Assembly: GCA_963771175.1 (NCBI GenBank)
Contig: CAVYSY010000028.1
Span: 32,001-96,000, forward strand
Reading direction: 5' to 3'
DNA length: 64,000 nucleotides
Origin: an uncultured delta proteobacterium
GTDB taxonomy: Bacteria > Myxococcota > Myxococcia > Myxococcales > Myxococcaceae
A program made the translations under genes and the position numbers. Below are positions 1 to 64,000 of this stretch, one piece after another. Each line of letters opens with the position of its first letter. Within the stretch, counting starts at the first letter, position 1. Below the pieces are notes generated by a model that searched no databases, was not told the origin of the DNA, and worked only from the letters and a program-made list of their open reading frames with translations.

Positions 1-342
1 GAGATGCATCCCATCGCCACGGTGGACCGGGGCATGGTGCAGGCCCGGAAGCTGAGGGTGGGCGACAAGGTCCAGACCCAGACCGGCATCAGCCAACTGG
101 TGAGCGTCACCCGCGAGTCGTTCTCCGGGAAGGTGCACAACCTCAAGGTCGGCTCGCCCGAGGAAGCCCTGAAGCTGGGCACGGATCAGACCGTGGTGTA
201 CGCGAACGGCTTCCTCGTCGGTGACGGGCAGATCCAGCAGAAGTACGAGTCCGCCGAGCAGAATGCCAACGCGAAGCTCGACATGCGCACGCGTGTGAAC
301 AAGCGCTGGCTCCAGGACTACGTGAAGAGCGCCACCCGGTAG
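1..342 (+). CDS. 3' end of a Hint (Hedgehog/intein)-domain protein, truncated by the window edge
   Basis: Block-B-like EMHPI, ARKLRVGDKV, block-F VHNLKV and terminal YANGFLVGD motif; stop at 340-342. Confidence 0.7.
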   Translation, partial: EMHPIATVDRGMVQARKLRVGDKVQTQTGISQLVSVTRESFSGKVHNLKVGSPEEALKLGTDQTVVYANGFLVGDGQIQQKYESAEQNANAKLDMRTRVNKRWLQDYVKSATR

Positions 343-385
343 GTGGAACGGCCTCGCGACGAACGCGCGGTCGCACAGGCCAGAA

Positions 386-3300
386 TCAGGCCTGCTTCGA
401 AGCAGCCGGAGCGTGGAGCGTGGCTCGAGGGAGCTCGACGAAGAAAGTCGTCCCCTTCCCGGGCTCGCTTTCCACCCAGATTCGTCCGACGTGCGCCTGG
501 ACGATCTGCCGCACGATGAAGAGCCCGAGGCCGAGTCCGCCGTAATTGTGCGAGGCCGCGCGCTCGAAGCGCTCGAAGATCCTCGCCTGATCCTCTTTGG
601 GAATGCCTATCCCGCAGTCTTCGACCAGCAGCCTCGCCTTTTCTCCCTCACTGCACACCTTCATTCGGATGGGGCGATTCGCTCCGTACTTCATGGCATT
701 CGTCAGCAGGTTCATCACGACCTGCTCGAGGCGAAGCCTGTCCCACTCTCCGACCACCGGGCCCTCGTGCTCCAGCTCGAGAATGCAACCGGCTTTCTTG
801 AGCTGCTCGGAGAGCCGGTCCGCGACCCCCCACGCGACGGCGGCGAGGTCCACCTGCTCCAGGTGCAGCTCGAGCCGCCCCGTGTTGATACGGGAGACGT
901 CGAGGAGCTGATCGACCAGTTGCGCCAACCGCTGTATCTGGTCACTGAAGGTCTCGATCATGCTCGAGACCTTGCCGCCGAGCTGCGGTCCCAGCGGATG
1001 GCGTGCGAGGGAGAGCGCCACTTGCCGGGCGCGCAGTTTCATGGAGGTGAGGGGCGTCTTGAGCTCGTGCGAGGCGATTGACAGGAATTCGTCCCTCACG
1101 CGAATGGACTCCTGGGCTTCGCGGTAGAGCAGGGCATTGTCGATGGCGAATGCCGCCCGGCGTCCCAGTTCCTCCACCAGTGCCAGGTCGGCTGGGCCAT
1201 ATCCACGGCCCGGCTTCGTGGAGAAGAGCGACAGTACGCCGAGGCAGCGCCCCCTGGCCCAGAGCGGCACGTACATGGACGGTCTCCCCTCCAGCTCCCT
1301 CAGTGCATCCCACTGCACCTCCTCCGGGATGGGCTGTCCCAAGAACCCGGGCATCTCCGAGGAGAGCTCCGGCTGGCCGGTGCGGCTCACCCGGTACGGG
1401 ACCGTTGAGACGCTGACGTCCAGCGGGTGGCGCTGGAGGAACTCGCGCACGTGCTCGGCTCGAGACGGGAGGACATCGGACACCGCCACCGGGTGGAGCT
1501 GCCCGTCCTCGTGGAGCGCGAAGATGATGCACAGGTCCGCCAGCAAGGGGACCGTGCGCTCGACGACATTCTGGAACGTGGTCTCGTAGTCGAGCGAGGT
1601 CACCAGCTCCCGGCTGGCCTTGGCCAGGAAGCTCTCCGCCATTTCCATCCGTTTGCGCTCGGTGATGTCCGTGGAGATGCTGCAGAGCGAGTAGGAGGGC
1701 AGGGCCGCGTCTCCGAGGGGAAATTTGACGGAGAGGTATGTGTGCGGGCCGTCGTCGTGGGGCATCGCCTCCTCCCATTCGAGCGATCTGCCTGACTCGA
1801 GCACTTCGAGATCATGGGTCCGGAATTCCTCCGCCAGCTCTTTCGGGAAGACATCGGCGTCGGTCTTGCCGATGAGCTGTTCCGCTGTGACCCCGAAGAG
1901 GTTCTCGAAGCGCCGGTTGATCAGGAGAAAGCGCCCCTGGGCGTCCTTGATGGAGACGAGCGCGGGGGTGTTGTCGATGATCGATTGGAGCTGGCGCTGG
2001 CTTCTGCGCAGCGTCTCCTCCGCCTTCTTGACGTCGGTCATGTCCCTGAAGACGGCGACCCCTCCTCGGATGGTGCCGAGGTCGTCCTTGAGCGGGCGGG
2101 CGGTCACGAGCAGCCATACCCCCGCCGGCCTCGCGGGGTGGCGCATGAAGAGCTCCACCCTGTCCACGGCCTCGCCCCGGATGGCCCGGGCGAGCGGCAG
2201 CTCCTCGGGTGGATGGAGGGTGACCTGGTCGTGCAGGTAGAGGCCGTAGCGGTCCGCCCATTGCTCGAAGGGGATGTCCGTCAGACCGATTCCCACGATC
2301 TGTTCCGCTGCCGGGTTGATGAGCACGAGCCGTCCGCGTTCGTCCGCCACCGCGACGCCATCGCCCATGCTCGTGACAATGGACTGGAGGAGCTGGCCCT
2401 TGGCGTGGAGCGCTTGCTCCGAGCGGGCCAGCGCCGCCGCCCGCTCCGAGGCGGCCGCCTCCGCCTGCTTGCGTTCCCGGATCTCCTCCTTCACCTCGGA
2501 ATAGAGCCTGGCATTCTCGAGGGAGATGGCTGCCTGGGACGCCAGGAGCTCGAGCGTCGCCACCCGGTCCGCGGAGAAGGCGTTCTTCGCCAGGTCGTTC
2601 TCCAGGTACAGGATCGCCACCAGCTCGCCCTGCCTCAAGATGGGCAGGCCCAGAGCGGAGCGGGGCCTCCTCGAAGCGGCGGGGTCGTCCGAGCCAAACA
2701 GCCCCGGGGCGGACGCTTCCCCCAGGATGACCCGCTCTCGGGTCCGCTTCACGTAGTTGATGATGGCTTGGGGCGGAGCCCGAGCCGAGGATGCCGGAGG
2801 GAAGAGCCGGACCACGACCTCCCCTCTCTCGAGCCACGCCTCGGCGCTGATGGACAGCTCCTCTCCCCGGCGCAGCATCAGGATGCCCGTCTGGGCGCCG
2901 GCGTGCTCGATGAGGACGCGCATCAGGGTCTCAAGAAGCCTCTCCAGGACGATCTCACCGGAGATGGCCTGCGAAGCCTTCATCACCGAGAGCAGGTCCA
3001 GTTGCTCCGGGCGCGCCATGACCGTGGCGGTCATGGGGATCACGGGCCGTTCCAGCAGGTCCGGGTAGCGCTCGTCGAGCTGCCGGACCTTCCCGTCGGC
3101 TCCCCAGCGCTCGTAGCAGGCGCGGGCCTTCCGGAGATAGGTATGGGCGAAGGACTCGAATCCCCGCTGGAGGTAGAACCGGGCGGCCAGCTCGTAGGAG
3201 ATGCCCTCGTTCTGGACGAAGCCATTTTCCCGCGCTGACCGGATCGCATCCTCATACAGGTGCATCGCCTCCTGATCTCTACCGAGGAGGCGAGCGATCT

Positions 3301-6300
3301 CCGCGGAGACCAGCGCATGGGTGTTGAAGAAGGTCTCCGGGCAGTTGCTCGCCCACTCCTGGAGCTGCCGCTGATGGGTGGCGAGTGTCTCCAGCTGGCT
3401 CGCACGCTCATCGGGTGGAGCCTTGTCATGGATGGCGGCCAGGGTGAGTGCGTAAAAATAGTAGTAGTCGTGGAGCTGGGGGTGGGCCACCGATGACCAC
3501 AGGAGCTCCCGTGCGCGCGACGCAGCGGCGATGGCCTCCTCGTAATCTCCAGACATGAAGCGGGCCTGCAGCTGGAGGATGTAGTACCAGCAGCTCGCCG
3601 TGGTCGTCCGGTTCTCGCTCAGCCGGGCCTCCAATTCCTCCTGGTCCAGCCTCTCGTCGGTGAAGGTCGAGAAGGTCCGGGTGAGGCCTCGCATGTTCCG
3701 GATGAAGCATTGAATGCTGTCGATGACGTCGACGACACTCTGGAACCTGGCCTTGCGCGCGTAGTCCAGCCGCATCTCGGACTCGCGGTAGACCTCGCTC
3801 AGTGGGACTCCCTGGGTGAGCAGATCCGTGATGATGTGATTGCTGCAGTAACAGGAGACGGCGAGATCACCCGTCTCGTTGCCTATCTGAAATGCGGTCT
3901 TGATGTGGTCGAGCGCCTCCGGGAGTGGCCGGTTCCAAAAGGAGAGCAGCTCCATGAAGAGATGGACCTTGGCCGCGCAGGCGAGGAAGTGGTGCTTCTC
4001 GACGAGGTCGCAGGCCAGCCTCCCGAAGCGGTAGCCGTCCTGGTAGCGGAGGAAGACGGGTCCGAGGATGAGGCCGAACGAGGCATAGCCGGGAGGAGTG
4101 GCGTCGGTGGTGCCATGGCGGAGACTGAGGTTCACCATGTGGCACAGGTGGAGGTAGTACAGGTTGCGGTCCGTGTAGGAAGCCGGGGAGAACAGGACCG
4201 ACAGCACCCTCATGGTGGCTTGGATCTCCGGGTCCGTCGCGAGGGGGAGGTCGATGAGCTCCTCGATGCGACGGCTGCCCAGGTTCGTCCAGATCTTCTC
4301 GTACTCCGCCTCGACCTCGCTCCAGCTGGGGTGGGGCGACATGTGGATGCCGAAGAGCTCGAGGCATTCCAGGGCGGCTTCGACTGCTCTTTCGTTCTCC
4401 GATTTCGTGACATGGAGCTCGACCAGGATGCGATAGGCCGCGGCCTTGTCGACCCGCGTCCTGGCCCGTTCGAGGACCCCGGTGAGCAGCCGCTCCGCTT
4501 CTTCGGTGCCGCCGCTGAGGTACTCGCATTCGGCCAGCTCGTAGTGCAGCGCATACGCCAGGGCGTACTGATCTTCCCAGCAGCGCTCGGTGAGCAGCGT
4601 CATGCCGACGGACAGGTACTTGACGGCGGAGCGGTATGCGGTGGAGGCCTTGGCCTTCCTCCCGGCCAGGAGATCGAGGCCCGCGATCCGCTCCTTCTCC
4701 TCGGGGGAGACGGCGGCGGGGGCACCGAGGTTGAGCTGATTCACGACGTCGAAGATCCGCTCCTCGACCTCCGCTGGCGGGAGGTGGGCCAGGAGGAGGC
4801 GGCCGTTTCGCAGGTGCACCTCGCTTCGTTGGTCCTCGGGGAGCAGGGAATAGGCCGCCTGCTGGACACGGTCGTGAAGGAATCGGTAGGTGTCCCCGAT
4901 GCGCAGCATCAGTCCTTCCCGGACTGCTTCCCATACCTCCTGGTGGATCTCCTCCTCCGGCTTGTCACGAATCATCGCGAGCAGCCTGGCCTCGATGCGG
5001 CCACCGACACTGGCGGCGAGCATCAGCGCGTTCCGGGTCGGAACCGCGAGGCGCTCGAGTCTCTTCACCATCAGCTCGACGACGTTGTCCGTATGGCTCT
5101 TGGCTCGGATTCGGGTGATGTCCCAGGTGCCACGCTCCCGCCGTCCGATCGAACTCCACCAGCCCCTCCTGATAGAGCATCGTCAGGAACTGGATGACGA
5201 AGAAGGGATTGCCCTGGGTCTTCTCGTGGACCAGCCGGGCCAGCGGTTGGGCTGGCGTGGCTCCTGGTGCAGGGTGTCGGCGACGAGCCGGTCGAGGTCC
5301 TCGACGGAGAGCGGTGCAGAGGACGAGCCGCGTCACGACCGCCCTCGTCTTGCGGATCGCCCAGGGTCAGCATCAAGGGATGCGAGGGGCTGACCTCGTT
5401 GTCCCGGTAGGCGCCGATCAGGAGGAGGTACGGGTATCCGGGTGCGGTCGATGCAGGTGCTCGAGCAGCCGCAGGCTGGCCGTATCGGCCCACTGGAGAT
5501 CGTCGAGGAACAGGACCAGGGGGTGCTCCGTCCGTGGCGAACACCCCGAGGAACTGCTGGAAGACCAGGTGGAAGCGGTTCTGCGCCTCGAGCGGCGGCA
5601 GCTCCGGAGCGGGCGGCTGCTTGCCGATGATGAGCTCGAGCTCGGGGACGATGTCGATGATGAGCTGTCCGTTGAGCCCCACGGCGTCCAGGAGCCGCCG
5701 CTCTCCAGGCGGCGATCCGCTCTTCGCTCTCGGCGAGGAGATGCTGCATGAGCTCGCGGAAGGCCTGCACGAGCGTGGCGTAGGGCATGTCACGCTTGTA
5801 CTGATCGAACTTGCCCGAGAGGAAGAGCCCCGCGCCCGTCACGACGGGCTTGTGCAGCTCGCGGACCAGCGAGGACTTGCCGATGCCGGAGTAGCCGGAG
5901 ACGAGCATGAGCTCCGGGGGCCCCGCTGGAGACGACCCGCTCGAAGGCGTCCAGCAGGGCGGCGATCTCCGTTCTCGCGGCCGTAGAGCTTCTGCGGGAT
6001 CTGGAGCCGATCCGAGACGTCATGCGCGCCGAGCGGAAAGGGCGCGATGGTGCCCGTGCGCCTCCCACTGCGCGAGGCACCGTCTCGAGGTCGTACTTCA
6101 GGCCGAGCGCGCTCTGGTAGCGATCCTCGGCCGTCTTGGCCAGCAGCTTTCAGGACGATCGCGGGAGAGCGCCTCGGGAACCGCGGGGACGATGTCGGAG
6201 CGGACTCGGCGGCGGCCGGGCGATGTGGCAGTGCACCCATCCCAGCGGGATCGCTGGCCTGGAAGGGCAGGGTGCCGGTCAGCATCTCGTAGAAGGTGAC

Positions 6301-6900
6301 CCCGAGCGAGTAGAGGTCGGTGCGGTAGTCGACGGCCCGGTTCATCCGGCCGGTCTGCTCGGGAGACATGTAGGCGAGGGTGCCCTCGATGAGCTCGAGC
6401 GGTTGCGCGCCGCCGATGTTCGCGGGGGAGGAGGGAGGCGATGCCCGAAGTCCGGTGAGCTTCACCTCGCCGGTGCCGGGGTGGACGAGGATGTTCTGGG
6501 GCTTGAGGTCCCTGTGCACGACGCCGCGCCGATGGACCTCGGCGAGCGCCTCGGGTGATTCGGATGGCGAGCTCGAGAAAGCGCCCGACCTCCATGGGCG
6601 CGCCGAGGAGTTGAGCTAGAGGGAACGGCCGCCAAAGTCCTCCAGCACCAGGATCAGCCGATCCCGGCTGCGCTCCAGGTCGTACGGTTCACCGCCGCCA
6701 GTCCCCCACCTTCTTCCCGATTTCGTACTCGCTCTTCAGCCGCTCGAGATCCCGGCGGGCGGATGCTCCGAGCGGGGCATCTTGAGCATGACCGGCTGCC
6801 CATCCCGCTCCCTCAACGCGCGGTAGATGACGGTCGAGGCCCCTTCCTGGAGCATTTCGGTTGAGGTGTATCCCAGGAGAATTGGCATACTGGCGGGCAT
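386..6900 (-). CDS. Hybrid Ser/Thr kinase - AAA ATPase - GAF - 2xPAS - GAF - histidine kinase; 5' part (5071-6900) broken by multiple frameshifts
   Basis: HRDLKPQN and GTLAYMSPEQTGR kinase motifs, GYSGIGKS P-loop, KTQGNPFF, GAF/PAS segments, ASHELKTPL H-box and GLGLGL G-box; start ATG at 6900 or 6888 (MPILLGYTSTEMLQEGASTVIYRA). Confidence 0.85.
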
Positions 6901-7195
6901 CTTGAGGATGTTAACAACTCCTCTTGAGCCACCCTGCCTCTGACAGATTCCAAGGCCGCCGGCTCAGCAGGGATCGTGGCGGGTGCTGCAAGGGCCGCAA
7001 GGGCTTGGTTTGGTCTCATGTGGAGCACCCTCCCGGCCGTCAAGGAGCGCTCAACCGGGGAGACGCGGCAGCAGTACGGACAGCCCGAGCTCCGGAGAGT
7101 TTGGATTGGGCCGGAGTGGAGGCGGCGGGCTTCGGACCCGCCGCCCTTTTTCCTCGGCCTGCCTCGGGAAGGGTGTCGGGCCCTCCCCGAAGGGC

Positions 7196-9931
7196 TCAGG
7201 GCTTGAAGACGCCCGTGAACGCCTGCGCGACGTGGTTCGTCACCGAGGACCGGTAGGGATTGCTCGGGTCCGTTCCCGGCCGGTAGTACGAGCTCACCTG
7301 GAGGTAGTAGTTCTCACCCGGCAGGAGGAGCTCGGGAGGCAGGCGAAGCTGCGTCTGGGGCGTGTAGAGGTACGTGACGAGCTGCCGCGAGAGGAAGCTG
7401 CTGCCGGGCGCCGTATAGAGGCGGTACAGGCGCAGCTGGTAGTGGGTCGGCACGCCCAGGGTCGGCGGCGTCCAGCTCACCAGCGGCGTCGTCCCCACTC
7501 CCGTCAGCTTCCCGGTCGCGTCCAGGCCGTTGAGCCGCAGCTCCCGGGCCGGGCCCACCTTCGGGTGGATCGGACGCGTCGCGGCCACCTCCCACGGCTC
7601 CATGGCGAGCACGTAGGACGAGAACGCTCGGGACGAGGAGGTGCTCCCATCCGGCAGCTCGATGGAGTAGCGGACCGAGGCGCTCGCCTGGGTGTAGACG
7701 AACAGGGGCCAGTCTCGCGGGTACGGGTTGCTGAACTCGAAGACCGGGGTGAAGTCCCCCCCACCCGGCGTCCGGACGAAGGCGACGGCGAGATCCGGAG
7801 AGCCCGCGTAGGCGCCAAACTCGGAGTAGCCCAGCAAGGGGTCGATCCCCACGTGCTTGCTCGTCAGCGTCGCGGTGGGGTGGGCGGCGAGCGCCAGGCT
7901 CTCGAACTCGGAGCCGCGAATGTCCAGGGTCTGCGTGGAGGTGGGCAGGGCCTCCATCGTCCCCTGCAGCAGGATGGAGCCCGTGGAGGTGCGCGCCGGA
8001 CCGGAGAACCGGAGGCTCCGGCGCGTCTCCTGGTACTCGATGCCCGTGACCGTGTCGGTGCGGCTGGCGAGCTGGGTGACGTAGAGGGTGTCCTGGGTCG
8101 AGTCGAGCCGGAAGGGCTGGTTGGCGCACCCCCCCGTGAACGCGGCGTAGTCGATGCTGCCCGAGCTGCCCGTGCCGCCCTCGGCGGGAAGGGGGAAGTC
8201 CGTCAGGCCACAGCCGGACGTGGAGATGTAGCCGAGGCCCGCGGTCGCCGAGTGGAATTGCAGGTCATCCTGGGCCTGCCAGGGGGAGAGCCCCTCGAGC
8301 TGCAGCTCGAGCTGCGTTCCCTCGGGCTCGAGCACCTCCTGCGGACGGCCCAACAAGGCCCGGTTGAGGTCGAGGACGCGCTTGTCGGTCCAGATGTATC
8401 TGTTCTCGAGGCGGAGGAGATAGGGCGAGCCTTCCGGCACATCGGGGATGACGAAGGTGCCATGGTCATGGCCGGTGCCTGCACGCCAGACGTAGCCCGA
8501 GCCCTCGGGAACCCAGGCACCCACATCGGAGAAGGACAGGATGTACGGCGAGGGAATGATGGAGCCATCGGGCTGGACGTTGAGGGCGCCGTACTCCCCC
8601 GTCACCATCGTCGGGGCGCACTCGGAGCCCGGGCGCGCGGCGATGGAGAACAGTTGGCTCACCGTGTTGCCGGTCGCGTCCTGGATGGAGGCGGTGACGA
8701 GCACCGGCCCGCTGAAGCAGCCGGGCAGCCGCAGGTACCGCTCGGTATAGGTGGCGCTGTCACGAGGACCCCACATGAAGTCGCCCACGCTCGCCGTCCA
8801 GGAGTAGCGCAGGGGCGTGCCCTCCGGGTCATGCGCGAAGACGCCCATCGTCACCAGCTCGCCCCCGGGGGCCTCCAGGTGGGTCTGCCAGGTGCCATCG
8901 ATCTGGGGAGCGCTGCCCGAAGGGGCCCCGGTGCCAGCATGGAGGATGAGCGAGCCCAGGTGCCGGCCTCCCCGCCCGTCCGAGACTTGCAAACGGAAGG
9001 CGCAGCGGCCGGTGGCCGGCAGGGCGCCCAGGATGAAGGTGGGGCTGGCCAAGGTCGCATCATCGAAGCGGCCCACACAGTCGGAGCCCCAGGAGAAGAG
9101 CAGGGCATCGCCGTCCACATCCGTGACCGAGGCGCTCAGCCGCGCAACACCCCCGAGCACCAGGACGGACGGAACGCCATTCATCGAGGTGATGGTCGGC
9201 CAGGTGTTGAAGCCGGCGGTCACCACGGCGCCCCCGACGGAGCCCGGGCTCACCACGCCGATGTTGATGCTCAGGGTGGCGCTCGCCCCCTTCGAGTCCA
9301 CCACCTCCAACTGGATGCGCTGCGAGCCCTCGGAGGAGGGCGCCGTCCAGGAGGTCACCGCCGACGTGGGCGCGCTGAAGGTGCCCGCGGTGGCGCTCCA
9401 GAGGTAGCGCAGGGTGTCTCCGGTGTTGGCGTCACGCGCGGTGGCCGTCAGCATCACCGTCCCACCCGGCTCCACCGGGTTGGAGGAGACCACCACGGAG
9501 TCGATGCGCGGCGCCTCGTTCTCGAAGGGCGGCGGCACCTCCAGCTGCTGCAGCAGGATGGCGACGCTCGCCGTCCGGCCCGGCTCGATGGACACGGGGC
9601 CCGCCTGGCCCTTGTAGAGGGGCTTCGCGGTCGAATCGAAGGCCGTGGCGACGAAGGTCCGCTCCACGCCCGCCGGGATGTTGGCGATCGTGCCCTGCCA
9701 TGAGCCCCCACTCTGGGAGAGCTCGGCCGACATGGGCAACGAGATACCGGGCCCGGAGACCTCGACGTGGACACGCACCACGTCGGTGCTCGCGAGCGCC
9801 TGCGGCAGCATGACGGTCAGCTCGGCCCGCGCGGTCCGCGTCTCGTTCTCGCCACCACAGGCCGCGAGCACGCCCAGTGCCAGCAGCGTCACCGTGAGCG
9901 CGGCTCGCCTGCTCCAATTGCAATATGACAT
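7196..9931 (-). CDS. Large secreted lipoprotein with PKD/Ig-like domains
   Basis: 911-aa ORF, lipobox VLAAC, repeated 'D.DGD.L.Y.W.A..G.F' PKD-like motifs. Confidence 0.75.
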   Translation of the reverse strand: MSYCNWSRRAALTVTLLALGVLAACGGENETRTARAELTVMLPQALASTDVVRVHVEVSGPGISLPMSAELSQSGGSWQGTIANIPAGVERTFVATAFDSTAKPLYKGQAGPVSIEPGRTASVAILLQQLEVPPPFENEAPRIDSVVVSSNPVEPGGTVMLTATARDANTGDTLRYLWSATAGTFSAPTSAVTSWTAPSSEGSQRIQLEVVDSKGASATLSINIGVVSPGSVGGAVVTAGFNTWPTITSMNGVPSVLVLGGVARLSASVTDVDGDALLFSWGSDCVGRFDDATLASPTFILGALPATGRCAFRLQVSDGRGGRHLGSLILHAGTGAPSGSAPQIDGTWQTHLEAPGGELVTMGVFAHDPEGTPLRYSWTASVGDFMWGPRDSATYTERYLRLPGCFSGPVLVTASIQDATGNTVSQLFSIAARPGSECAPTMVTGEYGALNVQPDGSIIPSPYILSFSDVGAWVPEGSGYVWRAGTGHDHGTFVIPDVPEGSPYLLRLENRYIWTDKRVLDLNRALLGRPQEVLEPEGTQLELQLEGLSPWQAQDDLQFHSATAGLGYISTSGCGLTDFPLPAEGGTGSSGSIDYAAFTGGCANQPFRLDSTQDTLYVTQLASRTDTVTGIEYQETRRSLRFSGPARTSTGSILLQGTMEALPTSTQTLDIRGSEFESLALAAHPTATLTSKHVGIDPLLGYSEFGAYAGSPDLAVAFVRTPGGGDFTPVFEFSNPYPRDWPLFVYTQASASVRYSIELPDGSTSSSRAFSSYVLAMEPWEVAATRPIHPKVGPARELRLNGLDATGKLTGVGTTPLVSWTPPTLGVPTHYQLRLYRLYTAPGSSFLSRQLVTYLYTPQTQLRLPPELLLPGENYYLQVSSYYRPGTDPSNPYRSSVTNHVAQAFTGVFKP

Positions 9932-10114
9932 GTGAGTGATTCCCCCTCAGACAGCGACTCCCGTGCACCCGGCCGGGCTCGGGAGATCGCTCCTCTATCT
10001 AAGCCGCCACAGGGTGGAGTCGCAAGGCTGCCCTTGTCCCCCTTCCATGGGCTGTTACAAGGGGCAGCAGAGACACCGAGGCACCTCCCGCGCCTCCGTT
10101 CAATCGAGGCCCTG

Positions 10115-11497
10115 ATGGATTTTTCCGCGCTCGCTCTTTCACCGCCGCTGCTGCAGGTCCTCGAGGAGTTGGAGTTCCGGACCGTCACGCCCATCCAGGC
10201 CCAGAGCATTCCCGTGCTGTTGAAGGGCAAGGATCTCGTCGGCCAGGCGAAGACGGGAAGCGGGAAGACCGCGGCCTTCTCGCTTCCCATCCTGGAAAAG
10301 ATTCAACTCCAGCACCGGCGAATCCAGGCGCTCGTGCTCTGCCCGACGCGAGAGCTCTGTGCCCAGGTGGCCGGAGAGCTCCGCCGGTTGGGTCGGCGGT
10401 TGCCCGGACTCCAGGTCCTCGTGCTCGCGGGGGGCCAACCGGTCCGGCCCCAGGTGAACGCGCTCGAGAAAGGCGCCCACGTCGCCGTCGGGACTCCCGG
10501 CCGCATCCTGGACCTCCTCCAGCGCGAGGCACTCGACACGCGTCAGCTCGCCACCGTGGTGCTCGATGAGGCCGATCGCATGCTCGACATGGGCTTCCGC
10601 GAGGACATGGAGCGCATCCTCGGCGCGACCCCTCCGACGCGCCAGACCGTGCTCTTCTCGGCGACGTTCCCCCCGGACATCGAGGCGCTGAGCCGCGCCT
10701 TCCAGAAGCAGCCCACGCGCGTGACGGTCGTGGAGGAAGAAGCGGCTCCCGACATCCAGCAGCTCTGCTACCCCTGCGCGCCCGAGGAGAAGACGGCGCT
10801 CCTGCTGCGCATCCTGCGGCAGTACCAGCCGGCCTCCGCCATCGTGTTCTGCAACCTCAAGGCGACGGTGGTCGAGCTGACGCGGGCACTGATCGCGGCC
10901 GGGGTGAGCGCGGACGGTCTCCAGGGAGACCTGGAGCAGATTGAGCGCGACCGCGTCATGGCGAAGTTCCGCAATCACAGCATCCGCGTCCTCATCGCCA
11001 CGGACGTGGCGGGCCGTGGCATCGACGTCGAGGCCCTCGATGCCGTCATCAACTTCGATCTGCCCTCGCAGTCCGAGCCCTACGTGCACCGCATCGGTCG
11101 CACGGGGCGCGCGGGAAGAAGGGGTCTCGCCATTTCCCTCGTCACCCCGGCAGACGAGCACAAGGTCGAGAACATCGAGCACGACACCAAGGTGCAGCTG
11201 GAGCGCGCGAGCGTGGAGACGCTGCCCCCGGCGGCAACCCGTGGGGCGTCACTGGAGTCGACCTGGGAGACGCTCCTCATCTTCGCCGGACGCAAGGACA
11301 AGATGAGGCCGGGTGACATCCTCGGTGCGTTGACGGGAGAGGCCGGCGGGCTGAGTGCCTCCGACGTCGGGAAGATCGAAATCCACGACCATCTCGCCTA
11401 CGTCGCCGTCTCCAAGCGCCTCGTGAACGTGGCACTCCAGCGGCTGCGCGACGGCCGCATCAAGGGGCGCAAGCAGCGCATCGAACGGGTGCGGTAG
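10115..11497 (+). CDS. dbpA: ATP-dependent RNA helicase DbpA
   Basis: Q motif TPIQ, AKTGSGKT, PTRELC, DEAD, SAT, HRIGRTGR, and DbpA C-terminal RNA-binding domain (GRKDKMRPGDILGALT). Confidence 0.92.
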   Translation: MDFSALALSPPLLQVLEELEFRTVTPIQAQSIPVLLKGKDLVGQAKTGSGKTAAFSLPILEKIQLQHRRIQALVLCPTRELCAQVAGELRRLGRRLPGLQVLVLAGGQPVRPQVNALEKGAHVAVGTPGRILDLLQREALDTRQLATVVLDEADRMLDMGFREDMERILGATPPTRQTVLFSATFPPDIEALSRAFQKQPTRVTVVEEEAAPDIQQLCYPCAPEEKTALLLRILRQYQPASAIVFCNLKATVVELTRALIAAGVSADGLQGDLEQIERDRVMAKFRNHSIRVLIATDVAGRGIDVEALDAVINFDLPSQSEPYVHRIGRTGRAGRRGLAISLVTPADEHKVENIEHDTKVQLERASVETLPPAATRGASLESTWETLLIFAGRKDKMRPGDILGALTGEAGGLSASDVGKIEIHDHLAYVAVSKRLVNVALQRLRDGRIKGRKQRIERVR

Positions 11498-11506
11498 AAC
11501 GCACGA

Positions 11507-11540
11507 AGGCCCGCCCTGGGGTGCGCTCCAGGACGGGCCT
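11507..11540. terminator. Hairpin between convergent helicase genes, possible bidirectional terminator
   Basis: Inverted repeat aggcccgccctgg ... ccaggacgggcct directly after the dbpA stop. Confidence 0.5.
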
Positions 11541-11560
11541 CGGGTGAGTGGCGCTCTCGC

Positions 11561-13420
11561 CTACCGGCCCCGACGTCCCCCGCCGCTACGGCCTCGCGAG
11601 GAGGGGCCCCCACGTGGAGCACTACCCCCGCGCCCGCCCCCCTTGCCACCCGGGCGCGCCGAGCCACGAGGCCCGCCTCTGCCCTGGCCGGAGCTCCTCC
11701 CGCCTTCATCCCTCGCTCCACGGGCCGTGTCCCGACCACGCCCGCCTTCACCGCGGCGCGCGGGCGGCCCCCGACGAGAGCCTTCCCGGTCGAATGCGCG
11801 CTCCCCGCGCGGGGCCTCCTCCCTCCCGCGACGAGGTGCCGCGCCACGGGCGGAGCCACGCTCGTCCGTCGCTCGGGCGGAACCCCTGCCACGACCCGGG
11901 GCCTCACGGCGGCTGCCGTCCCTCCCCCGGCCCTCCGAGGCCTCGCGTCTCGGGCCCGCGCCACGGGCGGAGCCACGCTCGTCCGTCCCTCGGGTGGAAC
12001 CCCTGCCGCGACCCGGGGCCTCACGGCGGCTGTCATCCCCGCCGCGGCGCTTCGGGGCCTCACGTCTCGGGCCCGCACCACGGGCCTCGCTCCGGGCACC
12101 GCTGGCGGCCCGGGAAGGTGTGCGCTCCGCCTTGCGTCCCTCGCGGCGGGGCGCCTTCCGGTCGGGCACCGCCTTCTCGAGGCGCTTCTCCGCCGCGCGT
12201 GTCCGGGCCTCGTTGCGCGCCCTCGTCTTTCCGCTCACGGGGGCGGACTCCAGCTCCGCCTCCTCCTGCCCGCCCTCGAACGCCTCCAGTTCCTCGCGGA
12301 AGGCGGGGTCCTCGCGCGGCACCTCGGCGCGTGGCAGGGGCATGCGGATGATGCGCTCGATGGCGTGCACGGTCTCCTCGTCCCGCGCGGTGACGAAGGT
12401 CGAGGCGCGCCCACTCGCGCCGGCTCGCGCCGTGCGGCCGATGCGGTGCACGTAGTCCTCCGGCGAGTGGGGCAGGTCGAAGTTGATGACGTGCCCGACG
12501 TCATCCACGTCCAGCCCGCGCGACGCGATGTCGGTGGCCACCAGGCAGCGGTACAGCCCGTTCCGGAAGCCCTCGAGCGCCTGCCGACGCTGGCCCTGCG
12601 TGCGGTCGGAGTGGATGAGGGCGGCCTTGTAGCCCGCGCCCTTGAGGATCTCCTGCACCTTCTCGGCGCGCTCCCGGGTGCGGGTGAAGACGATGGCGCT
12701 CAGTTGGTCCCTGGCGAGCAGGGAGAGCAGCAGCGGGTACTTCTCCGTGGCCTCGACCTCGTACATCCGCTGCACGGCGCGGGCAGCGGGAGTGCCGCTC
12801 GGAGTGACCTCGACGCGGACGGGCCGGCGCAGCACCTCCTGGGCGAAGCGGGTGACGTTGTGGCCGAGGGTGGCGGAGAAGAGGAGCGTCTGGCGCTCGC
12901 GAGGCAGGGCGGCGAGGATCTGCTCCAGCTCGGGCTGGAAGCCCAGCTCCAGCATGCGGTCGGCCTCGTCCAGCACGAGCATGCGCACCGCCGAGAGGTT
13001 CACCGCGCCGGCCTTCAGCAGGTCGGCGAGCCGGCCCGGGGTGGCGAGGACGAGGGAGGGACGCTGGCGGAGCGCCTCCACCTGGGCGCCCATGTCCGTG
13101 CCGCCGATGACCACCGCCCGGGAGACCCCGCGCGGCTCACCGAAGAAGGTGGCCTCCTCGGCGATCTGCTGCACCAGCTCGCGGGTGGGGGCGAGCACCA
13201 GCCCGGCCGGGCCCGGCTCACCGGCCAGACGCTCGACGAGGGGCAACAGGTAGGCGGCGGTCTTGCCGGTGCCGGTGGCGGCACAACCGATGACGTCCCG
13301 CCCGGCGAGTGCCGGCGGGATGGCCTGGGCCTGGATCGGGGTGGGCGAGGCGAAGCGGGCGCGCCGCACCGCACCAAGCGATTCTTCAGAGAGGCCGAGG
13401 GACTTGAAAGATGAGCTCAC
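11561..13420 (-). CDS. DEAD-box RNA helicase (RhlE-like) with long Arg/Gly-rich tail
   Basis: ATGTGKT, PTREL, DEAD, SAT, HRIGRTAR; likely GTG start at 13420; C-terminal ~220 aa low-complexity R/G. Confidence 0.88.
   Translation of the reverse strand: MSSSFKSLGLSEESLGAVRRARFASPTPIQAQAIPPALAGRDVIGCAATGTGKTAAYLLPLVERLAGEPGPAGLVLAPTRELVQQIAEEATFFGEPRGVSRAVVIGGTDMGAQVEALRQRPSLVLATPGRLADLLKAGAVNLSAVRMLVLDEADRMLELGFQPELEQILAALPRERQTLLFSATLGHNVTRFAQEVLRRPVRVEVTPSGTPAARAVQRMYEVEATEKYPLLLSLLARDQLSAIVFTRTRERAEKVQEILKGAGYKAALIHSDRTQGQRRQALEGFRNGLYRCLVATDIASRGLDVDDVGHVINFDLPHSPEDYVHRIGRTARAGASGRASTFVTARDEETVHAIERIIRMPLPRAEVPREDPAFREELEAFEGGQEEAELESAPVSGKTRARNEARTRAAEKRLEKAVPDRKAPRREGRKAERTPSRAASGARSEARGAGPRREAPKRRGGDDSRREAPGRGRGSTRGTDERGSARGAGPRREASEGRGRDGSRREAPGRGRGSARATDERGSARGAAPRRGREEAPRGERAFDREGSRRGPPARRGEGGRGRDTARGARDEGGRSSGQGRGGPRGSARPGGKGGGRGGSAPRGGPSSRGRSGGGRRGR
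11841..12085 (-). repeat. Intragenic tandem repeat, period 117 bp (39 aa), about two copies, in the helicase tail
   Basis: gcgccacgggcggagccacgctcgtccgtc at 11841 and 11958; peptide RREAPGRGRGS..TDERGSARGA repeated. Confidence 0.75.
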
Positions 13421-13525
13421 ACAAGAGGGGCTATCACGCCCGGACGCGCGGGGCGACCCACAACGGCTCACCGGGAAAAGGAGGGCCTCCGCCCGGCCGA
13501 CCCCCTGACACCCATTCCTCCCGGT

Positions 13526-13876
13526 TCAACTCACCCTCGGTAAAGGGGGAAGGTTCAGCTCGTCCACGGTGAGCGACTGGATGCGCACCCACTTCATCCG
13601 GGCGGAGCCGACGCCGAGTGAGCCGAGGCCCAGGGCCCCGATGGAGAGCGCACCGATGCTCAAGGCCCCGAGGGCGAACGCCCCCACGGCCGTCGCGCCA
13701 ATGGCCAGGGCCGGAAGGGCGAGGGACCTGCCTCGCTCACGGAGGCGCCGACGCTCTGTCCAACGGAGGAGGAGAGGCACGGCAATCGTCTGGGCAACGA
13801 GCAAGGGAACAGACGAGAGGAATCCCTCCCGTAGTCGGGACGACAGCTGCATCTTCTGCTGGGTGAGCGCGAGCAT
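13526..13876 (-). CDS. Small membrane protein with GAxAxG glycine-zipper-like repeats
   Basis: ATG at 13876; IGATAVGAFALGALSIGALSIGALGLG segment. Confidence 0.55.
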   Translation of the reverse strand: MLALTQQKMQLSSRLREGFLSSVPLLVAQTIAVPLLLRWTERRRLRERGRSLALPALAIGATAVGAFALGALSIGALSIGALGLGSLGVGSARMKWVRIQSLTVDELNLPPLPRVS

Positions 13877-13958
13877 GTGCCATGGATGGAGCGACCCGAG
13901 CCCCGAGGCAATTGCCCTGGCGGGTCCCCGGACGCTTGCACGAGGCGCACAAGGAGAC

Positions 13959-14025
13959 CTCCCGGGCGCGTTTTCGAAAAACCTGTCCGACAGTCGGACA
14001 GGTTTGCGCGAAGTGCACCCGGGGG
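13959..14025. repeat. REP-like palindromic element, copy A
   Basis: 27-bp palindrome aaacctgtccgac-a-gtcggacaggttt (13979-14005) inside outer cccgggcgcg...cccggg arms. Confidence 0.8.
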
Positions 14026-14450
14026 GGCCACCGGTTCCACTCCTCATCGGGAAGTCGTTCCGGAAGATGTCCACCACGTAGCCGAGCGCATGGTGCTCAC
14101 GTTTTCGGGTCGTAGAAGTAGACCCTGACCACCTCGGCTGGAGGCAGGATGCCGTGCCTCCCACACCCGTCTCGGACCACACGAACTCCCAACGTCTGGG
14201 CAACTCCCGGCCCGCCATGTCTTCCGCGAAGGCCGTCACCGTTGCGAGCGCCTGCTTGCGCAGCCCCCGCGATGGAGACGAGCGAACTCCGGGGCTTCGG
14301 CCAGGCCTCTGAGGAACAAAGGCCGCGCGCGCCCACCTGGGCAGTAGGACGTCCCGGATGCGCCCGCGCACCTCCTGGATTGGCGGCTCGACTCGGTGCA
14401 AACAGGAGCCTCGGGCCTTGAGCAGACGGGGAGGCCAGGGAGGAGCACGC

Positions 14451-15248
14451 GTGGGCACGGAGAAGAAGGTCGAGTCGAGCAGGGAGGACGTGGAGCAGTT
14501 GGGGCCGTACCAACTCCAGGAGCAGGTGCCGCAGGACGAGCACAGCCGGGGGGAGCTCTACCGGGCCACGCACGAGACGAGCGGGGCGACGGCCCTGGTG
14601 CTCAAGCCCTCCGCCGGGGACGAGGCCCACCCGGAGCCGCTGACCGACTGGCGGGTGCGCTACATCTCCTCGGCCTCTCCCAACTACGTCGCCATGGAGG
14701 TGGAGCACTCTCCCTGGTCCGTTGCCCAAGACAAGCACTCCGTGGAGGCTCTGGTGTGCACGTTCGAGGATATGCATGAGGGGGTGCGGCGCATGACCCA
14801 TGCCTTCCCCGCCACCAAGGAGCCTCGCCCCCGGTGGCGCATGGGGCTGGTGCTGGCTGGCGCCGCCGCCGTGGGTGCCCTGGTCTTCGCCCTGGTCCGT
14901 CTCGCCCCCGGAGCCCAACCGCCCGCCGGCCCGGACCCCGTGGCGAGAATCGCGCCTGCCCCCCTGCGCGACGAGGTGCCGACGGACGGCCTGGTGCCCC
15001 TCACGGAGCTTTCACTCCTGGTTCCCACGGAAGGGTCCCCTGCCCTCACCCACCCCTTGCCGAGCAGACCCTACAAAGGGCAGAGGCGCCCTCCCTGCAA
15101 GCCCCGGGTCGAGGTGGAGCTCAACGGTGGCTGCTGGGTGCCTCACGAGTTGAAGGCACCCTGCCCGGAGGACCTCTACGAGTACCAGGGCAAGTGCTAC
15201 ACGGTCTCCATGCAGCCCCAGCCGCAGCCCCAAGCGCTCGGGCAGTGA
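14451..15248 (+). CDS. Myxobacterial membrane protein: kinase N-lobe-like remnant, TM segment, Cys-rich extracellular tail
   Basis: LGPYQL..GELYRATHETSG..ALVLKP start, one TM helix, PYKGQRRPPC..GGCW..C..GKCY tail typical of myxobacterial kinase C-termini. Confidence 0.65.
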   Translation: MGTEKKVESSREDVEQLGPYQLQEQVPQDEHSRGELYRATHETSGATALVLKPSAGDEAHPEPLTDWRVRYISSASPNYVAMEVEHSPWSVAQDKHSVEALVCTFEDMHEGVRRMTHAFPATKEPRPRWRMGLVLAGAAAVGALVFALVRLAPGAQPPAGPDPVARIAPAPLRDEVPTDGLVPLTELSLLVPTEGSPALTHPLPSRPYKGQRRPPCKPRVEVELNGGCWVPHELKAPCPEDLYEYQGKCYTVSMQPQPQPQALGQ

Positions 15249-15713
15249 GGGGCACGGGGCCCCTCGCCAGGGACTCCGAGCCGCCAAGAGCTGAGTCCTT
15301 CCGCACACTTAGAGCCTCACCCTCGGGGTCCACCCTGTCGGGTGGGTCACCCCGACGAGATCGACCTCCAGAGGGGGGCAACAGGGCATCCACGCCCGTG
15401 ACGGCCCGGCCGCTTTTCCGTGGAGTCCTGTCCGGTGCCGCCCCAGGGTTCGCGGTTCCACGGCGGGGGCACGGGCCGGGCGTTATCCCTGGCATTACCG
15501 TCCCCGGTCAGGGAGAGTGCGGAGCGGGCTCCCCCGCCTACCGAGTGAGCAGGCACTTGGAGGCACTGCGGTATAAGGTGGCCCCCCTGTCAGGCTCGGG
15601 ACGAGAGAAGGGCGGACTGCCGTACACATCCGTGTCCGACCCCCTGTCACACCCGAGGGATCTGCCCCACCATTGAGGGGCAAGTCCTGAAACCCATTTC
15701 CGAGGAGAGGCAC

Positions 15714-16421
<708 letters not shown>

Positions 16422-16520
16422 ATGGAACCTCCCGCACGCGGTGGACGCGATCCACGGCGTGCGGAACCGAGGCGCGGCCCGCTCCGTCACCTGAGTGAGG
16501 GCGGGCCGCGAGCCACGTGA

Positions 16521-17090
16521 CTAGGCGTTCTGCGGCGGCGGTCCACTCATCATGGTCGCGGCGCGGCGAGCCATCTCCTTCGGAGTGACGTTCTCCTTGT
16601 GGGTCGCGATCTGCCAGTCGTGGCCGAACGGATCCTTGACGCGCCCGTAGCGGTCTCCCCAGAACATGTCGGCCAGGGGCATCGAGACCTTCGCGCCCGC
16701 GGAGAGGGCCTGGTTGAACAGCGCGTCCGCGTCCTTCGTGTAGATGAGCATGCTCGCCGAGATGCCGCCGACGGTCTCGGGCGAGGAGGAGCCCATCGCG
16801 GGGAACTCGTCGCTGAGCATCACGATGGAGTCGCCGATCTTGATCTCCGCGTGCATGACCTTGCCCTCCGGACCCGCCATCCGGTTCAGCTCCTTGGCGC
16901 CGAAGGCCTTCTTGTAGAACTCGATCGCCTTGTCCGCGCCGCGCACCACGATGCTCGGCGTGACCACGTGATAGCCCTTCGGAATCGGCTGCACCTTCGC
17001 GCGCTTCTTCGCGGGCACCTTCTTGGCGACCTTCTTCGCCGCAGTCCGAACCCGCTCCGCTGCCTTCTTGGCTGCCTTCTTCAACGCCAT
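16521..17090 (-). CDS. VOC/glyoxalase (PhnB-like) protein with Lys/Ala-rich N-terminal extension
   Basis: AIEFYKKAFGA, MHAEIKIGDS, DMFWGDRYGRVKDPFGHDW. Confidence 0.88.
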   Translation of the reverse strand: MALKKAAKKAAERVRTAAKKVAKKVPAKKRAKVQPIPKGYHVVTPSIVVRGADKAIEFYKKAFGAKELNRMAGPEGKVMHAEIKIGDSIVMLSDEFPAMGSSSPETVGGISASMLIYTKDADALFNQALSAGAKVSMPLADMFWGDRYGRVKDPFGHDWQIATHKENVTPKEMARRAATMMSGPPPQNA

Positions 17091-17329
17091 GGTTCACCCC
17101 TCCGGGAAAGTCACATCCAGCTCCCAGTCCTCGCGGAAGAGCGCGTCACAGTCGACTCGCGCGACCGCAGCGGACCGAGGGCAAGCAGCATGAAATGAAT
17201 TCGAGCGCCCTTCAACACGCCAGCCAGGCCCATGGTCGTCCATCTATCGGGTCGAGGCGGGGCCGCTCGGCGGCGTTGCGAACCTCGGGACCCTGGCCTA
17301 AGACTCGGTGCGCCGTCCGGGAGCCGCTC

Positions 17330-17968
17330 GTGGCCGAAGCCGTCGACTACTTCTCCAATCATCGCTTGAAGCTGCGCTACCCCTGGCGCCTGTACCACGG
17401 GCCTCTCACGGACGCGTTCTCGCGGGCGGTGCGCGAGGCCTCGGGACCCGAGCTCCTCAACGTGGGCTCCGGGCCCTTCTTCGAGCTGGAGCTCCTCCCT
17501 CCGTCCGACAAGCGCTGGACCATCTGCGACATCGACGCGCGCGCCGTCGAGCTCGCCCAGCGGATTCATGGCGGCCGGCTCGCCCGGGCGGATGTGATGG
17601 AGGCCGACAAGCCCCTGCCCTACCAGGACAACAGCTTCGACCTCGTGGCGAGCATGGACGTCATCGAGCACGTGCTCGAGCCGGAGCGGTTCGTCCGCGA
17701 AATCCTCCGCGTGCTGAAGCCGGGTGGCCGGCTGTTCTTCACCACGCCCAACTACCAGTCCCTGTCCCTCAAGGTGCTGGAGTCCACCGTGCTCGAGGCC
17801 ATCGCCCGGGTGCAGGGCTTCAGCCGCAAGAACCTCCACCCCACCAAGTTCAACCCCGACCGACTGCGGCGCATCCTCGAGGACTGTGGCGCCACGCGCG
17901 TGTCGGTGGAGGTCATCTCGTTCGGCTGGGTGCTGGTCGCCGAGGCCGAGAAACCGCACGCCGCCTGA
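17330..17968 (+). CDS. Class I SAM-dependent methyltransferase
   Basis: [36 protein letters not shown] start inferred. Confidence 0.85.
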
Positions 17969-17971
17969 GCC

Positions 17972-18781
17972 ATGAGCAACGAAATCACCCTCGACGATTT
18001 CCGGGAGTACTTCCCCTACGCGCCCACCGCGCTCTCCATCAAGGAGTGCGTCCGGCTCTCGCGCACCCGCGGGCTCAACTGCCCCAGCCCCATCCTCGAC
18101 GTGGGCTGTGGCGACGGGCTCTTCGCCAAGCTCGCGTTCCAGAACGCCGAGGTGTGGGGCATCGACATCGACAGCAGGGAGGCCCGGCGCGCGCAGGCCA
18201 GTCGCGCGTATGAGCAGATCGTCCTCGCGGATATTACGCGGGCGAAGCTGCCGGACGGCTTCTTCGCGTCCTGCCTCGCCAACTGCTCGCTCGAGCACAT
18301 CCCGGACCTGGGCGCGGCGCTGCGCAACATCCACCGCGCGCTCAAGCCCGGAGCGCCCTTCTACACCTTCCTGCCGAACAAGGACTGGGCGCGCTACATG
18401 ACGTCCACCCAGACGCTGGCGAAGCTGGGGCTCACGCCGCTCTCGGAGACCCTCCAGGAGAGCATCAACAGCATCTTCAAGCACCGCCACCTCGAGGACG
18501 CGGACGGCTGGCGCCGGCACTTCGAGGAGGCGGGCTTCGTCGTGGACGCCGTGGAACCCATTGGCAGCACCGCGTCCACGCGCGCCTTCGAGGCCTTCCT
18601 CCTGCCCTCCACCCTCGGGTGGCTGAACAAGAAGCTCACCGGCCGCTGGTCTCTCTCCTCCGAGCTGAGGAAGTGGACGGTGCTGCCGGCATATGCGCTG
18701 GTCCGCATGGCCCTCGCCATGGCGAAGGATGAGACGCCCACGGCGGAATTCCTGCTCGCATGTCACAAGCCGAAGGCGTGA
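17972..18781 (+). CDS. Class I SAM-dependent methyltransferase
   Basis: LDVGCGDG, GIDID, SLEHIPD, RALKPG. Confidence 0.85.
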   Translation: MSNEITLDDFREYFPYAPTALSIKECVRLSRTRGLNCPSPILDVGCGDGLFAKLAFQNAEVWGIDIDSREARRAQASRAYEQIVLADITRAKLPDGFFASCLANCSLEHIPDLGAALRNIHRALKPGAPFYTFLPNKDWARYMTSTQTLAKLGLTPLSETLQESINSIFKHRHLEDADGWRRHFEEAGFVVDAVEPIGSTASTRAFEAFLLPSTLGWLNKKLTGRWSLSSELRKWTVLPAYALVRMALAMAKDETPTAEFLLACHKPKA

Positions 18782-18793
18782 CCCCCCCGCCGG

Positions 18794-21328
18794 GTGCCCC
18801 CTCGCGCGCCCCCTCCCGGAGCGCGCCAGGGCCCCGGTTGGAGCCTCCCGCGAGAAGGCGCGGTGCTGTTGCTGTTCACCGCGCTCTCGGTGGCCATGAC
18901 CTGGCCGCTCGCCTGGCGTCTGTCCACGCACACCGTGGACGTGGGGGTGGATGACCCGCTGCTCTGCGCGCGCATGCTGGACCACCAGCTCGCGTGGCTC
19001 TCCGGCCAGCGGCGCCTGTTCGACCTCAACTTCTTCTTCCCCCACCCGAACGCGTTCACCACGACGGACATCTCGCTCGGGTTCCTCTACAGCGCCCTGC
19101 CCTTCCTGCCGTTCACCCAGGACAGGCTGACGCTCGTCAACCTGGGCACGTTGCTGAGCTTCGTGCTCACCGGGCATGCGGCGTTCCTCCTCGTGCGGCG
19201 GCTCACCCGTCACCCGGCCGCGGGACTCGTCGCCGGGGCCGCGGCCGCCTTCTGCCTCTGGCGCTTCCACCAGCTCGACCACTGGAACGTGCTGCAGATG
19301 CAGTGGTGGCTGTACCTGGCCTGTGCGCTGCTGTGGCTGCGCGATGGGCCGTCGCCCGGACGGGCCCTGCTCGTCGCCGTGCTCACGTTCGTCACCTTCA
19401 GCGCCACCGTGAACCTCGGCATCTACTCGGTGGCGCTCTCGCTCGCGTTCGGGCTGTACGTGCTCGCGAGCCTGCCCGAGGGTCAGCGCGCGCGCGGCGT
19501 GGCGTACACGGTGGGCGCGGTGGCGCTCGGCGGGTTGATGCTCGTCCCCATCTACGGGCCGTACCTCCTGCAGGCGAAGCTGTATGACATCCAGCGCGCC
19601 ATCGGGGAGATCCAGCTCTACTCGGGGCGCGTGGAGCAGCTCGGGGCCGCGCCGACGTTCAGCAGGCTGTACGGTGCCGGCTCCTCGCACCTCATGGGAC
19701 GCGAGAGCCTCACGTTCCTCGGGTGGACGGTGCTCGTGCTCGCGTTCGCGGGGCTCCTCCTCCCGGAGCTGTCGCGGAAGGAGGGCCGGGCGAGGGCGCT
19801 CGTGCTGTCCATCGCCCTCGGCGGTGGCGCGCTCCTCCTCGCGAGGCTGGGGCTCCAGCAGCCGTGGCTGGCCGTGGCGGCGGTGCTGCTGTTGCTCGCC
19901 ACAGCGCTGGCCGGAGGTCGGCTGGGAGCCTCCGAGGCGCAGCGCGCGGCGTGGCTCTTCGCCAGCGTGGCGGTGTTCTACTTCTTCGCGTCGCTCGGCC
20001 CCGAGGTGTACTGGCGCGAGCGGAGCCTCGGCCCCGGCCTCTGGGCCTGGGTGATGAAGCTGCCCGGCTACAGCACCGTGCGCACGCCCGCGCGCTTCCA
20101 CTTCGCCACGTCGCTGGCCGTCGCGGTGCTCGCGGGAGTGGGGACCTCGGCGCTCCTGGGGTTGAGCCGCTCGCGCACGGTCCAGGGGGTGCTCGGTGCG
20201 CTCGCGATGGGGCTCGTCCTCCTCGAGCTCCACAGCGCGCCGCTGCCGCTGCGCAGGATGACCACCTTCCAGGAGGCGCCGCCCGTGTACGCGTGGCTCG
20301 CGCGCCAGCCGGGGAAGGGCGCGGTGGTGGAGCTGCCCGTCATCGAGGGGCTCGAGCGCTACCGCATGTTCTTCTCCATCATCCACGGCCGGCCCACGGT
20401 GGATGCGGAGAGCGGCTTCATGCTGCCCTCGTGCACCTGGGTGCTGCACCCGAACATGGTGACGGGCGCCGCGCTGCCGAAGCTGGAGGCACTGCGCTGG
20501 GCGGGGCTCGAGTACGCGGTGCTGTATCCGGGCTACCTGCCGCCGGACGCGCAGGCGCGCTACCGCGAAGTGCTGGGGCGTGCGGGTGCGAGTCTCGCCA
20601 CGACGTTCCCGGGCGTGGAGGTCTGGCGGTTCAGCGCGCCGGGAGCGCCCCTGCCCTTCACACCGGAGAACGTGGTCGCGAACGTGGCCACCGGGCCCGC
20701 GCTGAGCGTCGGCCAGCCGCTGCCCGTCCGCGTCGAGCTCGCGCCGAAGGGGACTGCGGCGGTGCACGAGCAGGAGGTGCGCCGGCTCACGGTCATCGTG
20801 GAGTCCGAGGGGCGGAGCTTCCGTGCGCCGCTCTACCTCGCGCCGCCGCTGCTCGTGCCCGCGCAGGTGGAGACGCGCTCGGTGGAGGTGCCGGTGAAGC
20901 TCCCGGCCGGGAAGGCGCGACTCGCGCTCCGGGTAGAGGACGAAGAGGGCCGTGTCCTCGCGAGCGCCAGGGGTGAGTTGCTCGTCACCACGCCCGCCGA
21001 GTGGGCCTCGCGGGAGCGGAGCCTGCGCAATGGGCCCTGTGAGCTTCAGGTTCTCTCCAGCACGCGGGCCCCGTATGGCATTGCCCGCCTGCTCGTGCGC
21101 GCCGGCAACCGGACACAGGACGCCTGGGCCGGCGCGGCGCACCCGAGCGTGGGTTGGACGACGACCGGTGGCGAGCAGGGGACCCGCGTGACGCCGCCAG
21201 CAGTCGCCGCGGGCGAGGACGTACTGCTCACGCTGGGCGTCCCGAGGGCCTCGGGTGAGGCGGTCCGCGTGCGCGTGCTGTCCCCGGATGGGACCGAGCG
21301 CTGCGCGGTGGACGCCGCCCTGCCCTGA
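18794..21328 (+). CDS. Multi-pass membrane protein, GT-C/YfhO-like glycosyltransferase with extracytoplasmic C-terminal domains
   Basis: About 12 hydrophobic segments, N-terminal TWPL..DDP motif, R.P.RF loop, VYAWL..VVELP region; operonic with the two methyltransferases. Confidence 0.6.
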   Translation: MPPRAPPPGARQGPGWSLPREGAVLLLFTALSVAMTWPLAWRLSTHTVDVGVDDPLLCARMLDHQLAWLSGQRRLFDLNFFFPHPNAFTTTDISLGFLYSALPFLPFTQDRLTLVNLGTLLSFVLTGHAAFLLVRRLTRHPAAGLVAGAAAAFCLWRFHQLDHWNVLQMQWWLYLACALLWLRDGPSPGRALLVAVLTFVTFSATVNLGIYSVALSLAFGLYVLASLPEGQRARGVAYTVGAVALGGLMLVPIYGPYLLQAKLYDIQRAIGEIQLYSGRVEQLGAAPTFSRLYGAGSSHLMGRESLTFLGWTVLVLAFAGLLLPELSRKEGRARALVLSIALGGGALLLARLGLQQPWLAVAAVLLLLATALAGGRLGASEAQRAAWLFASVAVFYFFASLGPEVYWRERSLGPGLWAWVMKLPGYSTVRTPARFHFATSLAVAVLAGVGTSALLGLSRSRTVQGVLGALAMGLVLLELHSAPLPLRRMTTFQEAPPVYAWLARQPGKGAVVELPVIEGLERYRMFFSIIHGRPTVDAESGFMLPSCTWVLHPNMVTGAALPKLEALRWAGLEYAVLYPGYLPPDAQARYREVLGRAGASLATTFPGVEVWRFSAPGAPLPFTPENVVANVATGPALSVGQPLPVRVELAPKGTAAVHEQEVRRLTVIVESEGRSFRAPLYLAPPLLVPAQVETRSVEVPVKLPAGKARLALRVEDEEGRVLASARGELLVTTPAEWASRERSLRNGPCELQVLSSTRAPYGIARLLVRAGNRTQDAWAGAAHPSVGWTTTGGEQGTRVTPPAVAAGEDVLLTLGVPRASGEAVRVRVLSPDGTERCAVDAALP

Positions 21329-21408
21329 ATGTGCACAGGCGGGGATTTGGGGGCCCGGGAAGGGGCCTCATCCCCATCCTCAGGCGCTCAGCATCGCGCT
21401 ACGGGGTG

Positions 21409-21789
21409 CTAATCCTCTGGGTCGTCCACGTAATCAAGCGCGATTTGGGCCTGTTCACGGTAGAGCGGCACGACCTCAACGGCCAACACGCTCTCCAGCA
21501 CCGTTCGCGCTCCAGTCACGTCATCCGCTTTCTTGCGGCGGGCGGAATCAACGAGCGCCCGGGATAGTCGCCGACTTCCCTCGAAAATCCGGCGGCGCAT
21601 CTCTCGCACGAGTGTTTCCGCGCCCGCCAGGGTGAGCAGTGCGCGTTCTGCGTCGTCATGGCTGATAGCGATGTCCCGAGCCACTCGCCGGCAGAGATCG
21701 CGCACGTCGGCGTTTAGTTCTATCGCCTCGTTCCGCTCAAGCTTTGCATATAGCCCAAGCACCCTGTCCCAATCGTGGGGCTCTCCCAT
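21409..21789 (-). CDS. DUSAM-domain protein (myxobacterial paralogous family)
   Basis: HDWDRV...IFEGSRRLSRAL...GAR..LESVLAVEVVPLYREQA pattern; lower GC than flanks. Confidence 0.75.
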   Translation of the reverse strand: MGEPHDWDRVLGLYAKLERNEAIELNADVRDLCRRVARDIAISHDDAERALLTLAGAETLVREMRRRIFEGSRRLSRALVDSARRKKADDVTGARTVLESVLAVEVVPLYREQAQIALDYVDDPED

Positions 21790-21796
21790 CCCTGCA

Positions 21797-22200
21797 TCAC
21801 CTCGTTTTTTGCCAGCACATTTGGAAGGGCCATTGGTGCTCTGCACAGGACGTAGGTGTCTCGGCAGTGCTCCCGCCATCCCTCGTCAGGGTCATCTGCC
21901 TCCTCCCCTTCGCCCTCACCTGCTCCCTCGTCTGTCCTTCGTTGTAGAGCGTCCTCGACCATCACCCCAGCCTCTATCGCCTCCTCTATGTCCACAGCAG
22001 TGGCGCCACAGGCGCCCACCGGGTCGTATGGGAACTTCTGGATGCAACACGTCATGGTGTTGTTTCCGCAGTCGCTCAGGCCGATAGCAGCTGTTCCAGC
22101 CCGAGCAACCCGACGCGAGCACGATCCACGGTACAGCCGCCCCAAGGCGCAGGACGCAATTCAGGCCTTCCATGCCTCCGATGCCAGGCAGGTCAACCAT
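21797..22200 (-). pseudogene. Degenerate Cys-rich protein gene upstream of DUSAM
   Basis: CCIQKFP..PVGACG and WREHCRDTYVLC in one frame; terminal HQWPFQMCWQKTR* in another frame ending 7 bp before the DUSAM ATG; 5' end unclear. Confidence 0.45.
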
Positions 22201-22684
22201 GGGATGCCAGAAAGGGACAGGGCGTGACAGGCCACCAGCGTGGCCAGAGTGACGTTGACGCCGCCCCCTCGAGTAGAAGTTCATCAACCTCCCCCGCCTC
22301 CGCTCCTCGACGAGGGTCTGCAGCAGGTAGTTGCAGTGGCCCAGCGCCCGGAGCAGGAACCTCCAGCCTCCCGCCTGCTCCTCCCCCACCGTTCGCTCCG
22401 CCATCCCCGCTTCCTCCCGACGCTCCGGGCGCTCCAGACTCCCCGGCGCGCCCCACTGCCTCCCGTTAAAGGAGGCTCCAGCGCCGCTCCCTCCGCCCTC
22501 GCATCCAGCCTGGGCCTCGCCCGGTCGGCTGCAAGACAGAGATGCCTCTGCAGGTCATGATGCGCTGCGGTATAGAAGGCCTCGCCCCAGCGGACCATGA
22601 CTCAGCCACCACCCGGGCTTTTCCGGACTGCAATCTTCTGCTGAAATTGGTCAGAGAGGGCCTGACTTCGTCAGGGGGACGGAA

Positions 22685-25636
22685 GTGGAGAGCCTGAAGC
22701 CGCGACAGCCGGAGCCATCCGCGGCCCTACCCGAGACGGAGGGTCCGCCGCACCCGGACGACTGCCCGGGTTGCGCCCGGTGCGTGTCGGACGCGCTGGA
22801 GCGCGAGCTGCTGCGCGCCCACGCGCTGCTGGTCGACCCCGAGGCCGAGCCCACCCGCGTCGTCGGCGCGCCCCCTCCCCTGCCCTCGGAGACTCCCGCG
22901 GCGCTGCCCCGGGGCACCTCGGTGGGGCGCTACCTCGTGCTGGAGCGGCTGGGCACCGGCGGCATGGGCGAGGTGTACGCGGCGTTCGACCCACAGCTCA
23001 ACCGCAAGGTGGCCATCAAGCTGCTGCTGCCGGGAGGCGAGGGGCTGGAGCCGGGCGAGGCCCATGCGCGCCTGCTGAGCGAGGCCCGCGCCATGGCCCG
23101 GCTCTCCCACCCCAACGTGCTGCCCGTCTACGACATCGGCGAGCACGGCACGCGGGTGTTCATCGCCCTGGAATTGGTGGAGGGCAGCACCCTGCGCCAG
23201 TGGCTCAAGGCGCAGCCGCGGCACTGGCACGAGGTGGTGGACGTGCTCACCCTGGCCGGTCGGGGACTGGCGGCCGCCCACGCCGTGGGGCTCGTGCACC
23301 GCGACTTCAAGCCAGACAACGTGCTGGTGGGCAAGGACGGGCGCGTGCTCGTCTACGACTTCGGCCTCGCCTGCGAGCAGGGCACCGGCACTCCCGACTC
23401 GCCCACCCCGATGGACCTGGGCGCCATCCTCGGCGCCGAGCCCCTCTCCCCGGACGGCTCGCTCTCCCGCCCCACCCACCCGAGCACCCAGCCGCGCGAG
23501 ACGCCGGTGACGCGCGCCGGCAACATCATGGGCACCCCGGGCTACATGGCCCCCGAGCAGTACCGCCAGGAGCCCGTCACCGCCCAGGCCGACCAGTTCA
23601 GCTTCTGCGCCACCCTCTACTACGCCCTCTACCGCGAGCACGCCTTCGTGGGCGCCGGCGCCGCCGCGCTCGCCCGCGCCACGCTGGAGGGCCACGTGCG
23701 TCCCCCCTCCCGCGACTCGCGCGTGCCGGGCTGGGTGCGCGAAATCGTCCTCAAGGGGCTCAGCCTCCAGCCCCAGGAGCGCCACGCCTCCCTGGAGGTG
23801 CTGCTCGAGGCGCTCCATGACGATCCGCGCGTGCGCCGCCGCCGCCGGGTGTTCATCACCGTGGCCGCCGGCTTCCTGCTCGCCACGGTGGCCGGCGCGG
23901 TGGGCGAGTGGCACCAGCGCAAGAGCGCCTGCGAGAGCGTGGACGGGCGGCTGGCCGGGGTGTGGGACGGCGCGCGCCAGCAGGTCGTGGAGAAGGCCTT
24001 CCTCGCCACGAGCCAGCCCTACGCGGCGGATGCCTGGGCCGGGGTGAGGAGCGCGCTCGACGCCTACGCCTCCGACTGGGTGGGCCAGCAGCGCGAGGCG
24101 TGCGAGGCGACGCGGCTGCGGGGAGAGACCAGCGAGGAGGTGCTCACCGTGCGCACCGCGTGCCTGGAGCGCCGCCGCTCCGAGCTGCGGGCCCTCACCG
24201 ACGTGCTCGCCCAGGCGGATGCCTCCGTGGTGGAGCGCTCGGTGGAGGCCGTGCGCGGCCTGTCCGAGCTGGCTCCCTGTCACGAGGTGGATCCGCTCGC
24301 CGCGCGCGTGTCGCTGCCCGCGGACGCCCGGGTGGCCAAGCGGGTGGAGGACCTGCGTGCCTCGCTCTCGCGGGCCCGGGCCCTGCGCATGTCGGGCCAG
24401 TACGCGGCGGGGCTCGCGGTGGTCGCCCCCGTGGCCGCCGAGGCGCGCACGCTGGGCTACCGTCCCCTGGAGGCCGAGGCCCTCCTGGAATGGGGCCAGC
24501 AGCAGGCGGGCTTCGGCAATCCCGAGGCCGAGCGCCACCTCAAGGAGGCCTCGTGGACGGCCGACGAGGTGCGGCTCGACGAGGTGCGCGCCGAGGCGCT
24601 GGTGACCCTCACCCAGCTCGTCGCCTATGACGCCACGCGCGTGCGGGACGGGCACGACTGGTACCACCAGGCCCGCGCCCTGCTGGTGCGCACCCGGCGC
24701 GAGGGGCGGCTGCTCGCGGAGCTCGAGAGCGCCCACGGGCTGGTGTACGCCGCCGAGGGAGATGCGGTCGCGGCCGAGGCCTCGCAGCGCAACGCGCTCG
24801 CCGCGCTGGAGCAGGCCTCGCTCCGCGAGGACCCGGAGCGGGCGATGGTGCTGCGCCGGCTGGGCAACACGCTGACGGCCCAGGGTCGCCACGAGGAGGC
24901 CCTGCCCGTGTACAAGAGCGCGCACGCGACGTTCCGCCGGGCGCTCGGGGCCGAGCACCCACGCGTGGGCAGCACCCTGGTGAACATCGGCACCACGCTG
25001 AGCGCGCTGGGCCGCCATGCCGAGGCGCTGGTGCCGCTGCGGCCGGGGGTGGCCACCCTGGAGCGCACGCTGCCGGAGCGCCACCCGTTCCGCGCGGTGG
25101 CGCTGGACGCGCTGGGCGCGGCGCTGTGGCGGGACGGGAAGGCGAGCGAGGCGGTGCGGGTGCTGCACCGGGCGGTGGAGGCGGCGGAGCGGATGCGCGG
25201 GCCGGAGCACCCGGACGTGGCGCAGCCGTGCAGCACGCTGGGGCAGGTGCTGATGGACCTGGGGCGCCCCACCGAGGCCCTGGGCTTCTTCGAGCGCTCC
25301 CGGCGCATCCGCGAGCAGGCGCTCGGGCGGGAGCACCCGGAGCTGGCCTTCTCGCTGACGGGCCAGGGCGAGGCGCTGCTGAAGCTGGGCCGTGCCGCCG
25401 AGGCGCTCGCGCCGCTGGAGCGGGCGCTGGCGCTGCGCGAGTCCCGTCCGGTGCCGCCGGTGGAGCTGGCCGAGACGCGCTTCGCGCTGGCGCGCGCGCT
25501 GTGGGAGACGCGCCAGGACACGACGCGGGCCCGGCAGCTCGCGAAGCAGGCCGAGAGCACGCTGGAGCACCCCGGCTCCGAGGGCCTGCGCGCCCGCGTC
25601 CAGGCGTGGCTCGGGGCCCGGACGCCTCGCGGGTAG
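22685..25636 (+). CDS. Membrane Ser/Thr protein kinase with N-terminal HxxxCxxC motif and C-terminal TPR repeats
   Basis: LGTGGMGEVY, VAIK, HRDFKPDN, DFG, GTPGYMAPE, a TM helix, then repeats ending GxEHP. Confidence 0.9.
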   Translation: MESLKPRQPEPSAALPETEGPPHPDDCPGCARCVSDALERELLRAHALLVDPEAEPTRVVGAPPPLPSETPAALPRGTSVGRYLVLERLGTGGMGEVYAAFDPQLNRKVAIKLLLPGGEGLEPGEAHARLLSEARAMARLSHPNVLPVYDIGEHGTRVFIALELVEGSTLRQWLKAQPRHWHEVVDVLTLAGRGLAAAHAVGLVHRDFKPDNVLVGKDGRVLVYDFGLACEQGTGTPDSPTPMDLGAILGAEPLSPDGSLSRPTHPSTQPRETPVTRAGNIMGTPGYMAPEQYRQEPVTAQADQFSFCATLYYALYREHAFVGAGAAALARATLEGHVRPPSRDSRVPGWVREIVLKGLSLQPQERHASLEVLLEALHDDPRVRRRRRVFITVAAGFLLATVAGAVGEWHQRKSACESVDGRLAGVWDGARQQVVEKAFLATSQPYAADAWAGVRSALDAYASDWVGQQREACEATRLRGETSEEVLTVRTACLERRRSELRALTDVLAQADASVVERSVEAVRGLSELAPCHEVDPLAARVSLPADARVAKRVEDLRASLSRARALRMSGQYAAGLAVVAPVAAEARTLGYRPLEAEALLEWGQQQAGFGNPEAERHLKEASWTADEVRLDEVRAEALVTLTQLVAYDATRVRDGHDWYHQARALLVRTRREGRLLAELESAHGLVYAAEGDAVAAEASQRNALAALEQASLREDPERAMVLRRLGNTLTAQGRHEEALPVYKSAHATFRRALGAEHPRVGSTLVNIGTTLSALGRHAEALVPLRPGVATLERTLPERHPFRAVALDALGAALWRDGKASEAVRVLHRAVEAAERMRGPEHPDVAQPCSTLGQVLMDLGRPTEALGFFERSRRIREQALGREHPELAFSLTGQGEALLKLGRAAEALAPLERALALRESRPVPPVELAETRFALARALWETRQDTTRARQLAKQAESTLEHPGSEGLRARVQAWLGARTPRG

Positions 25637-25689
25637 AGAGCGGCCCCCCCCTTGTCGTCCCTCCGCGTGCGGTGACACCCTGCGCGGCA

Positions 25690-28600
25690 ATGACGCACTC
25701 CTGGACTGCCCGCTGTGCCCTGGCGCTGCTCGTGCTGCAACTCGCGAGCGCTTGTGATTCGAAGCCGCCCACTCCCCCTCCGGCCGACACGGACACTACC
25801 GCCCCGAGCACCCGGGCGAGCCCGGCCGGCGGCGCGTACACCGCGGATGTCACCGTCTCGCTGCTGTGCGACGACGGCACCGGCAGCGGCTGCGCGGCCA
25901 CGTACTACACCACCGACGGCTCCGAGCCCTCGCGCGGCTCGCCCACCTTCCGGGACGCGCTTCCCCTCTCGGCCAACACCACGCTCAAGTTCTTCTCGGT
26001 GGACAAGCAGGGCAACGCCGAGCCCGTGAAGTCCGAGCTGTACACCTTCACCTCCACCGGCGGTGACACGCAGCCGCCCACGGTGAGCGCCTCGCCCGTC
26101 GGGGGCACGTATGGCGGCGCGCGCACGGTGACGCTCTCCTGCGAGGACGCGGGCGGCTCCGGCTGCGCCGCCCTCCACTACACACTGGATGGAGCCATGC
26201 CGACGACGGGCTCGCCGCTCTACTCCGGCCCCCTCGCCCTCGCCTCCAACACCACGCTCAAGTTCTTCGCCGTGGATGGCGCCGGCAATGCCTCGCCCGT
26301 CAGCATCCAGGTGTACGTCATCGACACCACCGCCCCCACGACGCTCGTCTCTCTCCCGGGCGACGTCTACGCCCAGTCCCAGCAGGTGACACTCTCCTGT
26401 GACGACGCGGGCGGCAGCGGCTGCACGGCCACGTACTACACGGTGGACGGCTCCACGCCGACGACGGGCTCGCCCCGCTACACCGGCGCCCTCTCCCTCT
26501 CGGCCACCACCACGCTCAAGTTCTTCTCCGTGGACGCCGCCGGCAACCGCGAGTCCGTCCACACCGAGCGCTACGTCATCGACCTCCTCGCCCCCACCAC
26601 CACCGCCCGTCCCGCGGGTGGCGCGTACAACAGCCGGCAGGACGTGACGCTCTCCTGCAATGACGGCGTGGGCACCGGGTGCGCCGCCACGCACTTCACG
26701 CTGAACGGCTCCATGCCCACCACCCTCTCGCCCCGCTACACCGAGGGCACCGTCATTCCCATCTCGGCCAACACCACGCTGAAGTTCTTCTCCGTGGACG
26801 CCGCCGGCAACACCGAGCCCGTCCAGACGCAGACGTACTTCATCGACACCACCCCGCCCACCACCACCGCCAGCCCCGGGGCCGGCACCTATGGTGGGAC
26901 GCGCAACGTGACGCTCTCCTGTACCGACGACGCGGGCAGCGGCTGCAAGGTGACGTACTACACGACGAATGGCACCGCCCCCGGAGCGGGCTCGCCCCAG
27001 TACGAGGCGGGCAAGCCCATCGCCATCACCGCCAACACCGTGCTGCGCTTCCTCTCGGTGGACACCGCCGGCAACGCCGAGCCCGTGCAGGTGCTGGAGT
27101 ACAAGCTCGACGTCCTGCCGCCCGTCACCACCGCCTCGCCCCAGGGCGGCGCCTACAAGGCCGCGAGGGACGTGACGCTGGCGTGCGCGGATGCCACCAG
27201 CACATGCTCGGCCACGTACTACACGCTGGATGGCACCACGCCCGGCACCAACTCCCCGCGGTATGACGGCACGCCGCTGCACATCGCCACCAGTGCCACG
27301 CTGAAGTTCTTCTCCGTGGACGCGGTGGGCAACGCCGAGCCCGTGCACACCGAGGGCTATGTCATCGACACCGTGGTGCCCACCGTCTCGGCCAACCCGG
27401 CGGGCGGCTTCTTCCGTGGCACCCGCGGCGTGACGCTCTCGTGTGACGACGGCACGGGCTCGGGCTGCGTGGGCTTCATCTGGTACACCACCAACGGCTC
27501 CGAGCCCACCACCGCCTCGAGCGTCTACTCCGCCCCCCTCTCCCTCTCCGCCACCACCACGCTCAAGTTCTTCTCCAAGGACGCGGTGGGCAACGACTCG
27601 GCGGTGCGGACGGAGACGTACACCCTCGACGCCCAGAGCCCCACCACGTCGGCCAGCCCGCCGGGCGGCAGCGTCTCGGACACCGTCAACGTGACGCTCG
27701 CCTGCGACGACGCGGGCGGCTCGGGCTGCGACGGCACCTGGTACACGGTGGACGGCTCCACCCCCACCACGAGCTCCACGCGCTACGACTCCTCGGCCAT
27801 CTCCATCTCCGCGACCACCACGCTCAAGTTCTTCTCCGTGGACAAGGTCGGCAACGTCGAGCCCGTGCGCACCGAGACGTATGTGTTCCCAGACCCGGCC
27901 GCGGACACCTCGGCGCAGATCGCCGCCGTGCGCGCCGCGGAGGCGGGCCCGGTCGACCTCCCCATCCAGCGGGCGCTCGTCACCTACGTGAAGCCGCCGA
28001 CGGGCAACGACCCGGCCGGCTTCTTCCTCCAGGCGCAGAAGGATGGCCCAGCCCTCTTCGTCGTGGTGGACGCGAGCACGCTGTCCCCCTCGCCGCTTCC
28101 AGGTGACCGCGTGTCGCTGGTGGCCACCACCAAGGACGTGGTGGTCGGCCAGACGCGCGTAACGAGCCTCCAGTCCGGATCCTTCGTCGTGCACGGCCGG
28201 GGCGAGCCCCTGACGCCGCTGCTCTCCGACGCGAGCGCCGCGGACCTCATCACCCAGGTGGAGGACTACGAGAGCGAGTACCTCTCCGTCTCCGGCACGC
28301 TGAGCGGCACTTTCGGCTCCTCCGGCGCCGGGCACATGCAGGCGAGCCTGTCCACGGTGGGCAACCCCAACGCGCCGGGCGCCTTCACCAACCTGAAGCT
28401 GCGCATGCCCTCGCCGCTGCTCACGACGCTACAGGGCAGGTACGACCTCGCCCTGGGCTGCTCCGTCACCACCACCGGGCCGCTGTGGCGCTTCGGCACG
28501 ACGGTCCAGCCGTCCGCCTGGGTGGAGGAGGACCTGCAGGTGCTGAGCTGCCCCGCGCCCCGGCTGCTGTACGTGGTGCCCACCAGCGGCACCTCGCTCT

Positions 28601-29493
28601 CGTTGCGCTTCGATCGGCGCATCCGCCCGGAGAGCGTGCTCTCCAGCGGCGGCCAGTTCACCTTCGACAACGGGCTGGTGGCCACGAGCGCCACCGTGGT
28701 GGACACCGAGGTGCGGCTGACCACCTCCTCACAGGTGGCCGGGAGCGACTACACGCTGACGGTGGCCGGCACCGTGCAGGACGTCATGGGCACGGGCGTG
28801 GACGCGACGACCCGGAGCAAGTCCTTCGTCGGCTTCGAGAAGCCCGCCCTGCTGAACATCAACGAGGTGGCTCCCAATCTGAGCACCGGGATTCCCTCCG
28901 TCCAGCGAGACGTCGTGGAGCTGTATGTCGTCGAGTCCGGCAGCACCGTGAACATGACGCTGACGACGGACAACTTCGTCGTGGCGACGCTGCCCCGAGT
29001 GCAGGTGACGAAGGGCGACATCATCGTGGTCCACCTGAGCCCGGACACCGCGACGAACGGGGATGCGCCGGCCTCGGAGACGCTCGGCAAGGACGAGTAC
29101 CCCGAGGCCACCCATGGCGCCAACTACGACACCGCGTGGGACTTCCACGGCGCCTCCAACGGCTTCATCTCGTACACGAACGCGGTGCTGCGCGTGAAGG
29201 ATCCGGCGGGCACCACCCTGGACGCGGAGGCCTTCGCCCAGCCCTCCATGTCGCCCCCCGGCTTCCCCGCCCTGCTCCAGGCCCTCCAGGCCGAGGGGTT
29301 GTGGCAGCCCGCCGACTGCGGTGGGGCCCTGTGCACGTACAGCTCCGTCCCCTCGGCGCTCGACGTCTCCGCCAACTGGGCGGGCCTGCCCAACAGCCGG
29401 TCCACCACGGTGTACCGGATCAACCCGACCTATACCCGCTCGGCGGACGACTGGACCACGGGCCCGAGCTCCCTGGGCCTGCCCAACTGGTAG
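25690..29493 (+). CDS. Surface lipoprotein with 8 tandem chitobiase/beta-hexosaminidase C-terminal (Fn3-associated) repeats plus Ig-like and lamin-tail-like C-terminal domains
   Basis: Lipobox LASAC; eight ~80-aa units D..P...SP.GG.Y...V.L.C.D..GSGC..TYYT.DG..P..TLKFFSVD..GN.E; LNINEV motif in the last domain. Confidence 0.85.
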   Translation: MTHSWTARCALALLVLQLASACDSKPPTPPPADTDTTAPSTRASPAGGAYTADVTVSLLCDDGTGSGCAATYYTTDGSEPSRGSPTFRDALPLSANTTLKFFSVDKQGNAEPVKSELYTFTSTGGDTQPPTVSASPVGGTYGGARTVTLSCEDAGGSGCAALHYTLDGAMPTTGSPLYSGPLALASNTTLKFFAVDGAGNASPVSIQVYVIDTTAPTTLVSLPGDVYAQSQQVTLSCDDAGGSGCTATYYTVDGSTPTTGSPRYTGALSLSATTTLKFFSVDAAGNRESVHTERYVIDLLAPTTTARPAGGAYNSRQDVTLSCNDGVGTGCAATHFTLNGSMPTTLSPRYTEGTVIPISANTTLKFFSVDAAGNTEPVQTQTYFIDTTPPTTTASPGAGTYGGTRNVTLSCTDDAGSGCKVTYYTTNGTAPGAGSPQYEAGKPIAITANTVLRFLSVDTAGNAEPVQVLEYKLDVLPPVTTASPQGGAYKAARDVTLACADATSTCSATYYTLDGTTPGTNSPRYDGTPLHIATSATLKFFSVDAVGNAEPVHTEGYVIDTVVPTVSANPAGGFFRGTRGVTLSCDDGTGSGCVGFIWYTTNGSEPTTASSVYSAPLSLSATTTLKFFSKDAVGNDSAVRTETYTLDAQSPTTSASPPGGSVSDTVNVTLACDDAGGSGCDGTWYTVDGSTPTTSSTRYDSSAISISATTTLKFFSVDKVGNVEPVRTETYVFPDPAADTSAQIAAVRAAEAGPVDLPIQRALVTYVKPPTGNDPAGFFLQAQKDGPALFVVVDASTLSPSPLPGDRVSLVATTKDVVVGQTRVTSLQSGSFVVHGRGEPLTPLLSDASAADLITQVEDYESEYLSVSGTLSGTFGSSGAGHMQASLSTVGNPNAPGAFTNLKLRMPSPLLTTLQGRYDLALGCSVTTTGPLWRFGTTVQPSAWVEEDLQVLSCPAPRLLYVVPTSGTSLSLRFDRRIRPESVLSSGGQFTFDNGLVATSATVVDTEVRLTTSSQVAGSDYTLTVAGTVQDVMGTGVDATTRSKSFVGFEKPALLNINEVAPNLSTGIPSVQRDVVELYVVESGSTVNMTLTTDNFVVATLPRVQVTKGDIIVVHLSPDTATNGDAPASETLGKDEYPEATHGANYDTAWDFHGASNGFISYTNAVLRVKDPAGTTLDAEAFAQPSMSPPGFPALLQALQAEGLWQPADCGGALCTYSSVPSALDVSANWAGLPNSRSTTVYRINPTYTRSADDWTTGPSSLGLPNW

Positions 29494-29520
29494 CACCGGG
29501 TCCGAAGAGAGGGGCACCCG

Positions 29521-29586
29521 CCGGGCGCGATCTCGAGCAACTGCTCCGACAGTCGGACCAGTTCGTGAAGAACGCGCCCGGGAGGG
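29521..29586. repeat. REP-like palindromic element, copy B (diverged)
   Basis: Core tccgac-a-gtcgga with outer ccgggcgcg...cgcgcccgg arms, 28 bp after a stop codon. Confidence 0.7.
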
Positions 29587-29707
29587 CCGGGGGTCGCGGC
29601 TGGCGTGGGCGGTGCGGACGCACTGGCACGGGGCAGCGCCCCTGAAGGCACTTCCTCCGGATGGCAGGCGAGCCGCGTAGGATGGGCGCCGTGACGGAGA
29701 GGATGGA

Positions 29708-30445
29708 ATGAGCGAGCGCAAGGGGCGCGAGGCGTGGCCGCCGGAGCTGACCGAGCTGCTGCGCAAGGTGGACCGCCTGCGCCGGAGCGGGCGTTATGAG
29801 GAGGCGCTCTCGCGCATGCGCCAGCTCGCCGAGGCGCACCCCCGCCAGTTGCGCGTCCTGTTGGAGATGGGGCTGACGCTCGGCATCTGGGGCGGTGCCC
29901 CCGCCGAGGCCCTCCCCTGGTTCGAGCGCGCCCTGGAGATGGCACCGGGCCACGTCACCACGCAGCTCCACCGGGCCCTCGCGCTGGCCCGGCTGGGCCG
30001 TCACGCCGAGGCGGTGGCCGACTTCGACGCGCTCGAGGCCGCGGGCTTCCGCAAGGCGCTCGTCCTCCACATGAAGCGCGCCGAGTCCCTGGAGGCGCTC
30101 GGCCGGCACGCGGACGCCGAGCGCGACTGGACGCTCGCCCTCGCCGAGGACCCCGGCAATCCCTGGCTGCTCCACCAGCGGGCCTCGGCACGGGCCCGGT
30201 TGGGCCGGCGGGAGGAGGCGGTGAAGGACCTCACCGATGCGCTCGCCTCGCACGCCCAGCAGGGCGAGGAGGTGGACGCGGAGTTGCTGCGCGACCGGGG
30301 GGTGCTGCGCGAGCGGCTGGGTGACACGGCCGGCGCACGCGAGGACTTCGAGGCCGGGCTCTCCGCCGTGCGCGCGGGGGACCCGCCCGAGCTCGTGGAC
30401 GACCTGCGCCAGAGGTTGTCGGAGCTCATGCCCCGCGCGCCGTGA
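29708..30445 (+). CDS. Tetratricopeptide repeat protein
   Basis: Repeated A..W/F.RAL...P and RA.A...LGR..EA..D motifs. Confidence 0.8.
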   Translation: MSERKGREAWPPELTELLRKVDRLRRSGRYEEALSRMRQLAEAHPRQLRVLLEMGLTLGIWGGAPAEALPWFERALEMAPGHVTTQLHRALALARLGRHAEAVADFDALEAAGFRKALVLHMKRAESLEALGRHADAERDWTLALAEDPGNPWLLHQRASARARLGRREEAVKDLTDALASHAQQGEEVDAELLRDRGVLRERLGDTAGAREDFEAGLSAVRAGDPPELVDDLRQRLSELMPRAP

Positions 30446-30476
30446 CGCCCCCTCCCCGACCGGACCCTCGTGGGAT

Positions 30477-31938
30477 ATGAGGGAGCGCGCCCCGATGTCT
30501 CCCACCGCCTCCTCGCGAATGCCGGGCCCCACCGCCTGGGCCGCGCTCTTCTTCCTCGGCCTCACCTCCGCCACCTGGTGGCCCCACTCCGACCTCGGAG
30601 ACTCGCAGCTCTACCAGGTCGTCTCCCGCCACATGGTCGAGGACGGAAGCTGGCTCGCCCTGCGCTACCTGCCGGACGTGCACGCGCGCTTCTTCGAGCA
30701 CCTGCCCTTCGGCTTCTGGCCCTTCGCCCTCGTCATCCGCCTCTTCGGCGAGGCCGCCCTGCGCCCCCTGTGCGCCGCCTTCTCCCTGGGCACCCTCCTG
30801 CTCACCGGCTCCGTCGCCCGCCGCGCCGCCGGTACCTGGGCCGGTGTCACCGCCATGCTGGTGCTCGCCCTCCCCGATGGGTTCTTCATCCGCGGCGGCC
30901 ATCCCTTCCTCGAGCCCCTCCTCCTCCTGCTCGCCACCGGCTCCGCCGTGCCCCTGTTGCTCGGCGTGCCGCGCCCGCGCGACTGGCTCGTCTGTGGGCT
31001 GCTCGCCGCCGCCGCCTGTGCCGTGAAGGGCCCTTTCGGGTTGTTGCCCTTCGCCGGAGCCGCCGTCGCCCGCGCCTTCGTCGAGCGCTCCTGGAAGGTG
31101 CTCATCGTCGGCACCCTCGTGGGCATCGCCGCCGCCGTGCCCACCGTGCTCTTCCTCGTCTTCAACGCGCAGTGGTGGGAGGGCTATGTCCGCCATCAGG
31201 TCCTCGCCTCCGCCACCGGTGAGCGCACCGACGGGCAGCTCTCCTGGTACATCCCCTTCCGCACCCTCGGCAGCCGCTTCTGGCCCGGGCTGCCGCTGCT
31301 CGCCGCGGGTGGGGTGCTCGCGCTCGGCCGGCCCGCTCGCGCCTTCCGCGCCCTCCTGCCCGAGGGCACCCGGGACGCGGCCGGAGTGCGCCGCTCCGCC
31401 CAGGTGCTCCTGCTCGCGAGCCTCTTCATCCTCACCGCGCTCTGCATCCCCGGGCGCAAGGTGTGGAACCACTCGCTCATCGCCTTCCCGCTGCTGGCCA
31501 TGCTCGTGGGCGTGGGGCTCGGCCCATGGCTGGAGGCCCGGCTCGCCTCCCCCACGCGAGAGCGCCGCGCCCGGCTCGGGCTGGCCGTGCTCGCACTCGT
31601 GGTGCTGGGCGCCTCCGCCGCCGGAGCGGGTCGACTGCTGTTTCCCCGGCCGTGCCCCGCCGCGGGCTCGCTCGCCCCGGCGCTCGCGGACGTGCCGCCC
31701 GGTGCCCATGTGTTGGTGGTGTCGCCGCGCCACGAGTGGACCACCGTGGCCGCGTTCGCCGTGGAGCGGCGCTGGTCTGCCGTGGCGCCTCACCGAGCTG
31801 GGCTCCGAGCGCGCCCCGGGTGGCCCCACCGAGGCCCGCGTGGCCTTCGTCGCGGACGGGGCTCCCGTGAGTGAGCCAGGCTGGCGCGAGGTGGGCCGGG
31901 ACGGTCGCTGGCGGCTGCTGCGCCGGCCTTCGCCCTGA
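30477..31938 (+). CDS. ArnT/GT39-like membrane glycosyltransferase; probable 1-bp frameshift near 31775
   Basis: GDSQLY...SR.M...G.W, FFEHLP, KGP motifs and many TM helices; alternate frame continues LPWRLTEL...LRRPSP* to 31938. Confidence 0.7.
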
Positions 31939-32035
31939 GCGCTCCCCAGCCAACACCGGGTGCACATTTCACGGTGGCGCGGGGGTGAAGCTGCTATCCC
32001 TTCGGGGCACGGCACGTCCGTGGCGAGGCCCTCCC

Positions 32036-32488
32036 ATGTCGAGCGATGACGCATTCCCCTCCGACCCGCGGCAGCTCTTGGAGAGCATCAACCTCTTCAT
32101 GAGCGAGTCCGTTCCGCACAACCACGCGCTGGGCTTGAGCGTGGTGGGGCTGGGGAAGGCGGAGGCCACCGTGCGACTGCCCTACTCGGACAGGCTGGTG
32201 GGCAACCCCGAGACGGGCGTGCTGCATGGCGGCGCGGTGACGACGCTCATCGACGCCACGTGCGGCATCGCCGTCTTCATGAAGCTGGCGCGCATGGCGC
32301 GCATCGCCACGTTGGACCTGCGCATCGACTACCTGCACCCGGCCACACCCGGGAGCGACCTGCTGGCCCGCGCCGAGTGCTACAAGCTCACGCGCACGGT
32401 GGCCTTCGTGCGAGCGCTGGCGCACCACGGGGACCCGGACAATCCGGTGGCCTCGGCGCAGGGCACCTTCATCATCGTGGAGGAGTGA
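32036..32488 (+). CDS. PaaI family (hotdog) thioesterase
   Basis: GNPETGVLHGG..TTLID, ATLDLRIDY. Confidence 0.88.
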   Translation: MSSDDAFPSDPRQLLESINLFMSESVPHNHALGLSVVGLGKAEATVRLPYSDRLVGNPETGVLHGGAVTTLIDATCGIAVFMKLARMARIATLDLRIDYLHPATPGSDLLARAECYKLTRTVAFVRALAHHGDPDNPVASAQGTFIIVEE

Positions 32489-32491
32489 GCC

Positions 32492-32950
32492 ATGGAGAGC
32501 ACGCCTCCGGGAACGCCGACCCGCATCGCCGAGCTCCTGCGCCACGTGCGCCAGACGGGCGACTACCGGCAGCTCACCGAGGTCATTCCCTACACGCGCT
32601 TCCTGGGCATCGGGGTGGAGAACACCACCGGCGAGGTGCTGTGCCGGATGCGCTATACGCCCATGCTGATCGGCAACAGCGCCATCCCCGCGCTGCACGG
32701 GGGCACCCTGGGCGCGCTGCTGGAGTCGGCCGCCATCTTCGAGCTGCTCCTGCGCACCCAGGTGGAGCGAGTGCCCAAAATCATCACCATCACGGTGGAC
32801 TTCCTGCGCTCGGGGCGGCCGCAGGACACGCTGGCCAAGGCGACCATCACCCGGCTCGGGCGGCGCGTGGCCAACCTCCAGGTGCAGGCCTGGCAGGAGG
32901 ACCGCGGCAAGCCCATCGCCAGCGCCAACGCCCTGTTCCTGCTGTCGTGA
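32492..32950 (+). CDS. PaaI family (hotdog) thioesterase
   Basis: GNSAIPALHGG..GALLE, PKIITITVDFLR; 3 bp after the previous gene. Confidence 0.88.
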   Translation: MESTPPGTPTRIAELLRHVRQTGDYRQLTEVIPYTRFLGIGVENTTGEVLCRMRYTPMLIGNSAIPALHGGTLGALLESAAIFELLLRTQVERVPKIITITVDFLRSGRPQDTLAKATITRLGRRVANLQVQAWQEDRGKPIASANALFLLS

Positions 32951-32961
32951 GGGAGGGGCCG

Positions 32962-33102
32962 CCGGGCGCGTTTTTCCAAAACCTGTCCGACAGTCGGACA
33001 GGTTTGCGCGAAACGCGCCCGGGAGGTGGAGGCCCGTCGGGCGCGGTTCTCCGCAACCTGTACACTTAGTGGACAAGTTCGCGCGAAACGCGCCCGGGAG
33101 GG
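32962..33102. repeat. Two tandem REP-like palindromic elements (copies C and D)
   Basis: Copy C has the same 27-bp palindrome as copy A (32979-33005); copy D (33038-33102) has a degenerate core and a shared gcgcgaaacgcgcccgggagg right arm. Confidence 0.8.
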
Positions 33103-33260
33103 CGTCCCGTCACCGGGTCTCCTGGGTTAGAGCTGCTGGCCTTCGTGCCGCACGGGCCGGTGCTGCTGCTCAGGCTGCTGCTCCACGAGCGCCCGGAGCG
33201 TCATCAGCCGGCGGACCTTTTGCTCCTTGTTCCCGCCGCGCGCGTCCGCGAAAGAAGCCC

Positions 33261-33307
33261 GCAAAAGCGAAGGGCGGGGCCCCCGTGAGGAGCACCCGCC
33301 CTGCTTC
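33261..33307 (-). terminator. Intrinsic terminator of duplicated gene, copy 1
   Basis: Minus strand agggcggg...ccccgccct stem followed by tcgctttt. Confidence 0.7.
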
Positions 33308-33325
33308 AACCACCCGCCGGACTGC

Positions 33326-33895
33326 TTAGCGGATGTTGCCGATGATGGACTTCTGCGTCTCACCGCGCATCTTGATGACGTTGCTGATCATCTGGACCAT
33401 CTCGGAGTAGTTCTGCAGCTCGTACTGGGCCTTGAGGCGGGCGGCGTCCTTCGGGTCCAGGCCCTCGAGCGACTTCTGCTGGGTGGCCGACAGGCCCTTG
33501 CCCGTCTGCGCCATGGAGATGGCGTTGTCCCAGATGCCGCCGCCGCTGGCCGCGGTGGTCACCGCGTTGTTGATGGCGCCCGCCTCGACAGGCGAACGGG
33601 TCGGGATGCTCGGGGCCGGAGCCGCACCACCGGTCGCACCGCCCACGGGAGCGGGGGTGGTGGGCAGGTTGGTGCTCACGCCACCCTGGGTCGCGGAGGG
33701 CGAGGGCAGGCCGAGCGCCTTGGCAACCTGCTCCAGCAGGCTCTTCTTGGCACCCTCGAAGCCGGACTTGAAGAACTCGCCGATGACGTTCTTCAGCGCG
33801 TCCTTGACGCCGTTGAGAACCGTGCCGCCGATGCCGCCGCTGCCGAGGATCTTGCCGAGGTCAATCTTGGGAAGCTGGAAGCCGCCGATCTTCAT
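33326..33895 (-). CDS. 189-aa protein with T3SS needle (SctF)-like C-terminal helix, copy 1
   Basis: Clean ORF with GGAG RBS; ends AQYELQNYSEMVQMISNVIKMRGETQKSIIGNIR; the ORF is secure, the function is inferred. Confidence 0.75.
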   Translation of the reverse strand: MKIGGFQLPKIDLGKILGSGGIGGTVLNGVKDALKNVIGEFFKSGFEGAKKSLLEQVAKALGLPSPSATQGGVSTNLPTTPAPVGGATGGAAPAPSIPTRSPVEAGAINNAVTTAASGGGIWDNAISMAQTGKGLSATQQKSLEGLDPKDAARLKAQYELQNYSEMVQMISNVIKMRGETQKSIIGNIR

Positions 33896-33948
33896 TTGGG
33901 TCTCTCCGGGTGGAGGGCAGCGCCAGCGCCGCCCTGCTTACAAACAGA

Positions 33949-33975
33949 TTATCGCAAAGGCCGTCCGGGAGTTTC
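33949..33975 (-). promoter_or_regulatory. Putative sigma28 (FliA/WhiG)-type promoter, copy 1
   Basis: Minus strand GAAA-N15-TGCGATAA versus consensus TAAA-N15-GCCGATAA; conserved in both duplicates. Confidence 0.55.
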
Positions 33976-34050
33976 CTGCTGATTTATTTCTCCCGATTTT
34001 TCTCCGAATCCCCCGGCTGAAGCGGTGCGGCAGGCGGGGAGGCCGAACCC

Positions 34051-34097
34051 GCAAAAGCGAAGGGCGGGGCCCCAGTGAGGAGCACCCGCCCTGCTTC
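34051..34097 (-). terminator. Intrinsic terminator of duplicated gene, copy 2
   Basis: Same stem and U-rich tail as copy 1, with small loop changes. Confidence 0.7.
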
Positions 34098-34114
34098 ACC
34101 ACCCGCCGGACTGC

Positions 34115-34684
34115 TTAGCGGATGTTGCCGATGATGGACTTCTGCGTCTCACCGCGCATCTTGATGACGTTGCTGATCATCTGGACCATCTCGGAGTAGT
34201 TCTGCAGCTCGTACTGGGCCTTGAGGCGGGCGGCGTCCTTCGGGTCCAGGCCCTCGAGCGACTTCTGCTGGGTGGCCGACAGGCCCTTGCCCGTCTGCGC
34301 CATGGAGATGGCGTTGTCCCAGATGCCGCCGCCGCTGGCCGCGGTGGTCACCGCGTTGTTGATGGCGCCCGTCTCGACACCCGCGCGAGTCGGGATGCTC
34401 GGCGCGGGGGCCGCACCACCGGTCGCACCGCCCACCTGGGCGGGGGTGGAGGGCAGGTTGGTGCTCACGCCACCCTGGGTCGCGGAGGGCGAGGGCAGGC
34501 CGAGCGCCTTGGCAACCTGCTCCAGCAGGCTCTTCTTGGCACCCTCGAAGCCGGACTTGAAGAACTCGCCGACGACGTTCTTCAGCGCGTCCTTGACGCC
34601 GTTGAGAACCGTGCCGCCGATGCCGCCGCTGCCGAGGATCTTGCCGAGGTCAATCTTGGGAAGCTGGAAGCCGCCGATCTTCAT
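34115..34684 (-). CDS. 189-aa protein with T3SS needle (SctF)-like C-terminal helix, copy 2
   Basis: ATG at 34684; differs from copy 1 at 6 residues, 5 of them in the Pro-rich linker. Confidence 0.75.
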   Translation of the reverse strand: MKIGGFQLPKIDLGKILGSGGIGGTVLNGVKDALKNVVGEFFKSGFEGAKKSLLEQVAKALGLPSPSATQGGVSTNLPSTPAQVGGATGGAAPAPSIPTRAGVETGAINNAVTTAASGGGIWDNAISMAQTGKGLSATQQKSLEGLDPKDAARLKAQYELQNYSEMVQMISNVIKMRGETQKSIIGNIR

Positions 34685-34736
34685 TTGGTCTCTCCGGGTG
34701 GAGGGCAGCGCCAGCGCCGCCCTGCTTACAAACGGA

Positions 34737-34763
34737 TTATCGCAAAGGCCGTCCGGGAGTTTC
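34737..34763 (-). promoter_or_regulatory. Putative sigma28-type promoter, copy 2
   Basis: Identical GAAA-N15-TGCGATAA; similarity between the copies ends just upstream of the -35 element. Confidence 0.55.
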
Positions 34764-34799
34764 CTGCCCGAATTCTTTTTCTTTTTCCGGCCCCTTCTA

Positions 34800-34995
34800 C
34801 CCGCCCGCGCTGGCGGAGGAGCGCGGGGAGGCGCAGGAAGACGGCCTCCTCGAGCCGCACCCGGGGCCAGGCCGCTCGGGCGGAGGCGAGCAGCTCCGCG
34901 AGCACCGGCTCCAGCGAGGGCAGCTCCGCGTAGCCCCGCGGCTCCGGCCGCGAATGGAGGGCGAGCAGGCGGGCGAGCAGAAGCTGTGAGGCCAT
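34800..34995 (-). pseudogene. Possible N-terminal remnant of a Myxococcales-type sigma-70/ECF factor
   Basis: LEPVLAELLASARAAWPRVRLEEAVFLR resembles the N-terminal extension of myxobacterial ECF sigma factors; no region 2 or 4 follows. Confidence 0.35.
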
Positions 34996-35203
34996 GGGAG
35001 CGGACCCTGGCGCGATTACAGCGTGGAACGGGACTTTCCTCCGTTCTTACAGGCTCCGGGAAGGCGGGGTGAGCCGGGAGCCCGTGGGCCCCCGAGCAGA
35101 GGGAGCCCGCGCTTCCCCCTCGGGGTCCCCGGCACAACCCATGCTTGCACCTCCCCGACGCCGCGGGGGCGAGGGCGGCTCTCGGGCGCGTGTCGGGGGT
35201 GGC

Positions 35204-35824
35204 ATGGGGGTGAGGGAGCTGAAGGAAAAGGCGCTGGACCTCTACGCGCGGAGGAAGTTCGCGGACTGCGCGCGCACCTACGCCAAGCTGCTCGAGCTGG
35301 AGCCCAGGGACCCGCACCTGTACGTGCGCCACGCCGAGGCCTGGCGGCGCGCGGGAGATCGGCGCAAGGCGATCTCCTCCTACCGGACGGCGGCGGAGCT
35401 GCTGCTGCAGCTCGGGTGCGAGGCGCGGGCCCGGGCGGCGTTGAAGGTGGCGCTGGAGTTGGATCCCCGGGACTCGGAGGTGGCGCACGCACTGGCCCGA
35501 CTGACGCCCACGTACCCCCAGGGCAGGCCGGCCTCGCGCATTCCCGAGGACAAGCGGGACATGGTGGAGCTGCACACGCGGGCGGCGAACGTCCCGGGGC
35601 AGCGCGCCCTGCCCCCGGCACCGGCCTCGCCCGCGGCGCCCCTGCCCTCTCCGGCGGAGGTGCGGCGGCTCTCGGCGAATACCCTCGCCCTGAGGGCCGC
35701 ACCGGGGACGCGCTGGGTGGTGGTGTCCTCGCGCACACCCCTGACGGCCTACGAGGTGGATGAGCTGGAGCGGGTGATGACGCGGGAGTTCACCCTGGAA
35801 GTGACGCTCACTCCCGAGTCTTGA
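35204..35824 (+). CDS. TPR-containing protein
   Basis: VRELKEKA..LY...KFA.CA..Y..L..LEP.D helical repeats. Confidence 0.7.
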   Translation: MGVRELKEKALDLYARRKFADCARTYAKLLELEPRDPHLYVRHAEAWRRAGDRRKAISSYRTAAELLLQLGCEARARAALKVALELDPRDSEVAHALARLTPTYPQGRPASRIPEDKRDMVELHTRAANVPGQRALPPAPASPAAPLPSPAEVRRLSANTLALRAAPGTRWVVVSSRTPLTAYEVDELERVMTREFTLEVTLTPES

Positions 35825-35885
35825 GGCAGGGCACGGGGAGGAGGCACCTCCCCACGAGGAGCCCCCCCCACCCCGGCCGCGCCCC

Positions 35886-36188
35886 TCAGAGGGCCGCGGA
35901 TTCCCGCTGTTCCCGCTCGGTCTCGCTGGAGGAGTCCCCCAGGGAGGCCAGGAAGGCGTCCACGCGGGAGGCGTTCTTCTCGGTGGGCTCAGGCGCCCGC
36001 ACCATGGCCTCGCAGTGCTCGCTCTTGCGCTTGGGATGGCAGTGGCGGACACCGTAGACATGGTGGCAGCCGCACGCATCCACGCGCTTCTTGCCGCAGA
36101 CGGCCGGGTTGAACACCGGCGCCGTCTTCACATCCACCGGCCCCGCGTGCAGGGTCGCCGCCACCACCAATGCTCCGAGAATCCCCAT
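35886..36188 (-). CDS. Small secreted Cys/His-rich protein
   Basis: Signal-like N-terminus; C....DACGCHH.....HCH......C motif. Confidence 0.65.
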   Translation of the reverse strand: MGILGALVVAATLHAGPVDVKTAPVFNPAVCGKKRVDACGCHHVYGVRHCHPKRKSEHCEAMVRAPEPTEKNASRVDAFLASLGDSSSETEREQRESAAL

Positions 36189-36386
36189 CTCCCAACCCCC
36201 CTTGAGTCTCCGGGGAAAGGAATGGGAATTCTTCAGTGAAGGGGCAACTGCGGGCGCTCGGGAGCGAACATCTCACGGGCACCGGCCGTTGACCGGTCGC
36301 AGGGCTGGCCGCTCGTTTTGTCCGTCAGCTCCCACAAGACGCTTCCGTCGCTACCGTCGGTTGAAGGACTCCGCGGGGAAATCGCC

Positions 36387-37739
36387 ATGAGCTGGACGCA
36401 AAGGTTGGAGAAGGTCGCGGAGGGGCATTTCGTCCTGCCGAAGACGAAGACGATGCGGGTGGATGCCCACCTGTTCCTCTCGGACAAGCTGCTGTGGGGC
36501 GAGGGCCCCGAGCTGCCCGGTCTCGAGGAGGCGGTGTTCGACCAGGTGGTGAACGCGGCGTCCTTCCCGGGGGTGACCCGGGTGGCGGTGACGCCGGACT
36601 GTCACGTGGGCTACGGCGTGCCCATCGGCACGGTGGTGGAGACGGAGGGAATCCTGCTCCCCACGGCGGCCGGCTACGACATCGGCTGCGGCATGGTGCA
36701 GCTCAAGACGACGCTCACCGCCGAGGACGTGGCCGACAAGGCGAAGCGCCGGCAGTGGATTGACGAGGTGACGAAGCGCATCGCCGTGGGCGTGGGGGCG
36801 TCGCGGGTGCAGAAGCAGCGGAGCATCAACGCGCGCACGTTCGCCGAGGTGGTGCGCCATGGGGCCAAGGCCCTGGGCCGCAACGCGTCCACCACCGAGC
36901 GCGACTTCATCCCGGTGGAGGACGACCGGGTGGACATCCCCGAGCGGGCCTACGACAAGAGGGACCAGTTGGGCAGCCTCGGGGGCGGCAACCACTTCAC
37001 CGAGATGCAGGTGGACGAGGAGGGCCGCGTGTGGGTGATGTTGCACACGGGCAGCCGGGGCTTCGGGTGGAACATCGCGAAGCACTACTTCGTCGAGGGC
37101 GCGGCGGCGCTGGGGCTGAGCAAGCGCAGCGAGGACTTCATCTGGCTGGACGCGGACAGCCGGCTGGGGCGCGAGTACTGGAACCTGCACAACATGGCGG
37201 CCAACTTCGCGGTGGCCAACCGGCTCCTCATCGGCGAGGCGGTGTGCGCGGCGCTCGAGGAGGTGTTCGGCGGGACGGCGGACATCTATTACGAGATTTC
37301 CCACAACCTCATCCAGAAGGAGGCGGGGAAGTTCGTGGCGCGCAAGGGGGCGACGCGGGCCTTCCCGGGCGGGCACCCGGCGCTGCGCCGGACGCAGTGG
37401 GAGAAGTCGGGGCACCCCATCCTGATTCCGGGCTCGATGGAGACGGGCAGTGCCATCCTCTTCGCGCAGGAGGGAGCGGAGGCCTCCATCTACTCGGTGA
37501 ACCACGGCGCGGGGCGGCGGCTGTCGCGCGGCGAGGCCCGGCGGGTGCTCAACCAGTCCGAGACGGACCAGCGCATGTCCGAGGCGGGCATCCTGCTCAA
37601 CACGCGCACGACGCCGCTGGACGAGTCGGGGCCCTGCTACAAGAACCTCGACGACGTGCTGGAGACGGTGGAGATGGCGGGTCTGGCCAAGGTGGCCCGG
37701 CGCCTCAAGCCCGTGGCCTGCATCAAGGGCGCGGACTGA
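36387..37739 (+). CDS. rtcB: RtcB family RNA ligase
   Basis: PDCHVGYG, GYDIGCG, GSLGGGNHF, HTGSRG, SHN, RKGAT, PGSM, HGAGR (guanylylated His), terminal IKG. Confidence 0.92.
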   Translation: MSWTQRLEKVAEGHFVLPKTKTMRVDAHLFLSDKLLWGEGPELPGLEEAVFDQVVNAASFPGVTRVAVTPDCHVGYGVPIGTVVETEGILLPTAAGYDIGCGMVQLKTTLTAEDVADKAKRRQWIDEVTKRIAVGVGASRVQKQRSINARTFAEVVRHGAKALGRNASTTERDFIPVEDDRVDIPERAYDKRDQLGSLGGGNHFTEMQVDEEGRVWVMLHTGSRGFGWNIAKHYFVEGAAALGLSKRSEDFIWLDADSRLGREYWNLHNMAANFAVANRLLIGEAVCAALEEVFGGTADIYYEISHNLIQKEAGKFVARKGATRAFPGGHPALRRTQWEKSGHPILIPGSMETGSAILFAQEGAEASIYSVNHGAGRRLSRGEARRVLNQSETDQRMSEAGILLNTRTTPLDESGPCYKNLDDVLETVEMAGLAKVARRLKPVACIKGAD

Positions 37740-37775
37740 CCTCCCCTCTCCTTAGGGAGCGGCGGCTCGCCCCCC

Positions 37776-37840
37776 CCTTATTTAAGCCCGCTTTCCTAAA
37801 GGCCGGCCTTATTTAAACAAGAGCGGCATTGCTTAAATAG
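37776..37840. promoter_or_regulatory. AT-rich operator-like repeats upstream of the Fic gene
   Basis: ccttatttaa at 37776 and 37807 plus inverted ttaaatag at 37833-37840. Confidence 0.45.
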
Positions 37841-37864
37841 CGCCCCGGTGTTTCGCTCCTCCTC

Positions 37865-39055
37865 ATGAGTTCGGAGCGATCGCAGCACCTGGAAGGTCGC
37901 CTCGGCCGTTACGTCGAAACCGTAGCGGCTGGCGAAACGGTTCGCGCATTTGTACCGCCTGCGCTTCCCCCCCAGCCGGAAATCGATGTCTTGAGTCTAC
38001 TGCCGCGTCTGAGCGCGGCCGAGCGTGCGCTCGGTCGGCTGGATGGTATTACCGTCCTGCTACCGAGCCAGGAACTCTTCCTCTACATGTACGTACGTAA
38101 GGAAGCAGTCCTCTCCTCTCAGATCGAGGGCACGCAGTCGACGTTGTCCGACCTGCTTCGCTTCGAGACCGAGGCGCAGGAAGGCCAACCCATCGACGAC
38201 ATCCGAGAGGTGTCCAACTACGTCGATGCCATGATGTATGGCCTTGACCGGCTTCGGGAATTGCCGCTCTCGCTGCGGCTCGTGCGAGAGATGCACACGC
38301 GGCTCCTGCGCAGCGGGCGTGGCGGCACGAAGAACCCGGGAGAGTTCCGCCGTTCGCAAAACTGGCTCGGCGGCACCCGGCCCGGCAACGCCATGTTCGT
38401 GCCGCCCCCAGTCAGCGAGCTGGACGCCTGTCTCGATAGCCTGGAGCGGTTCATGCACGAGAACACCTCGCGCCTGCCGGCCCTCATCAAGGCGGGGCTC
38501 CTTCACGTCCAGTTCGAGACGATCCATCCCTTCCTGGACGGCAACGGCCGCATCGGGCGTCTGCTCGTGACCCTCTACCTGTGCGTGGAGGACGTGCTGA
38601 AGAAACCCCTGCTCTATCTGAGCCTCTACCTGAAGACACATCGGGCCGACTACTACCGCTTGCTCCAGGAGGTGCGCGAGCGTGGCGCCTGGGAGGCCTG
38701 GCTCGAATTCTTTCTCAACGGTGTCGCGGAGACCGCCAATCAGGCCTTCGACGCCGCGACTCGGATCGTCGACCTGTTCAAGCGGGACAGAGAACGGATC
38801 ACCGCGCGAAGTGAGCGGGCTGGTTCGTCCCTGCGCGTACATGACCTACTGCAGCAAAACCCGTTCGCCACGGCGAACACGCTGGTCGCGAGCACGGGCC
38901 TCAGCGCGCCAACCGTCAACGCGGCTCTGGCCGACCTGGGGCGGCTCGGCATCGTCGACGAAGTCACCGGACGCCGCCGCGGTCGCGTCTTCGCCTACCG
39001 GGAGTATCTCGACATCCTGAGCGAAGGCACCGCGCCCCTGCCGACCGGCGAGTGA
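37865..39055 (+). CDS. Fic family protein (Fic_N + Fic + C-terminal HTH)
   Basis: EAVLSSQIEGT inhibitory motif, HPFLDGNGRIGR catalytic motif, C-terminal wHTH-like segment. Confidence 0.92.
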   Translation: MSSERSQHLEGRLGRYVETVAAGETVRAFVPPALPPQPEIDVLSLLPRLSAAERALGRLDGITVLLPSQELFLYMYVRKEAVLSSQIEGTQSTLSDLLRFETEAQEGQPIDDIREVSNYVDAMMYGLDRLRELPLSLRLVREMHTRLLRSGRGGTKNPGEFRRSQNWLGGTRPGNAMFVPPPVSELDACLDSLERFMHENTSRLPALIKAGLLHVQFETIHPFLDGNGRIGRLLVTLYLCVEDVLKKPLLYLSLYLKTHRADYYRLLQEVRERGAWEAWLEFFLNGVAETANQAFDAATRIVDLFKRDRERITARSERAGSSLRVHDLLQQNPFATANTLVASTGLSAPTVNAALADLGRLGIVDEVTGRRRGRVFAYREYLDILSEGTAPLPTGE

Positions 39056-39217
39056 AGACCCAGGTGCTGAGCCGCAACGCGTCCACCCAGGAGCGCGACC
39101 TGAGGGACGGGGAGCGGACCTCCCGGGTTGACTCGGTGTAGGCCCCCTCTCTCCCTGGGGTGAGGGACTTCCCCACTCGTCTCACCCCGGGGGCGCGCGC
39201 TAGAGTGGGAAACCGAG

Positions 39218-40117
39218 ATGAATGCGCCGGCCACCGTCCCCTCCCCCACGCCCTCCCGTGAGGCCGAGCTCACACGTGCCGAGGCCGAGCTCGCCAGCCA
39301 AGAAGCCCGCCTCGCGGAACAGCTCAACCGGGAGGCCGCGGAGACCGAAACCCTCGTGCGCCGGGTGACGGAGCTGCGGCAGGAGGTGTCGCGGCTCCCC
39401 CCCGAACGCCAGGACGATGATGCCGTGCGCACCGCGAAAGACCGGCTCCTGTCGGCCGTGATGAACACGGACTCGACGGAGGACGCGCGGGAGCGGGCGC
39501 TGGCCGCGCGCCACGAGGCACTGGAGGCCCGTCTCCGGTCGAGCAAGGAGGCGCAGGCGGCGCTGAAGCTGCTGCAGCAGCTCAACACCCAGGCACGCCA
39601 GGAGCTGACCGAGGCCGAGTCGGGGCTGAAGCGCGCGGCGGAGGCGGCGGCGAAGGCCCAGCGCGAGCGCGAGACGGCGGCGAAGCGCGAGGCCACCCAG
39701 GCCCGTCAGGCGGCGCTCCAGGCCCGTCAGGTGGTGCTCTCCCAGGGCAACGTCACCCTCCCCGAGCCGAGCCCGCTGGGCGCACGGCTGTCGCGCGTCC
39801 GGATGCAGGCGATGATCGACCTGCGCAGCGACTCGAACTTCTTCACGGGCTTCTCCACGAACATCAGCGAGGGCGGCGTCTTCGTCGCGACGGTGCAGGC
39901 GGTGCCGCGCGGGACGACGGTGGACCTGGACTTCACCCTGCCCGGCGGCCGGCCAATGAAGGTGTCCGGGGTGGTGCGCTGGACGCGCGAGGTGAACGAC
40001 AAGACGCCCGAGCTGATGCCGGGGCTCGGCGTACAGTTCACCCAGCTGCCTCCGGAGGTGGCCTCGGCCATCTCGGACTTCGTGGCCACGCGCGAGCCGC
40101 TGTTCTTCCCGGACTGA
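39218..40117 (+). CDS. Coiled-coil protein with C-terminal TIGR02266-type PilZ-like domain
   Basis: SDSNFFTGFSTNISEGGVFVAT, G.VRW.RE, PGLGVQF, REPLFF. Confidence 0.85.
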   Translation: MNAPATVPSPTPSREAELTRAEAELASQEARLAEQLNREAAETETLVRRVTELRQEVSRLPPERQDDDAVRTAKDRLLSAVMNTDSTEDARERALAARHEALEARLRSSKEAQAALKLLQQLNTQARQELTEAESGLKRAAEAAAKAQRERETAAKREATQARQAALQARQVVLSQGNVTLPEPSPLGARLSRVRMQAMIDLRSDSNFFTGFSTNISEGGVFVATVQAVPRGTTVDLDFTLPGGRPMKVSGVVRWTREVNDKTPELMPGLGVQFTQLPPEVASAISDFVATREPLFFPD

Positions 40118-40147
40118 GCCTCGCTCAGCGGTGTCGGGTCCTGCCTC

Positions 40148-40677
40148 TCAGAGCGCCACGCCCACCTCGAGCAAGGTGAGCCCGTAGAGCAGGCCGAGCC
40201 CGGGCCGGTCGCTCCCCACACCCACGCCGAGCTCGAAGAGGGACACCTGCGCCTGCCCCAGGTTGAAGCGCGCGGGCGCGAGCGTCACCCCGAGCCCCAG
40301 TGATGGCACCGGGCTGATCGCGGGGTGCTCGGGGGTGACGAAGTCCAGCCGGTCGCCGAAGAGGCCGGTGAGGCTCACCAGCGCCGCCGGAGCCCACCAC
40401 CCCTGGCGCTGCACGCCCGCTCCCACCCGCACCGCCAGCGCCGCGCCCAGGCCCGTGAGCCCGCTCGCATCCGCCTGGAGCAGCCACCGCCCGTCCACCG
40501 TGTCCCGCAGGCCGAAGCCACCTCCCACTCCGCCGTGGGTGCGCGACTGCGAGAGGTACACCGTCACCCCCGAGCGGGCATACAGCGAGAGCTGGTGTCT
40601 CGGGGCACCGCGGCCTCCTCGGCCGGAGCCGGCGCGGCCGCCAGCGTGGAGAGCACCAGGAGCGTGGAAGCCATCAT
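40148..40677 (-). CDS. Hypothetical outer-membrane beta-strand protein; frameshift near 40595
   Basis: Signal peptide MMASTLLVLSTLAAA; alternating hydrophobic strands; ATGA overlap with the peptidase stop. Confidence 0.55.
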
Positions 40678-41681
40678 GGCAGCGGTCCCTCCGCCCAGAA
40701 GGCGAGGCCGGCGGCGGACAGCCGCGTGACGTCGGTGAGGAAGTCCGCATCCAACGTGGAGGGCACGTCTTTGTCGGTGTGGTAGTGGGGGTTGCGGAAG
40801 TTGGCGGTGTCGGTGAGGAAGAGGGAGCTCTGCCCGGCCATCCAGAAGGGGGCGTGGTCGCTGCGCATGAGGTTGCCGGTGGCGGGGCCAGTGCCATCCC
40901 CTGGCGTCAGCACGCCCCGCAGGGACACGCCGAGCCGGGAGCCCAGCGCGTACAGCTCCTCCAGCCGGACGTTTGACCGCTCGTTGGCGATGGCGGCGAT
41001 GAAGTCGCCCGTGTCGGGGATGGGGAAGCCGGGCAGGCCCAGTTGGGCGCCGGGGGTCGGGTCCTTGTAGCCGATGCAGTCGAAGACAATCGAGGTGACG
41101 ACCTTCTCCTCCGGGTGCGCACTCACGTAGCGCGTGCTGCCCACCAACCCGAACTCCTCCAGGTCGAAGCCCACGAAGCGCACGGTGCGCGCGAAGCGCT
41201 TGCCCGAGGCCAGCCGCGCCATCTCCAACATCGCCGCCACGCCCGAGCTGTTGTCATCCGCTCCCGCGTAGTAGGCGTCGTAGTGGGCGCCCACCACCAC
41301 CACCTCGTCGGGGCGCTCGGTGCCGCGCAGCTCGGCGATGACGTTGGAGGTGGGAAAGCGCGGGTCGTCCACGTCGTGCGTGGAGACGCTGTAGCCGAGC
41401 GACTCGAAGCGCCGGAGCACGAGCTGGCGGGCCTTCTCGCGGGTGAGGTTGCACACCGGCCGGCGCGCGTTGTCGAGCTCCGAGGGCGCGAAGAGGCCAC
41501 AGTCGAGCGGAGTGTCCTCGCGGTGCGCGGCGACGAGCACGTCCACGTCCGACATCAGGCGCTGCTGCTCCACGCCCGCGGCGAAGTCCCCGGCGCGGGA
41601 GAGGCCGGCCTCATCGGGAGCGGACCGCGAGGCGCAGGAGCTCACGGCGAGGAAGAGGAGTGTGGCGGACAGGGCTCTCAC
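40674..41681 (-). CDS. M28 family metallopeptidase, lipoprotein
   Basis: VGAHYD, GADDNSSG, DLEE, RSDHAPF, YHT..D; lipobox VSSC. Confidence 0.88.
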   Translation of the reverse strand: MRALSATLLFLAVSSCASRSAPDEAGLSRAGDFAAGVEQQRLMSDVDVLVAAHREDTPLDCGLFAPSELDNARRPVCNLTREKARQLVLRRFESLGYSVSTHDVDDPRFPTSNVIAELRGTERPDEVVVVGAHYDAYYAGADDNSSGVAAMLEMARLASGKRFARTVRFVGFDLEEFGLVGSTRYVSAHPEEKVVTSIVFDCIGYKDPTPGAQLGLPGFPIPDTGDFIAAIANERSNVRLEELYALGSRLGVSLRGVLTPGDGTGPATGNLMRSDHAPFWMAGQSSLFLTDTANFRNPHYHTDKDVPSTLDADFLTDVTRLSAAGLAFWAEGPLP

Positions 41682-42214
41682 AGCGTCATCCCCAGGTGCA
41701 GGAGGCCGAGCTGCAGGCGCAGGGTGGAGCCGGGCCGGTTGAGGGTGGTGCCCCACTGGAGCTCGAGGGCGCTCACGGTGAAGCGGCGGAAGGCGAAGCG
41801 CAGGGGCACGGCGTGCAGGGCGACGTAGGCGGGCCCGAGCTCCTCGGCCTGCCGGCGAAAGAGGTCCTCGGGGAAGCCGCCCGCCGGAGTGAGGATGATG
41901 GGCAGGCCGCTGAGGCCCAGCTCCGGGCCCACCGCGGGCCGCCACGCACCGGATTGCGTGGAGAGCAGGGCACGGGCGTAGAGCTCGACTGGCAGGTTGC
42001 CCCGACCCGAGGGGGCCCAGCGCACCCCGCCTCCGAGTCGCCAGGAGCCGAGCTCGCGCGCATAGGCGGCCTCGAGGGCCAGGCGGGGAGCGGAGATGTT
42101 GTAGGCGCCGCCGTTGGTGAGGGTGACGGCGGTGGCCCCGAGGGACACGTCGTGTCCGGCGGCGGCTACGACGCTCGGAAGGAGCGAGGCGGCGAGGAGC
42201 AACCAGGAGCGCAT
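41678..42214 (-). CDS. Hypothetical outer-membrane beta-strand protein
   Basis: Signal peptide, amphipathic strands, C-terminal LLHLGMTL; 4-bp overlap with the peptidase start. Confidence 0.6.
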   Translation of the reverse strand: MRSWLLLAASLLPSVVAAAGHDVSLGATAVTLTNGGAYNISAPRLALEAAYARELGSWRLGGGVRWAPSGRGNLPVELYARALLSTQSGAWRPAVGPELGLSGLPIILTPAGGFPEDLFRRQAEELGPAYVALHAVPLRFAFRRFTVSALELQWGTTLNRPGSTLRLQLGLLHLGMTL

Positions 42215-42388
42215 GGGCGGAGGACTCTAGCCCGTGCCCCGAGCAGGCGCGAGGCGGGCGCCCCCGTCGCAGCAGGCAGCCAGGCCCCGTCCGCGCCTCC
42301 ACGGCTGGCCCACCCTGGCGCCGCACCCCACCTTTCGCACGAACGAAGCCGCGGGCCCGGGGAGGCCCGAGCGGAAGGGAGCCTCGGG

Positions 42389-43288
42389 ATGCGCGTCCAT
42401 CATTTGAACTGCGTGACGATGTGCCCACCGGGTGGGCGGCTGATGGATGGTCGGCGCCGGCCGAGGGGAGTGCCAGCGGCGCTGGTGTGCCACACCCTGC
42501 TGCTGGAGACGGACCAAGAGCTGGTGCTGGTGGACACGGGCTTCGGCCTGGAGGACGTGCGCAACCCGAGGCCCCGGCTCAGCCCCTTCTTCCTGAAGAT
42601 GAACCGGCCACGGCTCAACGAGGAGATGACGGCGCTCCGCCAGATTGAACGCCTGGGCTTCAAGGCCGAGGACGTGCGGCACATCGTGCTGACGCACCTG
42701 GACTTCGATCATGCCGGGGGCCTGGACGACTTCCCGACGGCACGGGTGCACGTGATGGCGGCCGAGGCGGAGGCCGCGGTGGCGCAGACGACGTGGCTCG
42801 ACCGGCGGCGCTTCCGCCCCCAGCAGTGGAGCACGCAGCCGCACTGGGTGACGTACCCGATGCCCCGCGGGGGCTCGCGCTGGTTCGGCTTCGAGTGTGT
42901 GAGGGACCTGGAGGGCCTGCCGCCGGACATCCTGCTGGTGCCGCTGGTGGGGCACACGCAGGGACACTCGGGCGTGGCGGTGCAGCTCTCGGACGGGTGG
43001 CTGCTGCACGCCGGAGACGCGTACTTCTACCACGAGGAGATGAACCCGAACCGGCCGCGCTGCACGCCCGGGCTGTGGGCCTACCAGGAGCTGATGCAGA
43101 AGGACGGACGGCTGCGCAAGCTCAACCAGGAGCGGCTGCGCGAGCTGGTGCGCCGGCATGACCGGGACGTACGGGTCTTCTGCGCCCACGACGCGCGGGA
43201 GTTCGAGCGGCTGGAGGAGGACGCCCGCGCCCACGAGCCCCACGCGCTGCGCGGCCTGCCCTCGGTGGAGCAGGCTCCCCTCCTCTAA
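42389..43288 (+). CDS. MBL-fold metallo-hydrolase
   Basis: LVDTG, THLDFDHAGG, GHTQGH, GDA, CAHD. Confidence 0.88.
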   Translation: MRVHHLNCVTMCPPGGRLMDGRRRPRGVPAALVCHTLLLETDQELVLVDTGFGLEDVRNPRPRLSPFFLKMNRPRLNEEMTALRQIERLGFKAEDVRHIVLTHLDFDHAGGLDDFPTARVHVMAAEAEAAVAQTTWLDRRRFRPQQWSTQPHWVTYPMPRGGSRWFGFECVRDLEGLPPDILLVPLVGHTQGHSGVAVQLSDGWLLHAGDAYFYHEEMNPNRPRCTPGLWAYQELMQKDGRLRKLNQERLRELVRRHDRDVRVFCAHDAREFERLEEDARAHEPHALRGLPSVEQAPLL

Positions 43289-45599
43289 TGGAACAAACCC
43301 GGAGCCTGCGCGGAGGCCTCCACTTCCCGACTCACCGGCACCATCGGCAGCTCGACGGTGAAGGTCGCCCCGTCGCCCGGGCGTGCTCTCCACGGGATGG
43401 TGCCCCCGTGCGCCTCCACGAGCTGCCGGACGATGTAGAGCCCCAGCCCGAAGCCCTCCTTCTTCCCCTGGGAGGACGAGGCCTTCTTGAAGCGCTCGAA
43501 GATGGAGCGCTGCTCCTCCAGGGGAATGCCCTGCCCGTGGTCGCGCACCACCAGCCGCGCCTGGCCGTCCGTGCGCTCCACCCGCACCTCGATGGGCTGG
43601 CCCTGGCCGTACTTGAAGGCGTTGGACAGCAGGTTCGTCAGCACCCGCTCCAGCCGCAGCCTGTCCCACCGCCCCACCACCCCCAGCTCCGCGTCCAGCA
43701 CCAGCCGGCTGCCCACCTCCGCCGCCTGGTCCGCGTGCCGCTCCACGCACCTCGCGCACCAGCTCCGCCAGGTCCACCTCCACCACCTCCAGCTCCAGCC
43801 TGCCCCGAGGACAGCCGCGACAGGTCCAACAGGTTGTGCAGCAGCCGCCCCAGCCGCTGCGTCTGCCGCAGCGCCGCGCCGAGCCCCTCGCGCAGCTTGT
43901 CCGCGTCCGCCGACGGCGTGCGCCGCAGCTTGCCCAGCGTGAGCTGCAGCGCGTTGAGCGGGTTGCCCAGGTCGTGCGCCGCCACGCCGATGAGCTCCAG
44001 CGCCGCCTGCGCCTCGCGCAGCAGCCGCGCGTTGTCCAGCGCGAGCGCCGCGCGCCCCGCCAGCTCCTCGATGAACACCCGGTCCGTCTCCGTGAAGCGG
44101 CGCTCCGCGCTCATGGAGAGCAGGACGAGCACCCCCAGCGACCGCTCGCCCACGCGCAGCGGCACCGACAGGTAGGAGCGAACGCCGCAGCGCGCCGCAT
44201 GAGCCGCCAGGTGCTCGGCGTCCTCCGCCGACTCGCGCCAGCAGCTCCGGCCTCACCTCGGTGACCAGCTCCGTGCTGGCCCGTGCGCAGCACGCTCGCG
44301 GGCGTTGCGCTTGCCACGTCCGCTCCGGGGCTGGCTGTAGCGGAGGATGCCTCCCAGAGGAGCGCTCGCTCTCCGGGGAGACGTGCGCCACCGCGCGCGG
44401 CCGCAGCTCGCCCGCGGGCGACAGCAGGAAGAGGATGCACCCGTCGGCCAGCTCCGGCACCAGCAGCCGCGCCAGCTCCGCCACCGCTCAGGTCCGGGTC
44501 CAGCTGCTGAGTGGAAGAGCCGCCGGCCTCGGCGAAGAGGCGCTGGGTGCGCTCCAGGCGCGCCGGCGCTCGGTGATGTCGCGCGTCACCACCGCGTAGC
44601 CCTTGAGCCGGCCGTCCTCGTCGCGCAGCGCGGTGAGCAGGGTCTCGGCCCAGAAGCGCGTGCCGTCCTTGCGCACCCGCCAGCCCTCGGACTCGCAGCC
44701 GCCCGTCGCGCGCCGCCCGCTCCAGCTCCGCTCCGGGGCTGGCCCGCCGCCACCACCTCCGGCGGGTAGAGGATGCGCCCCCGGCGTGGCCCAGCATCTC
44801 CTCGGCGCGCCAGCCCTGGATGCGCTCGGCGCCGGGGTTCCAGCTCGCCACCCGGCCCTGCGGCGTCCAGCAGGTACGAGGGCGTAGTCCTGCACCCCCT
44901 CCACCAGCAGCCGGAAGCGCTCCTCGGTGGCCTGGACCTCGTGCTGCAGGGGGCGCAGCTAGCGCACGGGTGAGCACCCACGCCAGACCCCATCGCCACC
45001 AGCAGCCCCAGCATGGCCACGGCGAGGATGAGCCAGAACACCCGGTGGTCCGACCTCCTGGCGCGCTGGGCATCCGCCTCCAACGAGCGGTCGGTGTAGA
45101 GCGACAGCCAGTCCAGCGCCTCGTCGGCGCGCCGCCGGGACTCCCGCTCCATCCGCTCGACGTGCGCCTCCAGCTGCTGCCGCGGAGACGCCCTTCGCCC
45201 GTAGGCCTCCCTCAGCGCGCGGTGGCGTCCTCGTGCGCCTGCTCCGCCCGGGCCACCTCGTCCAGCAGGTCGGGCTCCACGAGGCCCTCCTCGTGCGACG
45301 CGCAGCCGCTCCAGCGTGCCCAGGAAGTCACTGCCGCGCCTGCACGCTCCTCCCGTCGAAGTAGGACTCCTCGCCGAGTCAGCTCATCGCCGCGCTCGCT
45401 GGACGACCTTGTCACTGCAGGCCCGGTGCAGCCGCTCCACCTCCAGCGGTGCAGGACGCGCTCGGCGGTGAGCCGCTCGTTGCTGGCGAGCACCGAGCGC
45501 AGGGCGACAGTGGTGATGGCGGCGATGGCCAGCGCCACCACCAGCGAGGCGGCGAGCCCCACCGCGATGCGCCTGGCGAACGTCCAGCGGACGCCGCAT
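43285..45599 (-). CDS. Membrane PAS/GAF sensor histidine kinase, heavily frameshifted
   Basis: TM segments, SWNPGAERI and EGWRVRKDGTRFW PAS motifs, GAF, AAHDLGNPL H-box, NLLSNA, GLGLYIV spread over several frames. Confidence 0.75.
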
Positions 45600-45849
45600 C
45601 AACCACTCCCTCCGCCGCGCTGGCAGCCGGCCCACGGCAAGGTGGCGCCCCCCCGCGCCTGTCGGAATCGGTGCTCTCGGGCAATACGATGTCGGCAACC
45701 GTGTCGCCCTGTACGTCCTGGGGAACAAGCCGCTCCGTTCACCGACCAACCGCCCGGCCCCGGAGCACTTCCACGCGTCCGGGGGAAGCGCCCCGAGGTT
45801 TCCCCTCGGGCGGGCGACAGCGGCGGTGGGCGGGTGAAGGACGGGGAAT

Positions 45850-48083
45850 GGGGCCGGGAAGTCGGTCGGGGTGGGCCGCGGGTGTCTGCTCGCCCTGCTG
45901 GTGGCGCGTGCGGGGCGACGGAGCCGGAGGCCCCGGACACCCTCGGGCGCGGCGCGTGCCAGCCGCTGACGTGCGCCTCGCTCGGCCTGGACTGCGGCGT
46001 GACCATCGACGGCTGCGGGGGCATCGCTGCGCTGCGGCACCTGCGCCGAGGGCGAGGTGTGCGGGGTGACAGGGGTGCCCAACGTGTGCGGCCCGCCGCT
46101 CGTGCCCGCCAGCCACCTGCGGCGCGCTGGGGCGAACTGCGGCACGGTACCGGACGGGTGCGGCGGCACGCTCGAGTGCGGCACCTGCGAGGCGCCGGAG
46201 ACGTGCGGCGGCGGCGGCGAGCCCCACGTCTGCGGCCGGGCCGCCCTGCACGCCCACCACCTGCGCGGCGCTGGGGAAGGACGTGCGGCACGGTACCAGA
46301 CGGGTGCGGCGGCACGCTGGAGTGCGGCACCTGCTCCGAGGGCGAGACGTGCGGCGGCGGCGGCGCCCCCAACGTCTGCGGCCGCGGCCTCGTGCCTGCC
46401 CACCACCTGCGCGGCGCTAGGCGAAGAACTGCGGCACCCGTCTCCAACGGCTGCGGCGGCACGCTCGAGTGCGGCGCGTGCCCGGCGGGCACGAGCGTGC
46501 GGCGGCGGCGGCGTGCCCAACGTCTGCGGCGCGCCGCCGTGTACCCCCGCCACGTGTCGGCGCTCGGGGAAGGACTGCGGCCTCGTACCGGACGGCTGCG
46601 GCGGGCGTGCTCGACGTGCGGCACCTGCCCCGAGGGGGAGACGTGCGGCGGCGGCGCCCCCCAACGTGTGCGGCCGCGGCCTCGTGCCTGCCCACCACCT
46701 GCGCGGCCCTGGGGAAGGACTGCGGCACCCTCGCCGGATGGGTGCGGCGGGACGCTCGACGTGCGGCGCGTGCCCCGAGGGCCGAGACGTGCGGCGGCGG
46801 CGGCGTGCCCAACGTGTGCGGCACCGCGCGCTGCCTGCCGGCCACGTGTGACGCGCTGGGCAAGGGCTGCGGCCCGTGCCGGACGGGTGCGGCGGGATGC
46901 TGGACTGCGGCACGTGCCCCGAGGGCCAGACGTGCGGCGGAGGCGGCGTCGCCCAACGTCTGCGGCGAGCCCGGCGTGCCGGCCGTACACCTGCGGCCTG
47001 CTGGGGAAGAACTGCGGCACGGTGCCGGACGGGTGCGGCGGAACGCTGTACTGCGGCACGTGCGCCGCGCCGGCGAGACGTGCGGGGCGAGCGGCGTCGC
47101 CCAACGTCTGCGCCACCGCGCGACCTCGGTGTGCGTGGACAGGGACCTGGGCAGCGCGCTGCCGGTGACGGTGAAGGGCACCACGGCCGTACGCCAACGA
47201 TGACCACCAGGCCTCGTGCGGGGGCGGCCGGCGCGCCGGACCGGGGCTTCCTCTGGACGGCGCCGAGGAGCGGCACCTTCACCTTCGACACGGCGCGCTC
47301 GGCGCTGCGACTCGCTGCTGTGCCGTGCGGCGCGACGGGTGCGGCGGCGCGGAGCTGGCGTGCGCCACGGACGGCATCAGCTACGGCGGCGGGCGCGCGG
47401 GTGACGGCGCTCGCTGGAGGCAGGGCCAGCGGGTGCTGGTGGTGGTGGACTCGCCGACGAGCGGGCGCTTCAGCGCGGGCCACTTCGAGCTGCACATCGA
47501 CGAGCTGCGCGCGAGCGAGGCGGGCGCGTGCTTCGACGGCAGCGGACAACGACGGGGACCGCTGGGTGGACTGCGCGGACACGGACTGCCAGGCCGAGCC
47601 GGGCTGCGACGGGAGCGGGTGCGCGCACCACGGACCTGGGCAGCGCGCTACCGGTCACCTTCCTCGGGGACACGGTGCAGTCCGGGGACGGCTTCCAGGG
47701 CACGTGCGGGGCGCAGGCTGCAGCAGGACCGGGCGCACCTGTGGACGGCGCCCGTGAGCGGCACCTACGTCTTCGACACGGCGGGGAGCGGCTACGGCAA
47801 CGCGCTGTACGTGCTGACGCGGCTGCCGGGGGCACGGAGCTGGCGTGCGCGGCGAACGAGACCGCGGGGAAGACGCGGCGCGCCGGTGGTGAAGCTGTCG
47901 CTGGAGCAGGGGCAGACGGTGCTGGTGGTGGTGGACGGAATGGCCAGCACCGTCGCGGGCACGCCCATCCGCTACACGCTGCACATCCGCGAGTACGGGC
48001 CCCGGGAGACGGGCCGCTGCGCGAACGGCGCGGACAACGACGCGGACGGCCGGGCGGACGACGCGGACTCGGACTGCCGGTGA
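45850..48083 (+). CDS. Cys-rich repeat surface protein (8 x ~48-aa repeats, two DLGSALPVT domains, DNDxD motifs), heavily frameshifted
   Basis: NCG..PDGCGGTL.CGTC...ETCGGGG.PNVCG units recur about every 146 bp from ~45960 to 47115; start approximate. Confidence 0.7.
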
Positions 48084-48135
48084 GGGCCTCGCCCTCCTTT
48101 TGGACAACAAGGAGGTTGGCCAACAGGCTTGTTGG

Positions 48136-48705
48136 CTACACCTCCTCGAAATACGTCCCGGTGGCGCCGATGCGCTCCAGTGCGTGCTTGATCTCCTGGG
48201 AGACGATGAGAGCGACCGTCCATCCCCAGGTGCGGAATACCTTGGCGTCTCCTACTTTCGAGGGATCGATCCGCATCCCGTAGACATCCCGGTACTGCCC
48301 GACCTTCTCGGGTCGTCCATCCTCCGGGGTCCAGATCTCCACCTCCTTGCATGCCGCATCATCGATGCACCGGAGGGTCTTGGTCGCGACGAGGATGCAG
48401 AACTGCTCCGGCTGACCTTCGACCTCCACGGGGAAGAGCTGCACGTCCTCGGGAGCAAGCTCCGCGAACACGGTGGCCACCCGGACGTGGACCAGGGGAA
48501 TGGCGAGACCCGCGAGAGAGAAATCAAGCGGCTTGCCAGGACGGTCAATGGCGATCTTCAGGCGTCCCGGGTTGGGAAGACGCCTTCCGTCCGTGAACAT
48601 CCACGGGTCGTCCACTTCCCGGCCACTCGGATCCGCAGGGTTGTGGAGATACCAGCGACCCGGCACATAAACGTCATCGGAAAGGTCAAAGTACCGCTTT
48701 GGCAT
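48136..48705 (-). CDS. Imm11 family (DUF1629) immunity protein
   Basis: PGRWYL, GKPLDFS, DVQLFPV.V, CIDD, W.PEDGRPEKVG.YR, IVS..IK; directly downstream of an AHH toxin. Confidence 0.8.
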   Translation of the reverse strand: MPKRYFDLSDDVYVPGRWYLHNPADPSGREVDDPWMFTDGRRLPNPGRLKIAIDRPGKPLDFSLAGLAIPLVHVRVATVFAELAPEDVQLFPVEVEGQPEQFCILVATKTLRCIDDAACKEVEIWTPEDGRPEKVGQYRDVYGMRIDPSKVGDAKVFRTWGWTVALIVSQEIKHALERIGATGTYFEEV

Positions 48706-48720
48706 GTGAGGACCCTGACG

Positions 48721-50073
48721 TCACTGGCTCCGAGTCACCAACCTGTTCAGTTCGGTGCCTTCCGTCGAGACTTGACGCGCCAACCTTCGGAGCTCCGCCG
48801 TCAATGCCTCTCGGCAATGCTGGACACTGCGGCACGTTCTCGTTGCTTCCATCAGTCGCCTGAAGATCCTCGCATGGTACTCCCGCGGATGTGGCCCCCT
48901 GTGGCCCTGGACACGAACGATGTTGGCCGGGTCGTTCAGTGACATACCTGCCTTGTCGAAGATCTTCTGGAACTGAGGCGACCAGGGGCCGCCATTGTCC
49001 GTGGAATCCCACCACTTGTCCGTGGCGATGTGGTGGTCGTGTCCCCGCGCATCCACCGGGCCGGCAGCACCAGCACCCATCCCCCGCGCCGCCATGGCAA
49101 CCGCGCCAGGAGCAAGCGACAGGGTGATGGCCTCGCCCGTCACGGCAACCGCCTCCACCTGGCCCACGGCCGAGAGCTGGATGCCTGCCTGTGCCCCGGC
49201 CTGCATGGACGCCTGCGCCGAGCCGGGCAACGTCGGCACCGTCGACGCGAAACCCGCCGCCGTGTTCCCGATGGCCGCTGTGGCGAGCAAGGCGAAGGCG
49301 CGCGCCGCGTTCCGTCCCATCACCTTGCCGTACCGCTCTCCTGCGCCGCGGAGCTCGTCGAACGTGGTGGCCTGGTCCGCCTCCTCCACCAGCCGTTTGA
49401 AGCCCGTTATCAGCCCCCAGAAAGTATCCACGCCCAGGTAGACAATGAGGGTCGCGGTCATCACCGCCGCGAGGCCCTTCGAGACCGGCTCCGGTAGCGA
49501 CATGAGGATGAAATACGTGGTGCCCGTCCACAACGCCGCCGCCAGCATGGCGTGCGGGTCGGCCATGTCCTTGAAGGCCTCGAGCATTTCCTCGAGCACC
49601 GCGCCCTGGGCCAGCGCCATGGCCAGCGCGTAACGGCCATCCCCGTTCACCGTGGGGCACTCCACCAGCAAGCGCAGGCAGTCGCCCTTCCTCCCAGTGC
49701 GCTCGCACCAGCGCAGGTAGGCGTGGGTCAACTCCACGTCCGCTTGCAGCTGCTCCGACCCCCGCGGAGTACCCTCCACAGGGGTCACCCCATGGGTCAG
49801 GGGGTTGAACAGATACGATCCGCTGCGCGCTTCCACCTCCAGCAGCCGCCGGGCGGCCTGCTGCGGGTTGGCGGAGGGCCGTACGCTCCGGGACAACTCG
49901 GAGACCGCCTCCTGGAACTCGTCTTCCTCCAGCTCGACCGGCTCGAATGCGCCGATGCGTGGAGTGAGAACAATGGGCGCCCCCTGGCCCGTGTCCAGGC
50001 GCACCACGCGAGCCGTGGTGCAGCCGGTCGTGAGCCACAGCAGCACCAGCGGCATCGCCCAACACGATTTCAT
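48721..50073 (-). CDS. Lipoprotein polymorphic toxin (SitA-like) with C-terminal AHH nuclease
   Basis: Lipobox TTGC, RVVRLDTGQG, WC...GDCL, PEPVSK; toxin motifs HHIATDK and GH.GPHP.EYH. Confidence 0.85.
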   Translation of the reverse strand: MKSCWAMPLVLLWLTTGCTTARVVRLDTGQGAPIVLTPRIGAFEPVELEEDEFQEAVSELSRSVRPSANPQQAARRLLEVEARSGSYLFNPLTHGVTPVEGTPRGSEQLQADVELTHAYLRWCERTGRKGDCLRLLVECPTVNGDGRYALAMALAQGAVLEEMLEAFKDMADPHAMLAAALWTGTTYFILMSLPEPVSKGLAAVMTATLIVYLGVDTFWGLITGFKRLVEEADQATTFDELRGAGERYGKVMGRNAARAFALLATAAIGNTAAGFASTVPTLPGSAQASMQAGAQAGIQLSAVGQVEAVAVTGEAITLSLAPGAVAMAARGMGAGAAGPVDARGHDHHIATDKWWDSTDNGGPWSPQFQKIFDKAGMSLNDPANIVRVQGHRGPHPREYHARIFRRLMEATRTCRSVQHCREALTAELRRLARQVSTEGTELNRLVTRSQ

Positions 50074-50114
50074 GGAGCACCCCTCTCCCGATGATGCAGC
50101 AAGCGCCTATCCGC

Positions 50115-51294
50115 TCACCCGTGCTCGCGGTCGAGCTTGTCCAGCACGGAGCGCGCCTGGGCGTCCTCCTGCTGGTGGGCCTGCACCTCGGCCACCTCCC
50201 GCCAGCGAATCCACCCCTGGCTCGCGGCGTGGCGGGCGGCCGTCGACCGTGTCGTCCACCATCAGCATCTGGCTGCCGTGCGGCGCGCACGTCCTCGGCG
50301 ATGAGGGCCAGCTCGCGCTCGCGCCCCGCGCGGTCCCACACGTTGCGGATGTAGACGCAGCGGATCCGGCCGGGGAACTCGCGCACGATGGTGCGGTAGT
50401 GCTCGGCGTCCTCCTGCCCGCTGTCGCCGATGAGAAGGAAGGGCAGCGGCGCGAGCGAGCCCATCACCTCGCGGATCTTGTCCAGCTTGTGCCCGTGCCC
50501 GCCGCCGGGCGCGAAGCCCGTCGCCGGCTCAGCCCCCAGTCGCGCAGCAGCAGCGGCCCCGCGGGAATCCGGTGCAGCCCGAGGAACTCGTCCAGGTGCT
50601 CGTAGAGGTTCCACGGGCTGGAGGAGACGTAGAAGATGGGGTTGCACGCCGAGCCGGTGCTCCCCTCGTGCAGCGCCTCGTAGAAGGCGTCCACGCCCTC
50701 GAAGGGCAGGCGCGTGCGGTGCTCGGTGAGGAAGAGCGTCCAGGCGCGCTTGAGGAAGTTGGTGACGTTGGTGACGATGACGGTGTCGTCGATGTCGCTG
50801 ATGACGCCGTACTCCGAGCCGCGGCCCCGGCCACCAGCACGGGCGCCCGCGCGCGCTCCACTGCCCTCGGGGGCCGGCGACGGCAGCTCCAGCTCCACGT
50901 CGTGCCAGCCGGGCCGCGCGCCCGGCGGGCGGCTCCACCCACAGGTCCAGGAAGCCCTCCTCGTCGGTGATGCCCCTCCCAGCGGTGCTCGCCCCAGCGA
51001 CGCCTTCACGCGGCGCCGGGAACCTCCACGTCGTGTAGCGCTTCCACGAGGCGATGGCGCTGCCCAGCAGCGTGTGGCGCTGCCGGGCGGGCGCACGTGC
51101 CGGTCCTCCAGCACGCGCGCCTTGACGACGGGCGCGCCGGGGCGTCCGTAGCCGCGGTAGGGCAGGATGCGTGGCGGGCGGGCCAGCCCCAGCTTGCGCC
51201 GGAGCCTCCAGCCCCACGACTCGACGTGGTGCTCGACGTAGAAGGCGAGCCGGATCAGGGCATTCGGCGGCTTCCGGGACATGAGGGCGGGCAT
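50115..51294 (-). CDS. App1 family phosphatidate phosphatase (DUF2183), frameshifted
   Basis: PYRGYG, ISDIDDT, YVSSSPWNLY, LLIGDSGQED, YIR. Confidence 0.82.
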
Positions 51295-51400
51295 CTCCGA
51301 GGCCCACACTCGCCCCGTCCGCGCCTCCCGTCAACGGAGACGCGCGGGCCCCTCTCGCTCCGTGAACACCCCGAGCCCCCGCTGTCGGGCCTCCGCCGCC

Positions 51401-52031
51401 TCAGGAGGGCTCGCGCGCGAACAGCACGAGCGGGTGGAGGAGCAGCGCGAAGGCCTCGCGCACCGTCCAGTAGAAGCGGTCGAGGGCGCGCATGTTGCGC
51501 TCGGTGAGGAAGGCGGGGCTGGTGGCCACCTCGAAGCCGTGGAGCCGGAAGTACTGGCGGGCGCGCAGCAGGTGGTACGGGTCGGAGACCACCACCACGC
51601 TGCCGCGCGCCGAGCGAGCGCAGCAGGTCCGCGGAGAAGCGCGCGTTCTGCTCGGTGGAGTGGCTCTGCTCCTCCAGGAGACAGGCCTCCTCGGGGACGC
51701 CGAGCCGCACCGCGAGCTCCTTCATGACGCGGGCCTCGGAGGGCGGGTTCACCCCCACGCCGCCGGAGAAGAGGAGCCGGGGGGCGAGGCCCTGGTGGTA
51801 GAGTTCCACCGCCTTCTCGATGCGGGCGCGCAGCGCGGGAGAGGGAGAGCCCCCAGGCAGCACCCGGGCGCCGAGCACCACCACGACGTCCGAGCGGACG
51901 GCGCGCTCACGCTGGCCGAAGCGGTCGACCACGAAGGCCAGCCCGTAGACGCCGCAGGTGAGCACGCCGACGAGGGCGAACACCCAGCGCCGGAGGGGGC
52001 CGGGCCCCTTCCTGAGAGCAAGCGGAGGCAT
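51401..52031 (-). CDS. YdcF family (DUF218) protein, frameshift near 51600
   Basis: VVVVLGA, LLFSGG, SEA..M, EEQSHSTEQNA, VVSDPYHLLRA, REA. Confidence 0.82.
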
Positions 52032-52054
52032 GGAGCGCAGGGTACGCCATCGGC

Positions 52055-52630
52055 TCAGCGGGAGGGGAGCCGGCGGAAGGACTCCGGGTAGTCGAGCACG
52101 AGCCCGCTGGAGTCGACGCACAGCTCGGCGCGGTAGCCGGACTCGAGGCTCTCGAAGAGGTAGAGCTCGGGGCCGAGGCAGATGTAGCGCTGGCGAGCGC
52201 GGCGGACGGTGAGATCGGGCACGGAGAGGAAGACGACCAGCACGTCATCGGACGAGTCGGGCGCGAGCCCCAGCCGGCGGATGGGGAGGGTGTTGGTGAA
52301 GGGGGTGACGGAGATGTCCACGTCGATGCAGCCGTCGAGCTCCGGCAGGGGCCGACCCTTGTCGTCACTCCACAGGCCCGCGCCGTCGGAGTGAAGGGAG
52401 AGGCGCGAGTCACTGCCGAGGAGGGCGAGCTCCACCTCGCGGACGCGGCAGGCGGAGTCGGCGCGCAAGTAGTAGCGAAGGGAGAAGGGGCGCCCCTGGT
52501 CCGAGACACCCTCGACGGAGCTGTGCGCGGTGAGACCCTTGGGGGCCTCACGCAGCACCAGGTGCTCGTGACCCGGGCCGGACCAGGGGGCCCAGGCGAC
52601 GTGTTGCTCGTTCATTCTCGGGCGCAGCAT
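52055..52630 (-). CDS. Putative glycolipid-binding domain protein
   Basis: G.EHL, L.GCIDVDI..TPFTNTLPIRRL, Q.Y, VD..GLV.DYP. Confidence 0.82.
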   Translation of the reverse strand: MLRPRMNEQHVAWAPWSGPGHEHLVLREAPKGLTAHSSVEGVSDQGRPFSLRYYLRADSACRVREVELALLGSDSRLSLHSDGAGLWSDDKGRPLPELDGCIDVDISVTPFTNTLPIRRLGLAPDSSDDVLVVFLSVPDLTVRRARQRYICLGPELYLFESLESGYRAELCVDSSGLVLDYPESFRRLPSR

Positions 52631-52637
52631 ACGGGAG
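52540..52637. repeat. Direct repeat, left copy (5' end of the glycolipid-binding gene)
   Basis: Near-identical to 54702-54798 (one indel, two substitutions). Confidence 0.9.
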
Positions 52638-52648
52638 ACTGGCTCATT

Positions 52649-53703
52649 TCAGTCGAGGAAGCGTCTCCACCAGCGCCGGGCCTCATCCTCGGTGAAGCGA
52701 AGCGAGGTGTACCGGGGCGGCTCAACGGCCCCCAGGCTCCACGGCAGGAACAGCGGCTCGAGCCAGGGCTCCAGCACCTGGGCGAGCTCGCGGTACGCGG
52801 GAAGGGTCTTCCCGGTGGCCAGGTCTCCGGCTTCCGGCCGCTCTCCCAGGGACACGACGACGCGATTCCCGGCGAGCTCCACCAGCGTCGTCTCGGAGGT
52901 GTGCAGGCGGGAACGAAGGGCCGCGGCGCCGCCGAGCCGGGTGAGAACGGAGGGGCCGAGGAAGTTGAGCCAGTGGACTCCATCCACCCGAAGGCCCATG
53001 GATTGCGCGGGGCCCCAGACAGTTCGGAGGTCGATGCCAGGGTAGCGCAGGGCCTCGGCGCGCAAGGCGTCGTTCGAGCGCCGGAAGAGCCCGGGATAGG
53101 GGTGAAGGGCCAGGCCGGCATGCCCGGAGGCGAAGAGAAGCCCGGAGGTCATGTCGAGGACCAGCTCCCGCACGCGTGCGGGCCCGTGCTCCTCGACATA
53201 CTCCATGGGAAGTGTCGCCGTGAGCAGGCTCACGAACCCGTCTTCGGGGGCAGGCCGCCACGGAATGCGAGCCCGGTACTCGAGCTCATAGCCATTTCGA
53301 CTGGCGAGGCCTCCGGTGAAGAGCAGGCCCCTCTCGAAGCCTCGCTTCTCGATCTGCACCTGCTCTCTGTCGTTGAAGTCATCCGGGAAGGACCAGGGCT
53401 TCGTGTCCTCCAAGAGCCGGCGAACCCAAATCCATCCTCCTCGGTCAGGCGCGAGCCTTCGCTGTAATCGATGTGAACGAAATTGATCGTCCTGGGCCCT
53501 TCGCCAACGGCACGCATGTAGCTGTCGATGGCATGACTCACTCCGACGGAGAGCTCGGGGTGGTCGTGCGGCAGGTAGAAGGCAAGGCGGAACACCTCGC
53601 GCGCAAGCAACTCTCGCCGCGGGTACGGCACGTCGCCGTCAGGAGGCTTCCAACCCCAGGGATTGGGGCCACGCAGGCGAAGACGTGGGTAGCAACCCGT
53701 CAC
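52649..53703 (-). CDS. DUF3396 (TsiV-like) immunity protein, frameshift near 53430
   Basis: RLAFYLPHDH, TLP.EY.E.HGP.RVREL, SGHAGL, RYPG.D, DGVHWLNFLG, W.RRFLD. Confidence 0.8.
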
Positions 53704-54629
53704 GGATTACCCCCAAACGGCTTGAGCCCAACCGGTGTCAGGAGGACCACCCGGCAACTCTTGGAGAGTTTCTGGTAGACCTCCAATTGCTCCTGCACCC
53801 CAGGAGACCTCATCGGATCGAGTTTGTGTCTTTCATAGCAAGGGAACTTGAATTCGTAGACACACTGCATGTCGGTGGCGTTCCGGGTGGCATGCACGTA
53901 CGACGTCAGGCTGAGAGACCCAGGACTTGTTATTCGTGAGGAGGGCGCCATTGACATCAGCGTCTCCCTTGTAGCGCGGCTCAATGGAGAAGTTGCCGCG
54001 AAGCTCCTCCGGGAGGCGAGCCTTGATGCAGGCGAAGGCGGCGGCGTGCTTCAAGCCCCAAGCTCCTGGGCGAGGGTGATGCGGCCTCCCACCCTCATCG
54101 ACCCCACGTGCCGGTCACACTCAGTGTCGTTCGGGAACTTTCCATTCTTGAATTTGAAGCCGCCCTCGCGCTGCTGGTAGGTCTCGTTGACGTCGGCGTG
54201 GGCCTGCGCCACACACTCCCGAAGAGTGGCTTCGACGAGATCCAACTCCGCGCCAGTGAGGAGCCGCTGAACGGTGAGGAGGCCCTGGGCGGCCTCCAGG
54301 GTCTGGACGACGCCCTCGACGAGCCCGGAGCCAGTCCGAGAGACCGCTGGCGCGAGAAGCTCCCCCGTGCTCGGGTTGACCGGGGCGGCACACGTCACGC
54401 CACACGACTGGTTGAATCGAGAGCGCTCCCCGTTGAGCTGCCCTCCCCAGGCGGACTGAGGCCCTAAGCGAGCCGAGCGGCCGGAGAGCACCGTGCCGAG
54501 GTTGTCGCGCGGTGCGTGCGGGGTGGTGGAGCAGGAGAGGCAGAGGAGCGCGGCGGTCGAGATGGCGAGGAGGAACCGCGAGGGCGACGGAGCCCGAATC
54601 GAGCGTGAGCCAGTTTGAAGAGAGGACAC
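53700..54629 (-). CDS. Lipoprotein toxin with PD-(D/E)xK (REase-fold) C-terminus, frameshifted
   Basis: Lipobox CLSC; ECV.QA...VN, KH.AAF.C, FSIEPRY, PDVV, VYEFKFPC across three frames; overlaps the DUF3396 start. Confidence 0.72.
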
Positions 54630-54701
54630 CGCACATTCTCCAGGTCATGTCACAAGTGTCACAAGGCATCCACTCCACAGCGAAGCGCAGGGAGCGGCGC
54701 G

Positions 54702-54798
54702 TGGGGGCCTCACGCAGCACCAGGTGCTCGTGACCCGGGCCGGACAGGGGGCCCAGGCGACGTGTTGCCCGTTCATTCTCGGGCGCAGCATCCGGGAG
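54702..54798. repeat. Direct repeat, right copy (truncated 5' fragment of the glycolipid-binding gene)
   Basis: Encodes MLRPRMNGQHVAWAP, then loses frame and similarity. Confidence 0.9.
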
Positions 54799-54967
54799 CC
54801 CCGGCCCAGGGCAACCTGCACGCGCAGGCTCATGTGCCCACCGGGTTGCTCGCCGCGTCTGGAGTGGTCATAAGGTGCCCGGGAGTGAACCAACCGCTAA
54901 CGTAGCGCTGGACGAGGTGACCGGATGAGTGGTGTGCTGGCCGCGCGTCACTCCTTTGAACCTCCGA

Positions 54968-56173
54968 ATGAGAACGATCAGAACGAAGACCGCGATCAAG
55001 GTGCTGGCACAGTCGGACATTTCGCTTTTCAAGGCCCATCAGAGACTCTCCAACCAGAGGGCGCTCACTCTCAATAGTGAGGTCTTCATCGAGCGGTTCT
55101 ACCCGGGGCTCCGGGGCTCCTATGAGCCCGTGCTCTTTCCCTTGACGATCATCGGACCCGGGGCAAGGGGAGCTCACCAACTGACGCGCATGGCCATGCG
55201 CTCACCGGGAGCAAGGGACTGGCACATCAAGGGCGAGCCCATCCATGACCCGGCCGAAGAGCCGGGTCGCTACGACCAGATCGCGAAAAACGACTTCGCC
55301 CTCATGGCCTTCGGAGGCACCGAGCAACCGCAAGCCGTGACGATCATCCTCGTCTCGGCCGCCGAGGACGCCGAACTGCACGCCGCCATCGCAGCCCGCT
55401 TCGAGTTGCCCACACAGCACACCATGATAGAGGTCTCGGAGATAGCCATTGAGCATCTACGGGCCACCACCCTCGATGCCTATCCCGACAACGAGCACCC
55501 GCTCGACCTGCTCATCTCGGGCGATACGGTTGAAGATGTGCTTTTCGCCACCGGAACTCCCCGCCCTACCAACGCGCGGCCCCTCCGTCATCCGGTAGCG
55601 GTATCCCCCGAGAACCTTCTCCAACAACTTCTCGCTGCCCTGGAGACCACTCGAAGAGGCGAAGAGCTCTTCGGGGTCTGGCTCACCGCCACTGGCCACG
55701 AAGAAGACGACTTCAAGTGGGTTTCACAGACCCATGCGCGCTCAGCGTACGACTACGAGGTGTACGCAGCCAGGTGGCTCAACCCCGCAGTGCATGCCTA
55801 TGTCGAGGTGAAGACGACGTGCGGGCCCTTCAAGCGGCCAATACACATGAGTCTCACCGAACTGCGATTCGCGGCGGAGACGGAGAACTATCGTATCGCG
55901 CGCCTGTACAAGCTCGATGATGAGACGCCGAAACTCCGAATCCTCACCGGCGTCCAGGCCGTTGCCGTGCGGCTCATTGAGAAGCTCGGCGCTCTTCCAG
56001 ATGGAGTTGCAGCCGACAGCCTGCAAATCGATCCGGGTGTGTTCGAGGTCGAGCTGGAGACGAACCTCCCATCGCCAAAATCCCTTGGATCAGACGAGAC
56101 TCTCCTCGTCCCTGGGAGCCGCTCCGTCGAGTTCGCGTCGGATCTCGGGAGGAAGGGGCCGGTCCAATTCTAG
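54968..56173 (+). CDS. DUF3883/NOV-C PD-(D/E)xK nuclease with a putative N-terminal DNA-binding domain
   Basis: GEE, YDYEV, YVEVKTT, MS..E..FA, YRIARLY; lower GC3 than flanks. Confidence 0.72.
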   Translation: MRTIRTKTAIKVLAQSDISLFKAHQRLSNQRALTLNSEVFIERFYPGLRGSYEPVLFPLTIIGPGARGAHQLTRMAMRSPGARDWHIKGEPIHDPAEEPGRYDQIAKNDFALMAFGGTEQPQAVTIILVSAAEDAELHAAIAARFELPTQHTMIEVSEIAIEHLRATTLDAYPDNEHPLDLLISGDTVEDVLFATGTPRPTNARPLRHPVAVSPENLLQQLLAALETTRRGEELFGVWLTATGHEEDDFKWVSQTHARSAYDYEVYAARWLNPAVHAYVEVKTTCGPFKRPIHMSLTELRFAAETENYRIARLYKLDDETPKLRILTGVQAVAVRLIEKLGALPDGVAADSLQIDPGVFEVELETNLPSPKSLGSDETLLVPGSRSVEFASDLGRKGPVQF

Positions 56174-58861
56174 AGCGACGGTCATGGGAGCATCCCCATC
56201 GGCGCCAACGACCTTGACCTCACCCAGGTAGAGAGCGGGCTCGTGCGAGCGTCCCTGGACGAACAGGTGCAGCGTCGAGCCGCGCTCTTCATGTTCGAGC
56301 ACCCTCCGACCGACCTCGTTCGTCCGCGTCATCTTGTTCTGGCTGGTCCACGAGAAGCGCTGCTCCGAGATGAACCGATTGCGATAGCGATGCGTCTCCT
56401 TCGCCGTGCTCGTATCGAGCTTGGTAATGATGACGCCATGCTGCTCGAACCAGAGAATGCCCGCGTTGTGGCGCGCGGGGTCGTACTGCCTCCCAAAGTA
56501 ACGGACGATTTCCGGCCGGGTGTATTGCGCGTAGCGCGACAGATCCGCCGGCGTGCGGAGTACGCCGCCATGGCGCTCCTGGTGGTCCTTGTTCACGGTG
56601 TACAGCAGGCGGCCCTCCACCTGTGGCAGCAATTCCGGGCCGAGCGCCGCGATGATGGACCTCGCCAGCTGAGTCCCGGTGAGCACCTCCGACGGTACTT
56701 TCTTGCGAAGCGTCTCCCAGGTCCGAGACGTGTCGTCGAGCGGCGCGTGCTCGGCTTGCCATTGTGGGTACTTGCGGAAGAACTCCTCGTAACCGGACTG
56801 TGGGTCGTCAGGACGCGCGGCCAGTCCCCAGAGAATCGCGTAAGGGCCAACGCGTTGGGCCTGCCAGTCGGTCTCGGCTGCCGCGAGGAGGAGCTGGGCG
56901 GGATGCTCCTCCGGGAGCCCCTTCGCCCATGCGGGGAGATCCCCGTGGGCCTGCTGGCACTCCAGCCATGAGCCGTAAGCCGCGCGGAAGTCACTGAGCT
57001 CCGGCAACTCCTCCCGGTGCCAAAGGTCGACGGGAAGCGGTGGCCGACCCAGCTCGCCACGGAGCGTGAGGTAGGCTTCAGCACAGCGCTCCCGTCGGGT
57101 CGTATGCCGGCGAATCTTGGCGAGGAGCTCTCGTGTGCGTTTCTGGAGGACGACCTCGCAAGCCCGCGGCGGCTTCAGGGTGAATCCCTCGACGACGTCG
57201 AGGCGCGCCCCCGTCCCCTTCGGGTCATGCAGCGCCTTCAACGTGACCCACGCACTCCGGTGATGGCCCACGAAGTCGAGGACCGTCAGGACCTCCGTTC
57301 CCGGAAAGAGGCGCAGCCCTCGCCCGAGCTGCTGGAGGAACAGCGAGGCCGAGTCCGTCGGCCTCAGGAAGAGGAGCGAGTTGATGGCCGGGATGTCGAC
57401 ACCCTCGTTCAGGACGTCGGCGACGAACAGCCACTCGAGTGGATCCCTTACGTCCGCCAGCCGGGCGTAGATGCGTTCGCGCTCCTGGATCGACAGATTC
57501 CCCGAGACGGCCACGGCGTCTTGATGCCGTCGCTTGAAGGCCTCGGCCATGAACTCCGCATGACGGATGCTGGCACAGAAGCCAACGGTCGCACGCTTCG
57601 GCCCATCGAAGCCGCGCATCAGTGCCTGTTCGAGCACCAACTCGGCGCGCGCATCGATTGAAAGCTCCCGCTCCAGGACGTCGATGGGAATCTTCCCGTT
57701 ACGCCAGGGAATCCGCGCGAAGTCGACCGTCTCGTCCGCGATGCCGAAGTAATGGAACGGAAGGAGCCAGCCACGATCGACCGCCTCGGGCAGACGCATC
57801 TCGTAGGCGATGTTCCAGTTGCACCACTCGAGCACGTCATGCCCATCCTGGCGCTCGGGGGTTGCCGTCATCCCGAGGAGGAATGCGTCCTCGACGAGCG
57901 CGCGGAGCGGCTGGTAGCCCGGAGCTTCCGCGTGGTGGAACTCATCGATGATGACGTAGTCCCAGCGACGGCTGAGCAGCGAGTCGTTACCGCGAAGGCT
58001 CTGGATGGTCGCGAAGATGATCTCCGCGTCCACGTCCTCCTGACCCCCACCGACGAGCCCGAGGCGACGGTCGCGGAGCACGCGGCCAAAAGCCCTGCGG
58101 GCCTGCGTCAGGTGTTCGAGACGATGCGAGACATACAGGACACGTCGCGCCCGACTCGCGGCGACATCGAATGCAGCCAGGAACGTCTTCCCCAGGCCGG
58201 TGGCGGCGATCACCGCGGCACGACGCTCCCCGCGTGCACGGAGCTCGGCCAGCTTCCGCAAGGCCTCGCGCTGCGCCGAATTGGGCTCGGGTGCCGGCTC
58301 CAACTGATCGGCGGCCACCAGGAAGGGCCTGGGCGCGCTCTCGGGTCGTCGGCGCAGGCGGTAGCCGTGAATCAGCTCGCGTGAGAGGGGCCGCACATCC
58401 GAGCGACTCCAGAGCGCCTCGAATTGCCGCTGGGTCTGCTCGATGCGAGCCCGCTCCAGGGAACGGATGTTCCACTCCAGGTTGGTGGCGAGCCCACCCT
58501 TGGTGAGGTTGGAGGAGCCCGCCCAGCATTCCGCGCCAGTGCTCCCGCGAAACCACCAGAACTTCGCGTGGAAGCCGGTCGGGCCTTCCTGGACCCGGCA
58601 TTCAACGCCTTTCATTCCCAGGAGCGCCTCCAGCGCCTCGGGCTGCGTCACGTCCTGGTAGGTGGACGTGAGAATCCTCACGCGGCCTCTCCTGGCGACC
58701 AGCTCTTGGAGGGGATCGACGAGGAGTTGCAACCCGCTGCACCGGGTGAAGGAGACGGCGAGCAGTGCCTCTTCCGCCCCCGCGAGGCCCCCGCGCACGG
58801 CATCGAGCATGCGGGGCTCGCCGGGGAGGTTCAGGATGGAGTGCTCTGGGTCCGCAAGCAT
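56090..58861 (-). CDS. PLD nuclease - SF2 helicase - DUF3427 protein (SauUSI-like type IV restriction enzyme)
   Basis: FHAK..GSSNLT..EWN PLD motifs; ATGLGKT, DEFHH, TATPER, EGVDIP, QQLGRGLR; C-terminal YTR.E...Y.NRF...FSW.SQ. Confidence 0.88.
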   Translation of the reverse strand: MLADPEHSILNLPGEPRMLDAVRGGLAGAEEALLAVSFTRCSGLQLLVDPLQELVARRGRVRILTSTYQDVTQPEALEALLGMKGVECRVQEGPTGFHAKFWWFRGSTGAECWAGSSNLTKGGLATNLEWNIRSLERARIEQTQRQFEALWSRSDVRPLSRELIHGYRLRRRPESAPRPFLVAADQLEPAPEPNSAQREALRKLAELRARGERRAAVIAATGLGKTFLAAFDVAASRARRVLYVSHRLEHLTQARRAFGRVLRDRRLGLVGGGQEDVDAEIIFATIQSLRGNDSLLSRRWDYVIIDEFHHAEAPGYQPLRALVEDAFLLGMTATPERQDGHDVLEWCNWNIAYEMRLPEAVDRGWLLPFHYFGIADETVDFARIPWRNGKIPIDVLERELSIDARAELVLEQALMRGFDGPKRATVGFCASIRHAEFMAEAFKRRHQDAVAVSGNLSIQERERIYARLADVRDPLEWLFVADVLNEGVDIPAINSLLFLRPTDSASLFLQQLGRGLRLFPGTEVLTVLDFVGHHRSAWVTLKALHDPKGTGARLDVVEGFTLKPPRACEVVLQKRTRELLAKIRRHTTRRERCAEAYLTLRGELGRPPLPVDLWHREELPELSDFRAAYGSWLECQQAHGDLPAWAKGLPEEHPAQLLLAAAETDWQAQRVGPYAILWGLAARPDDPQSGYEEFFRKYPQWQAEHAPLDDTSRTWETLRKKVPSEVLTGTQLARSIIAALGPELLPQVEGRLLYTVNKDHQERHGGVLRTPADLSRYAQYTRPEIVRYFGRQYDPARHNAGILWFEQHGVIITKLDTSTAKETHRYRNRFISEQRFSWTSQNKMTRTNEVGRRVLEHEERGSTLHLFVQGRSHEPALYLGEVKVVGADGDAPMTVALELDRPLPPEIRRELDGAAPRDEESLV

Positions 58862-59023
58862 TACGACCAGGTTAGCTTGCTCCGCCGAGATTCACTCAAG
58901 CCGATCTCCCAGTACTCCTACCAGGCAGAAGCCTCCCCAGGTGCTTGACGGGCGCACTCGCGCCTCCGTGTAGTTCCGGAACCATGGTTTCCGGCCCATG
59001 CGGCTCGCCGGGGGAGGAATGGC

Positions 59024-60714
59024 ATGTCCCGTCGTCCTGGTCCGTACTCGGAGCGCGCGCGGCGGCGTCCCTGGTTGGGCGCCTGGGCTCTCCTCGTGCT
59101 CTTCCTGTTCTCCGCGTGCGCCACGGGCGTGCCTCGCGGCGGCATGATGGCGGGCTACCGCTATCAGGGCGCTCGTGCCCCCACCGGCCCCCCGAGAGCG
59201 AGTGGCCGTCACGGCGGAGCCCGGCCTGGAAGGGGCCACCGTGTACGAGCTGGGCTTCCTGGAGCCCGAGCGCGGTGGCCACCCGGCCGGTGCCCATCCC
59301 TCCGGCCGAGTTCCAGCGGGCCGTGCAGCGGCTCTACCGGGAGGTGCGGCTCGGGGGGAAGACGCCCCGGGAGGCCGCCCGCGAGTTGCTGAGCCTCCTG
59401 CCGCGGCCACCAGGAGAAGAGGAGACGGTGGCGAGCAGGGGGGATTGGCGGATGGAGCTGTACTGGGGCCGGGCCTCCACCCTGGTGCCGGAGAAGCAGG
59501 ACGGCCCGGTGGCCCTCACGCCCGAGGCGGAGGAGACCCTGAGGGCGAAGTACCTCGGGTGGTGTGAGGGGCAGGGCGGCGGCGACTGCCTGGGCCTGTT
59601 GGACGACGGGCCCTACCTTCGCATGGACGACCGGCGGACACTGGCCCTGGCCCTGGCCTTCGGCAACGTGCTCGACGAGACGCGCCAAGCCCTGGCGCGC
59701 GAGCTGCTGGACGTGCGGGCGCTCGTCTCCATGGTCGTCTGGACGGTGGCCCTCTACTGCATGATGTGGCTGGTGCCCGAGCCGACGACCAAGGCCGTGG
59801 CCGCCGGCCTGACCCTCATCCTGGTGGGCTACCTGGGCCTCGAGACGGTGTACGGGCTGATGGACGGGTGGGCCCGCATGGACAACGCGGCCCATGAGGC
59901 CACCACCTTCGAGGAGCTGCGCGCGGCGGGCGAGGCCTTCGGCAAGGTGCTGGGCGAGGACTCGGCGCGGGCGATGATTCTGGCGGTGGCCACGCTCGCG
60001 GGCACACGCTGGGGCAGGTGGCCGCGCGGGTGAAGTCGCTTCCGGGCTACAGCCATGGCGGGGGCGCAGTGGGAGGCGCAGGGCGGGGCGGCACTGCTGG
60101 CGCCCGAAGTGGCGGCGGAGACGGCGCTGGTACAGGAGACGGCGCTGGCCCGGGCGGTGGCGGCGGCGGAGACGGTGGCCACCTCTCCGCAGGGCCCCCT
60201 GGCCGTGGTGATGTTCAAGAAGGGTCCGGGCGGTGGGGCGGGACAGGCTCCGGGAGGCCGCTCCGCCACCACCGTGCTGCGGCACCGGGGCGGCAACCAG
60301 CAGGTGGCGCTCAGCGACGGCCAGCGCTGGCACTTGTCGCGCGGCAAGTCGGTGGCGGACATCCCCGCCGAGGACGAGGTGGGGGACATGCTCCAGGAGG
60401 CCGTCACCCGTGCCGCGAAGGAATGGGGGCCGAACAAGCTTACCCGGACAAGGAGAAAGCCGCCATCAAAGAGGCCTGAAGCAAGGGCGAATACTGGCTG
60501 GCGCGGCTGTTGGAGCGCGAGGCCCGGGGGCGCTTCGTCCACGCCAGGGTCGAAGAGACAGTTCGAGGGGCGCCTCGAGTTCAACCACCAGGGGGTCGAC
60601 GTGATTGACCTCAAGACGGGCCGCAAGTACGAGATTCTCTCCGGAACGGAGTCGAATCTGGCACGGCACGGCCGCCGCATGGCGGGCGAGTTCTTCCGGA
60701 TGCTCACCTTCTGA
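59024..60714 (+). CDS. Lipoprotein polymorphic toxin (SitA-like) with uncharacterised C-terminal domain, frameshifted
   Basis: Lipobox FSAC, Y..WC....GDCL, PEPTTK, ATTFEELR.AGE.FGKV.G shared with the 48721 toxin; ends GVDV.D...KYEILSGT.SNLARHG. Confidence 0.75.
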
Positions 60715-60725
60715 AAGGGGCGGCC

Positions 60726-61360
60726 ATGGAGTGGCTCGGAGAACGTCATCTTCGAGGACAAGGAGATTGCAAACGAACGGCTGGAGCTGACGGACAAGAG
60801 CTCGCTCTACTTCCTCGGCCCCAACCTGACGCTGCGCAACTGCACCCTCGTCCTGAAGGTGTCCGCCAGACACCTGCACATCCTCGGAGCCCGCCTCATC
60901 GACTGTACCGTCGAGGTGAAGCAGGAACTGAAGAACCACCAGGACTGGATAAGAACCTCCCTCAAGGGCTGTCGGTTCAAGGGGCGGCTGTCGGGGTGCG
61001 ATTTCGGCCACTGGCCCGACTACGCGAGTGGCGAGGAATGGAAGCAGGGATCCATTGAGGACTGCGACTTCACGGAGGCGCGGCTGGATGGCTGCCGCTT
61101 CATGGGCTGTGACCCCCGCCCCCTGACGCTTTCCCAGGTGGCCCTGCTTCACCATCCTGGACCCAATCCAGAGAGCCCCCGAGCTACGCAGCGTCAAGTG
61201 GCCGGGCCTTTTCGGTGACGTCGTTATCGACAGGCTGCACAAGCAGCCACCGGGAACCAGCGCCCTGTCACTATTCGCCCCGGCCGAGGCGAAGCGGTTC
61301 GAAACCACCGAGGAAGAACTCCGGGCCGTCATCGAGAAGTTCGACTGCATCGTCTACTGA
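60726..61360 (+). CDS. Probable immunity protein with pentapeptide-like beta-helix repeats, frameshifted
   Basis: LTLRNCTL, GCRFKG...GCDFG, IEDCDFTEARLDGCRF, WPCFTILDP, ends FDCIVY*; 11 bp downstream of the toxin. Confidence 0.7.
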
Positions 61361-61395
61361 TGCAGACACTGACGGCCTCGGCTCGGCGCCCCGGT

Positions 61396-63255
61396 TCAAT
61401 CCGGGAAGCGGCGCCCGGGGGCCTGCACGTACACCGTCACGTAGGCGGCGCTCATGACGGCGGCGTCCCGGCCGCGATACACCACCTTGGACTCATCAAT
61501 TCCGGGCCCATCGGGCGGATCGGCCTCGAACGTCTTCTCTCCGAACTTCGTCATGTCGCGCCAACTGATGAGCGCCGCACAGAGGGGCGTTGGCACGCGG
61601 CCTCGCTCCGGGTAGAGCGCATCGAGGTAGATCCGGTCGAACTGGATGTAGACCCGATCCTCGAACACCTTCAGCTCACCCGCCACCCAGTGGATCTTCC
61701 CATCCGGCAGGTCCATCGAGCCCACCACGGGCCCGCTCCGGACGTTGATGTCGCCTACGCTTCCCTCGGCGCTGACGGGGATGCCCTCCACCTCGACCCG
61801 GGTGATGGGCCCCTTGTCGAACCCCAGCCGTGCGGCCGTCGCGAGAGCCTCGGGAGGGCAGCGCTCCAGGAAGCCGCCGACGTCGGGGCGCACGGGCGCG
61901 CTCGCGCAGCCCACGAGCTGGGATGAGGCGGCACAACACAGCGCGAGGAGTCCTCGCAGGGCTTTCGGTGTGGAGGAGAGCAAGGGGTGACGTCCTTTCT
62001 CGGAAGGCGCCAGCGAGGCCGGCGCGGTGGAAGCCGTGCCGAGGCACTCCACCTCCAGGGCGGACGCGCACACGGTGCGGGCGAGTCCCCACCCTAGCCC
62101 GAGCAGCACCAGCACGAGGACGAGCCCGGCGAGCGCCCTCCTCCACCCCTCGCGACGCCGCACCGCGCCCCTCTCCCCCTCGCCAGAGCCGGCCATTTCG
62201 GAGGCGGCCCGCGCCTCCTGTCCTGGCGGTGGAGGCGAAGGCTCCTCGGCGGGGGGCTCCCGGGGTGGCTCGGACTGTGGCCGGACCTCCTCCACCGGTG
62301 CGACGTCTTTCCCCCGCGCCGTGGGAAAGGCATACGGCGCCGTCCAGCCCTCCGTGCCCCCTTCCCGCTCCAGCATCCGCATCAACTCCTCGTGGACTGC
62401 CCGGGCGCTCGCGGGCCGCTGCCCCGGCTCCTTCGCCAGCAAGCGCATCACCAGCTCGTTCAGCCCCGCTGGTACGCGCGGGTCCAACTGGACGGGCTCC
62501 ACCGGCGGGAGGAACTCGATGGCGAGCAGCAGCTTCTCCGGGGGCAGGCGGGGGTTGAAGGGATGGCAGTCCGTGAGCGCCTCGTAGAGCAGGGCGCCGA
62601 ATGCGTAGAGGTCCACCGAGGGATGGGCGGGGAGGAGCACTCCCTTCTCCCAATCCCCGGCGCGCAGGAAGGCCGCGACCTCGGGGGCCATGTTGTGGAA
62701 CGTCATCGGGGGCAGCGCCTCGGTCAGCGTGTAGGCCCCAGGCAGGGACACCGAGCCGAAGTCGATGAGGAAGGGTTTGTCATCCCCCTCCCTCACCAGG
62801 ACGTTGTCTGCCTTGAGGTCACGGTGGCACACGCCCCGCTCGTGCAGCTCCGCCAGCACCAGCGCCAGCTCGCCCAGCATGCCCACCTGCCGACGCAACG
62901 GCGCGTGCGTCTTCCAGCGCCACGGGTTGAAGGTGGAGCCGGGGACGTACTCCGTGACGAAGAAGAAGTAGCCGCCCTCCAGGTCCGGCCAGCGGCCCAG
63001 CTCGCGGACGGCCAGCAGGTTGGGGTGGTGGAAGTGTCCCAGCGAGACCGCCTCCCGGAAGGTCCGCTCATCCACGCGGGCCTCGTCCCCGCCATCGCCT
63101 CGGGGTCGCGCCGCCATCTTCATGGTGTAGGGCCGCCCCTCGTGCTCCACCTGCAGGACGGTCGCGAAGCCCCCCGTGCCCAGGCGGCGCACCACCCGGT
63201 AGTGCCGCACGGTGTCTCCTGGCTGGAGCAGATCCGGGTGGAAGGACTTCGTCAT
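61396..63255 (-). CDS. Ser/Thr protein kinase, membrane-associated
   Basis: LGTGGFATV, HRDLKADN, IDFG, MAPE, DLYAFG; TM helix; ATG at 63255. Confidence 0.88.
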   Translation of the reverse strand: MTKSFHPDLLQPGDTVRHYRVVRRLGTGGFATVLQVEHEGRPYTMKMAARPRGDGGDEARVDERTFREAVSLGHFHHPNLLAVRELGRWPDLEGGYFFFVTEYVPGSTFNPWRWKTHAPLRRQVGMLGELALVLAELHERGVCHRDLKADNVLVREGDDKPFLIDFGSVSLPGAYTLTEALPPMTFHNMAPEVAAFLRAGDWEKGVLLPAHPSVDLYAFGALLYEALTDCHPFNPRLPPEKLLLAIEFLPPVEPVQLDPRVPAGLNELVMRLLAKEPGQRPASARAVHEELMRMLEREGGTEGWTAPYAFPTARGKDVAPVEEVRPQSEPPREPPAEEPSPPPPGQEARAASEMAGSGEGERGAVRRREGWRRALAGLVLVLVLLGLGWGLARTVCASALEVECLGTASTAPASLAPSEKGRHPLLSSTPKALRGLLALCCAASSQLVGCASAPVRPDVGGFLERCPPEALATAARLGFDKGPITRVEVEGIPVSAEGSVGDINVRSGPVVGSMDLPDGKIHWVAGELKVFEDRVYIQFDRIYLDALYPERGRVPTPLCAALISWRDMTKFGEKTFEADPPDGPGIDESKVVYRGRDAAVMSAAYVTVYVQAPGRRFPD

Positions 63256-64000
63256 GGGAGCAGCCTCGAGTCCTCGAAATGAAAGCTGCGGGGACCGTCC
63301 TCCTCCAGCGTCAAGGCCAGACACCCGGCTCCTTCCGGTACCCACGTGGAAAAGGTGTGGCGTTGCCAGTGCGGCCCGAGCGCGGCGGTGGTGATGCGCA
63401 CGGGAGCCGGGGTTTCCGCGCCCGCCCGAGTTCCCCCGCACCGGGTCTCCAGCCGGACCCGGGAGAGCCGCCAGGGTCGGGAGGTGCGCTGGCGGGTACC
63501 GATGTCCACGGTCACGAAGAGGCGCCGCTCCACCCGCAGCACGGAGTCGACCCGGGCCTGGATGTCGTCGGACTTCTTGAAGGCCCAGCTCTCCCCCGGC
63601 GTGACGAGCTCCATCCTCGGGCGGGTCCCAGGCTCGGGGCTCGCGAGGAGCAGCGGCGTCCCCTCGCTCGCCGTGGCGAGGGACACGCTCACCTGCGCGT
63701 CCACCTCGTCCCGCCGGGTGACGAGCGCCAGCGTCAGGGTGAGGGGCTCGCCCGCCTCCGTCCGCCCCGTCACCGGCAGCAGGAGGCGCTCGCCCTCCGC
63801 CAGGTCGTGCACCAGGACGACCACCAGGGAGTGGAGGCCCATGGGAGCCACCCCGACCCGCTCCCCCAGCTCGGGCGTCAGCAGCGCACGCGGCTCGAGC
63901 AGGCCCTCGAAGTCCACCAGCGTGGAGAAGCGCGCGGCCACGTACAGCACGGGCAGCGCCGCGCCCGGCTGTCCCGCGACGAGCACGGTCCCCTGCCTCG
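63252..64000 (-). CDS. DUF2381 family protein, 5'-truncated by the window edge
   Basis: LYVA....TL..F...L, ERLLL.V, EVDAQV.V, PW.L...RL, L.E.DG.R; ATGA coupling to the kinase. Confidence 0.65.
   Translation of the reverse strand, partial: RQGTVLVAGQPGAALPVLYVAARFSTLVDFEGLLEPRALLTPELGERVGVAPMGLHSLVVVLVHDLAEGERLLLPVTGRTEAGEPLTLTLALVTRRDEVDAQVSVSLATASEGTPLLLASPEPGTRPRMELVTPGESWAFKKSDDIQARVDSVLRVERRLFVTVDIGTRQRTSRPWRLSRVRLETRCGGTRAGAETPAPVRITTAALGPHWQRHTFSTWVPEGAGCLALTLEEDGPRSFHFEDSRLLP

Follow-up and report, generated by a model that had tools for sequence, protein, structure and literature searches.

Two neighbouring genes on a 64,000-nucleotide stretch of DNA (hereafter the window) encode proteins ending in a segment that resembles SctF, the subunit of type III secretion system (T3SS) needles, and thereby raise the question whether myxobacteria possess a needle-class protein. 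According to the available text of four papers (PMC3459982, PMC10433427, PMC10849154, PMC12075869), the Myxococcus T3SS* is needle-less or lacks a needle homologue, as the original prediction for this locus had stated. In the non-flagellar T3SS tree, the Myxo-type T3SS occupies the root position and, according to the accessible part of PMC3459982, has lost SctF; the accessible parts of PMC3459982 and PMC10433427 describe it as having no secretin for a needle to cross. Prey lysis by M. xanthus needs this system, of which the conduit and substrates are given as unknown in the available text of PMC10433427 and PMC12075869. The literature on SctF in myxobacteria (Abby and Rocha) and on T3SSs in Archangium yielded, in its available text, no earlier description of such genes.

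The tandem gene pair and its flanking elements

The ORFs are a genuine pair of tandem paralogues. The ORF list, the translations and a repeat search all agree with the originally predicted arrangement of two 189-aa ORFs in a tandem duplication of ~789 bp: direct repeats of 300, 84 and 51 nt with 98% identity recur at spacings of 789, 788 and 790 nt, respectively, and the unit of the 789-nt tandem repeat occupies positions 33258-33979 and 34048-34767. In the ORF list, the ORF of copy B forms the 3' portion of a spurious read-through ORF of 654 aa. The spacer between the copies shows weak similarity to the DNA upstream of copy B, and the high-identity tract is therefore shorter than the repeat period. 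The GC3 of the needle-like ORFs is 0.90, versus 0.70 for the window. A further 189-aa ORF (16521-17090) was rejected as a third paralogue, its sequence being unrelated to those of P0001 and P0002, and a tblastn search of plasmid sequences with P0001 returned no match.

Table 1. Positions of the two gene copies, their domains and their flanking elements in the window.
Feature	Copy	Position	Strand	Basis or remark
ORF, 189-aa SctF-like protein P0001	A	33326..33895	-	ORF list
N-domain, residues 1-65	A	33701-33895	-	
Linker, residues 66-117	A	33545-33700	-	
C-domain, residues 118-189	A	33329-33544	-	
Divergent linker patch, ORF nt 235-313	A	33583..33661	-	13/14 nt differences
Terminator-like GC-rich hairpin and T-rich tail, 3' of ORF	A	33258..33303	-	Hairpin scan
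Repeated leader, 84 nt	A	33896..33979	-	Repeat search and alignment
GGAAAC-N16-CGATAAT in leader	A	33948-33976	-	
Hairpin in leader	A	33914-33935	-	
RBS GGAGAG in leader	A	33902-33907	-	
Spacer, 68 nt	between A and B	33980..34047	-	A-rich in gene sense
ORF, 189-aa paralogue P0002	B	34115..34684	-	ORF translation and repeat comparison
N-domain	B	34490-34684	-	
Linker	B	34334-34489	-	
C-domain	B	34118-34333	-	
Matching linker patch	B	34372-34450	-	ORF alignment
Terminator-like hairpin and T-rich tail, 3' of ORF	B	34048..34093	-	Hairpin scan
Repeated leader	B	34685..34767	-	Repeat search and alignment
GGAAAC-N16-CGATAAT in leader	B	34736-34764	-	
Hairpin in leader	B	34702-34723	-	
RBS in leader	B		-	

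Each copy had been described as a complete unit of promoter, 5' hairpin, RBS, ORF and terminator. This description stood for the hairpin, the RBS, the ORF and a terminator-like hairpin, and did not stand for the promoter, as a sigma-70 scan returned 0 sites. Both ATGs are preceded, within 84 nt, by a hairpin and a GGAGAG RBS, and past each stop codon lies a GC-rich hairpin followed by TTCGCTTTTGC. The terminator-like hairpin of copy A is kept 3' of copy B and of the paralogues at two related loci (L002 and L003, described below). The leader hairpin is kept in an alignment of four copies, in which a T-to-C change at L002 makes a G.U pair G-C (pairing read from the alignment). The element GGAAAC-N16-CGATAAT, common to copies A and B and one paralogue elsewhere, may be considered a candidate promoter. 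An Rfam search of positions 33000-35100 gave no match.

Copies A and B differ at 14 nt of the 570-nt ORF, which rules out a single gene collapsed or duplicated during assembly and upholds the original view on this point. The ORF alignment also reproduces the six residue changes noted earlier (I38V, T79S, P83Q, S101A, P102G and A105T), of which one is located in the N-domain and five in the linker. Thirteen of the 14 nt differences fall within 78 nt, a clustering equalled in 0 of 100,000 permutations. The identity of the C-terminal ~80 aa had been taken as a sign of constraint, an argument that fails, since the final 72 codons are identical in DNA too, with 0 synonymous differences. Together with the clustered differences, this identical DNA makes gene conversion or a recent duplication, rather than selection, the probable source of the identical C-termini. 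Recombination between the two copies probably keeps both nearly identical. Evidence for constraint is provided by the L003 paralogue, in which 46/46 residues are identical to P0001 despite 6 nt differences. The pN/pS against paralogues (0.57-0.67) is subject to noise and to the confounding effect of gene conversion, and serves as a caution only.

Protein architecture and the SctF-like C-terminus

The N-domain is conserved (mean pairwise identity of 61% in the close group of homologues) and amphipathic (hydrophobic moment 0.55), and has LGLPSP at its end, while the linker is variable, of low complexity and rich in Pro, Gly, Ala and Thr. The C-terminal ~50-70 residues make up a putative helix-turn-helix with homology to SctF, and the protein ends in ...IIGNIR. 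In a Kyte-Doolittle hydropathy scan, which is not a signal-peptide predictor, no Sec-type hydrophobic segment was found, in agreement with the original statement that a Sec signal is missing, and no segment reached transmembrane-like hydropathy; the highest mean was 0.83 with a 19-residue span and 1.44 with a 12-residue span, the second value coming from a Gly-rich stretch.

Judged by sequence, homology to SctF needle subunits covers the C-terminal ~50-70 residues, so that the likeness first proposed by eye from PrgI and MxiH is borne out statistically. Residues 140-188 of P0001 and P0002 match positions 20-71 of the 71 in PF09392 (T3SS_needle_F), with E=1.3e-5 and E=1.5e-5, respectively. This was the sole Pfam family for either protein at E<=10, with no match to an EspA/SseB or SctI model. 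For P0001 the score of 25.7 bits lies under the curated cut-off of 29.4, as does that against TIGR02105 of NCBIfam (20.5 bits, cut-off 41.7; E=4.7e-4); the relative P0040 scores 30.4 bits against PF09392. In the family alignment of 37 sequences, PF09392 was found at E<=0.01 in 14 members, and other T3SS families were absent.

Profiles built from the family were compared with the PDB. Profile A2 matched EsaG (7y6c_F, E=4.5e-6) and PrgI (E=0.0036-0.059), and profile A5 matched the same two proteins (E=8.4e-6 and E=7.3e-4 to 0.012, respectively), the best 7 of its 12 matches all being needle subunits. The alignments to EsaG and PrgI reach the terminal R; the EsaG chain comprises residues 33-73 of this needle protein, as given in the available text of PMC9426511. 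Against MxiH the family profiles reached only E=0.8, and the best match of a single-sequence PDB search had E=0.2. In the nearest ESM Atlas clusters, PF09392 is present in a minority of members (10-17%). Across the 37 aligned sequences, N187 is invariant, Q157, Q161 and R189 are each found in at least 90%, and the ends of all 37 fall in one alignment column, give or take one residue.

The comparison with SctF that had been proposed was thus positive by profile search and gave no significant match with Foldseek, where the best match of a low-confidence C-domain model was PrgI (6dwb_A, E=1.7, TM 0.48, not significant) and 0/79 matches had E<=0.001. The AF2 model of the whole protein had a pLDDT of 50, which was too poor for a fold search, and that of the C-domain had 67; helices were placed, at this low confidence, at residues 121-130, 137-143 and 148-188.

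The sequences form a coherent family with the C-terminal domain common to all, ranging in length from 71 to 272 aa; 24 homologues of about 175-190 aa constitute the close group, and seven members are needle-sized (71-78 aa). A motif x-x-L-P-x-P is located at residues 54-67 in 23/37 members. All named relatives retrieved in the homologue searches belong to Archangium, and the same searches found no member in Myxococcus. Within the searches made, SctV orthologues occur in many genera and named family members in Archangium only, which suggests that, within the reach of these searches, the distribution of the family does not follow that of the T3SS across the suborder.

Genomic context and comparison with known systems

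As originally predicted, the two genes are orphans in the window, where 0 of the 69 other ORFs scanned match a T3SS family. A search for related loci with a narrow alignment (A4) led to one Archangium sp. MAG, in which three loci (L001-L003) were confirmed from 18 candidate stretches; none of them is syntenic with the window. No T3SS gene lies beside the paralogue at L001 and L002. At L003, a contig of 7.4 kb, downstream of the 3' end of a paralogue come a SycD/LcrH-like TPR gene (TIGR02552, E=7.5e-24), sctV (TIGR01399, 816 bits, cutoff 692) and an FHA/YscD-type gene. Only 46 residues of this paralogue are visible at the contig end, identical to the C-terminal 46 aa of P0001, and the copy carries its own terminator. 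The L003 SctV is 87% identical to that of M. xanthus DK1622, 85-95% identical across the Cystobacterineae and 92-95% identical to that of Archangium species. The reported contig of a family member in A. lipolyticum is 189,008 nt long, as is that of SctV in this species, and the two genes probably share it.

The originally suggested link to the myxobacterial T3SS finds its evidence in the L003 paralogue, which abuts the LcrH-like chaperone gene and sctV; because of this adjacency, the most plausible reading of the orphans is that they are dispersed substrates of this system from the SctF family, in which a conserved N-domain is joined to a variable linker. A complex prediction for the L003 chaperone with residues 1-100 gave a score of 0.00 and a mark of 0.32, was run without controls and speaks neither for nor against binding. 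A TPR protein encoded in the window (35204-35824) was rejected as a chaperone candidate, its likeness to the L003 chaperone being that of TPRs in general (27% over 52 aa); its LcrH_SycD score is weak (E=0.0021).

With SctF proteins (PrgI, MxiH, EsaG/SsaG/EscF) the family shares the alignment of the C-terminal 50-70 residues through the terminal Arg, a predicted turn (LDPKD) ahead of the long last helix, and the pattern ...SN...K...IIxNxR at the extreme C-terminus. It differs in several respects. SctF has about 70-90 aa, whereas P0001 and P0002 have 189 aa, with an N-terminal extension of 117 residues composed of the amphipathic domain and the linker, and both score under the curated PF09392 and TIGR02105 cut-offs. 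SctF is encoded by a single gene inside a T3SS operon, whereas the Archangium genes are dispersed, multi-copy and tandem. Unlike in SctF systems, no YscE/YscG-type co-chaperone genes were seen, and the host T3SS type is described, in the available literature, as lacking a secretin.

EspA has about 190 aa, and pilins are hypervariable. The family resembles EspA/SseB and the Hrp pilins (HrpA, HrpY) by analogy, in that these larger-than-needle subunits are exported, polymerise via a C-terminal coiled-coil and expose variable parts, but its Pfam match is to PF09392 only; moreover, EspA extends an EscF needle, whereas no separate short needle gene was identified in this genome. The SctV at L003 connects the family with the Myxo-type T3SSs (MXAN_2434-2464, T3SS*; MXAN_5643-5654, T3SS(2)), although M. 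xanthus is described in the accessible literature as having no needle homologue and Archangium carries an SctF-like family.

T3SS* is described in the available text of PMC10433427 as having LcrH-like chaperone genes, and according to that of PMC4536800 translocators attach to class II chaperones through a PxLxxP motif. As in class II (SycD/LcrH/IpgC) substrates and translocators, LGLPSP (residues 61-66) sits about where PxLxxP lies, with positions 3 and 6 matching, and an LcrH-like gene adjoins the L003 copy; unlike in translocators, hydrophobic membrane segments are absent and motif position 1 is Leu, not Pro. The class II chaperone gene precedes the substrate genes in known systems, whereas the LcrH-like gene at L003 follows the paralogue instead of preceding it.

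Possible roles of the family

Our main explanation, to which we give about an even chance, is that the proteins are three-part, needle-class substrates of the Myxo-type T3SS that form a filament or stub; export, polymerisation and surface display are what we infer. The Myxo-type T3SS would export the protein as a needle-class substrate, and the C-domain would assemble into a needle- or EspA/Hrp-like filament or a short stub. The outer face of this structure would carry the N-domain and linker, because the subunit N-terminus points outward in solved needles. Dispersed paralogues that differ in linker and N-domain would provide quantity, diversity or both. Against this explanation count the scores under the cut-offs, the single-sequence PDB result, the weak AF2 models and the non-significant Foldseek matches, as well as a size more than twice that of any characterised SctF. 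The lack of a T3SS gene in the window, L001 and L002, the restriction of named members to Archangium, and the position of the L003 copy at a contig end, with its own terminator and 46 visible residues, weigh in the same direction, and, as a caution, the pN/pS exceeds what would be expected for a core structural subunit.

The same SctF homology and L003 context would also fit a T3SS-associated protein that forms no filament, its C-terminus serving as an apparatus or inner-rod cap, plug, adaptor or regulator, or as the export or assembly handle of a secreted protein with an active N-domain, for instance an amphipathic one acting on prey envelopes. The reported lack of a secretin for needle passage (PMC3459982 and PMC10433427, in their available text) speaks for such a role, as do the conservation and amphipathicity of the N-domain, suggestive of a function of its own, and the resemblance of x-x-L-P-x-P to the PxLxxP motif, with that chaperone class as the L003 neighbour. 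However, translocator-type transmembrane helices are absent, the first motif position is not Pro, and the members of 71-78 aa consist of the needle-like domain alone, which fits a structural subunit better than a cargo handle; we hold this alternative to be rather unlikely. More unlikely still, in our estimation, is a T3SS-independent helical protein of the Archangium lineage, cytoplasmic or exported otherwise, in which the SctF-like hairpin was kept or arose by convergence and the adjacency at L003 is coincidental. It would explain why four of the five copies seen (the window pair, L001 and L002) have no T3SS neighbour, why the L003 copy has a terminator of its own, why scores stay under the family cut-offs and why many other genera carrying the same SctV provided no named member. 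All significant profile matches, however, are to needle subunits, the domain is invariably the last part of the protein, as it is in SctF, sctV and an LcrH-type gene would be improbable neighbours by chance in a genome of ~12-13 Mb, and the A. lipolyticum member is probably on the sctV contig.

That the pair is an assembly artefact, or consists of decaying, functionless duplicates, might be suspected from the 98% identity of the copies and from the MAG contig that breaks inside a family member at L003, as often happens at repeats. We consider this scarcely credible, given the nt differences in one patch and the unique spacer, two intact ORFs with RBS, terminator and high GC3, the 24 homologues of similar length, and a leader hairpin kept in four copies, including the G.U to G-C change at L002.

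A more far-reaching reading is that in some lineages the myxobacterial T3SS does have a needle, and that Archangium builds a needle- or Hrp-like filament from dispersed, recombining SctF-family paralogues, the N-domains and linkers of which coat the filament and are perhaps matched to prey. We propose this tentatively, as possible but doubtful. If true, the deepest-branching non-flagellar T3SS lineage would have kept SctF or acquired it again, which would contradict the scenario of its loss in Myxo systems and offer a conduit for the unknown lysis effectors. The subunit would also be of an unusual form, with a long N-terminal domain for display and several gene copies that gene conversion keeps alike. 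An SctF-like family with one member adjoining sctV and an LcrH-type gene offers a definite candidate, be it as a first substrate or as a filament, and makes the needle-subunit question testable in a soil bacterium that is non-pathogenic. Part of the family is already known to automated annotation: newer Pfam labels tag some of its members, with a precomputed PF09392.17 label on 8/24 close homologues.

The SctF-like C-terminal domain

The two proteins of the tandem pair (P0001, copy A; P0002, copy B) comprise an N-domain (residues 1-65), a linker (66-117) and a C-terminal domain (118-189), which on sequence comparison is very probably homologous to SctF, the subunit that forms the needle in type III secretion systems (T3SS), as the original prediction had proposed. 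The sole Pfam family found in P0001 was T3SS_needle_F, at E=1.3e-5 and with 25.7 bits where the gathering score is 29.4, residues 140-188 matching profile positions 20-71 of 71; the NCBIfam SctF model scored far under its cut-off (E=4.7e-4), and a PDB search with the single sequence was weak (E=0.2). When 1.84 billion representatives were scanned exhaustively with HMMER, 29 relatives emerged at E<=0.001; a word-indexed search gave 24, mostly of 175-190 aa. Of these relatives, 37 could be aligned as a coherent family, with total lengths of 71-272 aa and seven members consisting of the needle-sized domain alone (71-78 aa). A family-wide block, roughly LS..Q...L...dP.e.ar..AQ..lQN....m..iSN..k......siI.NiR, forms the end of the protein in all members, N187 being invariant.

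Run against the PDB, profiles from two family alignments matched little apart from needle subunits of solved structure. EsaG of Edwardsiella piscicida was matched at E=4.5e-6 and 8.4e-6, PrgI at 7.3e-4 to 0.059 and MxiH at 0.8, with alignments reaching the terminal Arg. Chain 7y6c_F, named a co-chaperone in the PDB table, was rejected as such: in the passages of PMC9426511 consulted, EsaG is the needle protein and the entry contains its residues 33-73. PF09392 was matched at E<=0.01 by 14 of the 37 members and other T3SS families by none; a precomputed PF09392.17 label was present on 8 of 24 close homologues. In the ESM Atlas, P0001 was nearest to clusters of hypothetical proteins of ~200 aa, with PF09392 in 10-17% and Myxococcota and Pseudomonadota as commonest phyla, and a short family member fell among SctF and HrpF clusters. 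AlphaFold2 predicted helices at 26-61, 105-117, 121-130, 137-143 and 148-188 (pLDDT 50 for the full length, 67 for the C-terminal domain). In Foldseek, which the original prediction had named as a check, the PrgI needle filament ranked first but without significance (E=1.7, TM 0.48; no match at E<=0.001), and the predicted structure adds little to the case for SctF.

The tandem pair and its divergence

Two 189-aa ORFs in a tandem duplication of ~789 nt had been predicted and were confirmed; a repeat search of the window gave direct repeats of 300, 84 and 51 nt (98% identity) at spacings of 789, 788 and 790 nt. In the ORF list, the copy B ORF was concealed within a read-through of 654 aa, of a kind that often arises artefactually at the 70% G+C of the window. 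In a DNA alignment the high-identity tract extended from ~70 nt past the stop codon to 84 nt ahead of the ATG. Ahead of each copy stand a hairpin and a GGAGAG ribosome binding site (RBS), and after its stop come a GC-rich hairpin and then TTCGCTTTTGC; of the complete unit originally described, these parts were found, but a sigma-70 scan revealed no promoter. An Rfam search of 33000-35100 gave no match. Consistent with the claimed lack of a Sec signal peptide, a simple hydropathy script detected no stretch with the hydrophobicity of a signal peptide or a transmembrane helix (highest value 0.83 over 19 residues).

Features of the tandem-pair region (window positions) and of locus L003 (positions within that locus)
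Feature	Position	Strand	Remarks
Copy A	33326-33895	-	189-aa ORF
Copy B	34115-34684	-	189-aa ORF
High-identity tract	33258-33979 (copy A) and 34048-34767 (copy B)		DNA alignment; identity drops outside
Spacer between copies	33980-34047		68 nt; weakly resembles sequence upstream of copy B
Two adjacent 4HBT-fold thioesterase genes	31871-32950	+	205 and 152 aa; end just ahead of the repeat region
RtcB RNA ligase, Fic/DOC protein with HTH domain, PilZ-domain protein	36318-40117	+	row downstream of the TPR gene
L003, TPR protein			188 aa; first gene after the copy; best match SycD/LcrH chaperone model, E=7.5e-24, below cut-off
L003, sctV			next; TIGR01399, 816 bits, above cut-off
L003, CarboxypepD_reg-domain protein	within 3816-6945		next
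L003, double-FHA protein with YscD-type cytoplasmic domain	within 3816-6945		next; 374 aa; possible SctD of this system
L003, Tgl/PilW-like TPR protein (TPR lipoprotein-like)	within 3816-6945		next

Around the pair, a 30-nt inverted repeat (32962-33022, 87% complementary) lies between the thioesterase gene and copy A, and GGACA(G/A)GTT(T/C)GCGCGAAACGCGCCCGGGAGG occurs in region 32962-33101 as two direct copies, 75 nt apart, whose 21-nt core is found twice in the window (two matches in 0 of 100 shuffles). Two short ORFs without Pfam match may derive from a gene that the pair has split, or may be high-GC noise: one of 89 aa (P0179, 34726-34995, minus strand) extends into the copy B leader, and one of 78 aa (33127-33363, minus strand) overlaps copy A at its 3' end.

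Between the two ORFs 14 of 570 nt differ and, as originally counted and placed, six residues (I38V, T79S, P83Q, S101A, P102G, A105T), five of them in the linker. Thirteen of the 14 differences are confined to 78 nt of the linker (0 of 100,000 random placements were equally clustered); the N-domain has one, and the last 216 nt, leader and terminator have almost none. In this patch pS was 0.14 and pN 0.06, with pS = 0 outside it. Such a pattern is what gene conversion leaves behind, or a recent duplication in which one patch was exchanged, and the identical C-termini, originally taken as a sign of constraint, are therefore uninformative on selection. The evidence for constraint comes instead from the L003 copy in another genome, which over the last 46 codons differs from copy A at 6 nt and has the same 46 residues. 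Compared with the more distant paralogues, the noisy pN/pS values of 0.67 (L001) and 0.57 (L002) are higher than would be expected of a core component under strong conservation.

Paralogues and their genomic context

A genome scan with the family identified three loci, L001, L002 and L003, all within one Archangium sp. MAG. The L001 and L002 paralogues (74% and 54% identity) are orphans without T3SS neighbours or synteny with the window. In the window, two scans of the other ORFs (35 + 34) gave no T3SS family match among the 69, and the neighbours of the pair are two 4HBT thioesterases, a TPR protein, RtcB, a Fic protein and a PilZ protein. The L003 contig opens partway through a family member, so that its last 46 codons are visible; after the stop codon comes the terminator hairpin that the window copies also have.

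The SctV encoded next to this copy shares 92-95% identity with the A. violaceum, A. gephyra and A. lipolyticum proteins, 87% with the one from M. xanthus DK1622, and 85-93% with those across Myxococcus, Corallococcus, Pyxidicoccus, Hyalangium, Stigmatella, Cystobacter and Melittangium; because of this 85-95% identity, it is assigned to the conserved Myxo-type T3SS. In M. xanthus, passages of PMC10196010 place T3SS*, the system used in prey killing, at MXAN_2434-2464 and T3SS(2) at MXAN_5643-5654. L003 could correspond to either of these loci; its LcrH-like gene fits the T3SS* description in PMC10433427. In A. lipolyticum, the contig listed for a family member and that listed for SctV are both 189,008 nt long and probably one and the same. 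Named family members come from Archangium only, although the L003-type SctV occurs in many genera; among the named matches of the word-indexed search, which needs shared words, none was from M. xanthus. Upstream of the L001 paralogue (48-8462, minus strand) stands an unusual set of three large genes, one with a Tubulin_2 domain (E=2.3e-54) and one with an MrfA Zn-binding domain.

Both window copies, L001 and L002 retain the leader hairpin GGGCGGC-N6-GCYGCCC and the RBS; pairing read from the alignment shows, for L002, a T-to-C change that turns a G.U pair into G-C. Window copies and L001 also have in common GGAAAC or GGAAC, 16 nt, and CGATAAT, which, set against consensus sequences, looks like an ECF-sigma type promoter. 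HrpL exemplifies ECF control of a T3SS pilin, and this promoter reading is a lead only.

The N-terminal extension and possible roles

Within the close group the N-domain has 61% mean pairwise identity; it includes a strongly amphipathic helix (residues ~26-53, hydrophobic moment 0.55) and ends in LGLPSP. The motif x-x-L-P-x-P was found within residues 54-67 in 23 of the 37 family members, also in distant ones with otherwise different N-termini. It resembles the PxLxxP by which translocators bind class II chaperones, such as PELPKP in CopB and PELKAP in IpaB (passages of PMC4536800), but position 1 in LGLPSP is Leu. The linker, rich in Ala, Pro, Thr and Gly, is least conserved (30% identity).

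We propose that the protein would be a needle-class substrate of the Myxo-type T3SS, assembling through its SctF-like hairpin. In solved needles (PrgI structures) the subunit is oriented with its N-terminus on the outside of the needle and its C-terminus bordering the lumen; since the N-terminus faces outside, the extension would be sterically compatible with assembly and might coat the filament, several diverged paralogues providing variety and the tandem pair amount. That the protein is a T3SS substrate or component is reasonably probable, and that it forms a true filament a slightly unfavourable bet. Against the needle-substrate reading stand the scores below curated cut-offs, the lack of a significant structural match, the four of five copies seen without T3SS neighbours and the restriction of named members to Archangium. 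A non-polymerising T3SS substrate or adaptor, with the N-domain as active part, is unlikely but deserves weight: the N-domain is conserved and carries the amphipathic helix and a motif resembling the chaperone-binding one, but the members of 71-78 aa, made up of the needle-like domain alone, fit a structural subunit better. Less likely still is a protein independent of T3SS, for which the orphan copies have to be set beside the sctV-linked one. An artefact or decaying duplicates would be highly improbable: the copies are 98% identical, but their 14 nt differences are concentrated in one patch and both ORFs are intact.

A literature search on SctF in myxobacteria returned Abby and Rocha alone, who reported Myxo systems without SctF, which 'should have been found', and concluded that it was lost in the lineage (PMC3459982). 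As the original prediction stated, T3SS* is called needle-less, without needle or translocon homologues, in passages of PMC10433427, PMC10849154 and PMC12075869; for papers on the T3SS in Archangium, no needle protein is named in the titles and abstract openings, or in the passages of one of them. These searches thus gave no earlier description of SctF-family proteins that have a long N-terminal extension and are encoded by multi-copy dispersed genes; in one genome such a gene is linked to a T3SS type believed to have none.

Elsewhere in the window, a 1455-aa ORF (25126-29493, plus strand) has eight CHB_HEX_C_1 / Fn3_assoc repeat pairs (E=3.8e-133), its start being uncertain because a Ser/Thr kinase-TPR gene call (22685-25636) overlaps it at that call's 3' end. 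The ORF at 52649-53638 (minus strand) matches TsiV (E=1.1e-40), the immunity protein that type VI systems pair with VRR-NUC toxins, with no toxin gene identified beside it. An AHH (HNH/EndoVII) nuclease-domain protein (48721-50073, minus strand), directly followed by an Imm11 immunity-family ORF (48136-48720), looks like part of a polymorphic toxin-immunity pair with it.
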